From assembly GCA_963575745.1 (NCBI GenBank), contig CAUYUJ010000270.1, forward strand, positions 186,001-250,000: a stretch of 64,000 nt of DNA. The letters are read 5' to 3'. Under the pieces are notes generated by a model that ran no database searches, was not told the origin of the DNA, and saw only the letters and a program-made list of their open reading frames with translations. The position numbers and the translations under genes are program-made. Shown here piece by piece: positions 1 through 64,000 of this stretch. Origin of the DNA: Prorocentrum cordatum (Eukaryota). Numbering within the stretch: the first letter of the stretch is position 1; each line of letters opens with the position of its first letter.

Positions 1-499
1 TTCCTGGGCGGGGTGGGCTATCGAGCCCCATGTCAGCGATGCGTGGGCGATTGGGGGTCGATGCATCCACCCCTGAGCTTGTCACCCCCTAACACTGCCC
101 CTGAGCCCCGAGCCCCCGCCCCCCCCCCCCCGTGGCGCGACGCAGACGGAGGTCATGCGCACAAGCTCGACGCTCGCGCCCTCGGCGGCAGCGGTACCGC
201 CGCCGCTGAGCGCACAGGGCGTGCGGCACCGCCCCCGCGGCAGGCGGCGTCGTAGTCGCCGCTGTCGGCGCCGCCGCCGCCGCTGCCAGCATCGTCATCG
301 TCGACGTCGTCGTCGCCGAAAGTCGAGGATACCTGGGCGCCCTGGTGCCCCTTCGAGCCTCCAGGAATCCTCTCGCCGACACGGCTGGATTTGCCTCAAA
401 ATCCAGATTAGAACGCACCGCAGAAGATGTCCAGGGGCTGCCGTTGTCGTCGCCGCCGCCGGCATCGGCGGTGGCGCTATAGCTGTCGTCGTCGTCGTC

Positions 500-670
500 A
501 TATCTCTCTCTCTCTCTCTCTTTCTCTGTCTCTCTCTCACTCTCTTTCTCGTTCCCGTTCTCTTTATGTTTACATGTATATAAATGTGCGTGTCTCTCTT
601 TCTCTCTCTCCTTCTCTCTCTCTCTCTCCCTCTGTGTGTCTCTCTCTCTCTCTCTCTTCCTCTCTCTCCC
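500..670 (+). repeat. (CT)n microsatellite
   Basis: Direct reading. Confidence 0.9.
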
Positions 671-2229
671 AGAGACATAGAAGAGCAGATAAGCCACAAT
701 ATTCAGGCTTGTTCGCACCCTCACATCTAGGCATTCACACGCAGGTCCACTCATACTCAGCCGCTCGTGTTTCAGACTCCCTCACATCCAAGCACACTTC
801 ACTTCTGAACGCGCCAGACATTGATGCACATGTGGACCTCAGACCACTGGACCGCGCGCCGGGTCGGGCGCCTCCTCCTGCGTCAGCTTCCCCGACGCGA
901 GGCGGCTCAGCGCGGCGAGGGTCTGCGGTCTCCTGGGGGGACGAGGGCACCGCCTAACCGTCCTGGGCTTCCCACGGATGAGGAATCAGGAGGAGCAGGG
1001 AAGAGGACGAGCAGGAGCAATCGAATCGAGACATCGCACAAAAAAAACACCGCGGCGGACAGTTGATCATCGGTTTCGGCATCCGAAGGCCGCTTCACGG
1101 CCCCAGGACCGTCAAAAACTATCCAGGATGAAGGGCTGGTCCCCGGGTGCGCGCCCACGTCACGGACACAAAATTGCGGGAAGGGCAGACAGAATGAGGC
1201 GCGTTGAGGCGGGGCGCCTGAAAACGTTCAGTCGGACGGCCCCACGGGGGACGGGGGGAGGGGTAGGTGACGGAGACTAAATCTCAAAGACCCGATCGCT
1301 AGTGCCGACGTTCGTGTTGCTTCCGCTCGGCCCGGCAGACGCCTCTCGTACACTTACCCCTGCCATCGTGCCCTTGCTCCTCCCGATCCGCATCATCGTC
1401 GTCATCAGGATCCTCTTCCCCCTCCCCATCCCGCAAGTTCCCCCAGTCGCGCTCACCAAATGCATATGTAGGTCGGGCCAAACGCTCCGTGCCATTGCAA
1501 CTTACGATCCTGCCTGCAAGTAAATGTTGCTCTCGGTTTTGCGCCGCGTGCGTTCGCATGGAGCGTCCAACCAGCCCTTTAGGCCGTAAGCGGTTGATCG
1601 TTATTCCAGCCCTTTTCTTCCTCGTCGGGGAAAGGGTTTCGGTTTCACCCCTCCCCCTTACCCCCCAGATCGAACATGGCCCATGGCGGTTCCAAAATGG
1701 CCCACATAGCGCAAGACGCCCAAGTAACATCGCACACATTGGCCCATCATGGCTCAATATACCATATCGTCTCCAACATGCCTCCAGGAGGCACCCAAAC
1801 TGCCCAAATATGTTTCGAAATTGACTGAAAACCTCCCAACGACGCCCCTGGCCGGCGACGCAGCTGCGGAAAAAACTCCGCGACGTGCGAAGCCAACCCG
1901 GTGCAGATAACTCCCTGTTTGCCGCGGGGTGTGTGGCGCTGGCCTGTCTCGGAGGCGGCAGCGCACAACTCGCGGCGGCGGGCTGTGCTTCGAAGTGGCA
2001 CTGCGATAACGCACCCGACTGTATCAAACACCAACCGGTCCAAGTTTCTCGGCGCGCCAGGGCGTGCATGACTCCGGGTTCGGCGCAGACGGGAATGCCG
2101 CAGGGCAACAGAAATCTAAACGTTTGGCGCAGGTTCTGCCAGGCCGTGCCCCCGTGCAGCGCTGAACCTTGAAGGTCGCCCACGGAATCTAAAATACCGA
2201 TTCCAGCACGCAAACGCAACAAACATGGA

Positions 2230-2556
2230 AACATCAGAAGGAACGCGATCCACCGTTGTCGGCATGAACAAGTTCTATAAAACGGGGGGTCGAAAACACG
2301 GCCCCCCCAACCCCCTCTGAAAGACATCTCTGGGGGGTGGGGTTCAGAAGGCAAGGGGACCACCTTCCCCCGAACCCTCCCCCACCAACCCATCCCCGTG
2401 GCAGACCCCGGAGTTCTGACCCCCCCCCCAGAAAATGATTCGGGGGGATCCACAAGGCCATCCCGCCACCCGCCCCCGACAATTATTCGGGGGGGTCCAA
2501 AAGGCCCCCCCCCCCGGAGAATTATCCGAGGGGTCCAACACCCCGCTACGAGGGCA

Positions 2557-2602
<46 letters not shown>

Positions 2603-2622
2603 CAACGCTGGCAAACGACGAC

Positions 2623-2661
<39 letters not shown>

Positions 2662-5508
2662 AACGAAGACGACGAACGACGAAAGACACCCACGACGACG
2701 ACGACGATGACGACGACGAGCGACACGACGACGACGAACACGACGACGACAACGACGACGCGTACGACGCCCACGACCACGCCGAGGACGGCGACAACGT
2801 CGTCAGCGGCGGCGCCGGCGCACCTGTCGCCAGCGCCCGCGCTTGGCGCCGGGCTTGATAGAATGCTATCAGGGTTCGATCTAACTGTAGAACAACCGTA
2901 TCAAACTTTGCCCCACCTCGAATAGGTATATAATTGGTGCCATCTAGCTCGAATCGAACTCTTGTACGGCTGGATCCAGCTCTAAAAGGACCCTAGCAAG
3001 GCTCGATCCAGCTTTGAAGGAATCCGACTAAGGCCCGATCCAGTTCGAAAGCCATCCTGATACTAGGGCTGGACCCAACTCGAATAAAACATGAAGGCTG
3101 TTTTTTTCAGCCGAAGCGTACAACAACTTCATCGATCTTAAACCGAATCCAATTCACATTGGATCCAACTCCACTTGATCCAACTCACAGAGAGAAGACG
3201 TTCCGTGGACGCTTACTTGGAACAATTCCATTGACGCATCGGAACCACCCATTGCGTCCCAAACAAAAGCCAGAACGCGACTGGATAACGCCCCACACAC
3301 ACACACGCACGCACGCACGCACACACATACACACACACACGCACACACACAAACACGCCAACCTATCTGAGAGGGGGCGTTCGAACAAGAGGGGGCGCGG
3401 GCCATGACCAGGAGGGCCCCTGAATTTCAGAGGGGGGGGGTCGAACCAGCCCCGCGCCCCATCTGGACTGCAGGGGCGACAACGACGAAGACGACGGCAA
3501 CGACGAACAACAGACAGCAACACGCAACATCAGCATTACAAAACGCAGAAAGAGCCAACAAGCGCAGATTCCAAATAGACCAGAAGGCTGACGCGACGTG
3601 GACTGGAGTGGATTGAAATAGACTGGACAAAGGTAGATTTGACTGGACTGGGGTGAAAAAAAGGCAATGAAAACCAAGCTCGCCCGTCACCGGGTTGCGC
3701 TCGCAACCGAAGCTGTGGGTGCGCGCCGAAACCTGCGCCGCGACACGTGGCGCGGGCGCCGCGCCAAGACGGCGCGGGCGCTTCGGGTGGCCTCGGCGCC
3801 CGTCGCAACGCAACCCAACAACGGGCGAAAACGTGGCGAGCTCGGGCGGGTCAAATCCCGACCGCGGGGGGCACACCCCACGTCTTGGACGCAAATCCGT
3901 GATCCTCCGTAGCGATGCGGCGGGCACGGGCGCCACGCGGAAGGGCGCGGACCTGCCCGCATCGCCTGCGGCGCGCCCCGACGCGCGCGGGCAGTGCGGC
4001 GACACGCCGCTGTTCGCGCGTGCGTCCGTCGCGCATCGGCGCCGAGGAAAATCGACTTGCCCTGGCCAGGAACGAGAGAATGTGCATGGGGAGAACGGGC
4101 AGGAGGATAAAATGAAGAGGATGGCGAGGAGGAGGAGAAGGAGGAGGAAGACGAGGAGGAGGAGGAGGAACGGGAGGAGGAGAGGACAAGACGGAGGAGG
4201 AAACAGAGGGCGAAGAGGACGAGGAGGAGGAGGCGCATCAGAGAGCGGGAGAACGCCTCCGCCAAGGCGACGAGGAGGACAGGAGGAACAAGTTACATAA
4301 ACTCGCATGTGGGGTCTCACCATCGGGATATTTTGTGCGTTTTGTAATGTTTATGTTGTGTGCTGACCGACAAAAGTCCGTCGTCGTCGTCATCGTCGTC
4401 GTCTTTGTCGCCATTGCAGTGTTTCGGGGGGCAGGGGCGGGGGGGGCCGTTTCGATCCCCCCCTTGACAGAGGGCCCCCCCCCCTGTTCGAACCGCCACT
4501 CAAGCGGGGGGGTACCCTCCCCCGGTTCGAACGCCCGTCCCCACCGATTCACCCCACCTTCACCTAACCGTTCGACCCCCCCCAGCGGCCAAGGAACGCG
4601 CCTTTCCAGGAATGATCAGACCGAGGCTCAACCCAGCTCAACAGCAATGCTTATAGAGTTGGACTCAGTTCCAGCACAGTCACTAGATGGCTCGATCCCG
4701 CTGCACTTGAAACATACGGGCCGGTCGTTACAGCGATGAATTCAAGACTACTAGAAACTCACTGGGAGCCGATCAAGCTCATATAGAAACCCACTGAAGC
4801 TGGCACTGGCACTACTAAGATTAACGAATGCTGGATCAAGCTCTGTCTCGAATCCGAGTAGGGCTCGACCCAGCTCTAACCTAACCGAATCCTGCCAGGG
4901 CTTCAGCCATCTTGAATAACATCCTTCCAGGGGGGAAGGAGCTCGCTCAAAACCCTCTTCGGACTCGACCTAGCTATGATGGAAGCCAAATAGGGTTCGA
5001 TCCAGAATCTTACTTGGGCTGGATCCAGCACGAGTGGAACCCTAGCGAGGCTCGGTTCAGCTCTAATACAAACCAACAGGGATGGCTCAAACTACTCTAA
5101 GAGAATTCCAGGGCTTGATCTAGGTCTCCTCGAATTCGACCCACAGCGGATTGGATCCAGATCGACTAGCATTCATCCAAGGTTCGACCCATCAAGCAAA
5201 TAATGCTACCCGGGCTGGGCAAAGTTTCGACAGAATCCGATCAGGGCCCCATCCAGCTTTCAAAGAACCTGCTGGAATCGCATCCCACTAGGGCTCAATC
5301 GTTTTCGGCGCGTCGTAGGCGTTCTCGTCGTCGTCATCGCCTTCGTCGTCCTCGTCGTCGCCGTAGTTGTCGTCGTCGTGGTCGTTGGCGTCGTTGTCGT
5401 CGTCGCCGTTGTCGTTGTCGTCGTCGGCGGCGTCGACATTGTCGTCGGCAACGTCGTGGTTGTCGCGCGTCGTCGGCGTTGTTAGCGTCGTCGGCGTCCT
5501 CGTCCCCG

Positions 5509-5553
<45 letters not shown>

Positions 5554-5980
5554 ACGTCCTCGTCGTCATCGTCGTCGTCGGCGGCGTCTTTGTCGTCGTG
5601 TCTGTCGTTGTCGTTGGCATCGGCGTCGGCGTCGGCATCGTCGTCGTGGTCGTTGTGCATCGTCGTCGTCGTCGCCGTTGTCGCTGTTTTCGTCGTCGTC
5701 GTTTGCTGGCGTCGTTTTCGTCGTCATTGTCGTCGTCATTGTCGTCGTCGATGTCGTCGTCGTCGTTGCCGGGAGGGGGGGGGGCTAGGGGGGAGGGTTC
5801 TGCAGGACCCCTCGAAGAATTGTCCCAGGGGGATGAGGGGGTCTGGACCCGTCGGAACAACTTTCGGGGGAGGGGGGGGGTCCGAACCCTTCCCCCCCCC
5901 GTCTGGTTTGAGGGGGGGTGAACCCACTACATACACAATGGCAGCAGCGGCAGAAGACGCTTTTTGAAACATCAGTCACG
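2230..5980. repeat. Nested imperfect inverted repeats (foldback-like) enclosing degenerate GGCTGGATCCAGCTC arrays
   Basis: Outer arms ~2230-2830 and ~5290-5980, (GAC)n versus (GTC)n plus GGGTCC..AATT motifs. Inner arms ~3370-3550 and ~4330-4590. Arrays at ~2850-3260 and ~4620-5300. Confidence 0.7.
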
Positions 5981-7738
5981 TTGGTATCGTTAATGCCAGG
6001 CGCAGGTCTGAGGCTGAATGGTAAATACTTGAATTTCCCGAGCTGACGTCTGCCGGGATAATATCACTGACACGATGCGACGTGGGTTCGGAAAAAATGA
6101 AGGTAACAAGCAACCGTGTTGATCGAGAACCAAAAGCCAAGAGCCCGAGAACATGCGAGCCACGGCGTGGCCTAGCGCGCCGTGCGCGACGTCGGCGTTC
6201 GGCATGCACTCGTTGACCCTCCAAAACGCCGCAGATCTGCGGTCAAACGCACCTGAAAACGCTACATCTCCTTGGCTCTAGCCTCTGCCCTTGGACTAGG
6301 CGTCAGGATTGAGCTACTCGGGCTGACGTCGAAGAGTGTGGGCGGGAAAGTGAAGCATGCGACAGAAACAGACCCGTCCCGGCCGCAGCAAGGAGGTCCC
6401 ATGTACGCACAGCCCACGCAAGCTGGGGCGTGACGCAAGGGTGATGCAGCACCTGCTTCGGGAACACAGGCGACGCCTCCAAAGTAAGCCCGCGCCGCCA
6501 AAAATGCAGCAGGTGGGGTCCGCGCCGCTCGCGGGGAGAAATTCGAAGCGGAACTGGAGGCATGGGACGCTGTCCCATTCTTGTCGCATTGGAATTTCGA
6601 TATCGGTCTTCTGTTGGGAAATTGTCCATCGTCGGAAACCGTCTGCTTGAGCCACAGCTGTGGGAACAATATGTGGTAGAGAAACTTGGGAGGACATGGG
6701 GAGTGAGGGCCACGGGCTGTTTTCTTCATGATGCGGAGGCTGGGAAGCAAGGTGAGATCAGAGCACGGTTGTCTTCACCATCTTCAGCAGCTTTCCATAC
6801 GATCATGCTGTTGCAGTGACAACGTTCCGCCAACGGGAGACATACGTCACCGGAGTGTCTTCTTAGAGCGGACTGCTTCTTCAGGAGAGGTCGTGGACAA
6901 CTTTCTCTACAAGGAGGTGGCGCCAAAGCCGCTGCCGTCCCCTTGAGGAAGGAGGGGGCAAACTGGAAGATGAGGATGATGAAGGGACGATTCGCCGTCG
7001 CAGCAGCCGCAATCGAGAGGCCGCCGCCGCCATCAGCCCTCGCCACCTATAGCTTTCTGAAGCCAGTGATTTGTCAAGATGGGTGGGCGAAGAAGGCGGG
7101 CAGAGGCAGTGAGAGAATGTGCGAGGGGAATGGGCGGTGATCAGTGTGCGTGCGGGGCGGATGGCACGGGCAAGGTGACTGCGAAAAGGGGACAATGGCG
7201 TAAGCTCTGAGCGCACGGCTTGGGAGGTGCAATCAGGGCCGCTGGCTAGGAAGGCAGCTGCAGACCAGGTGCGCCGACGAATGCTTAGCAGCAGCGTTCG
7301 AAACTGTTCGGAACAGGACCGCTATCCAGAATGAGCATGGACCAAGTGAGTTGACAAGTGGCCCAGCAACAATGAATAAAAGAGGCAAGATCGCTGACAA
7401 GATAAACAGCCGTCGACCAAGCGCGTCGACAGGAAGCCGGCGGCAGCGCGGGGACGGCTAGCCCCCCCCCCCCCCCAATTCTTGGGGCAGGGCGCTTGCG
7501 AGCGAGCAGAATCAGCAAGACGTGTGAGGAACGAGCGAACGAGACGAGCCGACCCCAGCGACCCTGCAGAAGCTCCTTTCGCGAGTGCGAATCCCACCAG
7601 CCCTCTGGGTACTTGTCCCACCTCCTGCCTTTCCCTGCTCGGGGTGTGACTGATCTCGTGACCGGCCGGCGTTCGCGTGCTCCCGAGCGGTCGCTGCGCT
7701 CGGCCGACTGCGACGCGTGGAGATCCACGGTGAACGCC

Positions 7739-10321
7739 ATGACGGGCGTCGAGGAAGAAGCTACAGAGAAGCGGGCCAACCTACACGCGAGTGCGGGGAC
7801 GGACGAGGACGCAGTGACTAGGGGGGAGCTCAGAGGACTCATCGGGGACATTGTCAGGGCGACGATGCAGAAGCAGTCCAGGAGCTCGAGTGCTGCGGCA
7901 GCGTCCAGCTCCGCAGCCGCTGGCAAGCCAGACGAGAAGGGCGAGGATCCGTGGCAGAGCTCGGATCCGTGGACAGCCAGCGGCGGAGAGAGTTGGCAGA
8001 GTCGGTGGTGGCAGGCCGACTCGAAGACCAGCTGGGAGGATCGGCAGCCCGATCCGAAGGACGGCTGGCAGAAGGACTCAGGCTGGTCTCACGACGCCGC
8101 CTGGACCCGCGGGACCGGGTCCCGACCCGAGCTGGCCAGCTGGTCCGGCAGCTGGGCAGGAGGAGGCGGCGCCTGGTCCAAGGGAGACTACTCAGACCCA
8201 CCTGCATGGCCAGGATGGGCACACTTCAGAGCATGGAAGAAGTCGCTCAGACGCTGGAATGCAAACACCGACGTGCCAGTCTGGCGTCGCTCCGAGAAGT
8301 TCCTTCGCCTGTTCGACTGGGCTTTCCAGGCGAAGTTCGAGGACATTCAGGAGCATCGTCTGACCGACGACGGCTGGATCGACATCGTGCTCGGCCGCAT
8401 GGACACCATGGCGGGCGAGCGCGAGGGAGATGACCTTCGCCGTGCAGGTCGACGAGCCTTCTTCGAGGCCAACCGCGAGGCGAAGGAGTCGCTGATCCAG
8501 TTCGTCATCCGGCGCGACGCCCAACTGCAAGAAGCTGAAGGACATGATCTATGGATGTCGCCCAAGCTGAAGGGCCTGCTCTTGGAGGAAGGCGCGTGCC
8601 TGTCCGCCCAGGGGCTCCAGAACTTGAGGACGCTCACCCTCGGGAAGCTGGACTACGAGAACGTCTCGTGGGCGCTCAAGCAGATGGACTCCGGCGGCAC
8701 GGAGCGTCTGCTCCCAGGGCGCGGCGCTGGAGCGATGCTGGCTGACGCGACGACTTCTGAGGGTTTAGGGGCTAGCGAGGCGTTGCCTGGTTTTCAGTCC
8801 CCCCTCCTCTCTCCTCCTCCCCCGTGGTCGCAGGGTCGGTCAGAGGGTACTGGCGACTTCCCGGCAGAGGACGAGGAGACTTTCTACGACGAAGACGACG
8901 AGGAGGAGGCCTCGGACGAGGAGGACATCGAGGCTCTGCTGGCCGAGCTCGACGATCTCGACGTGTCCGAGGATCAGGTGGATGAGGTGCTGGCGACGCT
9001 CGAGGCCAAGAACACCAGGACCTGGAAGCAGAACAAGGAGCTGAAACGTGCTGCTCGTCAGGACCGGGAGTATTTTCGGCCCGACTCCCGGGCGCCTCGA
9101 CCTCCTCGGGCACATCCGGCAGGCCGTCCAGGACGCGGCGGAGGCCGCGGGGATGGCGCCGGCGGTCGAGGCGGACGCGGCCGTGGCGGTCGTGGGTTCG
9201 ATCGACGACGACTCACGAGGGAGCAGCTGATCAAGGTGACACGCTGCGGCATCTGCAAGCAGAAGGGCCACTGGCATCGGGAGTGCCCAGAGAAGGACGG
9301 ACCCAAGGATCGCCGAGCTGTGAAGGATCACGGCCGAGGAGCATCCGCGTACATGTTCTCAGGCATCGTCGGCGAGGTCGGCGGCTCCGAGTTCGTGGCG
9401 ACGGTGGAGGCGGGCGCGGGCAGCCTTCCAGCTTGGGAGCAGGCACAGCTGGAGATCGAGTCGAGCGCGGTTCTCCTCACCACGTCCGCCACCCAGGGGC
9501 TCGTCGACCCAGGTGCCGGCAGCGACCTCGTGGGAGTCGGAGCGCTCAACCGAGAGTCTCGAGCCCTGGCAGAGATCGGGTTGAGGTACGTCGAGATACC
9601 CCAGGCCGACCGCCCGCTCAAGGCGGCCCACGGCGTCGGTGGAGCCGCGCGCGTGATCAATGTCATTCTCTTTCCGCTGTGCCTAGGCCAGACTTTTGGC
9701 ATCATAGAGACCACGGTGCTGGCGGACAATGTTCCGCACATCCTCAGCGTGAATCTTTTGGAGTTTCTCGAGGCCGTCATTGATCTGCCCAGGAACAGCA
9801 TGCAACTTGGGCGCCTAGGTCAGAAGGTGCCCCTCTGCCGTCTCAATTCAGGTCATCGTCTCGTGGAGATCGTGGGGCCTCTCGACCAGGAGGCAGTAGC
9901 ACCAGCAGCTGCGATCAAGAGGTACCCCTTTTTGCGTGCTGACTCGTTTCAGACTGCTGCAGGACAGTTCCCAGAGATGTCGGACGTTGGCGTGGTGACC
10001 GGCTACATTTCTCTCATCATCACCGTCGTCTTGCTGCTCATGCTGCTGCTGCGGGTCACGAAGGGGAGCTCAAGGGCCAGGACCAGGACTCAGAGGACGT
10101 CTAGGCCCAGGACTCAGAGCATCAGTTCGGTCGTCCACTCCAGGAATCGGGTCGACATCCAATCCGAGCACCAGGACGACCAATCGAGGGAGCTCCTCCA
10201 GTCATGGGCTCAGCTGAGCCCGAGCCAGGTTTTAGGATCCGTAGACAAGCTAAGGTGCAGAGGCCGAGGAGGTCTTCGAGAGGAAGGGTTCCCGAGAGCC
10301 CAAGAAGATGGACTGAACTGA
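7739..10321 (+). CDS. gag: Gag-protease polyprotein, running in frame into a small transmembrane ORF
   Basis: Within the 941-aa ORF 7496-10321; first ATG at 7739. Trp-rich N-terminus, gag-like PPAWPGW segment, RGG stretch, CCHC knuckle CGICKQKGHWHREC (9245-9286), aspartic protease LVDPGA (~9500-9517) followed by VPHILSVNLL. Confidence 0.88.
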   Translation: MTGVEEEATEKRANLHASAGTDEDAVTRGELRGLIGDIVRATMQKQSRSSSAAAASSSAAAGKPDEKGEDPWQSSDPWTASGGESWQSRWWQADSKTSWEDRQPDPKDGWQKDSGWSHDAAWTRGTGSRPELASWSGSWAGGGGAWSKGDYSDPPAWPGWAHFRAWKKSLRRWNANTDVPVWRRSEKFLRLFDWAFQAKFEDIQEHRLTDDGWIDIVLGRMDTMAGEREGDDLRRAGRRAFFEANREAKESLIQFVIRRDAQLQEAEGHDLWMSPKLKGLLLEEGACLSAQGLQNLRTLTLGKLDYENVSWALKQMDSGGTERLLPGRGAGAMLADATTSEGLGASEALPGFQSPLLSPPPPWSQGRSEGTGDFPAEDEETFYDEDDEEEASDEEDIEALLAELDDLDVSEDQVDEVLATLEAKNTRTWKQNKELKRAARQDREYFRPDSRAPRPPRAHPAGRPGRGGGRGDGAGGRGGRGRGGRGFDRRRLTREQLIKVTRCGICKQKGHWHRECPEKDGPKDRRAVKDHGRGASAYMFSGIVGEVGGSEFVATVEAGAGSLPAWEQAQLEIESSAVLLTTSATQGLVDPGAGSDLVGVGALNRESRALAEIGLRYVEIPQADRPLKAAHGVGGAARVINVILFPLCLGQTFGIIETTVLADNVPHILSVNLLEFLEAVIDLPRNSMQLGRLGQKVPLCRLNSGHRLVEIVGPLDQEAVAPAAAIKRYPFLRADSFQTAAGQFPEMSDVGVVTGYISLIITVVLLLMLLLRVTKGSSRARTRTQRTSRPRTQSISSVVHSRNRVDIQSEHQDDQSRELLQSWAQLSPSQVLGSVDKLRCRGRGGLREEGFPRAQEDGLN
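9977..10321 (+). CDS. Putative small single-pass membrane protein (accessory ORF A, 114 aa)
   Basis: MSDVGVVTGYISLIITVVLLLMLLLRVTK: ATG, ~20-residue hydrophobic stretch, then a basic tail. Preceded by a pyrimidine-rich tract ending in TTTCAG. Same frame as gag and overlapping the pol frame. Confidence 0.4.
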   Translation: MSDVGVVTGYISLIITVVLLLMLLLRVTKGSSRARTRTQRTSRPRTQSISSVVHSRNRVDIQSEHQDDQSRELLQSWAQLSPSQVLGSVDKLRCRGRGGLREEGFPRAQEDGLN

Positions 10322-10356
10322 CCGTTTCCATGATAATAGTGGCGGCAGTTGTCTTT

Positions 10357-10379
10357 TCCGTAGCCCACCTCGGCTCAAG
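10357..10379 (+). promoter_or_regulatory. Dinoflagellate spliced-leader-like sequence inside the retroelement
   Basis: TCCGTAGCCcacctcGGCTCAAG versus DinoSL DCCGTAGCCattttGGCTCAAG: first 9 and last 8 nt identical. Confidence 0.75.
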
Positions 10380-10453
10380 TCTAGCCTTTCTGGTGTTAGC
10401 TTTCTCAGTTCACGAATTTCTTGTGGTCCAGCAACAGCGCCTGGCCAGACTCG

Positions 10454-12079
10454 ATGGTTCTCGGAGGGCTGCTCCTGGCGTGGTTGGCGGTGCATCCTGT
10501 GCTCGGCGGAAAGAAGAAGGGAGAGTTCGGGACGTCGAGCAAGGGAAACCAAGGAGCGTGGGCCACTCAGGCGTTTCTGCGAGCACGCCAGTCTCGTCTC
10601 AACGGGGAGCGTGCTCCTGGAGAACCCGACTCGGACGGCTACGTCTGGGACAAGCCCTCGGCGGAGGAGACAGCGGCGGCGGCGGCCGAGAGCGACGCCC
10701 TGGAGGCGGCGGCGAGGCAGGCCCAAATCCAGGCAGAGGCGGATCAGGCAGACCGCGGGCCACCCACCGGAGGCGCGTCGTCCTCAGGGAGTGGTCGGGC
10801 AGCGAGCCATCAGGCCCGGCCGGGCCAGCCAGGGCCTCAGCCGCCCTTGCCTCCAGAACCACCTCCGGGGTACACTGGCCCATACCCCATGGTGGTCGAC
10901 CGATCGTTCAACTCCCAGGCGGCAGCGGCAGCGGCGGCAGCAGCAGTGCCTCCAGCAGTTCAGCAGGCAGCGATCAACACTCCGGTGGCATCGACCCCGC
11001 CACCAGTGAAGCCTCCTCCTCCAGGAACGATGCACATGCGGGGCACCACGGCGCTGCCTCCCCTGACGGGGCCCGCTGCAAGCAAGCCACCGCCCAAGCC
11101 GCCACCTACGCAGCTGGCATCGACTCCCGAGCCGTCGATCCCAGCGAAGCCGCCTCCCGGCCCAGTCAACGAGTGCGAGCATCCAGAGTCGTGCATCCGA
11201 TACTACGGGAACCAGCACGGGTCAGGTTCGAGGTGCACCCGGTGCCAGACCCGACTGGTGTGGATTCCCCGGGGCCAGGGGATGGCAGCGTGTCAAGAAC
11301 CACCGCAGTCAGCTGCCGAGGCAGCGCGGTCAGCGGCGGCATCGGCCCGGCGTGCTGTCAACATCCTGCAGGAGAGCCCAGGGTTCCGAGAGGGCGGGGC
11401 TGCCCTAACTACGGTGAACTCCCTGGGCACGCTGCTTCAGAGCCTACAGTGGCAGCTGCAGGAGATACCAGAGGGGATCCGCGCCTTCGGCCGGGTCCAG
11501 GAAGTGCTGGACCGTATGATTCAGGTGGCGACCGACACGCAGAGTGCGCCGACTCAGGTCCAGGAGGGACTCATGCAGATTCACCAGGTCCTGATGGGAA
11601 TCCAGGGCCACTTGGTGTCCCTCGAGGACTTCGGCGAGAAGCTCGACACGATGGAGTCCAGGATGCTCAACCTCGAGCAGAGCATGGGCCAGCTGGGATA
11701 CATCATCATGCAGGTAGGCCAGGGCGTGGCCGGACTACTTCACGTACATGGAATTCAGCAACTACATGGTGGTCAGGCCCCGGACGACCCCTGGGCGCCG
11801 GGCCCGACAGGGCCCATCGAGCCCAGAGGAGAAGGAGACTCGTCAGGCAGTGGCGGACACGGGCCTCACGAGGGCTCGAATTTCCAAGATGGTGGAGCAC
11901 AGCCGTCTACCACGACGCCGCCGAGCGACAGCGGCGGACACGGCGAGGAGTACAACACGACGCTCGCCACGACGACGGCCGACCCGAGCAACTGGTGGCC
12001 CCTGCCACCGATCCCGGAGGTCGCGACCGATCAGGAGCAGGAGTGGGAGCTGGTCAGCAACCAGGGGGAGCTCTACTGA
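10454..12079 (+). CDS. Accessory ORF B (541 aa from ATG 10454): signal-peptide-like N-terminus, Pro-rich region, CxH...GNxH...CxxC finger, heptad coiled coil; overprinted on the pol frame
   Basis: ORF 10421-12079 reads as a well-formed protein (MVLGGLLLAWLAVHPVLG; CEHPESCIRYYGNQHGSGSRCTRCQTRLVW; LQSLQWQLQ...LDTMESRMLNLEQSM), while the overlapping pol frame here has shifted-frame composition rich in R/G/A/P/H. Confidence 0.7.
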   Translation: MVLGGLLLAWLAVHPVLGGKKKGEFGTSSKGNQGAWATQAFLRARQSRLNGERAPGEPDSDGYVWDKPSAEETAAAAAESDALEAAARQAQIQAEADQADRGPPTGGASSSGSGRAASHQARPGQPGPQPPLPPEPPPGYTGPYPMVVDRSFNSQAAAAAAAAAVPPAVQQAAINTPVASTPPPVKPPPPGTMHMRGTTALPPLTGPAASKPPPKPPPTQLASTPEPSIPAKPPPGPVNECEHPESCIRYYGNQHGSGSRCTRCQTRLVWIPRGQGMAACQEPPQSAAEAARSAAASARRAVNILQESPGFREGGAALTTVNSLGTLLQSLQWQLQEIPEGIRAFGRVQEVLDRMIQVATDTQSAPTQVQEGLMQIHQVLMGIQGHLVSLEDFGEKLDTMESRMLNLEQSMGQLGYIIMQVGQGVAGLLHVHGIQQLHGGQAPDDPWAPGPTGPIEPRGEGDSSGSGGHGPHEGSNFQDGGAQPSTTTPPSDSGGHGEEYNTTLATTTADPSNWWPLPPIPEVATDQEQEWELVSNQGELY

Positions 12080-12444
12080 GGTCTCCCACTCTGTCTCAGG
12101 CCAGCATTTTAGAGCTGTCATCGTGCTTTGTGCAGTGTGGTTGCGCGAGACCCCATGCTGCCAGCACGACTTCTGGCGCCGAGAGCGCAGTGACTGAGAC
12201 GCAGAGTTTTGCTCCTCCTCCTCCTCCTCACTCCAGGCCCCCTCAGGCTCCTAGGGCTCGGAAGCGACCGGAGACCCTGGAGCGAGGGGCCCAGTGGACC
12301 GACGGGGACCGTCACAACGACGACCACGAGGTTGCGTGTAGCAAGAGGGCCCGAGAGGCTCTCGAACGTAGGGCCTGCGAGCAGCTAGGTGAGACGCTTG
12401 CCACCGAGGGACCTTTCGACCGAGGGCGTCGGGCCAAGACGGCG

Positions 12445-13071
12445 TTCATGGAAGTTTTCTCCCCGCACCGTAAGGCCCCTGAGGTGGCCAGGCGTGGGGC
12501 CCCAGTGGCCTCGGATCCCAGCTGGGATCTCAAGACCGGGTGGGATGCGTCTAAGAAGTCAGAAGTTCGTCGCCTCTGGAGGCGCATTAGGGAAGAGCAG
12601 CCCGAGACCATATGGCTGTGCTCGGAATGTCGGGTGTTCTCTGCGATCAATCGTTTAAATCGTCATCGGGTCGATCCGATCGCGTGGCAGAAATCGGTGA
12701 CAGCCGGTCTACGCGATCTAACTCTGTGCATGGAGATAGCCCTCTTCCAACACAGTAAGGGGCGGTACTTCATCTTCGAGCATCCCCTATACGCCTCCTC
12801 TTGGGACACGCGTGCTGTGCAGCTCGTGCAAGGGCTCGAGGGAGTCAGACGGCTGCGCATCGACATGTGTGCGTTCGGACTTCAAGTAGACAAGAGGGGG
12901 CCCAACAAGAAACCAACCGGCCTCCTCTCCAACCACCCCAGGGTGCTCCGGGACCTCGATGGCCACCTATGCACGGGGGGGCACCAGCATGCGTTGCTCG
13001 AGGGAGGCCATGTCACCACCAAGGCCAGCAGGTACCCCCCAGCCTTAGTTAGGAAGGTCGCCCGAGCCGTG
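12445..13071 (+). other. C5-cytosine DNA methyltransferase-like domain inside Pol
   Basis: Ordered motifs: FMEVFSP (I, divergent), WDLKTGWD, IWLCSECRVFS (IV, candidate catalytic Cys at 12628), FIFEHP (VI), DMCAFGL...KKPTGLLSN (VIII-like), ASRYPPALVRKV (X-like). Confidence 0.7.
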
Positions 13072-16000
13072 TCCGAGCAGTGGAGTGGGGCGGGCAACCG
13101 AGGGCCCTCCACCTGGGCGGAGCTGGCGGAAGATGCCTTCCCGGAGGATGATCTGGGTGATGCGGAGGTCGGATCGGAAGTAAGCGACGAGGAGGGACTC
13201 GACGAGCCAGAGACCAGACCAGCCCCACGTGAGAGGAAGACCGTCCCAGAACCAGAGCCCTCCGAGGAGGAGAAGCGTCTGGTCTTCAAACTCCATGTGA
13301 ACATGGGACATCCGGAGAATCGGAAGTTCCTGCGAGTCCTCAGAGCGGGTGGAGTCAAGAGACATGTTCTCACATGGGTGCGTGATCTTTTCAGATGTTC
13401 AGAGTGTGCCGAGAGGTCGAGAAGCGGCACTCATCGCCGAGTTGCCCTCCCCAGGACGTTCCGTTTTAATCACATCGTGGGGGTGGATCTCTTCTGGGTG
13501 GACTTCCAGGGAGGCACTCACGGGTTTCTCAACATCGTCGATCACGGTTCCAACCTCCAAGTTTGCGCCAGGGTAGCCGACGCTCGTGCGGCAACCGTGT
13601 GGCGAGCTCTTGTCCTGGCCTGGATTCGACCTTTCGGGGCCCCACACTATCTTATCTCGGACGGGGGCTCGGAGTTTGCTGGGAGGTTTGCGAGAGGAAC
13701 CGAGCAGTGGGGTGTCTATCACCATGTCTGCGATGCCGACTCACCGTGGCAAAACGGCCGTGTCGAACGTCACGGGGGTTGGGTTAAGGACCGACTTAAG
13801 GCCGAGATCGAGTCGGGATCGGCTCTCCCCGCCACGCTGGACGAGCTCGACGAGCTGGTGTCGGAACTGGTCGCCCACAAAAACCGTTTCTGGCATCGTG
13901 GAGGGTTCTCCCCCCTCCAGCTGGTTTTCGGAGAGAACCCTAGGCTTCCCCACGACCTGCTGTCCGACGACAGTAGGGGACTCCCAGGATGGCAAGATGT
14001 GGTGCGCTCCCCTATGGAGCAGGACGAGGCTGGTGCGGAGTTTGCTAGATCCCAGAAGATTCGAGATGCTGCGCGTCGTCTTGCCATCGAGGTGACCTCT
14101 CGGGATCAGGTCAGCCGAGCCTCCCGGGCCAGGACTGCGACGACCAGGACCTTCTCGCCGGGCCAGTGGGTGTTTGTGTGGAGGCACATGTCTCGTACTT
14201 CCTCCAGGGCCGATTCCCTGGGACGACGCCGGGATGGTTGGGCTGGTCCGGGCGTCGTGGTCCTCCATGAAGCCGGGACTGTTTGGGTTGCCGTCCGAGC
14301 GCGCCTTTGGAAGTGTTCGCCAGAGCAGATACGTCTGGCGAGTTCGGACGAGGAGTACGGATTGCAGCTTTCTCAGGATCCCAGGTGGCAGGAGTTATTG
14401 CAGCAAGCCAGGACTCGTCGGGCCTCGGCCGTGGACGTCCAACGAGAGGGAGCCCCGCCAGAGGACGCCTGGGACCGACCTCTGGGCCAAGAAGAGGATT
14501 CGGCCCCTCGTGTTGCGGGCCCTCCGGGCCCCGAGCCAGGTGGGCCAGAGGCCCCGGTCCGTCGTGAGAGCCCCTCGGTCCCGGGGCCCCCGTCGGGCAC
14601 GATTCGGGCGGCTGCTTCCAGGGCCTTTCGGGCTGGGTCCGAGTTGGGGCAGGAGTCTCACGCAGGTTCTGATGTCGCGCAGGCTGGCAGCATCCGCACC
14701 AGGCTTCCATCGATTGCCGAGAGCGAACCATCGACGGGAGATTTGTCCAGAGAAGTGACGCCAGGGAGAGAGGAAGGAAATCCCGGTCCCTCTACTGACG
14801 CTCCTGCTCCTTTGTCTTCCCCTCTCCCGCCTGTCGCCCCTCCTTCCACTGTTTCCCCTCTTTCGCCTCCCCCTGAACCTCCTCAGGCCACGGCGGGCTC
14901 GGCACCTCGGCCCCGAAGGGTGCTGACTCAGCCGGAGGACACGCCTTGGTGCATCCGCGCCCGGGCCGAGGCAGCCCGAGCATCCAGCTCGCCGCCAGAG
15001 TTCAAGCCGGCGAAGCTGGAGTCAGCCGACCCGTCGTCCTCGTCTCCGTCCGCCCCTCCGGTCTCCAGTGGTAGTGGTGGTCCTCCTCTCTCTCCTCCTC
15101 CGGGCCTCCCCGCTCCGTCTCCTACCCCAGGGCCGGGGCCCGGGACCAGGATCACTGCCGGCTCCGAGCCGCGCGTGTCAGTTGCCGATAAAGTCCAGGA
15201 GATCGAGGCCGGACGGGCTCGTGCCCGGTCACGCTCTCCCATGAGAGATGAGAGTTTTTCCGAAGGAGTGTTTTGGGTGGTTCCCGGGGCCGACGGCGTC
15301 GCCACCGTCCCAGCTGAGCAGCAGGAGCCGACGAGAGCCGAGGAGCATGACGGCGGCATCTTCGCCGCGAGCCGAGGCGGCGAGGTCTCGCTGAGAAATC
15401 TTTCTCCGGCCGACCGGGCCAAGTTTGAAGTGTCCGATGCTAAGGAGTGGGAGGCCATGAAGGCGACAGGTGCGGTAGAGGTGGTGGCCCCAAGCAAGGC
15501 ACGAGTCATCCGTCGCGAGCAGCCAGACCGCATCATCTCGAGCCGGATGGTCCGCCGCTGGAAGCCCCAGGAGGGCACCTTCGCCGCCCCCGACGCCAAG
15601 TCGAGGTGATGCGTCCACGGGCATAAGGACCCTGACTCCGGAGCCCTCGAAATATATGCCCCCACTCCTCAGACGTCGTCAATCATGATGTTCATCCAGA
15701 TAGCCATGAGCCTGGGTCTTCTATGTGATATCGCCGATGTCAAGAATGCTTTCTGCCAATCGGATAGAATGCATCGAGCACAGGGCGAGATCTACGTAGA
15801 GCCCTGTGAGGGGATCGTGCTAGAGCCCGGATCCCTGATTAGGCTGTTGGTCAATGTCTATGGTTTGAACGATGCCCCTATGGCCTGGAGGCGTACCGTT
15901 GTCAAGTATTTGGAGGCCCATGGGTTTGTGAGGTCCCTGCTGGAGCCCTGCTGGTGGATGCGCTACGATGACAAGGGGCGCATCGCCAACATGATACTGC

Positions 16001-17604
16001 TGGAAGTAGATGACTTCTTCATCGGGAGCTCAGACCAGGTCTCCCGGGACTGGATTAGGGGGGTTCTGGAGTCCAGGTTCAAATTCGGGAAGTATCGGGA
16101 TTGCCAGGCGGGCACGGTAGACTTTGCAGGCCGAAGGATCACCGTCGCCCCAGATAAGGCAGTGATCGACATGGAGAAGTACATTTCAGAAGAGATCCGC
16201 CCTCTGTCCATGTCCAAGGGGCGCCTGGCTCGCAAGGACTCCCCCCTGGAGCCTCAGGAGTTCAAGGCACTGCGGTCGCTCGTATACAAGTTCAATTGGT
16301 TGGGCCGTGAGGTCCGACCCGAAGCCGCAGGTGTAGCCAGCATCCTGGCCAGCAAGCTGAACCAGGCCAGGACCGGGGATGTGATCACGGCCAACAAGTT
16401 GGCTCGCCATCTGCGCTCTACGGCTTCCAGGGGACTCACTGTGTGGCGACTCGACCCAGACAGGATGGCCTTTTTGTCTTTCTCGGACGCCGGTGGCATT
16501 GGCTCCACCGACGGCCTGGATGACGAGCGTGGGCTGCCGGTCGATCCCACACAGGGAGCTTGGATGGTCCTGGCGGCCGATCGATCTGTGTTGGACAACC
16601 GTGCAGTCCGGGCTTCGATTCTAGGTTGGAGGTCGTCCAAGCTAAGACGAAAGGTGCCATCCACACTGCTGGCGGGAGATACGCAGGCTTTATCCGCAGC
16701 AGTTGCAGAAGTAGAGTTTTTACAGATCATGTATCGGGATGTGGTCTTCCACGATGTGGACGCTCCCGATTGTCGTCGAGCCTCCGGACCATTTACAACC
16801 GTGCTGCGACGAGACTGCTCTCTCGGATCTCGTGAGAAGCAGGTGCATGTGGTCGACGCCAAGTCGATCTACGATACGATGCAGAAAGAGGGCAATGCAT
16901 GCGCGCGGGACCGGCGCACGGCCATTGACCTCGCCATCATCTGTGAGTCCCTGGAGCGAGCTCGTGGCCATGTTCGCTGGATCCCACACGGGCGGATGCC
17001 AGTGGACGCTCTCACCAAGGAGGACGTCACGAAGTGCAATGCCGCTTTGTTCGATTTAATGTCCCATGGCCGCCTGATTTTAGTCGACGAGAGCTCAGAG
17101 GTGGCGAGACGCCGCTCCGAGCCGCAGCTCAAGAGTCGATCACAAGCAGCTTCGAGAGAAGAACTCGCTCGGGAGTCTCAGCCCACATGGATCCAGTTCC
17201 TGTCGGGGAGTTCTGCCGGTGGTGGTAGTAGTGGTGGTGTCGGTCCTCCTCCCCCCTCCTCTCTCTCCTCAGCTGAATCATCTATGCGCAGTTTGCCCTT
17301 GCCATCTCCGCTCTTCCAGTAATAATTTTCTCGTGTACAGTTTCTGTCCTTTCTTATCCCCTCTCCGTTCAAGTAGAGAAGGGGGCCGTTCCAGCGCAGG
17401 AACGGATAGTTGCTTTTAGTTGAGCCCAAGAGGGTGCTAAACCTAGGAGAAGTCGGACGGGTGTGACTGATCTCCAGAATTTACGTATTAGGTTTAGCAT
17501 TTGAGATCTTTACCTTGGTAGTCCTACCGAGTTGCAGCGTGTGCTCGGTGTACTGTTACCCTCTCTGGCTCAAGCCCAAAAACGTTCATCCAATCCTGTG
17601 CTGC

Positions 17605-18563
17605 CACAGGGGGGTGAACATCCCCCCCCCCACCCCTCCCTGCGTCTGGACGGGCTCCCCCGCGAGGTGTCAGAGGGTCCGTGTTGGTCCAAGATGGTTC
17701 CAAGAGGGCTTCCGAGCGCAAGATGGCTTCCAACATGGCCCAAGACAGTGGTAGATGGGCCAAGATCGCCTCCGACACACGTCCAAGAGGCCTCAAGACG
17801 ACCCCAAGACGGTTGCAGGTGCCCTCCGAGGCTTCCGACGACCCCCCAAAAATGCCAAACTCATTCAAAAACCTAAGGACAATCAATGTGTTGTGCCTTC
17901 TCGCTATTTCGCCTCCGATGGGCTCTTCAAGCCTCAAAATGGCCCAATGACGTCCCAAGATATCCCCAAGAGGGGTCCGAGAGGGCCCCAAAACGGCCCC
18001 AAGAGCGCTCCAAGAGCGGACCAAGAGGGCCCCAAAACTGCATGTTGAGCCTCCGAGGGGGGGGGGCCAGGAATTAAGGACCCCCCTCTTTTTTAGCGAA
18101 AGGGTCCAAGACGGCCCCACGAGGCCCCTCAGGCATCTCACAAGAGCCACAAGAAGGCACCCAGACCCCCCAGAAGAGCCCCCCAAAGGCCCGAACACGC
18201 CCCCAAAGAGCCCTAAGGAAAGGCCCTAAGAGGACCTCAGGAGAGCCCCAAGAAAGAGCCCCAGGAGGCCCCAAGAGGGGCCCAAGATAATACCAAGAGG
18301 GCCCCAAGATGCCTCCCAGTTTCGGAACGCACGATAGTTTAATCTGCAAATCAGTCCAACAGACATTGCAAGTCATCGAAACACCCCTCGCCCATCATCG
18401 AAGCACCATCGTAGCTTGCATCGGTTTCCATCTTAAACTCCAATGCGGGAAGCTATGTGTGATGCTTGTTTTCTCGAAGACGGCTGCGCGACTGCATGCG
18501 TCCTGCCGCCCCTGATTCACCAACTCCCCTGCTGATCGTTTCTGGATGGGCTGGTGGCGATAC
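17605..18563 (+). mobile_element. Non-autonomous Helentron-like element, copy A (5' truncated, 3' end split by an insertion)
   Basis: CCAAGA/GGCCC-rich body homologous to copies B-D; ends ATCGTTTCTGGATGGGCTGGTGG; the rest of the end is at 18846-18878. Confidence 0.6.
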
Positions 18564-21471
18564 TTGTTTTTGTGATCGCGACCGCGAGCGGGCACCCGCG
18601 CGGCGTCGTGAGGTCGAGCGAAGACCGTAAGCCGGTGGGCACAGCGCAACTGTCGCCGGCGAGACGCGGAAAAAGCAAGGGGCCACTACGAGGAGGCTGC
18701 GCTAGCGAGCGGCGTCGTAAGGTCGTGCGGAAAAAGAAGGGGCCGCTACGCCGAGCCAGCCCTACACGGCACCGCGCACCGCGGGCGAAGCAGGAGGGGG
18801 CGAAACGACGAAGAAAGCGAAGAGCAAGAGAGAGCGACAACGGAAGGCTGGTGGGGATACGCGAGGCGTCAAGCATTATTTTTCGAAAGGGTGCCTTCAT
18901 TTCAAAATGGAGCTCTCGCTCGAGACATCCTCGCGCTTGTATGACCCGAAGTTCCAAATGGTGCAACACTTCCACGGATGGAACGCCGACCCTTTCCAAA
19001 ACTGAGCTGTCACTGGACACCTGCTTGAATCATCCTACCTCTTCGCGTTTCTCCCAGCTTGAAGGATGGCGGGCGAATCCTTTGAAAAACTAGGTCTCGC
19101 ACGAGGCCCACTGGGCGCTTGTCATTCAAGGGGGTCGCTTCTCACAAGGGAAGGGAATATACTTTTGGGGATCTGTGCGAAGGGGATTTGGGATGGGAGG
19201 GCGTGTTGGAGCAACATGGTTCATGCATCCTGGATTTACTCTGATCATCCCCCCTCTCCTCCCACTTAAGACTATCCTTCTGCTCCTCGTCCACCTGCCC
19301 CCCTCCTCCGCGTAGCGCGGGGGCTCCTCATGCCGACCTTGCGCATCGACATCATTATGCAGCCGCCGAGGAACTGCGTTGCGCGGCGTCAGGGCAGGAG
19401 GCATTGAAGGATAAGGACGAAGACTGGGAGACTGATGATGATGATGATGCGCCCGCCGGAGTGTCCCGATAAGAGGGGAGGTGGGTGAGGAGGACGACGA
19501 GGAAGACGAAGAAGAAGAGGGCGAGGAGGAAGAGGATAAACTAGCAGGAAGTGAAACAGGACGAGGAAAGCGAGAACGAGAAGGAGAACGAGGACGACGA
19601 GGCCGACGGTGAGGGGAAGAAGGAGGAGGAAAGAGGGACGACAGTGAGGAGGTGGAGGAGCCAGAAAAAGAGGGTGGGCACAGGCACGGAGGACACGGAA
19701 CGGGCGGGGCAAGTGCGCCGAGGCGTTCCCTGGCCAAACTCCATCAGGTCTCCAGAGGGCGGAAGGAGGCCAAAGATGCTCAAGGAAACGAGTTCCTCGA
19801 TCTTTCGGGGGTCCCAAGACCGTGTGGTGAGAGACCGCGCGGCAACTTCGAAATCCCAAAGGATTTCACCGCACGGTCCGTCACTTCACAGTGTTGGGAC
19901 CCTGGCGGCCCCAATCGACCGTTACATCCGCGGAGAACGACTCGACTCGCAAAATCATGCGGTGACCACGGATACCACCGACTCACCACACGGCAAGGTC
20001 ACCATTCCCTTCGGGGGGCCCCGAATCTTTGGGTCTCGGTGGCGGGAGCAGGCCGAGAACGCGATCCTCGATCATCTAGCCTTGACCCGCGATCCTCGGT
20101 CCAGAGGCCTCGATCCTCGATCACCCTTGGTCCTTCTGGGTCTGACGAAAAAGGGGGCTAATAGAGGGGGGGTTGGCGAATCAACTCACGTAGCTGTTTT
20201 TTTCTGGCGCCTCCTGGCACCGGGAGGCGCCAGTGTTGAAGGAAGGCGCCCGACGGCAGGGCGGAAACCAGCTGCACGCAGCAGACTTCGTTGCCCCTGC
20301 CCCTGTCCGTCATTAGTGGGAGCCCAAGTGATCCTCGTCGCCTGGCTGTTCGGTCACTACTCGGGCCTGGGGCAGCCATTTGGGGCGATACGGACACCCG
20401 AAGAACGCTCTCGACAAGGCGCAGCCGCTGGAAGGCACCCCGAAGCTGGAGGACCGCCGAGAACCGGCGAAACCGTCCGAAGACACCCGTCGTCCGAAAC
20501 TGTTTCCTTCAGCCCGTGTGTGCAACTCCCGGGGAGCGATTCCTCGGCCCGTGAGCAGCCAGCCTGGCTGCCACCGCAACGGCAAGGAGGGCGAGGACCG
20601 CACGGCCGGGCCTGCACGCTTGGCGGCCGCGGGCGGGCGGGCCGCCCGCGGGCCTCGTGCAGCTCGGGGTTGGCGCCGCCGCCCGCAACGCCGTCGAGGT
20701 CGAGGCCCTCCTGCCGGCAGCTTTGTCGACGTCGTCGCGGTGCCGCTGCCCACCCGCGCCGTCGCCACCGCTGCCCGAAGTCGCCACCGCTGCCGCCTCG
20801 CGGCGGCGGCCCTCAGAGGGCGGGGTGCCGATGCCCAGGCGGCCCTCGGCAACACGCGCGTGCGGCCGCTGCCACGGCGACCGCGGCGGCAGCGGCGGCG
20901 ACTGCGGCGACGATGGCGACGACCGCCGCCCCCTCGGGAGAGCATGGCCTCCTCGGAAGAGCAGGATCGATTCTCGAGGCTCGAGGTTGTTGACTGTCTC
21001 TGCCAAGGGACGTGCCCCGCTCGGCGGCTCGCATGCAATGAGATGGCGGAAATGAGCTCACTGAACACAAACAATGCCCAAGGACGGTCCCAACCAACTG
21101 GGCAAAACGGCAACGCGGATTGTTTCTGCGTCCCTTCTAGGTTCTCCCGCGGGCCTCCAGAGGTCCCCCGGGGACCTCCTGAGGCCCCTGGTGACCTTTG
21201 GAAACCTCCAGAGAACTCTGGATTCTCTGGAGGCAGTCGTCGCAGCCGCCGTCGACGTCGTCGTCGAGGCTCGAGTGTCGAGTTTAGGGGAAGTTGTGGG
21301 GCCCCTTCGGGCATCCAGGAGACATCTCGTCGCCACAGCTAGATTCGCCTCGGAATCCTGGCGAACAAGCACCCCAAGAGAGGCCCGTGAGTCGTCGTGG
21401 TCGTCGTGGTCGTGGTCGTGGTCGTGGTCGTGATCGCAGGCGTAGGCGTAGGCGTGGTCGTGGTCGTGGTG

Positions 21472-21509
<38 letters not shown>

Positions 21510-23799
21510 AGGCGTAGGCGTGATCGTGGTCGTGGCTGTCGTCGTCGTCGTAGTCGTCGTCGTCGTCGGCGGCAACGTCATCGTCGTCGTCGTCCTCGTC
21601 CTCTTCCAGCAGGAGAAAAAAAGGTGTAAGGACGAGGAGGAGGTGGGAGGAGGGGGACTGGGTGATTCGAGAGGGTTCGGCGGGCCAGAACGGGTTCTAC
21701 GAGGTTCGAAGGGAGAGGAGGCAGAAGGGGGAGAGGGAGAAAGAAGAAGGGTTAGGGGCAGGAGGAGGACGAAGGCAGAGAGAGAGGAAGGAGGGAGGAA
21801 GGCAAATGGGAGGGACGGGGATCTCTCTTTGCGAGGGGAGTTTGTGTGAGTTGTCGATCAGTTCCTGGGAGCTCTGCAGTCGGCTGGGTGGCAGCCCGCA
21901 AAACAAGGCTGCGATTTCATTTACGTTGATTGGTCGGTCACCTGCGCACACTCGGACAACCTCGAGCGCAGGAGGGCACGATCCAACAACGACGGGCTGG
22001 CCGCGTCGTGCGCTGTGGGCGTCAAGCGGAACCGCTATCCCCCCTCAGGAGGCGGGTTGGTCCCGGCCGTCTTGGAGTCGGGAGGGCTACGGCGCAGACC
22101 TGCCCGAGGCGGACCGGTCGGCTGTCATCGCCACCGCGTGGCGCCGCATCCAACGTACGCTGGTCGTGGGGAATGCGGAGATGATCCTTAGCGCCTGCTA
22201 GGCGCCCGCGGCGCAGGCCAGCGCGTCGACGGGGATGTGGCCGCAGGGCGCCGCCGGCTCGACGCCATCGGCGGCACCCACCCGAGCAGTAGCTCCGGGC
22301 CTTGCGGAAGGCAATCACCGTCGGCCACTCCGCGACAGGCGGCGCTATCAGTGTCGCCCTCGGCGGCGACCAACAGGGCCAGGACAATCACCAGCGCGAC
22401 CACCAGCGGCGAGAACACCCCTGACACGGCCACCACTTCGTCCACCAGGGCCATCACGACAGCCGCCACGACCACCACAACCACAGCTACCACCACGACC
22501 ACCACCGCAGCGACAGCATCACGACACCCACTGCCTACACTACCAAGACGTCCACGGCGATCCGACGACCGCCCCCCGCCTCTCCCCTTCCCCCCGCCTC
22601 CTCCCTCCCCCCTGCCTGGCCGCCCTTGCATGCTGCTCCAGGTCTGTTGTCTCCAGTGGGAATCGTAATTTGCATGCGTTTCTCATCGCATAGTTTAGTT
22701 AATCATGTCGCGTGTTTCGTGGCTAGGGACCTGGGCCGGGACCATAACCTCAATGCCCGGGGGTCCCCCTTGGTGACGGGGTGGGGACCCACTCGGGTGC
22801 CCCCAGGCCCTTTTCAGAGTGGAGGAGGAGGAGGAGGAGGAGGAGGAGGAGGATGAGGAGGAGGAGGAGGAGGAAGAGGAGGACTCGTGAGGAGGAGAGG
22901 AGAAAGGAGGACTCGAGAACGGCCTGGAGCGGCCAGCTGCCCCGTCCGGCAGGCTGCCCTGGCTGGACGGCCGCGCGCAGTCACTGCCCGGCCAGGTTCT
23001 CCCTGCCTGCTCTCCCTCCCCTCCCCTCCCCCTTCCCTCCCCTCACTCTCGTGCCATGGCATGGCACCTCGCGCAGCGGAAGAAGGGGCTCCCCGGAGGG
23101 GTCGCGCGCTCCGCGCCCAAGAGAACTTGGATGCCTTCTTCAAGAACCCCCCCAAGAAGGAGAAGGAGAAGGAGAAGGAGAAGGAGAAGGAGAAGGAGAA
23201 GGAGAAGGAGTAGAAACGCCGACCAGCATGGACGTGCCCGTGCGGCACTGCAGATTGGCCGTCTCGGAACTCGTGCCGCAGTTGTGGCCAGGCGCATCGT
23301 GCAGGAGGCGCTGGAGGCGGCTGCAGCACGGGGCGAGGGGGGGTCAGCTCCCCCAGACCACCGGGGAGCCGGCAGGCTGCCAGCGCCCAAGGTGGGCGCC
23401 GCCGCGGCCGAAGGCAAGGCCACCGCCGGCGACTGCGGCGAGCATACGCGCCACGGCCCAAAGTCCTCCAAGAAGTTCCCACACTGGCCCAAGAGTTCCC
23501 CAAGACGGCCCGAGACGCCTCCGAGGCAGGCAAAGGAACACCCAACACAGCTCCGAGAGGGTGCCCAGACGGGGGACCCGAACGGACATCTCCTCGTCCT
23601 CCTACTGCTCCTTCCCCCCCGTCCTCCGTCCTCCCCCTGCCTCTGCTCCCTCTCCTCCTCCTCCTCCTCCTCCTGCTCCTCCTCCTCCTCCTCCTGCTCC
23701 TCCTCCTGCTCCACCGCGTCTCCTCCTCCTGCTCCTCCTTCCCTTTCTCGTCGTCGTCGTCGTCGTCAGGGCCAGCAGCACTGGCCGTAAGGCATTCAC

Positions 23800-24002
23800 A
23801 ATCGGCTTCGGAAGAGTCTCTGAATCTGACAAACTGCCGTTTCGCTCGGGAGATCCTCGACAACTCGGCTTCGGAGGGGACTCTGAATTCAAGAATGGCA
23901 GCATCGCTAGGAACATCCTCGACTAATCAGCCTCGGAGGGGACTCCGAATCTCAATCATGACAGTTTCGCTCGAGACATCCTTGACAATCTGGCTCGGAG
24001 GG
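23800..24002 (+). repeat. ~62-nt degenerate tandem repeat, about 3 units (CTTCGGAGGGGGACTCTGAAT...ATCCTCGACAA)
   Basis: Direct reading. Confidence 0.7.
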
Positions 24003-24720
24003 CCAACGTGGCCCCAAGAAACATTGCGACGATTGGTATCGACCATCGTCGAGGCAGCATCCCTGACACCCACTGATTGCAAACTCTGCGTGCAAGCTTC
24101 CCCGCTGCGACTCCGTTCTGGGGGCTCACCAAAACATGGTTTTGGAATCAACGTGGCAGCTTCATTGCCGATGTTGCAACATGCGTGACAGGAACGGGAT
24201 TGGGCGCACATCCGGTGTCGCTCTGGTCGCGGCGCCGTGCTCATTTCCCTTGAGAATTGAACATTTATTCGGGCTTGGCGCGCATTTTTCGCTCGCCTCG
24301 TCGACGCGCGAGCAACAAACAACTGTCGCTCTCTCCAAGGCGCCGTGCAGATTAAGCCTGAAAGTAGCGGTCCTGCATCGGCGGGACGCATCTTTTTCAG
24401 CGCGGCGCATGAGTCGCCTTCGACGTGCTCATCGGAAATTTAGCCGCCCGAGAGAATGCTAACTGGTGCTCTCGCCGCAGCGTCGCGCAAGAACTTTCTG
24501 AAGATCCGTTCCCGCCCGTGCGCGGCCCGCGCTCTGTTTATACCTCGCTAAGCCGTCGGACGCGGGACCGCGCGCGAGCACCTTCCGTTCGCTAGGTGGG
24601 AACGCATGTCACGCCTAATGTCACGTTGTGCCCCCATCGATTCTGATATTATGGGGGGGAGAGTGAGACAGGGCGGGGCTTGCTGTCTCGTTCGCCCTGG
24701 CTAACTCGACCTTACCTGTA

Positions 24721-24905
24721 GGCTCTTGAAACTCGCCAGTCCACAGTGAATCGACCCAGTTCGGATTCGAGTCGAAGGGAAGCCCCCTCCTGATCTTAGG
24801 GCTGCCTTGAAGCCACGCAGGCTGGCCTCGAGCCAAATCGTCCAGTAGCAACAGCCCGGCAAAAAGGCTGCGGCGATAGCGCTGGGCGACGAGCGGTCCA
24901 ACTGC
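24721..24905 (-). CDS. Possible isolated exon of an unidentified gene
   Basis: Complex, stop-free reading (GPLVAQRYRRSLFAGLLLLDDLARGQPAWLQG...WVDSLWTGEFQEPT) ending at a canonical AG|GTAAG donor. No homology recognised. Confidence 0.3.
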
Positions 24906-27900
24906 TTCTCCAGGCCCGCCAGCCGCTCCTGCGAAGCTGGGGGAGGGAAGGGGGGGGGGGGGGGGCACCGGCGAGCGAAAGGGCCCTCCCTACTCTACCT
25001 CCTCGCCCCCCTCCTCCAGCTTCTCCCATCCTCCATCCTCGCTCCTCCCCTCCCCCCTCCTGACCTCTCCGCTCGCCTCCCCTCCCCGCTCCCCCTATGC
25101 TCCTCTCATCCTCATGATTATCCACATCCAACATCCCCCCTCCCCGCTCAACTTCCCTCCCTCTGCTGCCCTCTCGGCCCTCCTCCCCCCACATCATGCT
25201 CCCTCCCTCCCTCCTTCCTCAAGAAGAGGCGTTCGAATGTTTACGCAGCGTTTTACATCATGTCCCCAGCTCCTGATACATTCGCGTGATATCAGAAGCT
25301 TGAATTTCGGAAATATCCAACAAGGTGAGAAGGAGGAGGAGGAGGAGGAAATGAAAAAGAATGGAAGAAGGGGGGGCGGATTTGATGGACTTCGCACTTC
25401 GAGGGCCTCTTGGGGGCCACCTGTCGCCACGGCCGGACTCACCTCGAAAGCCTTGCTAGAACGCGCTCCAGGACAGGGTCCCGGGCCCAGAGATCGACTT
25501 TGAGGGAGGAGGCTCGGAAGCCGATGCTGGGAGCCTTCGTAAGAACGCCTATAAACTCTTGAGCACCCTTAGGGGCGACTGAACTGGACTAGCCCAGAGT
25601 TCGCTGGGGGCTCAGCTGGATTTCGCGGGATTCAACTGAATTCTGCCAGACCGAGCGGGAGTAGGCCGCACTTCGACCAAGTATGTACCAGCGTCGATGC
25701 TGAATGATTAGGAAAGATTTCGACCAAGGATGTGCCAGCGCCGATGCTGAGTGCTACCTCTTAGGCGTTGCATCCTTAAGGATGGGGGGAAGGAGTCCCA
25801 TGCCTCTTCTCGTCTTGAACACATCGAGCAAGCGAGCTAGCCTTGCACCAGACGGCGCGCGAGCAATCTGAAACAGATCGCCGCGGCGCAGACTTGCGGC
25901 GCTGCCTAGTGTTGTTCGGACGTCATGATTGCACAGCCAACTCCCATGATCAGCGAAGCCCCATGGGACATGAGATCAGCGCGGGGCATAGGACCAGCGC
26001 GGCCGGCGGTGACAGGCCTGGGCTGCACCGTTGCCGAAACCTCTTGCGAGCAGCGCTGCGGCGAGGCGCAGCGCTCCTGGGCGGCGCCGGTCACAGGCAC
26101 GAGGAACGCGCGGGCGCCGAGGCCCCAGAAGCCGAGATGTTGTACAATCATCGTGCTTCCATCAGGACTGCGGAATTAGGATCGAGGGGGTTTTCTGGCC
26201 ACGGCGAGCCCCAACCACGAATAGGCTCCCCGGCCTAGATCGAAGGAACGGCCCGAGCGCCAGTCCTTCCTGAGCCCAAGGTGGTCCATATTCTAGTGTA
26301 CTGGCAATGCTGCTATGATGCTTGTTGTCTCTGGCCCCCTTTGCTCTGGGCTCCACGGACCTCTAACTCTGGTTTACCGAGGAGGGGGGCGACAGAGAGG
26401 GGGTGCACATTGGGCACGTGCGCGTACGAAGGGGGTGGGGGGGGCCCGGGAACGCATTGAGAGAGGGAGTTTTTTTTTGGGGGGGGGGGAGACCGACCTC
26501 TTGGACGACCCCGACTGACGACCACTTTATCCCGAGCCGCTGGCCACTCGGAGCCCGCGGAGGCAGCTTGGGAGGGCCCTTTAGGGCCCCTGCCGGGCCA
26601 CTACCCTGAGATCCTGGATCCCCCTACGCGTAGTCATTGCCCCCAGTGCCGGCCGCCCGACCATCGGGCACCAGTCTGTCATCCCTGCTGCCAGAGAGTG
26701 GCGAGAGAGCTTCGGCACGATCTGTGCGAGTCGCCGGAGAGCTGGGCCATGCACCTCGAGGTCGACCCCCAGCCTCTCCTGGGGCGCGCTCTGCCCAGGA
26801 GTTGGGAGAACGCTTCTGGAGACGCAGAAGGGATCACGGCCTCAAAATGCTCCCGTCTCCCTTCTCCTCCCCCCCCCTCCTCCTCCTCCTCCTCCTCCTC
26901 CTCCTCCTCCTCCTCCTCCTCCTCCTCCTCCTCCTCCTCCTCCACCTCCGCCTCGTCCTCCTCCTCTCTCTCCTCCTCCTCCCCCCTCCTCCTCCTCCTC
27001 CTCCTCCTCCTCCTCCTCCTCCCTCCTCCTCCTCCTCCTCCTCCTCCTCCTCCCTGGGCTGTGAAAGGCTGGGCTCCTTCAGCTGGGGGTCCTGGGCCTG
27101 AGGATTTCTGAACGGACCAGGCCGTGGCCATGAGGGTGCCCCTGGATGCCCAGAAAGGCCCACGCCAACAGACAAACCAAATCCTCGATCCTGATTCCTG
27201 GACTGTCCACGGCCGTGCGGGCACCTTCAGCTGGGGGTCAACGTCGTCGCCCTTCTTGGCGAGCAGCGCCTGCCCGCGCCGCCCGCCAGCTGCGCCCAGG
27301 GGGCCGGCGGTGCGGGCGAGCCATCGGTGAGCCTTCGGCAGGCCCTCGGCGGGCCCTCGGGTCTTCGCCGGCCTTCGGCGAGTCATCGGCGGGCCGCATC
27401 GGCGCCCGCTTCGCCAGCGCGGTGGGCAGCAACAATGGCGACGGGGCGCGGGAGGGAGGGCAGACGGGGCGGAGGAAGGGGGGGGGAGGGGAAGAGTCGG
27501 AGGAGGAGGCGGGGCGGGAGGAGAGGTGAATGAGCCAGAGGAGTGGAGGAAGCTGGCGGAGGGACCGAGGCAGGAGGGGGCAAGGGGAGGAACAAGGGAA
27601 GGACCAGGAGGAGGACGACGACGACGACGACGAAGACGAGTAGGAGGGAGGGAAGGAGGGAGGGAGCGCGATGCGATCCTCCTGCATCTGTAGCTTTGGC
27701 ATTCGAGTCCCATGCGATCCTCCTCACTCTCCGCCATCCTCCCTCCGCCCGTCACCATCCACTCTCGACAGCTGGAATTCTTGATCGACTTGCTGGCACA
27801 GAAGGTCTAGATTAAATTATATGTTCGTCCTGGGAACCTTCCTGGAGCCACTCGCCCCGCTCATGCGTCAATGCTACGTCGAACGTCAATCGACTTGAGT

Positions 27901-28690
27901 CGATATTGACTCGAAATACAATCGAACCGATCGGCTGGGTGGATCCTACCAGGATCCCCCGAAACGAGCATCTAAACAGAGAGTCCCGGAGAACGTTTTC
28001 GTTCGTGGCCAGAACGGGCGGTATGGGAAGCAAGAGGGGGGCCTAACGTGACGCTTCCCACCCCCGCGGTGTTCCCCTGGGACCACCGCAGCGCCTTGCG
28101 CGCACCTGACCCTCGCAGCAAGGGTTCGGTCGCAGCGCCTTCCCGCACCACAGTATGCCCGCGAGCACCACGCGCGATTGAAACCACCGCACGGCGAGAC
28201 GAGGGAAAACATAACCTGCCAGAACCACAGCAGCTTTGCGAACGCAGCAGTGTACGAAACGGTATGTCAGACCCTGATACAATGAAAATGCGCGAGTAAA
28301 ACAACCTACAAGCACGTGCCGCCGCAGAACGCTAGCGTCATAACAAAACCTCAACTACCGACAGCCCGCGAGCACTGCAATACGACAGCGAGCACGACGA
28401 CGACGACCACGACGACGGCGACGAACGAGACGAAAAACCACGGGGACGACGAAAACCACGACGACGACGACAAAAACATTCGCGAAGACAACGAACTCGA
28501 CGAGGACGAGGACAACGACAACGACAACGACAACAACAATAAGAGAAACATCAGTAGCAACAACAGCAACACCGACGACAGCAATAACAACAACAACATC
28601 AGCAACAACAACAACAACAACAACAACATCAGCACCAACAACCACATTAAGACTGATCGCTCTTATCTGAGCGCGTGCCATTCAACACGT

Positions 28691-29680
28691 AAATTGTTGT
28701 CGCTTCGCGAATCCCCACCAGCCCATCCAGAAACGATGCCCAGAGGAATTGCCTCGATCAGAGAAGTGGGCAGCACACAGAGGAAGCCATTATGAGACAT
28801 CTTGGGATATCTTGAGCCATCTTGGAGGTCATTTTGGGCTCTCCCAGACGCTCTTGGAGTCATCTTAATCCGTGCCCCCCCCCAAGAGGCCTCCATGTGG
28901 CTAAAACCTGTGTAGAATCAATGATTAGGCATTCTCGCCGAGGCCTCTTGGAGCATCTTGGGTGCATCTGGGGGGGCTCTTGGGGCCTCTTGGGGGTCTC
29001 TTGGGGGCCTCCGGGGGGCCTCTTGGGGGCCTCTTGGGGCCATTTTGGGGCCATCTTGGGACCTCTTGGGGCTTCCTGGGCGCTTCTTGGGGCCATCTTG
29101 GAGGAGATCGATCAAACAAGAGGGGGGGGTTAATTAGCGTCCCCCCTCGGAAGCCCCTAAAATCGCCTCTTGGACCCCTCTTGGAACGCTCTTGGAGTGC
29201 TCTTGGGCGCTCTTGGGGCCGTCTTGGGGCTCTTTTGGGGCTCTCTTGGGGCCCTCTTGGGCCATCTTGGAACCATCTCCAGGCCTCGGATGGCCATCGG
29301 AAGCGAAAAGGCGAGAAAGCAAAAATCATTGATTTTCCTTAGGTTTTGGGACGATTTTGGCCTCTTCGGGGCCTCCTTGGGGAGCTGTTTGGCCACTTGG
29401 AGTTATCTTGGGGCCGTCTTTGGGCTTCTTGGAACCATCTTAGGAGCCATCTCGAGCGATCTTGCGCTATCTTGAGCCATCTTGGAGCTCATCTTGGGTT
29501 CTCTGAGGCGCTCTTGGAGCCGTCTTGGGCCATCTGGGACGCTCTAACTACCCGCGGCCCCCCCCGTCCAGGTCCAGGGGAGGGGGTAGGGGGAGGGGTA
29601 AACCCCTCCCCAAGGGGGAAGAGGGAGGGGTGGAAGAGGATCTGCTCTAGACCACCTACGCCCAGAGGGCTGGTGGGATT
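28691..29680 (-). mobile_element. Non-autonomous Helentron-like element, copy B
   Basis: On the minus strand it starts AATCCCACCAGCCCTCTGGG and ends GGGCTGGTGGGGAT-TCGCGAAGCGA-CAACAATTT. Confidence 0.7.
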
Positions 29681-30269
29681 CCAAACCCTCGATACCCGCC
29701 ATCTTCCCTTTCGTCTTCGTCTTCGCCCCTGCAACCATTATTTCATGCAACCCCTTACGACAGAGGACGAGAGAACGGATGGAAGAAAGGGACAAGGGGG
29801 AGGGAGAAGGATTGAGCACGAGAGAGGCAGTAGCAGGAGGGGGGCCAGGAGCAGAAAACATGTGGCAGAACTTGACGGGCAGATCGGGCGGGTAGACCCT
29901 AACAGGCGGGCTCAGGCGGCCAGGTCGAGCAGGCGGGTTGCTGAAGAGTGCGTCCTGCATGAGTCGCGAGTCTCGAGCCACAACGCGACTCCAAAGTAAA
30001 CCGCGAGATAGGAGAGAGAGCGCCCGTGGCGCACTCCCAAAAGGGGTGGGGTCCCCCCTCAAAGTTATCCCCCTCCCTCGTTAGACCTGCCCTGCCGGAA
30101 GCCCCCCCCACCCCCCCTCTTTTCGTCCCGCGCCTCGGAAGCTGCCCCCGCTCCTTTCGCGCTCTTGAAGCTACCCCCCCCGCCCTTTGAACCTCCCCTG
30201 CCGGAAGCCCCCCCCTCCCTTTTGGGCTAAAGGGTGGGGGCTTGGAAGCTCCCCGCCCCATTGGCTAAA

Positions 30270-31775
30270 GGATGGAGCGCCGAAGACGAAAAGAGCGCCG
30301 AAAACCAACAGAGCGCCGACAACCAAAGAGCAACCGAAAACCCAAAGGGTACGAAAACCAGAGGGCGTCGAAAACCAAAGAAACGCTGAAAACCGAAAGG
30401 GCACCGAAAATCAAAACGGCGCCGAACACCACAGATGTCACGAAAACCAAAGGAGCACCAAAACCCAAAGGAGCGCCGAAAACCAAAGGAGAGCCGAAAA
30501 CAAAATGCGCGCCGACACATAAAAGGGAGCCGAAACCAAAAAGGAACGCCGAAAACCAAAAGAGCGCCGAAAAGCAAAGGGGCGCCGAGAACCTAACGAA
30601 CACCGAAAACCAAAGAGGCGCCGAAAACTAAAAAAGGCTTCGAAAACCAGCAGCGCGCCGAAAACCAAAGAGACGCCGAAAACCAAAAGAGCGCCGAAAA
30701 CCAGTGCAGCGCCGAATACCAAAAGGGCGCCGAAAACCAAAAAGCACTGAAACCTGAAAAAAGCGACACAAACCAAAGAGTCATCGAACTTGAACGGGAC
30801 GCCGGAAACCAAAGGGGCGCCGAAAACCAAAAGAGCGCCGAAAAGCAAAGGGGCGCCGAGAACCTGACGAACACCGGAATCCAAAGAGGCGCCGAAAACG
30901 AAAAAAGGCTTCGAAAACCAGCAGAGCGCCGAAAACCAAAGAGACGCCGAAAACCAAAAGAGCGCCGAAAACCAGTGCAGCGCCGAATACCAAAAGGGCG
31001 CCGAAAACCAAAAAGCACTGAAACCTGAAAAAGGCGACAAAAACCAAAGAGTCGTCGAACTTGAACGGGACGCCGGAAACCAAAGGGGCGCCGAAAATCA
31101 ATAGAGAGCCGACAACCAAAGGGTCGCCAAACACCAAGACGGCACCGAAAACTGAACCACTGCCGGAAACCAAAGGAGCGCCGAAAACCAAAAGGGCACC
31201 GAAGACCAAAACAGCGCCAACAAACAAAAAGAGCGTCGAAAACAACAGGACCGTCGAAAACCACAAGGGCACCGAGAACCAAAGCCGCGCCGAATACCAA
31301 AAGGGCGCCCAAAACCAAAGGAGCGCCGAAAACCAAGGGGGCGCCGAAAACCAAAAGAATAACGAAAACCAACAAAGCCTCGAACGCAAAAAGGTGCGCC
31401 GAAAACCAAAGGAGCACCGACAACCAAGAGCGCGTCGAGCCGAAGGGCGAAACCAAAACGGCGCCGAGAACTAAAGGGGGCGGAAACCGAAAGGGCGCCG
31501 AAAACCAAAAGGGCGCCGAAAACCAGAGGAGCGCCGGAACCCAAGAGGGCTCCGAAAACCAACGATGCGCCGAAAAGCATTAAAGGTTGCGCAGCATCCA
31601 AAACCAAAGAAGCGCCGAACGCCGCATGAGCGCCGAAAACAAAAGGAGCGCCGAACACCAAAGGAGCGCCGAAAACCAAAGAAGTGCCAAAGGCCCAAAA
31701 CGCGCCGAAAACCAAAGCGACGTAGAGAACCACAAGTATGCCGCAAACCAACGGGGCGCCGAAAACCAAATAAGA
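30270..31775 (+). repeat. Minisatellite with ~18-nt unit (GCGCCGAAAACCAAAnnn) and an internal 271-bp higher-order duplication
   Basis: Dozens of GCGCCGAAAACCAAA cores; GGCTTCGAAAACCAG at 30636 and 30907 marks the 271-bp block. Confidence 0.95.
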
Positions 31776-32329
31776 AAAGTAGCTTCGAAGCCCCCTTCAG
31801 CCGGGACCTTCCGGGCGGAAAAACCAACAGGAGGGGAGGGGAGGGTCGCCTCGAAGCCCCCCCTGCTTTGGAAAGGGGAGCCCAGGCTTACCCCGGGTCC
31901 CGAAAAGCAGGAGAGGGGGCTTCCAAGCCCCCCACCCACTGAGCCAGGGACCCCCCAGCTCAAACATGCTCACAAAAGGGGGGGGTGGTGCGGGGGGAGC
32001 TTCGGGAGCCCCCCCCCTCCTTTATCAAGGGAGGGCAGGGGGGGTAGCTTGAAGCTGGGGTCCCCCTTTTAATGAGAAGTGCGCCACGAGCGTGTTCATT
32101 CTGAGATAACCAAAGCGAGTGCGTGATTCCTGAGTGTGGAGGCCGCGCGAGAGCGCGATGTGGGAAACAAATGTGAGAAAGTATCGGGCGGGAGCCGTTG
32201 TTGCTACTCGGTGGCCAAGGGCCAAATTCTGAGACCCAATACTCCCTGATGAACATCAGGGTGCGAGCACCGGGAAGGGCACTTCACTAGAAAAAAACAC
32301 CATGTGTCCAGGAAGGAGGGATCAACAAT

Positions 32330-33310
32330 AATCCCACCAGCCCTCTGGGCGTAGGTGGTCTAGAGCAGATCCTCTTCCACCCCTCCCTCTTCCCCCTTGG
32401 GGAGGGGTTTACCCCTCCCCCTACCCCCTCCCCTGGACCTGGACGGGGGGGGCCGCGGGTAGTTAGAGCGTCCAAGATGGCCCAAGACGGCTCCAAGAGC
32501 GCCTCAGAGAACCCAAGATGAGCTCCAAGATGGCTCAAGATAGCGCAAGATCGCTCACGATGGCTCCTAAGATGGTTCCAAGAAGCCCAAAGACGGCCCC
32601 AAGATAACTCCAAGTGGCCAAACAGCTCCCCAAGGAGGCCCCGAAGAGGCCAAAATCGTCCCAAAACCTAAGGAAAATCAATGATTTTTGCTTTCTCGCC
32701 TTTTCGCTTCCGATGGCCATCCGAGGCCTGGAGATGGCTCCAAGATGGCCCAAGAGGGCCCCAAGAGAGCCCCAAAAGAGCCCCAAGACGGCCCCAAGAG
32801 CGCCCAAGAGCACTCCAAGAGCGTTCCAAGAGGGGTCCAAGAGGCGATTTTAGGGGCTTCCGAGGGGGGACGCTAATTAAACCCCCCCTCTTGTTTGATC
32901 GACTCCCTCCAAGATGGCCCCAAAAGCGCCCCGAAGGCTCCCCAGAGCGCCTCAAGAGGGTCCCAAGAGGCGCCCAAGATGCCCCAAGGCGCCCAAAAAG
33001 CCCTCCAAGAGGCCCTCAAAAGACCCCCAAGAAGCTCCTTCCCCTCCTCCTCCTCCTCCTCCGATTCTTCCTCCTTCTCCGTCCTCCTCCTCCTCCTCCT
33101 CCTCCTCCTCTTCCCCCTCCTCCTCCTCCTCCTCCTCCGACGACGACGACGACGACGACGACTCCTCTTCCATCCTCCCCCTCTCGGGGTCTGTGACAGC
33201 TTCCCCCGCCCTTTGTTATTCTGCATGCTCCCCGACTTCCCTGATCACCTCAACTCCCCTGAGCATCGTTTCTGGATGGGCTGGTGGGGATACGCGAAGC
33301 GTCAACAATT
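32330..33310 (+). mobile_element. Non-autonomous Helentron-like element, copy C
   Basis: Starts AATCCCACCAGCCCTCTGGG and ends GGGCTGGTGGGGAT-ACGCGAAGCGT-CAACAATT. Its first ~590 bp are a near-perfect reverse complement of 29085-29680. Confidence 0.7.
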
Positions 33311-36300
33311 ATTCTTCAATAGTTAGTGAGAGTTCAACAACGGCGACGACGACGACGACGACGAAAACGACGAAACGACGAGGATAACGACGACGACGAA
33401 CGAGACGAAAAACCACGGGGACGACGAAGATCACGACGACGACGACGACGACGACAACAACAACAACAATGGAGACGACGACAACTCGACAAGGACGACG
33501 ACGACGACGAACGAGATGGAAAACCACAGGGACGACGAAGGCCATCACGACCACGACGAGCATGAGGAGGACGAAGGGAAGGGGACGAAGAAAACGAATA
33601 GGGGACGAGCAGGACGAGCAGGATGACGAGCAGAGGAGTAAGGGCAGGAATGCAACCAGGGACGACGGGGACGGGGGCGAGTGGGAGGACGAGGAGGAAA
33701 CCAGGACGACGATGACGACGACGATCACGAAGACGACGAAGACGACGAAGACGACGACGGCAGCGACGCCAACCTCGAAACTGTCACAATCCGGACACCC
33801 CCAAATGGGAAGGATGTCGTAGGGGCGTCTCGGATACAACAATGGCCACTTTTGCATGCAGAACTTGTATATTTCTGGGCCCGGGGACAGGCGAGGCGGC
33901 GCTGGAGACGCCTGTCACCCGCCGCGCCGGCGCCGGCGCCTCTGGCGTCGAGCACCGCAACAAAAGCCTGCGAGCACTACAACGCGCTCGTGAGCGCAAC
34001 ACCATACTGCGCGCGCGACCGCCAGGCGGCCAGAAAAAACAGCATCCTGCCAGTACCACGTAGTGCGAGAGCGCTGCATGTGTACGCATCACCACGTGGG
34101 ACCCAGCCTGCAAGTGTCACTGCCGAAATAGCCTACGAGCGCCGCAACATATCCACGAGGGCGGGCAACGAGCCTGCGAACACTACAATAGCCTGCGAGC
34201 AGCGCACTATGCGAACACCAGTAGAACCTGCGAGCACAGAGCCTGCGAGCAGAACGCAAGTGCTACGACCGAGCCTTGCTACGAGGCTGGGGGCGCACTG
34301 CAGTGTGCGGGGTGGGGGGCGTTACGCGGGGGCGGATGTTACATCATGGGAGGGGGGGGTGCATAACGCGCGTTATGGCCCAGGCCTTTGAATAGCACTC
34401 TCCGCATTGTTTGCGCGGACAGCGCGATGACTTTGCAATCCCTTGATGTTTATAGTCGTTCGCCCTCTCTGTTGGGAGCCCAGGTGGTCGGAGACTTCTG
34501 CGTTGCCGCTCGTTCACGCTTGCTGTTGGGAACCACGGTGTTAAACCTCCATGACACGTGATTGGGGCCACTGGAATTACCAGAGACGCAGCATCAAGGC
34601 AGACAGCAAAGCCGCACGCGCCGCCCCCACGGCGCCCGAAGAGGAGCAATACATCGGGCTCACATCCCACCGCACAACCGGCGATAGCGAACCCCAAGGC
34701 TGTTGTTGTACAGCGCCGCGTTCCGGTGACCGTGCCATATATCAGCCTGTCAACACGAAAACGGTCCCCTGTTTGATCACCCGCGCACTCAATATCCTCG
34801 GCGGGAAGTGTTTTCAGAGGCCGCGCTGGTCGTCTTCTCGCAACGCTCCACCCTGGCGTGGATCCCAGAAGCGGCCTGCTGTGTCCTGGATGGCCGCTGG
34901 TCGGCTTGGGCCACACAAGTGTACATTTCTGGCATCGAGGTGGCGTCTCTGGCTTAGAAGCTACATCAAATCTTAGGACAAACGACACTGAGACAGGATA
35001 TGGGGGAAAACGGAAGAGGGGGAAAGAGGGGCACGGCAACGACAAAGAAGGAATCGGATGCAGAAGTGTGGCCCGCGATGGGGCCGGAGCGCCAATTTGA
35101 ATGACCAGCATAAAACACCGATCCTGGAATGGGGCCCAAGTTGGCACCAAAACGCCCCATTCGAAGGAACATGCCAACGAACGAGCGAGACAACCATATG
35201 CGACAAAGGCGCGTGGGCAAATGGCCCGGAAAAGGGGGACGACAAATATCATCGAATCCCGGCAAATCCGCGATCCCACTGCGTGGGATTGTTCATCCCC
35301 GAAGATCTACATCTACGACGGACTCCGCGAGTCCAAGCTATCGTGCGCACTGCTCCGTGCTCCTGCCGGGGCGTTAGGGCGCGAACAACAATGAAGTATG
35401 CTACATGTGGTCTCTTGCCCCTTTCAGGGCGCGCGATGGTGTCTGCCTCTGTTCCCCATAGCGCTGGGTTCAATATCTGCATCAGCTGCTCGTCGTCGCC
35501 GAAATGTGAACATGGTGAGCTGCATAAGCACTTGGCCCATTCCTGTTTGGGCCGACCAGGTCTTCTCGGATAAGCATCCGTTGCTGGCCAAACGCCGCCA
35601 GGCTGGAAAGTCAGCTGTCGTAGGAAATCAGAATCCGGAGCACAACCGATCCCCCCGAAGAGTACGAGCTGTTGATGTAGAAAGTGAGCTTGCATGGTAG
35701 TTGTCCGGCCTGCTCCAGAACGCTGCTGCTGGGCATCCGTAAGACGAATGACGGAGGTATGTGTAATATCTCACGCGAGCCCCGCGCTTGAAATCCGCCA
35801 AGCCGCCTTCTCCCCGACAGATTCGACCAAGCTGTATTCAGAGAGTGCGCGCCTGAAATTACTTCAGCTTCCGCCGCGTTCTGACCGCTGCGCGCTTCCA
35901 TGCCCTGTCATATCCTGCAAACTCCATCCGCGCAGCTCCAATTCGTCGATTCTGCTTTGTGTTAACCCGGCCGCGATTGTACAATGTAGCTCCCAAGTGC
36001 GTCAGGCACGCCTTTTCCGCGATTTGTTGCCCCACTGGCGTTCGCAACCCCACGCTGCCATTGATTCGGGCAATCTGAAATTTGCCCCAGCGCAGCTCCA
36101 TTCCTACATTGGCTCCTGGTGCAGCAGTGCACTCCAGGAGATCATGTAGTCGGTCCTGGCGACTCTCAATGGGCAGCGCGTCGTCGGCGCACAACAGCAG
36201 TTGCAGGCCCCCGGCGCGCGTGTCGGATCGTTCGCCTGCGAGCTTGCTGGCCGCATCCCGCGCCACAACTGCCATCGACATAACAAAAGAAAAGGTGACA

Positions 36301-37334
36301 GAGGGCATCCTTGATAAGATCCGGCCAATTGCGCTCGCTCCGACGATTGTCGCCCCATCCGCCACGCAAAGCCGCCGCCCGCCGACGATCTCCCAAATCG
36401 GCGCGAGCATCTTCAGCGGCGCCCCGAAGCCGCGCAAAGCGGCCAGCAGGGCATCGACGTCGATCGAACCGAGTGCTTTGTTTCGATCCAAGGCTGCGAA
36501 CGTCGCGAAGTTCGACGAGACGGCGCACTGCGTGAATTGCGTCAAGGGCACCTCGCCCGCGTCAGAAGCCGCGCTGAGTCTTTGTCGGCCGGTCTTCCGC
36601 CCCTGCCCGTTGGAATCGCAGTGGGGCGGTGGGGGGGGGGCTGGCCATTAACTGGCGCGCGACGCTCAACAAACCGATTGGTCGGTACTTTCGCACCACT
36701 GCACGGGCCCTTTGCCCTTATACATCGCACTGCCCCTCGAGCGCCGCCGCGCTTCTGGCGCGGCGTTTTCATCCCAAACTGCGCTGCGCAATGGCGCAAT
36801 CCATTGCAGTCCGCGCGGTGTCTGCGACGCTGACTCCAATGATCTACTGGCACGCCGTCGGGCCCCGACGATTTTCCCCACTTGAGTCTGCGGACTGCCA
36901 CCCCCGCTTCACTCGCTGTGAATGCAGATTCGTCTGCCGGGAGGTCGTTCCCGACTGGCTCATTGTCCGCCAGATCAGGTTTGCTGGACGCACTCGCCAT
37001 TGAACTTGCTTCGGAAAGTCCGCGATCGCATCCGCTCGTTCTCGGCTTTCGACGAGTCCCCTCCGGAGAGTCTGTCGGCGCCCTTGTTTGCGTTGTCACG
37101 GGCGGCAGCATTTCCGGATGCCCCCCAGTTGCCAGCGGCAATGTGGATCCATCCAGTCCGTCCTATCAAACTTGCGCGATGCACGGGCTTCTTCTAGAAG
37201 GCGCCGCCCCCCCGGGCGATCGCTGCGATTGAGGGCCCGACTGAGTTGCATCAGCTCCAAGGTGCGCTCGGACGCCCAAGGCTGCTTGGCTTCTTCCCGG
37301 CGCATGAGAGGCGCCGCAATCGCACCCATGACTG

Positions 37335-39235
37335 CGTTCGCCCCTTGCCCCCACAAAGAAACCACATCGCGATGTACACGAATATCGCCGGTAACCTCGT
37401 CTTAGAAAGCGTCGACACAAACGTAGACTTTACTTCCGGGTCCCGGAGCAAACTCCCGTCTCTGGGAAGCGCGCGCGAAATTGGCATCTCCGCACGTAGG
37501 TTAACGATGTCCACGGTCACCAATTAGCGATCTGCGGCGAGAGCTGCTTGTCGGCGGCGGCGCAAAGACCGCGCGTGTCCAAGAGCAGCGGCGTCGCACA
37601 ACGCGCGATCGAACAATTTCTCTGCTCCTCCGCGGCGCCCCCCGAAGGCAGCGCCCCCGCCCCCGCGAACGCGACGGCCTGTTCCAAGGGCCGTCAACTC
37701 AATATTCACCGGTCGCAGGCCCAGTCCAAGACGACGCTCGAGCGACAACTCTCGAATGGCAGCGCCGACTGAGCGAAGTGCTCGTCTGCCCCGCGCAAAT
37801 GGCCCAACTACGTATCATTCCCCCGCGGCCGCACGCCCTGGTCATAGTTAGACATTCGTGCACCCCGTGGTGACCTCGTCCGCTGTCGCGGAACAAATCT
37901 GGAACTCGGAATCCAGAGCCACCCGGAACTCTCGTCGTTCAAGCAGAGACTTCAAATGGCGGGCGCGCGCGCAGAAGACCCCGAGCACGCGGCGGCCGAA
38001 CTTAATCTTCAGTTGAACTAACACATCAGCAATTTGCGCGCACGTCTCGATGAAAGGCGCGCGGCTAGGATAACTTACGAAGCCGACCCCAGACCCCGAC
38101 GCGCAGCGCGCATCGGCCCCTGGAAGACTCGCGCGCCCACCGGCGCTCTCGTCGACGCAATCCTCGGCGCGCGTCTGCCGTGCGCGGAAAATGAAAATGT
38201 CGTACTCCTGCATCTGATGCGCGAGTTCCGCAAATTCCCGGTCGGCGAGGCCGCGAGCGTTCCGCGCGGCGCATCGCCGCGCCATGAGCCATTCGCCCCT
38301 TGCCCCCGCAACGAATCCACATCGCGATGTCCACGAATATCGCCGGCAATCCCGTCGTAGAAAACGTCGACAAACATAGGCTGTACTTCCGGGTCCCGGA
38401 GCAGACTCATGTCTCTCGGATGCGCGCGTGAAGCTGGCATCTCCACACGCGGGTTAACGATGTCCACGGTAACCAGATAATGATATGCGGCGGCAGCTGC
38501 TTGTCGGCGGCTGCGCGAAGATTGCGCGCGTGCAAAATTAGCGGCGCCCCATAACACACGGTCAAAACAATTGTTCTGCTCCTCCGCGGCGCCACCCAAC
38601 GGCAGCGCCCCCGCCCCCTGCGGCAGCGGCGGCCTGTTCCAAGGGCCGGTCACAATAAGTACTTACTAGTCCCAGGCCCAGCCCAAGACATCACTCGAGC
38701 GACGCATCTCGATTAGGAACGTCGACTGAGCGGAGTGCTCGTCTGCCCCGCGCGAATGGCCCAACTACTTGCGATTCTCCGGCTTCCGCGAGCCCCACTC
38801 TGGAACACGCGCCCCGCATGATGGGCCCCCCCGCAATCGCGGAAAGATCTGGGGCGCGGAACCCAGAGACCCCAGATTTCTCGCCGTTCCGACAACAACT
38901 TCAAATGGCGGGGGGCGCGCCCGCAGAAGACTCCGAGCACGCGGCGGCCGAACTTAATCTTCAGTCGAACCATCATATCAGACATTTGCAGGAACGACTT
39001 GATGCGAAGCGCACGGCGTGGACAAGAAAAGAGTCCAACGACAGACCACGACGCGCCATCCGCGCCAGCCCCTGAAAGAAATGCGCGGCTCCCGGCGCCC
39101 TGGCCGACGTAATCCCCAGCTTGTGTCTGCCGTCCTTCTTGCGCGCGTAGGATGTGGATGTCGCACGGTCGCACATGGTTCGCGTGCCCCGCAAATTTCT
39201 GGTCGGTGAGGCGACGAGCGTTCCATGCGGCACGA
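37335..39235 (-). repeat. Diverged ~950-bp tandem duplication of the LINE endonuclease region
   Basis: For example CCACATCGCGATGT(A/C)CACGAATATCGCCGG at ~37362 and ~38317, TACTTCCGGGTCCCGGAGCA at 37431 and 38384, GCGGCCGAACTTAATCTTCAG at ~37992 and ~38944. Confidence 0.85.
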
Positions 39236-39544
39236 CTACAAGCCCTGGGCTTCACCGTTGTCGCGAAGTTGAGCCTCCAAGGGTAAATCGATTGGGTGGT
39301 CACCCGAAGTCAGCATCCCCAGAAGGTGAAACAGCCCTGCGCCCATGGCGCCATAACTGTCCCTTCTCCGCACCTTTGCTCATTCGAGCTCGACTCTGCG
39401 CGAGGCGGCCCTTTGTTTTCTGCTGGATATCCGCCCATTCTTGCGCATTGTGAAGATCTCCCCACGCGGCCCAGTCCTGATCAAACCAACGAATGGCGTC
39501 ATCGATCAAAACTTGCGCCGTCATGATAGGCGGCCCACCTGCCT

Positions 39545-40216
39545 TCAAGACTCCAACCCCCGCTGCGACAACATATACCACAAGCTCAACAACAAAGAAT
39601 TGACGACTCGAGCTGCCACTGGGCAGTCGGCATTGCACCACATCCGTCTGCTCCCTTCTCTAGGATTTGAGATGTTGGAACAGAGGTCCTCCACAGATGT
39701 TTGCGTTTTCTGCGCGAAAGTGTCAATGAAAATCGTGCCCTTGAAATCCTCTTCTGGCGGTCTTTTCTTGTAGATCTTCGTAGGGGTGTCGATATTGCCG
39801 TCCTCCAGAGCCTGTCGAAGCCAGCGTTCTGCCCCTTGAAGAGCGGCGTGCGATAAGCCACCGGATGCGATGGTCGATGTGTCCCCTGATGCTGCCGACG
39901 GCTTCCGTAGCTCCGACGAGGCTTGACGTTCAAGATCATGGAGCTTGGCTTCAAGATCAGTGCTCCCCGATCGGGCTGACGTTGCAGATGCGCTTCTCGC
40001 CGAAGCAGGCCTGGACGGGTTCGCCTCAGGCACCTCGATCCTCTTCGTGATATCATCCGCCGTGTGCTTCAACGGGTCCACGGCTTCCAGGAGGTCCTTC
40101 TGGGAGACTCCATGTGCCTTGATGGCCTCGATGTCCATCTGGATCGGCCGTAACTTCTCCTTCAAGAGCTTGCAGAAAGCCTCCATGGTGACGAGCGCCC
40201 CTGCTGAATAAGCCAT
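39545..40216 (-). pseudogene. LINE ORF1-like coiled-coil protein remnant
   Basis: MEAFCKLLKEKLRPIQMDIEAIK...DLEAKLHDLERQ, located between the SL relics and the endonuclease region. Confidence 0.55.
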
Positions 40217-40511
40217 GCTAGCGCCGCTCGCCGGCCCAGCATCAGCAAAACGACGTTGGAAATGATCCTGTAGACCACGAAGTCCATTTTCGTCAACTCT
40301 GACTGTTGAATTTCCCGCTCGTGCTACTTTATTATCTGCCGATTTGAACACTCCCTTAACTGGGGTCTCCGTGTGGTGCTTTTCAGCCAGCATTTTCATG
40401 ACAATTGCCAAGAACAGATCAACCATAAGCAATCGGAACATGTGGTGGTGTGAAAGAACTTGGAAGGTAAAATGTAAGAACGTAAGCTGTAAGAGGTTGT
40501 TAGCCTTGTGT

Positions 40512-40536
40512 CTTGAGCCTTGATGCCTTGAGCCAA
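40512..40536 (-). promoter_or_regulatory. Two tandem spliced-leader relics at the LINE 5' end
   Basis: Minus strand reads TTGGCTCAAG-GCATCAA-GGCTCAAG. Confidence 0.6.
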
Positions 40537-43500
40537 TGTGCACCAAAAAACACGCAGGAGTGGCGGGGCCAGGGCTGCACACTATCAGGGGAAATGAAAA
40601 TAAGGAAGTAGTACTCGTATTGGGTAGTTGTACCGTGGATGTGGAGGCTACTTCACATGTTGGCCTTCCTCAGCCGTTTCCTCCTCGTCCTCCTCCCACT
40701 CGTGCCCCCACACTTCGCCCCTGCGCCCCCCGTCGTTGCCGCCGACATCGACCCCATAGCCTGTCTTGGAATTCCTCCCGACTACGATTTCAAAGCGACT
40801 CCATCCGTGGCCACGGGACCCCCGAAAGCCTTCGCCTCGCATCGCCTTCGTCCCTGTCGGCGGCATCGGCAACGACGGCGTCGGCGCCAGCGTGCGCAGC
40901 GTCGGCGTCAAAGCCAGCGTCATCGTCGGCGGCGTCGGCGCTGGCGTTTGGCGCCGGCGCCGGCGACGGCGTAGGCGACGGCGTCGGCGCCAGCGTCCGG
41001 CGTCGTTGGCCAACGGCCACCTGTCGGGGGTGGAGGGGCCTTGAGCTGCCCCAGCTTGTCCTCGCGGCGGCGGCTGCTGCTGCTGCCGGGAGCGGTGGAG
41101 GGCGGGCCCGCTTCGAAGCAGAAGCGACACCACCACCAGCAGGCCAGCTCCAACGAGGAGGTCCGCGATGCCTCCCCGAGATGGAATGGCCCGGGCGGGA
41201 CGCGGCAAGGCAGGGGACCACACCACATCACCAGGAGGGACCTCCTTGGCTCTTGCCGCTGGTGGTGGTGTCATTTTTTCTGGACCCTGCCACGGGGGGT
41301 ACGCGCGCCCTGGCGACGCCGTGCGAGAGGAGTGGAATAGCATCGACTCCTGAGCAGGAGCAGCGGCATAGAGGGGGACCAGGGAGAAAGGATTTAAATC
41401 GAAAAAACGTCCCATACATACAAGTTGTACACGTTGTGGACTTTGTCCCTTCGTCCGAACTCTAGCTTGGAATGCGTGGTCCGAAAATGTTCAACAAATA
41501 GATCTCGTCTTAGCTCCATGCTAATCCGTCATGCTGTTTGTCATGAGTGACGGTCCATGTATGACAAGTGCTGATGCCACACCTTGCCGCACACCTTCGC
41601 AATAAGATGTCTTGATTACGTTAATAGAGGACAGCTCGCTTTCAAAATGCCACTCTCGCCCTAACACCGCGCACATCTGTCGTAACCGTGCACAACGAGT
41701 ACACAGATCAAGATGGCCAGTCTTCTGAATCATGCTCGCGCCCACTCGCCACGCAATCTCGTCTTAAGATCCTTCTGCAATTGTACTGGCGGAAGGCAGC
41801 TCGCTTTCAAAAGGTGGCCCTCGCCTCGGCACCGCGCCTCTTCTCAAGATCGTCGAGAAGGCATAGATGGCGGTCTGTCGTCGGCATCGTCCGAACGCCG
41901 CCCACCAGTTATAATTCGGATGGAGGACGGTTCCATTTAAAATCGCGGTTCTCGCCTGAGACTTCCTCATATCATGGCGCCACGCCGTATGACACTTGAG
42001 TTCCCCAAACAGCTACACGGATGGAGGGCGGTACATGTTCAAGAGGCGGCGATCGCCTGGAGATTTGCTTGGATGCCGCATCCATGGAGCCGAGAGCCCG
42101 CAACCATTGCACAGATCGACAGCGAATCCTTTTCCCAAGAGAGGTTCCTGCGTAGGAGGGCATTACGCCTTGCAGCCATGAAACTTGTGACTTCTAGCGG
42201 CCGCAAGGATGGAGGGTGGCTACCCTTCGAGACCGAGCGCTCGCCCGAGGCCGCCCGACCGGACAAGCAAAGACTCGACATCACATCCCCACTAGAACCT
42301 ATCTCTGCGGGCGCTCCTAAGCATTCGGGCAATGCCTCGTCTCTCCGGCGGCCGTTCGGGACGATTACGGCACCTCCGGAATGCTCTCGACAAGGCGCAG
42401 CAAATGGAAACCACAACGGGCCCCGAAAACAGCCGACACTTTCGGGAAACTTTCCAACACCCCCCCTCAGCGTAATGCGCATTGCTGTGAACGCTCCTGC
42501 CAGCGGCACGGTGGTCTGGTTGCGATATGGGCAACCCTCCAACGCCCTCGGCGAGGCACAACTGCAGGAAAGCATCCCGAGTCCTGAACAGCGTTAGACA
42601 CCGAGGGAGACATGCGTTTGCAAACGTGTTTCGTCCTGGATGCGAGAATGTGGAGCGCAGTCTCGTCTCGGACTGGCAGCGTGCTGCACCGTCACGCCAC
42701 CAGGCCTCAGCATCGAGACCCACGCAGGGCTCCCGCCGCGAAGGGCACAGTGAGGGCCCTCGACTCTCTCCGGCGGGCGCTCTCGCCGCGGTGAGGGGAA
42801 GTGCCTGCACCGACCTGCTGTGCGGGGACTTCGGCCTGCTCCCCCCCATCCGTTCTCTGGAAAAAGACAACAACTGCATGATCAGAAATTTTGGGAGCTC
42901 TGCGAACATTTCTTGGGTCGGCGCTGGCCGCCCCTGGGGGCGCCCCCGGCGCCGCCCACGGCGGGCTCCGCGCGCAAGAGAACAGGGTCCAACGCCACTT
43001 CAAGAAATATGTGCGGACCTCAAAGGATTATGTTTATGACGACCTCTCTTCTTCGACTCCCTCGCTCCCTGACGCCCCTCTCCCCCTCATCCTCGATCCT
43101 CGAACACATCTACAACCACACACAAAAAAACTGCACCTGGTTGCGGGGACCAGGGGTGGCAATCATAATTAAATTTGGCGCGTCGCTCGGTCTGGGTGGA
43201 CGGACACCGCTTCACGACCCACGATTGAAGGCGATGGTCGTGCCGACTACGTTGCGTGCCAAGCGTGGAACCGATCACCATGTTTCACGGCGAGGCTGGG
43301 CGGCAGCCGCAAGAAAAATCATAACACGAACAAGCGTTTCACCTTCGGACGGAAAAACCGGCACGAAGAAGAACTCGAAAACGCGGGGGATCGGATCGCG
43401 AATTTGCTGCTGGGGCACAGGCGGGGGAGGGAAGCGGGCTGCGCGAGGTCGAGGCCCCCAGGCATACGGCTGGCTTCGCTGAGCCAGGGGATGTGGGATG

Positions 43501-44564
43501 TCGGCGGGAAGCGGCCCAGGGGACGGGGCCTCGGCGATGGGCAGCGCGGGCTGCCGATGCTTCGCGAAAAAAGGGCAGCACAGAACGGCACTTACCAGCC
43601 GGGGCGCGGTACATGTTGGGACCGCGAGTGGCGGCGCCCGACATGCACCCCGCCCCGCTGGCTAGGTGTAGTTCTATAAGTGCTCCGTTTTGCAAGGATG
43701 TCTCCGGCGAAACCAGCACGTACAGAACTACACCTAGTGCCTGGCCAAGTGTAGTTCTGAACGTGCTGGATGTCTCGCGCGGGGCGAGGACGTACAGACC
43801 GGCACCTAGGGAAAGGGACGGCGTACAGGTCGGGTGCGTCGTCGCGCTCCGCCCGCAGAGTCAGGAAGGCAAGGGCTGCTGAACCCTCTGCCGGCCTCCG
43901 GGCGGAGGTGTTTGAACGTCCCAGGGCAATCCGAAGGAATTCCAACTGCGGCCTCCGCCCCCGTCCCTCCCCCATATCGGCGCATATCGCCAGGACACTA
44001 TGTTTCCCATTCCCTCCCGCTGTTTTGCCCTCCCCCTCCCCCGTTCTTCCTCTACCTGCCGCCCTCCATGTCCCTGAGCATTTCTTAATTGCCCCTGGCC
44101 CCTGCGTGGCGGCAAACGCCCGCCCCCCCCCCGCAGCTGAAAGACTCACCTTGCGCTCATCCTCCAATCCGCTCGCGAGGCGCAATTCTTGATTCCAGAC
44201 TGACACTGGCAAGCGACGCCGAGGCCCCGTCAAATCCAACAGGCGCGATCGGCCCCGTCGAATGGCGGGCGAACCGAAAAGTAAGACGATGTCGCAAAAG
44301 TAAGTTTAGAATTTTCGGATCCGCGCAAGAGGGTAATCCAGTCGCCTAAAGTGTAGTTCAGTGCCTGTCCTCCCTCCCTCCTCTACATTCCCCCCATCCC
44401 TCCCGCTTCCCTCCTCCTCGTCCATGTGCTGCTCCACCATCATTTCTCCTGAAAACAACTCCTCCCTGTCGCACCCCCAGACGTGTCAGTAGGGCACGCC
44501 AAGCGTTTCGCATGGGACATCCTCACAACTTCTGGTCCTGAAGCTTGAACTTTGCGATAGCTTC

Positions 44565-44880
44565 ACGGACGGAGGGCGGGTGATTGTTTAAATGTGGCTG
44601 TCGCCTTTGAGCCGCGCGCATTCGTCTTCAGCGTTTGCAGCACTTTCGACAATGGAGGGCGGGTCGTTTTCAAAATGGGGTTCACGCCCAAGCGCCGCGC
44701 ACATTCACCTTACACGTTCACAACTGTCTTAAGGGTGGAAGACACATCATTTTCCAAATGCGGTTCTCGCGTTAGTGCCGCGCACATTCGTCTGTAATGT
44801 TTGCATCAGCTTCAAAGATGGAGGGCGGTGCATTTTCAAAATGTGGCTGTCATCTTAGCGCAGCGCACATTCGTCCGACA
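44565..44880 (+). repeat. ~82-nt degenerate tandem repeat, 4 units (GGAGGGCGG..TTTTCAAAATG..GCCGCGCACATTC)
   Basis: Direct reading. Confidence 0.75.
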
Positions 44881-45634
44881 AGTTTGAAACGGTTGCAAGG
44901 ACTTGTATGTTTGACGTCCCAGGAACGTTGTTGTGGCACGATGCAGGATTGCCAGGACGCAGCAACAATCACGTTGATTCGCGGTGTTAATCTCCCAGGA
45001 GCTATGTCGTCGCACCTTTTGGGATTGCCAGGGCGCAGCAGTCACGGTGAGCGAGGATACATAATTGTAGGAAGCTCTGAAAATGGAACCTGGACGGAGG
45101 GTGTGTTGCAACATCGTTGATGCGTCTTGGGTTTACACTGGTCCTCCTCGTCCTCCTCGTCCTCCTCCTGCGCCTCCTGCTCCTCCTCCTCCTCCTCCCC
45201 TTCGAAAGGGGCCTCCAAACCCGTGGGCCTTCTCTAGAACCTGGTCCCCCACATCCCGCAGCAAACGTCACTAGGGTCGGGAGAAAAGACGCATGTTTGA
45301 AAGGTCGGGGCGGGATGCATTATTGAGCTGGCTTGTCGAATCCCCACCACGGTGGCACGGAGTGGACGAATTATTCAGCTGGCGTCGCTTCGTCATCGTC
45401 TTGCTAGAATTCAAGCTTGGGAGCTTGAAGCAAGCGATGAGCTCCGTGCCAAACGCTGCGCTCTATGTACCGCTTTGCGATGCCATGGCCGCACTTCGTT
45501 GTCATCATACTTGCCGCTCGTGTAACGCATTCGGCCCACTTACGTCTAACACCTTCATGTTCAAGGTCATGCGACTACATACTTAGCGTGACGGTCACAC
45601 GTGTCATTCGCATCGCCGTGAACACCGGCCGAGT

Positions 45635-46244
45635 CGCCATCGTCGCCATCATAATCATCATCCAAAGCAACCTCAGTTTCCTCATCATCGGCATCATGAT
45701 CATCATCATCAGCAGCATCATCATCACCACCATCACCATCATCATCATCAGCGTCATCATCGTCATCTTCCCCACCATCAACAACATCATCAATACCATC
45801 ATTCCCAAGATCACAATCAGCATCGCCGTCCTCATCTGCATCCTCATCCTCAGCATCAGCATCACCGCCATGGTGAATGGCATCATCATCAGCACCACCA
45901 CCAGACAAAATACCATCACAATCACCAGCATCATCATCGTCACAATGATAATGATACTGATCCTGATCATGATGCTGACTATCAGCATCATCAAAATCCT
46001 CGCCATCCGCATATGCAGCATCATCCTCATCACAAGCATCATCATCAGTATCATAATCCTCATCAGCATGATCATTCCCATCAGCATCAACAGCAGCGTC
46101 ATCAGCATCAGCATCGTCATCATCACCATCATAAGCAGTGCCACCATCATCATCATCATCATCCTCATCCTCATCCTCATCATCATCATCATCATCATCA
46201 GTATCATCATCAGCAGCACAAGACATCACCATCAGCATCAACAG

Positions 46245-46279
<35 letters not shown>

Positions 46280-46440
46280 CCCTGACCAGCATCGTCATCG
46301 TCATCGTCATCATCAGCATCACCATCATCATCAGCATCATCACCATCAGCAGCAACACCATCATGTTCACCACCATCATCATTGTCGTCATCGTCGTCGT
46401 CGTTGTCTTCGTCGTTGTCGTCGTCGTTGTCGTCGTTCTT
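45635..46440 (+). repeat. Degenerate (ATC)n/(GTC)n microsatellite
   Basis: Explains the poly-Ile, poly-His, poly-Met and poly-Asp ORFs in this interval. Confidence 0.95.
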
Positions 46441-47237
46441 ACGAAACTTGAATTTCCCTCTGGGGGAAGAATTGGAAGTAGTTGCCCCCCCCCCCTGTGA
46501 AGGGGGGGGGCACGGGGTATCAAACCGCCCAAGCAAGGGAAAGCCTGTATGTTTGACGCGGGCCATGGAGCCAACACCCTGGAACCTCCGAATACGAGTC
46601 CTTCTTCCCTTGGCAAAGGACTGCCCCGCGATAGGGTCCCGTATCTCCCTGTCCACCCCCCTCTCGCCTCCTCCTCCTCCTCCTCCTCCTCCTCCTCCTC
46701 CTCCTCCTCCTGTGTCTCCTTCTCCTCCTCCTCCTCCTCCTCCTCCTCCTCCTCCTCCTCCTCCTCCCTCCTCCCGCCTGCCCCCGACCATCCCTGTCCG
46801 TTATTATTCCTCCCTTCTCCTCGTCATCGTCCTTCTCCTCGTCCTCTTCTTCACTCGTCGTTCCTCCTTCTTCTCCTCCTCCTCCTCCTTCTCCTCCCTC
46901 CCTCCTCCTCCTTCTCCTCCTCCCTCCTCCTCCTCCTCTTTCCCTCCCTCCGTCCCTCCCTCCATTCGCCCCTCCCCCTCCTCCACCATTCTCGGGAATG
47001 GGCAAAACCCCCTTTAGTAAAAATTGGTTTAATGAAAACGACCTCGGGCCCAAACCTGGCATGGGCAAGCCTGGAAAATGACGGCCGCGGCGCCCTCTCG
47101 AGAACCGAAAACGGACAATTCACTAGTCGACGTGTCAGAGGGGGGGTTCTGTCCACCCCCGAATTACACAATACCTTTACGACCCTCCTTCAGGTAATAA
47201 GAAGGTTGTGGGGGGGGAAGGGGGGGAAATCAACATC

Positions 47238-48140
47238 TGACTCAATCGATCTCTCTATCGAACTCACTCAACAGGACACCACGGGACACCACGGGACACT
47301 TGTCGATCTCACTATCGATCTCACTCGACGGGACACCACGGGACACAACGGGCCACCACGGGACACCACGGGACACCGCGGGCCACCTCTCGATCTCACT
47401 ATCGGTCTCACGATCGATCTTACTCAACGGGACACCATAGGACACCACGGGACACCACGGGACACCGCGGGCCACCTCTCGATCTCACTATCGATCTCAC
47501 GATCGATCTCACTATCGATCTTACTCAACGGGACACCGCGGGACACCACGGGACACCGCGGGACACCGCGGGACTTCGCGAGCCACCGCCGGACGGACGG
47601 ACGAACGGGCGGGCGGGGGAGAATCATGTGTCTTGACATCACCCTAGCAACGGCGGACACCACGGGACACCTGTCGATCTCACTATCGATCTCACTATCG
47701 ATCTCACTGTTTGGGGCACCACGGGACACCACATCGATCTCATCGATCTCACTCAACGGGACACCACGGGACACCACGGGACACCTGTCGATCTCACTAT
47801 CGATTTCACTATCGATCTCGCTTTTTGGGACACCACGGGAAACCACGGAACAGCTTGGGGCACCACATCGATCTCATTATCGTTCTCACTATCGATCTCA
47901 CTATCGATCACTATCGATCTCACTCAACGGGACACCACGGGACACCGCGGGACACCGCGGGACTTCGCGAGCCACCGCCGGACGGACGGACGAACGGGCG
48001 GGCGGGGGAGAATCATGTGTCTTGACATCACCCTAGCAACGGCGGACACCACGGGACACCACGGGACACCGCGGGACACCGCGGGCCCCCGCCGGACGGG
48101 CGGGCGGGGGAGAATCATGTGTCTTGACTTCGCCCTAGCG
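47238..48140 (+). repeat. Compound minisatellite (GGGACACCAC / TCGATCTCACTA) with three copies of GAGAATCATGTGTCTTGAC(A/T)TC(A/G)CCCTAGC
   Basis: Direct reading; the conserved block is at ~47619, ~48008 and ~48110. Confidence 0.9.
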
Positions 48141-48384
48141 ACAGCGGGTTCATTCCTCTCGCGCGCCCGCACAGCTTCGCCTCGCCCGCACGCACGACAC
48201 GAACGAAACGAAACGATTTCCGGGCTGGGTGTCTCCGTTCCACTGCGATCTCACCCCCCAACCTCCGATGAATACTACTCTCCTCTCTCCCATGATAACG
48301 TCCGGAAGATGTTCGGCCCCCCTCCGCGTTCTGTTTTTACGCAAGGTTCCAAGAAAATGGGTTTTCGCGTGTTTTTTCCAAGTG

Positions 48385-48570
48385 CTGCTCCCGCTCAAGC
48401 GCTGGCCTCATTTTCGGGCTTCCGCTCGTTCCGAATCGTGCTCCCATTGCAGCGCTGGCCTCATTTCCGCGCTTCCGCTCGTTCCGAATCGTATTCCCGC
48501 TGCAGCGCTGGCCTCATTTCCGAGCTTCCGCTCGTTCCGAATCGTGCTCCCGCTGCAGCGCTGGCGTCAT
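48385..48570 (+). repeat. ~52-nt tandem repeat (GCAGCGCTGGCCTCATTTCCG..CTTCCGCTCGTTCCGAATCGTGCTCCC), 3-4 units
   Basis: Direct reading. Confidence 0.85.
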
Positions 48571-48937
48571 TATTTCCAATGCCATACCACGGCATGCAAT
48601 GCAATGCTATTTGGTGTTCCGGTGTGCGATACCACGCCTTCAGCTGCAATGCTAGGAGATGCAGTGCTTGACTGAGCAGTGCCACGCCATGCTATGCCAT
48701 GCTACGCGTTGATCTCCAACGCCATGCTATGCCAGGTTCTGTTATGTGCCGATGTGCGATGTCTTTAGTTGCGCTGCAATGCTTTATGACACGCAACGCC
48801 ACGCCATGCTATGGCATACTATGCTCTACCATGCTCTCTTCTCCGCCCTGCTATGCCGTGTTCTGCGATGCATCGCGCACCCTCTCGGGATCATTGCCCC
48901 GCTCGACATCCGACTGTGCGAAAAGAGGGGACATCTA

Positions 48938-49007
48938 CGCCATGGCAATGGATGGGAGGGAGGGGTAGGACGTCAGATATGACGCGAGCGCACCTAGCTT
49001 GCCCTCC
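48938..49007 (+). repeat. 70-bp dispersed repeat with a hairpin (second copy at 56028-56097)
   Basis: CGCCATGGCAA.GGATGGG.GGGAGGGGTAGGACGTCAGATATGACGC.AGCGCACCTAGCTTGCCCTCC, 3 mismatches between the copies. Confidence 0.85.
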
Positions 49008-49892
49008 CCCTCTCTCTCGCCTCCCCCCTCACGCGCTCACCCCATCACTTCCCGCCCACCTCCATCCTGCCGTCTCCCCCTCCCCCCTGGCCCAGCCCAC
49101 CCGCCCAGATCCTGCAGCTCCTTCGCGGAATCAACGAAATTCTGCCCCGAGGGCTCGTCCTGCCGGGTCGGGTGAGCGCGAGCGTTGGCGCCAGGCAGAG
49201 GGATTACGGGCGAGCGCTGCACCACGCTCGCGGGAGCGAGCGCGGGGGGGAGGAAGGGGGAAAAGGGAGGAGGGTCGGAGGGCGCCAACTATACACATGC
49301 ACCGATCCTGGCCAGGGTGCGCAAATGCTGCGCCTGCTATATCGCGGTGGGCATCGAAACCCTAAAAAAGACATTCGGGGCGCCGAAGCAAAGCCGAAAC
49401 AAGCGAGCCGCTTGAGACATTCCCCCGATATGGCTGCCAGCAAGAGACGGACTCGATGCGCCGCAAGATGCGAACCGCATGAGACATCCCCCCAGTCTGG
49501 CCGCGAACGGGCGAGTGTCATGCCCCCCTGGCGGCTCCTCCTTGGCGCGCCCGAGTGCCACACCTGATTTCGCGCGGTGGGCCATCGGGCTGTCACATAG
49601 AAACGAGCCCGATGCGCCGAACAAAGCGAACCGCTTGAGACATCTCCCAACTCTGACAGCGAGCAAGCGAATGTCGTGCCCCCCCTGGCGGCTCTTCCTT
49701 GGCGCGCCTGGGTGCCACGCCTATCAGATCGCGGTTGCCACAAGGCTATCAAGAGGATCCCGAGACGCCGAAGCAGGCGAACCGGTCGAGACATCCCCCT
49801 CCCACGCGCGGGTGTCATACCCCCCTGGCGGCCACGCCGACCCTGCGACGTACCCACCACAGCTGCATCAAATGGCTAGATCACTTGGCCCG

Positions 49893-50968
49893 AATCCCAC
49901 CAGCCCTCTGGGCGTAGGTGGTTTAGGGAGTATCCTCGGGGAGGGGCTTACCCCTCCCCCTACCCCCCCCCCACCACCACTGGACCTCGACGAAGGGTTC
50001 CGCGACGCGTTGGGACGTCCAAAACGGCCTCGGCGAGGAAACCCAAATCAGTGGTTTTATCATGGTGTTGGCCCCATGTTGGCCTCCTGATGGGGAGGGG
50101 TTAATTTCCCCCCCCCCCCCGCCTGCGAAGGATCTTCTCCAAGATGGCCCCAAGATGCGCCCATGAGGCCCCCCAAAGCCCCGATGTGGCCCCAAGATGG
50201 CACCACATGGCCCCAAGAAGCCCCCAAGACGCCCCCAGGATGCCCCCAAGAGGTGCCCAAGAGACCCCCGAAAAAGGCCCCAAGAGGCCCCCCCGAGGCA
50301 CCCAATACGCTCCAAGAGGCCTCGGCGAAACTGCCAAAATCACTGACGTTACCAAGGTTTTGGCCACATGTGGGCCTCCTGGGGGGGGGGGTGCTTCAGA
50401 TAACTTCAAGAGCGCCTGGGAGAGCCCAAGATGACCTCCAAGATGGCTCCAATTACCCCAAAATGCCTCAATATGGCCCCCGCGATGCTCCAAGGTGCCG
50501 CAAGACCGCTTCAAGACGGCTCCAAGTAACCAAAGAGCTCCCCCAGGAGGCCCCGAGGGGGCCAACATCCTTCCAATACCTCAGGAGCATCCATGTGTTG
50601 GGCTGTCTCGCCCTTTCGCTTCCGATGGCCATCCGAGGGTTCAAGATGACTCCCAAATGGCCCGAGAGGGCTCCAGGAGCGCCCCCAAGCTCCCAATGGC
50701 GCTTCAAGAGGGCCCCAAGAACGCCCCGGAGGCCCGAGAAGGCCCCAACGAGCGCCCCAGAGGCCTCCAAGAGGCCCCCAAGAGACCCCCAAGAGGCCCC
50801 AAGAAGCTCTCCGAGGCACCCAAGACACTTTAAGAAGCGTCTGGGACCGCCAAGAGGCCCCCAAGACGCTCCAAGAGGCCTCCACTGGGGGACCCTTCCT
50901 CTGCGTGCTGCCCACTTCCCTGATCGAGGCATTTCCTCCGGGCATCGTTTCTGGATGGGCTGGTGGGG
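49893..50968 (+). mobile_element. Non-autonomous Helentron-like element, copy D (3' end interrupted)
   Basis: Starts AATCCCACCAGCCCTCTGGGCGTAGGTGG, has the same CCAAGA-rich body, ends GCATCGTTTCTGGATGGGCTGGTGGGG. Confidence 0.65.
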
Positions 50969-53900
50969 CCACTTTTTGTTCGCGACCGCAAGCGGGCAGC
51001 CGCGCGGCGTCTACGTTCGAATGGCACCAGGCCTGCGTGCAGGCGAGGGCCTAAACAACAGCTGGCAAGCGTGGGAAGGAGGCAGAGCGAAGAAAGAGCG
51101 CGGGCGGTGGACGGGCAACGAAGAGGGCGGGCGACGAACGCGGCGCAGCTCAGAAGCCAACCTCCAAGCCGAAGCGCACCAGGAACCCGTCGCCCTCGAA
51201 GTGCGTGCCCAGCAACGCGCAACCGCAGGCGGCCCACACATCGGCGTCGATCAGACACCGTGAGCCGAACGGCGTGAGCCCGCCAAATGGACGAGCGTGG
51301 AATAAACGCGTCAGTGACCCAGCGTCCCAAATTCCCAAGCGCCAAAACGAGCCGACGAAGATGCATGGCCAGGAAGGGCGCGAAAGTTCCTGTCGCGAAA
51401 GCCGACCAGGAGTATCGAAAGCTGCCAACCCAGCCCGTCCATCACGGCCGCGCGGGACATCGCGGGGTTGCTTTTTTGGGTCGGCGGCTTCAAGGCAACG
51501 GACAGGGGGCGGAAGCGGCGCCCGGGTCACGGCACGGGGCTAATTAACTACAACAGGCAACGCACCTGCAGTATGTACATGCACATGCCAGGAGCAAAAT
51601 GCCCCTCATCGAGACGCATCTCAGCGTCGACTGGCGGTAACTGGGCGTGGGAAGGGCGCGAGGAGTCGCCGAAACGGCGCCAGCTCAAGCAACCCGCAAG
51701 TATGATATGGGGACCACCAAAGTGACACCCGGCACCCTCGAGACCGGGGGAGCCGCGCAGGACGGACATGAACCGGCCAAGTGAGAGCAACCTGAGACCT
51801 ATAGAACAGGCAAGCCAGTGAGAAGCAGGCGCGGCCGGGGCCCGTGCCTACAAATCGATCCAGCCTCTCACGCGCGGCCCAGTTGGTCCGGTGTGGACAC
51901 ATAACAGAACCCGCTGTTGGCGGTGAGTTGTCGCTGAATCCACGTCTGACCACCGATGCCCGTGGACAGAGCACCACTGGGAACGCTCTCGAGCCGCGCA
52001 ACCACCACCTGGGGGGGGGCCTGCGCGCTGACACCGTCTCCGAACAACGCGGTTCGGGGGCGTAACGGTGCCGTCGCACTGCCACGGGGCTGGTAGCTGA
52101 GGCTGCGCCGAGGTCTAGCGGGGCGGAGTCGGATCGCTGCAGGCTGCGCCACACGGCGCAGAACCGTCCACACCGGCCATGGTGAACGACTGGGGCTGCT
52201 GTACCCACTCCACTCCAGCCCCGCGGCATCAGCTGGGGCCAAAGTGGGGCCGTCGACGCAGCCGAACTCCGAGAGCTGGCCGATGCTGCGCCCGCGGTGA
52301 GAACGGGGGCCAGCGGGGGCCAGTGACTGCTCCGTATACAATGCTGAGAGAGGGGCCAGAGGCGTCCTCGTGTTCGCCACCAAGGGCTGTCTGACTGCGG
52401 CGGCGGCGAGGCCCCCGCACCCGGGCGGGGCCGAGAGCTGCCGGGCACGCGGTGCTGTGGACAGCCCGAGAAACACGGAGACAGAACAGGGGGAGGAGGA
52501 GGAGGAGGAGGAGGAGGTGGAGGAGGAGGAGGAGGAGGGGGGGGAGGAGGAGGCGGAGGGGAGAGGCAGCCAAAAACCGCCAGAACGAAGACACGGAGGA
52601 GGAGGGGGGCGGCCGGCGGCCGGGGCGCCGCCCGCGTAGACCTCCCCCCACTTGACGAGCGGCGCCCACCAGGCTTGAACTGGGGGGGGGGGCTGTCTGG
52701 ATGGAAACGGCCACCGGCCACGATCTCTGCATCTCGCGCGGGGGGGGCGCAGCCAGAAGTCGCTGTGCACATATCGGATCGGGAGGGGGCGGGGGGGGGG
52801 GGTTGGGGGCGCAGCCAAGAGCCGCCGTCACGATTGCATTCACCAGCCACGAACGTCTGCATCTCGCGGCGGGGCGGGGGGCGAGGGGGCGATGGGGGGG
52901 GGGGGGGGGGGGCGGCCAAAAGCCGCTGACGCACATATCTGACCGGGGGGGGGAGGGAGAGGAAAGGAGGTGCAGCCAAAAGCCGCCGCCACGATTGCAC
53001 CGACAGAGGAGGAGGGGGGGGCAGTCGTCAGACGCGGTGCGGTCTGCTCAGAATTAGCTCTTCCCTCGTCTCCTGGCGGCCTCTGCGGTGAGAGGCCCGC
53101 CACTGCGGGGGGGGGGTCTAGCCGCCTGTCCCATTGGTGGGTGGACAGCGCCGTCCGACTATAAGGCGCCCCTTCAGGATGCAAGCCACCCGCGGGACAC
53201 GCGGGCCGCCCACAGCGCTGTCCCGGACAAGTGCCCGGTGACGGCCAAGACGCGGCGAGCACGGGAGAGGCGATGCAAGGCCCTGGGCAGCAGAACGGGG
53301 ACGCGAGGGGGCCTTGACCCCCCGCGGGAGGCCCCGGGCCAGAGGGAGGCATCCCAAACGCAACCCACAACATGCAGGGCGGCAATGGGTCAGCTGCCAG
53401 TGGCCAACCTCCACGCACCAGTCCCCCGCGCGTGCGGTGCCAAGATGGGGGGCAGCAAGGCTACTGTGAGGAGACGGCCCGCCCCTGTGTTTTGCGTTTC
53501 TTGGGGGCCTGGTTGTTCGGGCGGCCCTTCGCCGCGTGGTGATCATTGCTCACTCCGCCGCTTCGACCCAGGCGTAGCTGCCACAGCCGAGCCCAGTCGA
53601 CGTCCAGGCCCAGCGCGTCACTGACGGCCCGTACGTCGCACTTGTGGCTGCGGAAGGTTTCCAAGAAGAGGTGGCAGGTTTGCGGGTCGCGCCGAAGCGG
53701 GTCGAGCGCGCCCTTGCTGCCGGGCACAGACTGCCGCATGGCGAAGGCGTTCCAGGTGCCAGTGAACATTGTTCCCAGCGCGACTTGGAGCCGTCTTATC
53801 GCCTCGGCGGGTGTCTCCCCGGGGAGGTCCCACCGGATGTTGTTGATTCCTGTTTTGTACAGCTGCTGCCCCGTGTCGGGGTCCGTGGGCTCTGGCCATT

Positions 53901-54619
53901 GGCGCGGGTCGGGCCCTTGGTGCCGCCGCGCGTCCTGGCCGCGTGTCTCCAACGCACCGGCCTCGTTGACCTGGCCGGAGGGCTCGCGATATGTCCGCGA
54001 CAGCTCCGGCTGCACGCCTGGCGGGGTTCTGCGGGGAACAGCAGGCCGCATGGTTGGCCGCCAGGCGGGGGTCGGATCGCATCCGGCGGCCAGGGCGGAC
54101 GCTGCCTCGTGGTGCGTGTGGAAGGGCCCCTTTCGCTGGCGTTCGCCTTCGGGCATGTGCTCGCCGTCGCTCCCAGGTGCATCCCCTTTGGTCAGCGCAG
54201 GACTCTCTCCGGTCTCTGGGGCGCCGCTGTTTGTGCCAGGCGCGTGCGCGCACGGCGGCGCAGCTTCCATAGCCGGGGCGCGAGCTGCTTTGCCGGTAGC
54301 GCCCTGGACACCTGGAGAGGGCGCCTGGGGGTCGCCGTCCATAAGAAGTTCGCTGACAGGGGGAGGGGGGCGAATATGCGCGAAGGGGTCTCTCCCGACG
54401 AGCCAGTGGATGGCTTCGCTGTCCTGCGTCTGGATGGTTGGTCCGCGGTCTCCCTGCTGGGTCTGTGGCGCCCCCAAAGGACTGCTGACGGTCTGATTGC
54501 TCTGAGGGGGGGATGGGGGTGGCACGGAGTGGCGGGCGAGCTCCTGCTGTCCCGGAATTTCGCTTGGCTGACTGTTGCGGCTGCCGTCGGCACTATCGGG
54601 GGCCGCCCCCTGTCCGCCC

Positions 54620-55330
54620 GGTTCTAATCCAGAGACACGAAAAAAAGCTTGTGCCGCGTCCGCACCTTGCGAGGCTTCCGCGGCTTCCGCCGCTTGGGGC
54701 CCCCGATGCTCCGCGGCTTCCGCAGCCTCCGCCGACTCCGCCGTGACCTCGCAATCCTTTCCTCTGCCCTGCTGGTGCTGCTGAGGGGGCGCGGGGGCCT
54801 CGACGTCTTCCCGTGTGTTCTTTTTGGGGTCGCTGGGTGGCTCTTGTTGCTGCGGGGGGGGGGGGGGGGGGGGGCTGCTGCTGCAGCTGCGGGGCGCTGT
54901 TGCTGCTGCTGCTGCAGCTGCTGCTGCAGTGCTCTGATCCAGAGACACGAGTGGGGGCTTGCGCCACTTCAGCACCTTCCGAAGCTTCTGTCGCTTCGGG
55001 CCCCCGATGCTCCGCGGCCTCCGCCGACTCCGCCGTGGCCACCTGCTTCTTTTCTCTGCCCTGCGGGGTGTCTTGTTGCTGCGGCGGGGGGGGGGGGGGG
55101 GGGGGCTGCTGCTGCAGCTGCGGGGCACTGTTGCTGCTGCTGCTGCAGCTGCTGCTGCAGTGCTCTGATCCAGAGACACAAGTGGGGATTTGCGCCACTT
55201 CCGCACCTTCCGAGGCTTCCAACGCTTCGGGCCCCCGATGCTCCGCGGCCTCCGCAGCCTCCGCCGTGACCACCATCTTCTTTTCTCTGCCCTGCGGGGT
55301 GCTGTTGCTGCTGCTGCTGCTATTGTGGTC
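54620..55330. repeat. Three diverged ~230-310-bp tandem units (ATCCAGAGACAC...GGCCCCCGATGCTCCGCGGC) in a CTG/CGG-rich tract
   Basis: ATCCAGAGACAC at ~54627, ~54937 and ~55167. Confidence 0.85.
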
Positions 55331-58300
55331 GCTGGGGGGCCTGCCGCGGTGGCTGCTGCGGCTGCTGCCCTGCTGCTGCTGCAGCAGCTGCTGGGCCCCG
55401 TTGCTGCTGCTGCTGCTGCTGTTGCTGCTCTGCGGCTGTGCTGCTGCGTCTGCCCGCGGCTGTTGCTGCTGCTTGTGCTGCTGCGGCAGTTGCTGCTGCG
55501 GCTGTTGCTGCTGCTCGCCGCGGCGGCGGCGGCGGCGGCCGCCGCCGCGGCGCCGGCGGCCGCAGCGGCGGCAGCGGCGGCGCCAGTTGCAAGGCCCGCA
55601 GCGCCGGCCCCAGCGGCGCCCGCGGTGCCAGCGCCGCCCGCGGCGGCGGCGGCGGCGGCGGCCGCCGCGGCGCCGGCGGCCGCTGCGGCGGAAGCGGCGG
55701 CGCCAGCCAAAGTCTAACCGCGCTATTCGGCACCTAGCCCACAAGCATACGGCACCCAGGATACACGCGCATACTACCCACCACCACAACCAGCACCAGC
55801 ACCAGCACCAGTACCAACACCACCACCACCAGCACCACCACCACCAGCACCACCACCACCACCATCACCACCACCACCACCACCACTACCACCACCACGA
55901 CCACCACCACGACCACCACGACAACCACGCACACACGCACGCACGCACGCGCACCACCACCCACTACGCACGCGCGCGCGGAGCCACAGGTCCGCTACGA
56001 CACGCGCCCGCGGATAGAGAAAATCAGCGCCATGGCAAGGGATGGGCGGGAGGGGTAGGACGTCAGATATGACGCAAGCGCACCTAGCTTGCCCTCCTCC
56101 CCCCCCTCCTCCTCCGCCCCCCTTCCCCCCCTTTCTCCCCCGTGTCTCTTCCACCTTGTCTTCCGAATTCGCCGCGGCGGCAAGCGCCACCCGTCCGCTT
56201 ACACCATAGCTCCGGCGGCGCCCGCGGCGCCCCCCCCCCGAAACTTAGCCCCCCCGCTCAGCAGCTCAGTCAGTCGCCCTCCGCAGCAGCCCTCGCGCGA
56301 GCGCACCCGCGCTCGAAGGCCACGTTGATGGCGGCCCCCCCAGTGCAACCGGACTTCGTCGAAGCCTGGGGGGGCGGGGCAGCGGCAGGCGAGGGGGGGG
56401 GGGGAGAGGCCGAGTTGGGGCGGGGGCGAGGAGGGCGAGCAGGAGGAGGGCGAGGAGGATGAGGAGGACGAGGAGACGGAAATGGAAGACAGGGGGGGCG
56501 GCAGCGGGCCCCCCCCCCCCCCCCCTCATCACTTTGTCTGGAACGAACTACTCCCCCTCATCATCCGCCTCCTCCTTTTTTCCCCCTCCTCCTCCTCTTC
56601 CTCTTCGCCTCCTCCTCGTCGCATCATCATCCCCTCTCATCGTCTTCCCCCTGGCCCCCCTCCTGCCCGCCACTCCTCCCCCCCCCCCTGCCCTCATCAT
56701 CATCCCCCTTGTCCTCCTCCCTCCTTATTATCCTCCCTCCCCCCCATCCTCCTCCACCCATTTCTCTTCCGACCCCTCGCGTTCCTGCTCCTCCTCTTTC
56801 CCCCTCTCCTCGTCCTCCTCGTCCTCTTCCTCCTCCTCCTTCTCCTCCCCCCTTCTCCTCGCCTTGCCCCTCCTCCTCCCTCCTCCTCCTCCCTCGTCCT
56901 CCCCTCGTCGCCCTCCTCCTCCTCCTCCTCCTCGTCCTCGTCCTCACGTCCTCGTCCTCGTCCACGCCTCGCCCCCCCGCCCCCCCCCCCTCCCCCCCCC
57001 CCTCGCCCTCCCCCCCCCCGGCCGCCCGCTGGCCCTGGTGGCGCCTGCCCAAGCCGCACGCCTTAGCGCCTCGCTCGATGTCGCGCCCGGCGCGCTCGTC
57101 GCCCTGCGGGGGGGCCCGGGGGCGGCTCGCGAGCACGAGGCGCACCGCCTGCGCCGCCCCCATTAGCCCCATGGCGCAGAGACGCGCACCAGCCACGCAC
57201 GCCGACCGGCACTCACCCTGGCGGCAGAAGATGAGCACTATAGCCCCGCGCGGCGCCGCAGCCAGGGTTTTTTCATCGCACCCCTCAGCTGCTGCGCGAC
57301 CCCGCGGTAATTCCACGATGCTGGCAAGTGGACTGGGCCCTCCAGCCCTGCCGCCCACTGCCGCGCCCCGCCCGAAGGCCCGGCGCCGAGGCAATCCACC
57401 AGGATGTCCCAGTCCAAGCGATTAGCCCCATCCTGCACAGCCGCCACGCCGCCAAGCCACCAGTTCATCCCTGAGGTTCACAGGAGCTTGTTTTAAGATT
57501 ACGAAGATATGGATATTATAATAAGATTCAGCATCTTATTTATAAGCTGCAGAAAATAGGTTCTTCAATACATGCAGCTGTTTATTTGCGTCGGCGCCGA
57601 CAGGCGCGATGAAACATGAGTTTGCGTGAGGCGTGTGCCGATTTGGGCAATTTGGGATCTGTCTGCGCCTACTTGGGCCGCATGTAGAAAGCAACCGAGC
57701 TACCAGCGGCATCAAGGGTCGCGCAGAATTGAGCCAGCCAAATTTCCTCCTCCTCCTGCCCCTCCTCCTGCTCCTCCTCCTGCTCCTCCTCCTGCTCCTC
57801 CTTCTGTTCCAGTTCCTCCTCCTCCTCCTCCTGCTCCTCCTCCTCCTTCCTTTCCCTTTCATCCTCCCTTGTTTTTTTGTCATTCCCATCCTTGCCCTCT
57901 CCCTCCTCCTCCTCCTCCTCCTCCTCCTCGTTATCATCCCCAGCTGCTCCTTGTCCTCCCAATCGTTTCTTGGCCTTTGATCCTCAGCTTCTTCATCGTT
58001 GTTTTCCTCTTCTCTCCTCCTCCTCCTTCTCCTCCTCCTCCTCCTTCTCCTCCTCCTCCTCCCCCTCCTCCTCCTCCTCCTCCCCCTCCTGCTTAGTTTG
58101 CTGTTCCTCTACTTCTCATCCTCGCCGACAGTTTTCTCGAATCGTGCGAACGTGTGCTCTCGATTGCAAGTGTTAATCTCGCTCTTCTTTTCTCACTCTT
58201 AAGATTCGGACTGAAATCCCAAACTGTTACCCACCATTTGGGGATACATAAAACAAGAATGAAACTTCTTGGAAACGCAGGGGTTCGCGATATAGCACGC

Positions 58301-59322
58301 GTGCACCCCTGCAACATGAGGGGGGGGGAGGATCAGGAGGAGGAGGAGGAAGATCAGGAGGAGGAGGAGGAGGAGAAGGAATGGGACGAGGAAGACGACA
58401 ACGAGGAGGACGAGGAGGACGAACACGAGCAGGAGGAGCAGGAGCACAAGCAGGAGCAGGAGGGAGCTGCAAGGATGTAGGAGGAGAAGGAGGAAGAGGA
58501 GGAGAAGAGGGAAGAGGTGAGGAGAAGGAAGAAGTGGAGGATAATGAGGAAAAGCAGGAGGTGGTGGGAGGAGGTAGGACGAGGTGGGAGGAGGTAGGAG
58601 GAGCAGAATGAGGATGAGGAGGATGAAAAGAAGGAGGAGGAGGAGGAGGAGGAGGAGGAGGAGGAGGAGGACCAGGAGGAGGAGGTTGAGGAGGAGGAGG
58701 AGGAGGAGACGGCGGAGGAGGAGGAAGAGGAGGAGGAGGAGCAGGAGGAACAGAAAATTCGGAATGAGGAGGGAGGGAGGGAGGAGGGAGGAGGGGGGAG
58801 GGAGGGAGGGGATGGCGAGACTGGGTGCCCTGGCGCCCGCCTGGGGCGTTCGATCGCTTGCCATGGGTGCGAGCTTCCGCGCCTGCTTCGGGGAGATCTC
58901 TAGGGGCCTCGGCGTTCGCGAAATCCCTTTAGAAGGCCTGTTCGTCCGTCGTCATTCGACCGTTGCTGTTTTCTTTTATGCGTGCATAATTGCGCGTGTG
59001 CGTGCTTTTGTGTGTGCGTGTGTGTGTGTGGGTGTGTGTGGTGTCTGCGTTGTGTGCGCGCCGTTTGGCTGTTAGTGCGAGTGTGCGCGCTTGGTTATTT
59101 GCCTGAAGGGTCTGTGATGTGATTGTGCTTTTGCGTGCGTGCGTGCGCATGTGTGTGTGTGTGTGCGTGTTTGCGCGCATCTTTTTGTTTTGCACGCGTG
59201 CCTCTGCACCATCCTTCGACTGCGAACTCTCTAGCGCTGCGCTGACCCAAGACTGTTGCACAACGGCGCTGGCCTAAACACGGAACTATTGACGCAACAC
59301 AGTGGTGAATCACATTCACGGG

Positions 59323-60486
59323 TCACCGATGCAAGGGGCAATTCTTGTAGTCTGTTTCGGCCATGTCGCTGATAGCTTTGCACATGGCCTCTGGATAGGC
59401 TGCTGATACTTTCGTCAACGATTTGACTCCATCCGTCCATTTGCCCTTTTTCACAGTCAGCGGTACAGACGATGTCCCCTCCTCTTCCCTCTTGCGCTTC
59501 ACACAGCGCTTAGTCTTCTCGAGCCAGTAGCACCCCGTGGGGTTAGTGAGGCGAAGTTCGAACGGCTTCTCTGAGAGAGCTCCGAACGCACCTCCATACG
59601 TAACAATTCTCTCGGCCTTGACCGTGTCCAAAACTGTGGCGATAGGACTGAACTTGAACATCAAAGACGCGAGGGGTTGCTCCAAGGTAAAATAGCAACC
59701 GCGTACATCAGCCATCAAAATCAAGTTTGATGTGAGCTGGGCGCAAGCATTGTCAGCTCTGGTTTTTTCCATCGAAGTATCACCTTTCATATTTTCAGGC
59801 GTCCTCTTGTAAGTATTCCGAGTCAAAAACACGAGCCAAGACGAACAATCGGGGCTGAACCATGCCGTGCCGCCCTGCTTCAGAGAGCGGATGAGGTACA
59901 CTGCGTACATGAGTCCGTAAATCGACAGCACGTTCTCTTTATGCGAGTTGACTTTGTCAAACGATTTTGCTCGATATCCCTTTTCCTGGTGCGCGCGTGC
60001 TGCTCCGCCCTTGCCGCCGAAGACCAGCGCCAAATGAAGGACTCGTGGCACGCGCCCCCCTGGGAGACTGTCAAAGTATTCAGACACAACTGACCAGAGA
60101 GCAGCCACAGGCACGAGCATTGGAGTAAATATGAATAGCTCCTGAAGGGGTACAAACGTCGGCGTGAAAAATGAGTGTGTGTGTGCGTGTGTGTGCGCGC
60201 GCGTTTGCTTGCGCCTTCCGTGCCACGGTGGGCACAAGCAAACGCGCACAATCAATCACTCTGAATCGTCCTTGCCCCGATGGTCCATCCACCCTTCCCT
60301 GCTTCTGTTTGTTTCCCTTTCCATCCTTTCGAATCCTTCTCTTCCTCCTTCCCTCCTCTCCTCATTCCCTCCTTCAATCCATCCGTGCTTCCCTCCTTCT
60401 GAAGGCCCTGGGTCCTTGAAGCCAAGGGTAGATGCCACTTGGACAGCAGCATCACGCAACCATGGAGGATGCTCTTGAAATTCCAT
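59323..60486 (-). CDS. C5-cytosine DNA methyltransferase-like protein; model join(60486-60415, 60141-59323), ~296 aa
   Basis: LVFGGKGG (motif I FxGxG), SFDK, AWFSPDCSSW (motif IV PxC), FTLEQP (VI), GAFGALSEKP (VIII-like), SAAYPEAMCKAI (X-like). A phase-0 intron AAG|GA...CTTCAG|GAG links an ATG-bearing first exon. Confidence 0.75.
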
Positions 60487-60512
60487 CTTGCCAAAGTGCA
60501 GCAAGTCTCATC

Positions 60513-63321
60513 TCACGGTAAAGGGCTCAGGAAATTGTTGAGGCCAAATGTTGCGATCAAATTGAAAGACCGAATGCACCGATGAGGAAATGTCATAGCG
60601 TGGGCGTGCTCAGCTACATCCCTCAAGACTTTATTCAGACCCTCGTCAACGAAAGTTGAATACCATCTTGGGTTCCCGTGGAACCTGATCCTCAGGAGTT
60701 TGACTGAGCAACACAATTAAGGAGATGAGACAGAGGGGGACTGACAGAGGGAAAGGCTAAACAGGAAAGCGTGAGAAGGGGGCTTGGAGGAGGGGGAAGG
60801 AGGAAGGAGGAAGAAGAAGGAGGAGGGGGAAGGAGGAGGGGGAAGAGGAAGACAAGGCATGGTGAAGAGATCTATGCGCAGGGGGTGCCAATGATTCTGC
60901 GACGGGGGCGGGGGCGGGGTGGCACCGATCCCTCTCTAGACACAAGGGCCCAGGGGGTGGGGGCTCCTGAAATCATGCGATTCTCTGGACCCCTGCGGGT
61001 TACCCGTCTAAGTTTCCAGAAGCTCTCGTTCCGGACCCCCCCCCCAGGTCCCCCCCATCTAAGGCGCCCCCTTTTCCAGCCACCCCCCTATGGTATTTGT
61101 GAAGCCCCCTTTGCCCCGAACCGCGCGACGCCGTCGCACGGGCAGACGAGAGAGGGTCATCAGAAAGGATTTTGGGATCAGAAGCTCTTCATGATTCTTA
61201 CATTTTCGCTATCTAGATCACTCTCTGATTCTATGCGTGGCCCTCTCCCCACTCCCTCCTGCCTCCCTCCTCCTCCTCCTCCTTCTCCTCCTCCTCCTCC
61301 TCCTCCTCCGCCTCCCCACTCCTACCTTCGCTCCTCCTCCCTCGCCACCCATCCTCCGGGCGCCAGGGGATTCTGGAATGGACCAACCTGACTGCATTCA
61401 TTTCAACATCCCGCGGGGTTGTCCGCTGCGCCGCGTGGACGGCGAAATGGAACTTCGGGGTAAAGTGAACCTGTGCCGTTTCGCATCGGGCCAGCGTTGC
61501 GACCATGAGATCAAACAGCGCTTGTAATTTGCTCTCCGCCACAACCGGGCCCTCGTCTTTCAGTATGTTCATGTATTCGATCATACATTCGCCAGCAACT
61601 CTGAGGTCTGTACCGAATGGGATGTCCGCGTTGTGTTTTTTGAGTAAGTCCACAGCAAATTGAAGCAATATCCATGTCTCATACGCTTTCGTCTTCGGGG
61701 GCTGCCCTGGGTGTGGATTGGTTTCGTTGTCCTCGTAATCCCCGAGCTCTCCCAACATTTTTGGTGTGAGGTCGCTTAGCCTGTCTCCGTGAGGGATACC
61801 AGCACGTTCGAAAAACTCAAACATAGATGCTTTCAGATGCCTGTAACCGATGTTCATAACTGTTTGCTTGTTTCCATGGATTTTCCCAGGGTTGTGGATG
61901 AGGATCCGCAATAAGATTGCTGATGCGAGTCTGCCGAATACGCCCAAATACAATGTACGCAATGCGTCAACAGCCACAATAGTTGATGGAGCGAGGCCCA
62001 ACCGTAAATCGAATATGGGGTTTCTCCAAATAGCAGGGCCTGCTACTTTGGTTCCGTCATGCCCGAATGCCCGCCTCCAAAACGTCACCGTCACAGGTAA
62101 GGGGGTTGTGTCTAAGTCCCCAATGTTTAAAAGGGTCGCGCTTGGGACGAGGACATCTTTTGCTTTGAGGTTCCAGCAATCTGATATCAGTGTCCGCCCC
62201 CATTCTTTTGGCCCCTTCTTGTACTGCAATTTGCCCAAGATGAGTGATCGATCAGCCTCCGAATTCAGGGTCACGTGTGTTTCGCATTGCTGGCAAAACG
62301 ATTCGTATTCGCGATGGTCCCTGGGTGCCCAAGGTAGACGTGCCAATTGAAGTAGGTCGGTGAATGCATGCATGTCTTCCGATGTACATTTGCACAACGA
62401 GCACGGCGAGCACGATGAGTTCACACTGGGGAGCCCGTGAGTGCGCAACGCGCCGGCCCAGTCTAGCTTTAGCCATATCACGCACCCTGTGAAGCCCAAT
62501 GCCCCCCCTTTCGATTTTGACGCACGATCCAATGAGTGGCCGTCAGGGATTAGGTCACCATTGTAACGATGTGTCGGTCGGACACCATCGGCCAACACTC
62601 CTATGCACCACCTCAGGTAAGTAAGGATGGGGTACACACTGCACCACCCCCTGCACCCACAAGAACACGCACCTCGCGACCGCAAGGTTGTGATGAGAGT
62701 TCGCTTCCGAGTGAGCACGTTCGTGCACCAAAAACCCAACACTGTATCTGGGTTGGATGATGTCATTGAACTGAAGCGAACTGCATCCGTGTAAATCGCA
62801 AGCGGCACTGGGAGATCGGCGCCACTCCTTTGGGCCCGTTTTACAAGCGTGTGTTCCCAGTAAACGTCTGGAAGTTTTGTGTCGGGGCCGACGGTGCACG
62901 TGTCCTTGTCTTTGGAGATCGCTTCAGCAAGGGCCTCGTGAAGTAGGGTTGCCTCTGTTTGTAATTCACTCCTGGATCCAGTGTGTTTGTCCGTGGTGGG
63001 GTAGTTAATCACATCAACCATTTCTGGGCATGGCATCGCTTCGTCTAGGTCCCTGCTATACCTCCCCGTTTGCAAGCCAGGCGGGCGCGCATATTTGTGA
63101 AAGTCCCCCCCCAAGACCTCAGCACGGTCGCACCAGTGACACAGGATGCATGTATCTGCAGCAGAAAGTTTCCCGATCGCGTAAAGTTCTTTGATCTTTT
63201 GAAGTAGGTTGTGTCCAGCATCCCTCTGTCGTTGCAACCTCGCGTCGATCTCCTCCTGGGTACTAGCTGGCGGCTGGAGTATCGTTGGTTGGGTCCGACG
63301 CCGTTTGGGACGTGCCTCCAT
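60513..63321 (-). CDS. DDE transposase of CMC (CACTA/Mirage/Chapaev)/Plavaka-like type; model join(63321-61424, 60690-60513), ~691 aa
   Basis: Motifs in order: PLAIYTDAV (D1), KLDWA (D2), PCSLCKC, VDALRTLYLGV (DxLH..LG-like), PKFHFAVH. After a predicted 733-bp GA..AG intron the protein continues IRFHGNPRWYSTFVDEGLN (E). The splice restores the frame (CG|G = Arg). Confidence 0.75.
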
Positions 63322-64000
63322 GGAACCATGATGTGGCAGGGGTGGCAAACAAACAAACTGGATTGAGAGGGGCAGCTCGATGGGGACGCATCGGAAACGA
63401 GCGATACGACGACGATGGGCGGGATGATACGAAGGGAAGGTTACAGGTAGGGAAACTGGAAGACATGAGCACCGATCACGATGAAAACGAGGAATGATAA
63501 GGGGTTGTGCGTGTAGAGGCGTGCGAGCAGAAGGATGAATATAACCCGCGCAAGTGCTACAAGCCTTCGGAAACACAGCGTGAACTTAAGATCACAGTGG
63601 CGCACCCCCCCCCCCCCTGAGCTCGCGAGTCAATTCGTCCAGAGGTCCTGCCGTTCTCTTTCTGTCATGCTCTGTCTTTCGAACGTTCAAGGGTCTGAGG
63701 GCGAGTACAAAGCCCTGGGGCCGACACTGTGTCTCGAAGAAGGTCGACATCGAAGCAAACTCGGTACCAGGACCTGACCCAGAGACGACTGAGGGCCCGA
63801 TCGAACAAAAGGGACAGAAACCACGGGGTGCAATCCTATTGAGCTGCGAGTCGCATGAGACCAGTCCACAAACGATGACGATGACGCCTGAGGTGATGAT
63901 GACGCGATTCCATCTCCAAAAAAGGGGAGATGCTGCATCATGTCCTGGCGCTCGTTCAAAAGGATACTAACTGGTCGTTGTGCGTACTAGTACTGCTACC

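Follow-up and report, generated by a model that had tools for sequence, protein, structure and literature searches.

The locus described here raises the question of whether a dinoflagellate retrotransposon uses about 1.6 kb of its DNA, between protease and integrase, in two reading frames, and of how a near copy of the dinoflagellate spliced leader (DinoSL) came to lie in front of the inner reading frame. The window that we analyzed is a stretch of 64,000 nucleotides from Prorocentrum cordatum (contig CAUYUJ010000270.1, positions 186,001 to 250,000 of the forward strand), and all coordinates refer to it (Table 1). Judged by its copia-type reverse transcriptase and by the order of its domains (gag - protease - integrase - RT - RNase H, the Ty1/copia type), the element is a Ty1/copia-type LTR retrotransposon of a dinoflagellate. 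The gag-protease frame extends from stop to stop over 7406-10321 and is terminated by the TGA at 10319-10321, and the pol domains are found in frame 1 from ~12300 onward. Self-BLAST of the window detected no repeat pair (LTRs) around 7400-17700; contigs of three sequencing runs join position 17600, followed by 73 letters, to position 7657, which fits an LTR or a head-to-tail junction in other copies. The domain termed here "X" found no match in Pfam or in PDB sequence searches, while in the Atlas it falls among 30 unnamed clusters (score up to 0.96), the nearest named family being PF00145 (0.85), a weak lead; its single-sequence fold (pLDDT 38.7) was too poor to be used as a search query.

Table 1. 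Features of the element and of the gene within it, in coordinates of the window
Feature	Position	Strand	Remarks
gag-protease ORF	7739..10321	+	Frame 2 (codon starts = 2 mod 3); first Met at 7739
CCHC knuckle CGICKQKGHWHREC	9245-9286	+	Weak Pfam match to zf-CCHC_2, E 0.029-0.084
Aspartic-protease-like motif DPGAGS	9506-9523	+	Read from the translation
Overlap of gag-protease and frame 1, both open	10105..10321	+	Frame change needed here for translation
Frame-1 ORF leading to integrase	10105..15609	+	Codon starts = 1 mod 3; 1834 codons
Candidate relict DinoSL TCCGTAGCCCACCTCGGCTCAAG (23-mer)	10357..10379	+	17/22 DinoSL bases
Leader of 74 nt, from candidate relict to ORF B ATG	10380..10453	+	No ATG inside
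ORF B, 541 aa	10454..12079	+	Frame 2 (= gag frame); predicted conserved accessory protein of no known family
Zinc-ribbon-like motif (C241, H243 ... C260, C263)	11174..11269	+	Three short beta hairpins; alignment A1, AF2
Helical domain, five helices, residues 287-437	11312..11764	+	AALNTVN, LQWQL, PEG.RAL, GQLGYIIMQVGQGVAGLL helix
Conserved domain X, between spacer and integrase	12442..13140	+	Without named family
Integrase catalytic core	13483..13746	+	Pfam rve match under the curated cut-off (25.4 against 32.6 bits; E 1.8e-05)
Integrase motifs DHGSNLQ and SDGGSEF	13540 and 13657	+	Read from the sequence
Single in-frame TGA, boundary of integrase and reverse transcriptase	15607..15609	+	End of the frame-1 ORF
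Copia-type reverse transcriptase	15646..16194	+	Pfam RVT_2 match over the cut-off (57.7 against 31.6 bits; E 1.7e-15)
RT-RNase H ORF	15610-17322	+	RNase H putative
TGGCTCAAG in the 3' non-coding tail	17566..17574	+	Identical to the last 9 DinoSL bases; possibly a second, more worn relict

Self-comparison revealed no second copy of the element within the window, and tblastn of all proteins of the ORF B family against it identified only this one locus. Elsewhere, seven sequencing runs contain related DNA (best word share 0.19, the comparison being made on contigs only). In one of them (run X1) 742 contigs align and all 30 bins are covered, hence the family is multicopy, the ORF B region included. 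Such contigs show 1107 differences, of which the 40 best supported are considered below, and 27 indels, of which 12 are considered. Searches for related DNA with the ORF B alignment as the query returned 196 pattern matches in metagenome contigs and 92 in viral contigs, and a single-protein query returned 103, none of which was confirmed. One related contig from run X1 (~93% alike over 9926-10329) carries one extra G behind position 10240, by which gag-protease would be fused directly to frame 1. In the window copy the two are unjoined, and inspection by eye found no canonical slippery heptamer in 10105-10321 and no canonical -1 slippery heptamer at the ORF B stop. Since it is one base short at 10240 compared with this relative and carries the TGA at 15607, the window copy is probably defective.

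The preliminary description of this DNA placed ORF B entirely inside the open pol frame, in the protease-integrase interval, which is indeed where it lies (stop-to-stop 10400-12079); the anatomy given there stands, but the coordinates are one base off, as the ATG placed there at 10331 is found at 10330 and belongs to frame 1, the ATG of ORF B being at 10454. The GC content of ORF B by codon position (0.71/0.56/0.74) is close to that of gag-protease (0.66/0.53/0.74) and pol (0.68/0.57/0.67); read in frame 1, this stretch of DNA has 0.74/0.71/0.56. In sliding windows the frame-2 signature persists from 9000 to ~12150 and is replaced by that of frame 1 right behind the ORF B stop, and the strongest frame-2 periodicity is found in the stretch that encodes the helical domain, with a GC content as low as 0.34 at codon position 2. 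The ORF B frame contains no stops where 7.3 would be expected (0 of 5000 shuffles stop-free). A search of the full library identified 23 proteins with E<=1e-3 (18 of them with E<=1e-10; identity 32-100%), and the relatives have in common the zinc motif, the AALNTVN, LQWQL and PEG.RAL motifs and the hydrophobic helix (alignment A1). The gag- and pol-like coding composition, together with 23 matching proteins with the conserved motif and the helical domain, leads us to regard ORF B as a real gene.

A search among proteins of near length gave one match, and one among longer proteins none. For 20 of the 23 matches the source was looked up: five are P. cordatum gene models and 13 are short fragments from one EukProt data set, and the full-library search found no match from other dinoflagellate proteomes. 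Several of the five gene models are decayed; P0019, P0020 and P0022 lack parts of the motif, and in P0003/P0026 pieces of gag, ORF B and pol have been spliced into one "protein". P0024 and P0025 (from contigs of 1882 nt and 1498 nt) are distant relatives, which share with ORF B only the zinc motif and the tail. Variation among the copies also points to ORF B as the constrained frame. Four of the best 40 of the 1107 differences fall in ORF B. Three of these leave the ORF B protein unchanged and alter the frame-1 product, and the fourth alters both; of the 34 differences from 12366 on, 20 are silent in frame 1 and only 4 in frame 2. We also translated two loose ends from diverged contigs by hand. 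The 30 nt before 11201 in run X1 read, in the frame of ORF B, N-C-Q-H-P-H-H-A-I-K against E-C-E-H-P-E-S-C-I-R, with C, H, P and I kept, whereas the frame-1 reading matches in 1 of 9 positions; behind 11703 in run X3 the ORF B frame reads M-L-Q-Q-I-G-Q-G-V-A, the same as in P0014. By these comparisons, the frame of ORF B is truly coding and conserved, and it is overprinted on the open polyprotein frame.

From its sequence and AF2 model, the ORF B protein begins with a hydrophobic stretch and a linker rich in Pro and Ala, which lead to the zinc-ribbon-like motif and the domain of five helices, and it ends in an acidic tail that contains Trp. The features noticed at first were found again: a hydrophobic N-terminal stretch, described there as a signal-peptide-like start (KD19, the mean Kyte-Doolittle hydropathy over 19 residues, is 1.77), a Pro-rich linker, a C-x-H ... 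C-x-x-C motif that is conserved in the relatives (consensus in alignment A1: C.HP...(I)RYYGNQHGSGS.C..C..RL.W.PR) and modelled with pLDDT ~94 over residues 241-270 (mean of the whole ORF B model 57.7), a long helical region, and a weakly hydrophobic segment GYIIMQVGQGVAGLL (KD19 1.11, the usual threshold for a membrane span being ~1.6). The hydrophobic N-terminus, the long helical region and its conserved, moderately hydrophobic helix could point to an envelope-like or fusogen protein that would give the element an infectious virus-like stage, and coronavirus spike heptad-repeat constructs are among the weak matches of a PDB profile search with ORF B (E 0.004-1.8). These, however, stand alongside designed coiled coils, chemoreceptors and SNAP-25, and owing to this mixed company we take the weak matches to reflect coiled-coil composition only. 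Foldseek, recommended in the preliminary description, found no match at E<=0.001 for the AF2 model of ORF B, and the best rows of VIA-align 2 (pdb_via_wide search) are syntaxin-type and designed helical bundles with Z 10-10.8, under the noise level of roughly 13 that the tool states for helical bundles. Pfam gave nothing at E<=0.1 for ORF B (chance-level rows only at E<=1), and the Atlas no usable match for residues 230-445. In the AF2 model the hydrophobic helix, with its KD19 of 1.11, is followed by ~100 disordered residues; the N-terminus is not uniformly hydrophobic among the paralogues, being less so in P0027 (W10R); and the gene sits in the protease-integrase interval and not 3' of pol. 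An env-like protein, as first proposed for ORF B, is thus very improbable, and our best guess for the protein is a zinc-binding factor that would form oligomers and associate with particles or with nucleic acid.

Frame 1 contains no stop anywhere within ORF B. High GC3 had been named as a possible cause of this dual openness, and shuffling rules it out: 10.6 frame-1 stops are expected when codons are shuffled and 9.8 when synonymous codons are shuffled, with 0 of 20000 sequences stop-free in either case, and a stricter shuffle, in which all codon-junction dinucleotides are kept, still gives 5.2 expected stops and P(0) = 0.0014. The same alternative frame elsewhere in the element has 14 stops in 971 codons of gag-protease, 33 in 1175 codons of pol and 18 in 570 codons of RT. 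Among the ORF B codons, none of the 57 that end in T precedes any of the 94 AA/AG/GA codons.

Part of this could be a general habit of the element. T before AA/AG/GA codons is depleted element-wide (ratio 0.35 in gag-protease, 0.51 in pol, 0.66 in RT), and the control regions reach ~0.77 of the junction-preserving null, so that under this harshest scaling ~4 stops would be expected and P rises to ~0.02. It could then be argued that there is no real dual coding, that ORF B forms a middle cistron of its own or was once an in-frame domain of the polyprotein, that frame 1 is stop-free by codon-pair bias and luck, and that integrase-RT is made otherwise, e.g. on a processed RNA with a separate AUG near 12448. 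The frame-1 product across ORF B does resemble non-coding filler (R+G+S+P+A 63.5%, no Met), gag-protease is unjoined to frame 1 in the window copy, from which alone the openness of frame 1 is known, and the frame-1 translation matched no database protein of 1008-3210 aa, hence no annotated polyprotein that reads through, although a lack of relatives in a search of this length range only is weak evidence. Against this explanation, the unscaled junction-preserving null stays significant, frame 1 is also open over 116 codons outside ORF B (10105-10453), and the G inserted at 10240 joins gag-protease to exactly this frame. Furthermore, the two indels found inside ORF B among the 12 of 27 listed (+3 at 10561, where P0006 likewise has one Asp more, and -18 at 10803) are multiples of three and preserve both frames, and read-through from the protease in frame 2 meets three stops (10319, 10361 and 10397). 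We consider an origin of the open frame by bias and luck improbable, and read this region as true dual coding, with a conserved accessory gene beneath a polyprotein spacer. Stop-avoidance, frame-keeping indels and the +G join suggest that the spacer is under constraint to stay stop-free.

The second part of the question concerns the 23-mer upstream of ORF B. The DinoSL is a 22-nt sequence, DCCGUAGCCAUUUUGGCUCAAG, as given in passages of PMC6050394 and PMC5585692. Its first 9 (TCCGTAGCC) and last 8 (GGCTCAAG) bases match the 23-mer, ATTTT is changed into CACCTC, and the spacing is thereby longer by 1 nt. The report of a near copy of the DinoSL with an altered core, 74 nt upstream of the ATG, is thus borne out, and the full 5' end is kept. 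A search for both halves separated by 6 nt matches the window at one place and none of 100 dinucleotide shuffles, and by sequence the 23-mer derives from the DinoSL. The possible second relict at 17566-17574 is weak by itself, as GGCTCAAG is found at 8 places in the window, where 3.85 would be expected, and at least as often in 2 of 100 shuffles. According to passages of PMC5585692, a relict DinoSL has at least 9 contiguous DinoSL bases, and according to passages of PMC6050394 the leader lies 50-100 nt upstream of the start, in relicts as in 5' UTRs; the 23-mer has a run of 9 bases and a distance of 74 nt to the ATG at 10454. By analogy with such cases it fits a relict DinoSL, which marks an RNA that was first trans-spliced and then reverse-transcribed. 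As also noticed earlier, it is followed by pyrimidine-rich tracts ending in AG (10398, 10407 and 10430), which may act as splice acceptors, and there is no AG directly before it. In frame 1 the 23-mer reads S-V-A-H-L-G-S-S, and the TAG within it (10361-10363) is a stop in the frame of ORF B, upstream of the gene.

Working SL mimicry, the other use proposed for this sequence, agrees less well with it. In an SL RNA gene, the leader exon keeps its Sm-type core (AUUUUGG) intact and a GT donor comes next, and an internal, uncapped copy of the SL cannot supply the cap that trans-splicing adds. The 23-mer has CACCTC instead of the core and brings the TAG that closes the ORF B frame; it is followed by TC and not by a GT donor, so it is no SL RNA gene. 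Its high similarity to the DinoSL would be expected of a working mimic or of a remnant of an SL RNA gene, which could provide a leader in cis or a promoter via TTT(T/G), and relict SLs have been proposed as basal promoters through TTT(T/G) in passages of PMC5585692 and PMC6050394; however, the part that was replaced is the ATTTT/TTTT core, which is at once part of the Sm site and the motif proposed as a promoter. We regard a functional leader or promoter, or a remnant of an SL RNA gene, as highly unlikely here.

On balance, we favor an account in which the conserved ORF B is overprinted on a stop-free polyprotein spacer and the relict DinoSL stems from a template jump. Both frames would be translated, frame 2 into the 541-aa accessory protein and frame 1 into a low-complexity spacer, in which selection against stops lets ribosomes reach X, integrase, RT and RNase H. 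A trans-spliced RNA would have been copied by reverse transcriptase to its very 5' end, represented by the 23-mer, and the enzyme would then have jumped to a co-packaged element RNA. The simplest source of the relict, as only one template jump is needed, would be the element's own subgenomic ORF B message with the SL trans-spliced at an internal AG, which would imply that ORF B is still expressed from an SL-capped subgenomic mRNA with its AUG first. Such trans-spliced expression is plausible, and we put forward tentatively that a copia element expresses ORF B from an SL trans-spliced subgenomic mRNA, on an essential spacer and with an overlap of 541 codons, the relict being a DNA fossil of this expression.

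The preliminary description had also considered that an SL-capped RNA was captured and pol kept open through it. This is largely supported, and fits best among the early proposals since the full 5' end and the position 74 nt before the ATG are hallmarks of relicts in retroposed dinoflagellate genes. The same two hallmarks would suit a cellular donor: an SL-capped host mRNA for a zinc-ribbon/coiled-coil protein may have been co-packaged and recombined in between protease and integrase, after which the polyprotein frame was cleared of stops, and ORF B may or may not serve the element. The composition of ORF B is of an "older" coding type and that of frame 1 of a "younger" filler type, as this would predict, and P0024 and P0025 could represent the free-standing gene. 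On the other hand, such a capture needs two non-homologous junctions and an insert that permits pol at once. There is no A-run in 12080-12480 that could be the trace of a poly(A) tail behind the ORF B stop, and no free-standing parent gene of ORF B is found among the database matches, so no donor is at hand. These two findings lower the case for a captured host retrogene and not the case for a copy of an SL-capped RNA. Moreover, the matches are multicopy and lineage-restricted (P. cordatum models and a single EukProt data set, with no other dinoflagellate proteome), as is typical of a transposon-borne gene. We find a host donor unlikely; the routes through the element's own message and through a host message are both proposals.

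Comparison with known systems sets the proposed arrangement apart in several respects. Overprinted genes in viruses and retroelements pair an ancestral frame with a later one whose product is disordered. ORF B and frame 1 are likewise two long frames on the same strand, one with normal composition and relatives and the other of low complexity and kept open, but here one gene lies wholly within the other over as many as 541 codons, it is the essential polyprotein and not the accessory gene that has the "younger" frame, and the host is a eukaryotic LTR retrotransposon. Sireviruses, whose env-like extra ORFs lie 3' of pol without overlap, are also Ty1/copia elements with a protein gene additional to gag-pol; ORF B, in contrast, lies between protease and integrase, in the other frame, and has no envelope features that pass a test. 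Our literature search on overlapping or env-like ORFs in dinoflagellate copia elements found none relevant. Relict DinoSLs of retroposed dinoflagellate genes, attributed to "mRNA recycling" (Slamovits & Keeling 2008, as cited in passages of PMC6050394 and PMC5029490), and those in passages of Song et al. 2017 (PMC5585692) resemble the present case in the DNA-encoded remnant of a leader, at the distance of a 5' UTR (74 nt here) before an intronless coding sequence. The present one differs in that it lies inside a retrotransposon polyprotein ORF, would be translated in frame 1 and precedes an overprinted gene, in that it has no known parent gene, and in that the core TTTT, reported for those relicts as the best-kept part, is lost.

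The family defined by ORF B, with its zinc ribbon and helical domain, matches no Pfam family, and gene models that match it (e.g. P0003/P0026) should be regarded as transposon fragments and not as host genes. If both frames are used, an internal extra gene would be carried and expressed in a trans-splicing organism without loss of the single polyprotein ORF. Eukaryotic overprinting would thereby gain a clear example with the essential frame as the newcomer. The overlap would also be among the longest complete gene overlaps in eukaryotic mobile elements, and the element, as far as our searches show, the first retrotransposon with a host spliced-leader subgenomic message. Relict leaders in such elements could serve as a record of their RNA species.

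The part of the window between 7400 and 17700 is a Ty1/copia-type retroelement, and the named database proteins most similar to it are gene models that carry the label Prorocentrum cordatum. The G+C content is ~0.6. The preliminary description of ORF B, an accessory ORF nested in the polyprotein frame (frame 1) between protease and integrase and itself lying in the gag-protease frame (frame 2), proved correct, with coordinates shifted by 1 base.

Features of the copia-type element and of ORF B (window coordinates)
Feature	Position	Strand	Remarks
Gag-protease frame (frame 2; codon starts 2 mod 3)	7406-10321, open	+	CCHC knuckle 9245, DPGAGS protease motif 9506
DinoSL-like 23-mer TCCGTAGCCCACCTCGGCTCAAG	10357-10379		
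ORF B, gag frame	10400-12079 stop to stop, ATG 10454	+	541 aa
Frame 1 (codon starts 1 mod 3)	10105-15609, open	+	X domain and integrase core
X domain, between spacer and integrase	12442-13140	+	~230 aa; Atlas clusters
Integrase core, frame 1		+	Pfam rve E 1.8e-05, below cut-off
TGA between integrase and RT	15607-15609	+	single, in frame
Continuation of frame 1, with RVT_2	after the TGA, up to 17322	+	E 1.7e-15

The copy in the window looks defective, because it lacks a base at 10240 that a relative possesses, carries the TGA at 15607 and has no LTR pair, none being found around the element by self-comparison of the window. The relative is a contig ~93% alike over 9926-10329, whose extra G behind 10240 would, in the context of the window, fuse gag-protease directly to frame 1. 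In contigs of three public sequencing runs (X1, X3 and X5) the 3' tail of the element at 17600, with 73 further letters, is joined to 7657, as would fit an LTR or a head-to-tail junction in other copies. By eye we also noticed 16 bases, GGGTGTGACTGATCTC, that are directly repeated, once shortly before the 5' join point (7632-7647) and once in the 3' tail (17459-17474); they may be the remnant of a terminal repeat. The X domain, which has no sequence match in Pfam or PDB, is a real and widespread family, since 30 unnamed Atlas clusters match it at up to 0.96; the nearest named cluster (C5 DNA methylase, PF00145, at 0.85) is only a lead, and the single-sequence AlphaFold model (pLDDT 38.7) is too poor for use.

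Across 10454-12079 it is ORF B that has coding character, and frame 1 that of a filler. The G+C content by codon position in the ORF B frame (0.71/0.56/0.74) follows the same pattern as in gag-protease (0.66/0.53/0.74) and pol (0.68/0.57/0.67); the values for frame 1 across this interval are 0.74/0.71/0.56. A scan in 300-nt windows shows the signature of frame 2 from 9000 to ~12150 and that of frame 1 from there on, the former being strongest over the helical domain of ORF B and ambiguous only in the Pro/Ala-rich linker (10800-11250). The frame-1 product across ORF B consists to 63.5% of Arg, Gly, Ser, Pro and Ala, with 3% Leu and no Met.

This filler avoids stops: in this one copy, frame 1 contains none over the 559 codons of the stop-to-stop frame of ORF B. 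The caveat attached to the preliminary description, that high GC3 might account for such dual openness, was put to the test, and shuffle and mirror tests show that GC3 alone does not account for it. Shuffling of codons leads to 10.6 expected stops and shuffling of synonymous codons to 9.8, with 0/20000 stop-free sequences in each case. Because T before AA/AG/GA codons is depleted throughout the element (ratio 0.35 in gag-protease, 0.51 in pol and 0.66 in RT), we also used a shuffle that keeps every position-3/position-1 dinucleotide, under which 5.2 stops are expected and P(0) = 0.0014; control regions reach ~0.77 of this null, hence the harshest estimate is ~4 expected stops and P ~0.02. Elsewhere in the element the same alternative frame does contain stops: 14 over 971 codons of gag-protease, 33 over 1175 of pol and 18 over 570 of RT. 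None of the 57 T-ending codons of ORF B precedes any of its 94 AA/AG/GA codons, and an A follows at 0/17 junctions of T with G. In the mirror test, with frame-1 codons shuffled, 7.3 stops are expected in the ORF B frame (0/5000 stop-free).

Four public runs gave contigs matching parts of the stretch, and in run X1 there are 742, covering 30/30 bins including the ORF B region; the family is therefore multicopy and ORF B-bearing. Searches of contig collections with the ORF B family found no related DNA. Among the best-supported 40 of 1107 differences, a small, tool-selected sample, four lie inside ORF B (three synonymous in ORF B but residue-changing in frame 1, one changing both), 2/2 in gag are synonymous in the gag frame, and of those from 12366 onward 20/34 are synonymous in frame 1 and 4/34 in frame 2. 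Both ORF B indels among those listed, +GAC behind 10561 and -18 at 10803, keep both frames, and the former agrees with an extra Asp in the fragment P0006. Hand translation of the loose ends of two diverged contigs gave N-C-Q-H-P-H-H-A-I-K (window: E-C-E-H-P-E-S-C-I-R) and M-L-Q-Q-I-G-Q-G-V-A (window: I-I-M-Q-V-G-Q-G-V-A); both retain ORF B motifs, and their frame-1 readings are identical to the window at 1/9 and 4/10 positions, respectively. These small, tool-selected counts all agree, and point to conserved ORF B residues and to frame-1 residues that would be free to change provided that the frame stays open.

ORF B is a member of a conserved family. A search that covered every representative protein identified 23 relatives at E<=1e-3 (18 at <=1e-10, 3 at <=1e-30) with 32-100% identity; the sources of 20 were looked up and comprise five P. 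cordatum gene models, 13 short EukProt fragments and two unnamed short contigs. The alignment conserves C.HP...(I)RYYGNQHGSGS.C..C..RL.W.PR, QSAA.AAR, AALNTVN..LLQSLQWQL..PEG.RAL, EDFGE.LD and a moderately hydrophobic helix, GQLG.M..Q.G.., and some members possess an acidic tail with W-E. In the gene models P0019, P0020 and P0022 parts of the motif are gone, as would be expected of decaying transposon copies. The acidic C-terminus of ORF B (12029-12076; W-E-[LIY], EQEWELV in the window) recurs in the distant members P0011, P0024 and P0025 as DISWEIL, HDWEYPEDQ and QGWEYPEDQ, and may be a short docking motif. The 13 fragments (15 proteins with two further cluster members, within P0004-P0018, P0027 and P0028) all belong to a single EukProt data set that bears the name of a green alga, Pyramimonas sp. 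CCMP1952. Among them, P0006 is 98% identical to the N-terminus of ORF B in the window, and the element and the other relatives are dinoflagellate-like; this data set may contain dinoflagellate sequence or bear a wrong label.

ORF B has no match in Pfam and no usable match in the Atlas. Its AlphaFold2 model, built from a 21-row alignment (mean pLDDT 57.7), predicts with confidence a small beta unit at the Cys/His motif (residues 241-270, pLDDT ~94), as well as a helix at residues 70-100 (pLDDT ~90), five helices between residues 287 and 437 (pLDDT 58-83) and disorder elsewhere. Foldseek returned 0 matches to this model at E<=0.001, VIA-align 2 returned syntaxin-type and designed helical bundles (Z ~10-10.8, noise level for helical bundles according to the tool's note), and a PDB profile search with ORF B retrieved coiled coils of all kinds. 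The N-terminus is hydrophobic (mean Kyte-Doolittle hydropathy over 19 residues, KD19, 1.77), with W10R in the paralogue P0027, and the "transmembrane-like" helix reaches a KD19 of 1.11 and is followed by ~100 disordered residues. Nothing here supports the envelope-like role that had been proposed for ORF B, or a role as fusogen.

The 23-mer upstream of ORF B retains the first 9 and the last 8 bases of the dinoflagellate spliced leader (DinoSL) as published (DCCGUAGCCAUUUUGGCUCAAG; PMC6050394, PMC5585692), with ATTTT changed to CACCTC, and is longer by 1 base. The two DinoSL halves at this spacing occur once in the window and in 0/100 shuffles. An ATG-free interval of 74 nt separates the 23-mer from the ATG of ORF B; a distance of 50-100 nt between relict and start codon matches the length that 5' UTRs usually have (PMC6050394). 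We conclude that the 23-mer, whose core is altered, fits the known relict DinoSLs, which are left when a trans-spliced RNA is reverse-transcribed, rather than the functional leader mimic suggested previously. A SL RNA gene was ruled out, since TC instead of the GT donor follows directly. The relict supplies a TAG (10361-10363) in the ORF B frame, one of three frame-2 stops between protease and ORF B (with TGA 10319 and TAG 10397), so that ORF B cannot be a read-on of gag-protease. In frame 1, the T-rich stretch around the relict (10330-10428) encodes a strongly hydrophobic 33-residue segment, MIIVAAVVFSVAHLGSSLAFLVLAFSVHEFLVV (KD19 ~2.1), which may be a by-product of the pyrimidine-rich leader/acceptor region, or else the polyprotein may truly contain a membrane-like segment here. 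TGGCTCAAG, at 17566-17574 in the 3' non-coding tail, equals the last 9 bases of the DinoSL, a match near chance level by itself, and could be a degraded remnant of a leader.

Relict DinoSLs are already known, as are copia elements with extra ORFs and overprinted genes; our narrow full-text search of the literature on dinoflagellate copia elements and DinoSL relicts turned up no account of all three together, with an internal relict leader preceding a gene of 541 codons that is fully overprinted on a polyprotein. We infer that intact family members would make one gag-protease-spacer-X-integrase-RT polyprotein, with frame 1 read across ORF B, and that ORF B would be translated from its own AUG. 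In a host that attaches the DinoSL at AG acceptors, this would most naturally happen through a trans-spliced subgenomic RNA starting just before ORF B, and the relict, with its full 5' end, would be the trace left when RT, having copied an RNA of this kind to the end, jumped to a co-packaged full-length RNA. Capture of an SL-capped host message into the element could also have left a leader there, but it would take two junctions, and pol would have had to tolerate the insert at once. Neither a donor gene among the ORF B matches nor a poly(A) trace after ORF B was found, and we regard such a capture as unlikely. Because one template jump is enough for the element's own message, we lean modestly towards the whole reading in which that subgenomic message was the source of the relict. 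Two of the public models labelled Prorocentrum cordatum, P0003 and P0026, are chimeric, made up of gag, the tail of ORF B and a piece of pol from a different copy of the element; they are transposon pieces annotated as host protein.

Follow-up and report, generated by a model that had tools for sequence, protein, structure and literature searches.

DNMT domains, of the cytosine-methyltransferase type, are known from several retrotransposons, namely SymbioDIRS-Dnmt3 and SymbioLINE-Dnmt of Symbiodinium and KnitGypsy-Dnmt3 of Klebsormidium (de Mendoza et al. 2018, PMC5890265). According to that report, the domain lies within Pol in the DIRS and Gypsy cases, its catalytic residues are conserved over many copies, and in yeast such Pol-embedded DNMT domains of retrotransposons carry out de novo methylation of CG, while two classes of transposon DNMTs gave no methylation there. 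The role proposed for these enzymes is self-methylation of the cDNA, and a connection has been drawn between them and the unusual CG methylation of Symbiodinium, which extends over nearly the whole genome. They are recognized by PF00145, the profile whose domains the survey counted (Fig. 1 legend), and group with Dnmt3 or with an orphan DNMT clade. Copia, to which Symbiodinium's most abundant retrotransposons belong, is stated in the same report to be a group that in this genus "lacks any DNMT domain" (PMC5890265). Likewise, the Ty1/copia elements of dinoflagellates and diatoms (SmTCL, PMC5776459; CoDi, PMC9998398) are described, in the available text of both sources, with RT, integrase (IN), RNase H and LTRs, and with no extra domain. 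Our literature search turned up no account of copia elements that carry a methyltransferase-like domain.

Here we analyze a 64,000-nucleotide stretch (the window) of Prorocentrum cordatum contig CAUYUJ010000270.1, in which a first-pass annotation had noted a C5-methyltransferase-like domain embedded in a copia Pol and had pointed to reports of DNMT-bearing LINE, DIRS and Gypsy elements, which PMC5890265 bears out. We find that this domain (domain X) belongs to a conserved domain family of copia Pol that is large and has so far had no name. It resembles the elements of PMC5890265, as far as the available text describes them, in being a cytosine-methyltransferase-type domain in a retrotransposon, located inside Pol as in the DIRS and Gypsy cases and with catalytic-type residues conserved across the family, and differs from them in lacking the glycine loop and the target-recognition domain (TRD), in residing in a Ty1/copia element beside a DDE integrase, and in escaping PF00145. 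In our preferred reading, for and against which we see about equal weight, it is a Pol domain of a copia clade with a C5-methyltransferase fold, a putative C6-attacking and most likely cytosine-methylating enzyme, of which the window copy is most likely inactive.

Organization of the host element

The element shows the Ty1/copia-type order of gag–protease (PR), linker, domain X, IN and RT–RNase H (RH). Its features are as follows:

7406 to 10321, forward strand: gag and protease-like ORF in frame 2, with weak zf-CCHC matches (E 0.08-0.34) and one weak CCHC knuckle
10322 to 12420, forward strand: variable linker, somewhere within which the frame shifts from 2 to 1
12421 to 13080, forward strand: domain X, a compact domain of ~210 aa with a predicted C5-methyltransferase fold, taken as a 220-residue segment (AF2, Foldseek and relatives)
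13081 to 13293, forward strand: acidic linker from domain X to integrase (translation)
13294 to 13407, forward strand: integrase N-terminal H-H-C-C zinc motif (HVNMGH ... CSEC)
13483 to 13746, forward strand: integrase catalytic core (rve; PF00665, E 5.4e-5, below the gathering score)
15607 to 15609, forward strand: in-frame TGA at the start of RT (sequence)
15610 to 17322, forward strand: copia-type reverse transcriptase and RNase H region (PF07727 RVT_2, E 1.7e-15)

The RVT_2 match (E 1.7e-15), which spans 15646 to 16194, and the rve core upstream of RT uphold the copia-type Pol setting put forward in the first-pass annotation. The placement of domain X in the integrase frame is confirmed as well: the domain and the zinc motif HVNMGH (13294) both lie inside the ORF 10105 to 15609. 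With SmTCL and CoDi, as described in the available text (PMC5776459; PMC9998398), the element shares the position of IN before RT-RH and the RVT_2-type RT, and it differs from them by the added domain X, long low-complexity linkers and the lack of detected LTRs.

The polyproteins of relatives align to the gag-PR region in frame 2 (bins 7800 to 9900, reaching ~10200) and in frame 1 up to ~14600 in the integrase region, and one relative, P0019, aligns at 46% identity over 15382 to 17154. In the linker at ~10200 to 12000, tblastn with 47 long relatives matched nothing, and Pfam gave no match either in frame 1 or in the frame-2 ORF at 10400 to 12079. An acidic stretch like the one between domain X and the integrase precedes a K-L/V-H-x-x-x-G-H motif in the relatives. 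The CpG observed/expected ratio comes to 0.87 for the element and 0.93 for the window, a difference uninformative on methylation, and a search for tRNA genes or a primer clue returned 0 tRNAs.

A large domain family in copia Pol

A phmmer search with the 220-residue segment against 1.84 billion representatives (50% identity) recovered 3990 relatives of domain X with E ≤ 1e-3, among them 1300 with E ≤ 1e-10 and 27 with E ≤ 1e-30, far beyond what chance would produce. Within the 64-kb window itself, tblastn found no other copy of domain X. An NCBIfam scan of 40 family members gave solely scattered single chance matches.

Many of the relatives belong to proteins with RVT_2, rve or CCHC. Among the 33 long relatives scanned, RVT_2 was found in 8, rve in 10 and CCHC knuckles in 7, with no other RT type; the 107 shorter relatives contained rve in five cases and RVT_2 in one, and two of four further relatives carried RVT_2. 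Domain X was upstream of rve in all nine proteins for which both positions were tabulated. Its usual place in the family is between protease and integrase, and sometimes it lies directly ahead of RT.

Predicted structure of domain X

The AF2 model of the window domain X (pLDDT 95, pTM 0.91) and that of the relative P0015, which has the canonical C-P-P-C (pLDDT 96), were compared with the PDB using Foldseek. The former had 10 matches at E ≤ 1e-3 and the latter 54, and all 39 and 40 matches listed, respectively, are C5 methyltransferases, namely DNMT1, MET1, ZMET2, DNMT3A/B/C and Dnmt2 (probability 0.97-1.00, TMq 0.37-0.60). The suggestion of a C5-methyltransferase-like domain in the first-pass annotation therefore withstood its structural check: similarity to this class was found, and among the matches listed the structures of DNMT3A/B, DNMT1/MET1 and Dnmt2 are the best and only fold class. 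The matches are moderate, with TM-scores of 0.4-0.6 and an rmsd of 5-10 A, and sequence identity to DNMTs in the structural alignments is 8-15%. Of the best 10 matches in BFVD, seven bear the name of a cytosine or DNA methylase and three are unnamed; small proteins of 210-218 aa match at a TM-score of ~0.6. The nearest Pfam-bearing cluster in the ESM Atlas is PF00145, at 0.86, which serves as a lead only.

The models thus show domain X with a predicted, stripped-down version of the C5 cytosine methyltransferase fold of ~210 aa, compared to ~270 or more in DNMT catalytic domains. It shows motif-like elements I, IV, VI, VIII and X in the order of the DNMT structures, with a Cys after the fourth strand and a Glu on the fifth at what would be equivalent places. 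In the AF2 model there is one strand fewer ahead of the Cys strand than in DNMTs, a loss that may take away some of the adenine pocket. Of similar size are small viral proteins, such as a 218-aa putative cytosine DNA methyltransferase of Tetraselmis virus 1 and a 212-aa putative DNA methylase of Lactococcus phage P087. These gave the highest TM-scores (the two best at 0.60-0.63, the P087 protein at 0.48-0.49; best E 2.1e-6); they are stand-alone proteins with 11-15% identity to domain X, and their names are database annotations.

Conserved motifs and comparison with DNMTs

The six motifs named in the first-pass annotation are all present in the translation between 12451 and 13047, in C5-methyltransferase order and in frame with the integrase; the limits that it gave for the domain, 12445 and 13071, correspond to F9 and V217 in the 220-residue segment 12421 to 13080. 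The positions, exact for the six motifs in the integrase frame, are:

12451 to 12465, forward strand: EVFSP
12451 to 12471, forward strand: motif I-like E-V-F-S-P-H-R (family form E-x-F/Y-S-P-P-R)
12526 to 12528, forward strand: Asp36, invariant, just past the second beta strand (residues 29-35 in the AF2 model)
12613 to 12630, forward strand: WLCSEC
12613 to 12642, forward strand: motif IV-like W-L-C-S-E-C-R-V-F-S (family form S-P-P/E-C-x-x-F-S)
12622 to 12624, forward strand: Ser68 (TCG), in place of a 97%-conserved Pro
12628 to 12630, forward strand: Cys70, within the motif IV-like stretch
12775 to 12786, forward strand: FEHP, the motif VI-like F-E-H-P with Glu120 and Pro122
12865 to 12882, forward strand: MCAFGL
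12865 to 12918, forward strand: motif VIII-like region M-C-A-F-G-L ... K-K-P-T (Cys150, Gly153, Lys164, Thr166)
12907 to 12918, forward strand: KKPT
12970 to 12990, forward strand: Cys/His cluster C-T-G-G-H-Q-H, at the place of the DNMT target-recognition domain
13033 to 13047, forward strand: YPPAL (Y-P-P-A-L), starting the last helix (residues 207-219 in the AF2 model) at a motif X-like position

Conservation was counted over 131 near-full-length family domains. Asp36 and Pro122 are present in all 131; Cys70, Lys164 and His190 in 130; Glu120, Arg17 and Cys150 in 129; Glu11 in 128; Pro68 and Thr166 in 127; Cys184 in 126; Tyr205 in 118; Gly153 in 116; His188 in 108; and Pro206 in 105. The position of the motif I aromatic is held by F in 79, Y in 51 and W in one, and the S-P-P-R loop that follows it is likewise a feature of the family (Ser14 in 122, Pro15 in 109, Pro16 in 116 and Arg17 in 129). 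Hence, the first-pass annotation was right in calling motif I divergent, but this divergence is a trait of the family rather than a flaw of the window copy. The window copy itself carries P16H, a His (codon CAC) at a motif I position where Pro is 89% conserved.

A similar qualification applies to motif IV. The first-pass annotation had read the Pro before the catalytic Cys as replaced by Ser; the codon is indeed TCG, one transition from CCG, but the Ser lies at -2 and not at -1 relative to Cys70. The residue directly preceding Cys70 is Glu (GAA) in the window, and this position varies in the family (Pro in 83 and Glu in 32 of the 131), so the family signature for this motif, as read from the alignment, is P-x-C rather than the Pro-Cys of DNMTs.

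At the level of sequence the link to DNMTs is not significant. The single domain X sequence found no match in Pfam or among PDB sequences (0 PDB hits), and PF00145 gave no match to the window copy at E ≤ 1 and none among the 33 long relatives at E ≤ 1e-3. Only two of the 107 short relatives matched PF00145, both below the gathering score (E 4.6e-4 and 0.047) and over profile positions 26-76 and 55-76 only. A reference DNMT profile was built from nine sequences, namely E. coli Dcm and eight named phage DNMTs, leaving out a deep Dcm search that had yielded close orthologues only (at least 74% identical among the 120 listed). Using hhalign, the family compared with this profile at E 0.044 (probability 1.2%, 22 columns) and with E. 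coli Dcm alone at E 0.099, neither being significant, and both alignments take in motif IV only. The family profile gave eight weak matches to PDB sequences, of which three, including the best (E 0.66), are Dnmt2. All profile-level DNMT matches (hhalign, PF00145 and DNMT2) fall on motif IV. Because the profile comparison is not significant, homology to DNMTs rests on the fold and the motif order.

In a permissive, low-confidence alignment, motifs I, IV and VI come into collinear register, and the equivalences with DNMT motifs are proposed from collinearity rather than from superposition. Only in such a low-confidence (hhalign) alignment does the motif I-like stretch stand opposite the DNMT D-L-F-A-G-x-G-G, and only there is Glu120, which lies on a strand in the AF2 model, opposite E-N-V. 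Read in this way, domain X retains a nucleophile-type Cys after the fourth strand (P-x-C-x-x-F-S), the Glu in an E-H/Q-P motif, Lys-x-Thr at the motif VIII position, the motif I aromatic and the invariant Asp after strand 2. It differs from DNMTs as follows. First, S-P-P-R stands for F-x-G-x-G: the SAM-binding loop is absent both from the window copy (E-V-F-S-P-H-R) and from the family form (E-x-F/Y-S-P-P-R), whereas all nine reference DNMTs have both motif I glycines, G95 and G97. Second, P-x-C replaces P-C: the motif IV Cys is present, whereas P176-C177 is invariant in the references and the family has Pro at -1 in 83 of 131. Third, E-H/Q-P stands for E-N-V. Fourth, the motif VIII R-x-R is replaced by K-x-T (Lys164, Thr166), followed by ~35 residues bearing Cys184, His188 and His190. 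Fifth, there is no normal TRD, and a short Cys/His-rich loop takes its place. Together with Cys150, this cluster (Cys150/Cys184/His188/His190) is a possible zinc site.

Possible functions of domain X

In intact elements, domain X would be made as part of Pol and travel with IN and RT; the first-pass annotation had likewise proposed that it would be packaged with IN/RT and could modify the cDNA before integration. In our preferred reading it would attack C6 of a pyrimidine in nucleic acid, and the likeliest reaction would be SAM-dependent 5-methylation, with the target cytosines lying either in the cDNA of the element itself or where it integrates, which parallels the proposals for DNMT-bearing DIRS, LINE and Gypsy elements.

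A second, more tentative reading, which we regard as possible if somewhat unlikely, is that the domain derives from DNMTs but is no longer a SAM-dependent methyltransferase, its base-flipping and Cys chemistry being reused otherwise. Candidate roles would be holding on to cDNA or target DNA, covalently or by tight binding, for example to tether the integrase; cofactor-independent C5/C6 reactions on cytosine or uracil; or the use of a different one-carbon donor. When SAM is absent, C5 methyltransferases are able to deaminate cytosine or to swap substituents at C5, which counts in favor of this possibility, as do the family-wide S-P-P-R in place of the glycine loop, the absence of a TRD, the sheet with one strand fewer ahead of the Cys strand, the failure of PF00145 on the family, the replacement of Arg-x-Arg by Lys-x-Thr, and the conserved place beside IN (nine of nine proteins with both positions tabulated). 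Against it, a nucleotide cofactor pocket would be the simplest explanation for the motif I aromatic, Gly40-Trp41-Asp42 and Asp36, the last of which lies where strand 2 ends, the classical ribose-binding position of class I methyltransferases. Further, the small viral proteins annotated as cytosine methyltransferases are of the same size and match at a TM-score of ~0.6.

A further, doubtful proposition is the following: a very large unrecognized copia clade, probably of marine protists, would carry a minimal DNMT-derived enzyme that performs chemistry other than SAM-dependent methylation, with S-P-P-R as a putative rebuilt cofactor loop and the Cys/His cluster as a putative zinc-knuckle-like recognition loop. 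It might, for example, write, swap or erase a different C5 modification, or form a covalent Cys-DNA intermediate by which integration is guided. If so, it would represent a new class of transposon-borne nucleic-acid-modifying enzyme.

It is improbable, in our judgment, that domain X is a Dnmt2-type RNA cytosine-5 methyltransferase that would modify, within the particle, the tRNA used as primer or the genomic RNA of the element rather than DNA. Dnmt2 accounts for three of the eight weak PDB sequence matches, including the top one, and its structures are among the fold matches; the small domain without a DNA-type TRD and its co-translation with RNA-handling proteins would also fit. However, these sequence matches are not significant and cover motif IV only, and DNMT3, DNMT1 and MET1 are better fold matches among those listed.

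A chance or generic likeness, in which a Pol domain of unrelated origin, Rossmann-like or a structural spacer, mimics the C5-methyltransferase motif order, might be argued from the lack of a significant sequence-profile link to DNMTs, TM-scores of just 0.4-0.6 and the possible pull of AlphaFold models toward common folds, but it is very improbable given that two independent models retrieved C5 methyltransferases alone among the 39 and 40 matches listed, with no other methyltransferase or Rossmann class, that the named BFVD matches are likewise cytosine or DNA methylases, that motif IV is precisely where each of the few sequence matches lies, and that conservation of the Cys, Glu and Lys reaches 98-99% among 131 diverged domains.

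In sum, a copia clade carries a methyltransferase-fold domain with conserved catalytic-type residues in thousands of diverged sequences hidden from PF00145-based surveys. If the domain is active, transposons carry more, and more diverse, cytosine-modifying enzymes than has been estimated, and copia elements must enter the question of who methylates these genomes; it would also offer a natural minimal DNMT scaffold of ~210 aa, without glycine loop or TRD, for learning what cofactor binding and base flipping need. If it is not a methyltransferase, the DNMT fold would have been recruited to a new job beside the integrase.

Condition of the window copy

The element in the window bears several marks of decay. 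At the TGA (15607 to 15609), 11 relatives have Trp (five), Leu (three), Phe (two) or a gap (one). The gag-PR region is in frame 2 and domain X, IN and RT are in frame 1, with stops between; the frame change after PR may be a programmed frameshift rather than damage. The search for LTRs was negative throughout: blastn of 1 to 12000 against 12001 to 30000 gave nothing at E ≤ 1e-5, self-comparison of the whole window revealed no direct repeat pair flanking 7406 to 17322, and a sensitive comparison of 3001 to 8200 with 17001 to 23000 had a best match of 47 nt (72%, E 0.005). Given the TGA in RT, the frame change, the lack of detectable LTRs and the substitutions P68S and P16H, the window copy is most likely inactive. 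The first-pass annotation had left the choice between a dead copy and an altered chemistry as the cause of the Ser; since the damage extends across the whole element, a dead copy is favored over altered chemistry.

Organization of the element

The stop-to-stop ORF map of the window (standard genetic code) and the Pfam matches delineate three open reading frames, the last two sharing a frame and divided by a single TGA:

7406-10321 (+), frame 2: gag and protease (PR) ORF, with weak CCHC knuckles
10105-15609 (+), frame 1: middle ORF, with an integrase (IN) core (rve, E 5.4e-5, under the gathering score)
15610-17322 (+), frame 1: last ORF, with a copia-type reverse transcriptase (RVT_2, E 1.7e-15)

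Polyproteins of relatives align to the element in frame 2 at 7800-10200 and in frame 1 at 12000-14600 and 15300-17300, with no alignment across ~10200-12000. The ORF map, Pfam matches and these alignments therefore give the order gag-PR, variable linker, domain X (the ~210-residue domain encoded at 12421-13080, +), acidic linker, IN, Pro/Ser-rich linker and RT-RNase H (RH), the layout of a Ty1/copia element plus one additional domain. The linker also holds a 559-aa ORF (10400-12079, +) in the gag-PR frame (2), partly coiled-coil-like in look, with no Pfam match and no match to the relatives. The six motifs (EVFSP, WLCSEC, FEHP, MCAFGL, KKPT and YPPAL, within 12445-13071) on which the first-pass annotation had based a C5-methyltransferase-like domain were all recovered by translation in the integrase frame, as was the serine codon, TCG, that it had read beside the catalytic-type cysteine.

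Size and protein context of the domain X family

The 220-residue segment encoded by 12421-13080 has no Pfam family match and no PDB sequence match. When 1.84 billion cluster representatives were searched exhaustively with phmmer, 3990 related proteins came up at E<=1e-3, of which 1300 reach E<=1e-10 and 27 reach E<=1e-30; judged by sequence, this is a real, widespread domain. Among the matches listed, 46 relatives are long (>=900 aa), and 33 of them were scanned for Pfam domains. RVT_2 was found in 8 of the 33, rve in 10 and CCHC knuckles in 7; 13 had no Pfam match at E<=1e-3, and none had another RT family or PF00145 at that threshold. The 107 shorter relatives yielded rve in five, RVT_2 in one and a GRF zinc finger in two, and four further relatives RVT_2 in two and DUF7869 in one. 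The rve domain lies 100-320 residues downstream of domain X in all nine proteins for which both positions were tabulated. At least three relatives (P0082, P0084 and P0150) have domain X ~100 residues upstream of RVT_2, not of integrase, and a fourth, P0005, was grouped with them. The two arrangements suggest that domains were shuffled inside Pol or else that two insertions took place separately. Domain X is found as a conserved part of copia Pol, with a single copy and no further ones within the window. It may not be restricted to copia polyproteins: one relative (P0275) joins it to DUF7869 (E 5e-21), and the GRF zinc fingers stand beside it in P0080 (E 4e-8) and P0134 (E 0.003). That domain X is a conserved part of copia Pol, and that it has the fold described below, we state with high confidence.

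In the parts consulted of de Mendoza et al. 2018 (PMC5890265), DNMTs are described in LINE, DIRS and Gypsy elements, detected with PF00145, and Symbiodinium Copia elements are said to lack any DNMT domain; the consulted parts of two papers on dinoflagellate and diatom copia elements (PMC5776459, PMC9998398) list no components beyond RT, IN, RNase H and LTRs. The ParB-methyltransferase gene described in a brown-alga paper is a different case, being carried by a DNA transposon. Full-text literature searches, which took in few subscription journals and no supplements, turned up no account of a methyltransferase-like domain in copia elements. Against the known transposon-borne domains of the cytosine-methyltransferase type, this one stands in a new class of element, and its architecture is unusually reduced.

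Predicted fold

The AlphaFold2 model of the window copy, built with a 40-sequence alignment (A1), has a mean pLDDT of 95.0 and a pTM of 0.91. Foldseek returned 10 PDB matches for it at E<=1e-3 (best E 3.2e-4), and all 39 rows among the matches listed are C5 cytosine methyltransferases (MET1, DNMT1, DNMT3A/B/C, S. pombe Dnmt2 or EhMeth), with query-normalised TM of 0.40-0.56. A relative with the canonical C-P-P-C (P0015), modelled with a 58-sequence alignment (pLDDT 96.0), has 54 PDB matches at E<=1e-3, and all 40 among the matches listed are again C5 MTases. Among predicted viral structures there were five matches at E<=1e-3; the best 10 comprise seven named cytosine/DNA methylases and three unnamed proteins, the top two being of 210 and 218 aa (TM ~0.6). 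By language-model search, 30 clusters without names look alike, and the nearest Pfam-bearing cluster is PF00145, at a score that serves as a lead only. Both models thus show a C5-MTase fold for domain X, and the structural similarity whose absence would have refuted the first-pass proposal is present.

Sequence agreement with DNMTs is slight. PF00145 matches two of the 107 short relatives, both under the cut-off and in the motif IV region only; the family profile against PDB sequences places DNMT2 first at E 0.66; and hhalign aligns motif IV only, both with E. coli Dcm (E 0.099) and with a profile built from Dcm and eight phage DNMTs (A2; E 0.044). A permissive alignment, in itself of no statistical weight, pairs E-V-F-S-P with D-L-F-A-G, C-S-E-C with F-P-C-Q and F-I-F-E-H-P with F-V-L-E-N-V collinearly, the same motif assignment as in the first-pass annotation. 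From this alignment and the order of strands and helices, we infer the residue equivalences used below.

Conservation of the domain

An HMM built on window residues (numbered within the 220-residue segment) was used to align 131 near-full-length domains, the remainder of 155 hits in 153 proteins after removal of 24 partial domains. Asp36 and Pro122 are present in all 131, Cys70, Lys164 and His190 in 130, Arg17, Glu120 and Cys150 in 129, Glu11 in 128, Pro68, Trp128 and Thr166 in 127, Pro61, Gln110 and Cys184 in 126, Asn171 in 124, Gly40 in 123 and Ser14 in 122; an aromatic residue occupies position 13 throughout (F 79, Y 51, W 1). These domains are 50%-identity cluster representatives that typically share 30-40% identity with the window copy, and because the constraint holds across such divergence it points to an enzyme or a precise ligand-binding site rather than a spacer.

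Where the inferred equivalences place motifs IV, VI and VIII, the family keeps a Cys, a Glu and a basic residue, respectively. It also keeps an acidic residue after strand 2, where class I methyltransferases classically bind ribose. Residues of catalytic type are conserved.

Proposed activity and alternatives

Domain X would be translated together with PR, IN and RT, and so would be present where the cDNA is made. In the most likely reaction, Cys70 would attack C6 of a flipped-out pyrimidine, assisted by Glu120, and SAM would donate a methyl group to C5 of cytosine, either in the cDNA of the element or close to where it integrates. Such a reaction would parallel the SymbioDIRS-Dnmt3 domains, for which the consulted parts of PMC5890265 report de novo CG methylation in yeast. 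SAM-dependent DNA methylation is a plausible, if tentative, reading. The retained residues stand beside departures from DNMTs: the F-x-G-x-G loop is replaced by S-P-P-R, no Pro-Cys dipeptide is conserved (position -1 is Pro in 83/131 and Glu in 32/131), R-x-R is absent, and in place of the target-recognition domain there is a ~35-residue loop with conserved Cys184, His188 (108/131) and His190, which with Cys150 could form a candidate zinc site. A non-SAM or non-catalytic role is less likely, and an RNA substrate distinctly improbable. That domain X has no true relation to DNMTs we consider highly improbable.

State of the window copy

At almost every conserved position the window copy has the family residue, with two strongly conserved exceptions: Pro16 (Pro in 116/131 relatives) is His (CAC), and Pro68 is Ser (TCG), a residue found there in 0/131. 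At the TGA at 15607, 11 relatives have Trp (5), Leu (3), Phe (2) or a gap (1). The gag-PR and X-IN frames differ, with stops in between, whereas several relatives encode both in one ORF, and three self-comparisons of the element and window sequence found no LTRs. The element is damaged. Of the two explanations offered for Ser68, a dead copy and altered chemistry, the simplest is that the family is functional and this copy dead; the divergent motif I, also noted in this copy, proves to be a property of the whole family.

Other repeats in the window

The 400 nt a short way 3' of the RT-RNase H ORF (17622-18027) recur at 32412-32821 and, inverted, at 29189-29598 (~73% identity), inside both arms of a 709-nt inverted repeat (28978-29680 / 32330-33032, 95% identity); this is a dispersed repeat, not the LTR of the copia element. 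Between the arms lies a 1.5-kb tandem array (30275-31770) whose unit of 18 nt is GAGCGCCGAAAACCAAAA and whose higher-order period is 271 nt, and the whole has the look of a large palindrome or of a repeat structure bounded by TIRs. At 2557-2799, 5325-5766, 26860-27053, 45682-46382, 46667-46938 and 58327-58749 there are long, imperfect arrays of the trinucleotides (ACG)n, (TCG)n, (CCT)n, (TCA)n and (GGA)n, each with 65-230 copies. There are also a tandem duplication of ~850 nt (37337-38181 / 38292-39133, 78% identity), tandem repeats of 89- and 102-nt units (47274-48147) and a tandem repeat whose 231-nt unit includes a run of poly-G (54842-55311).
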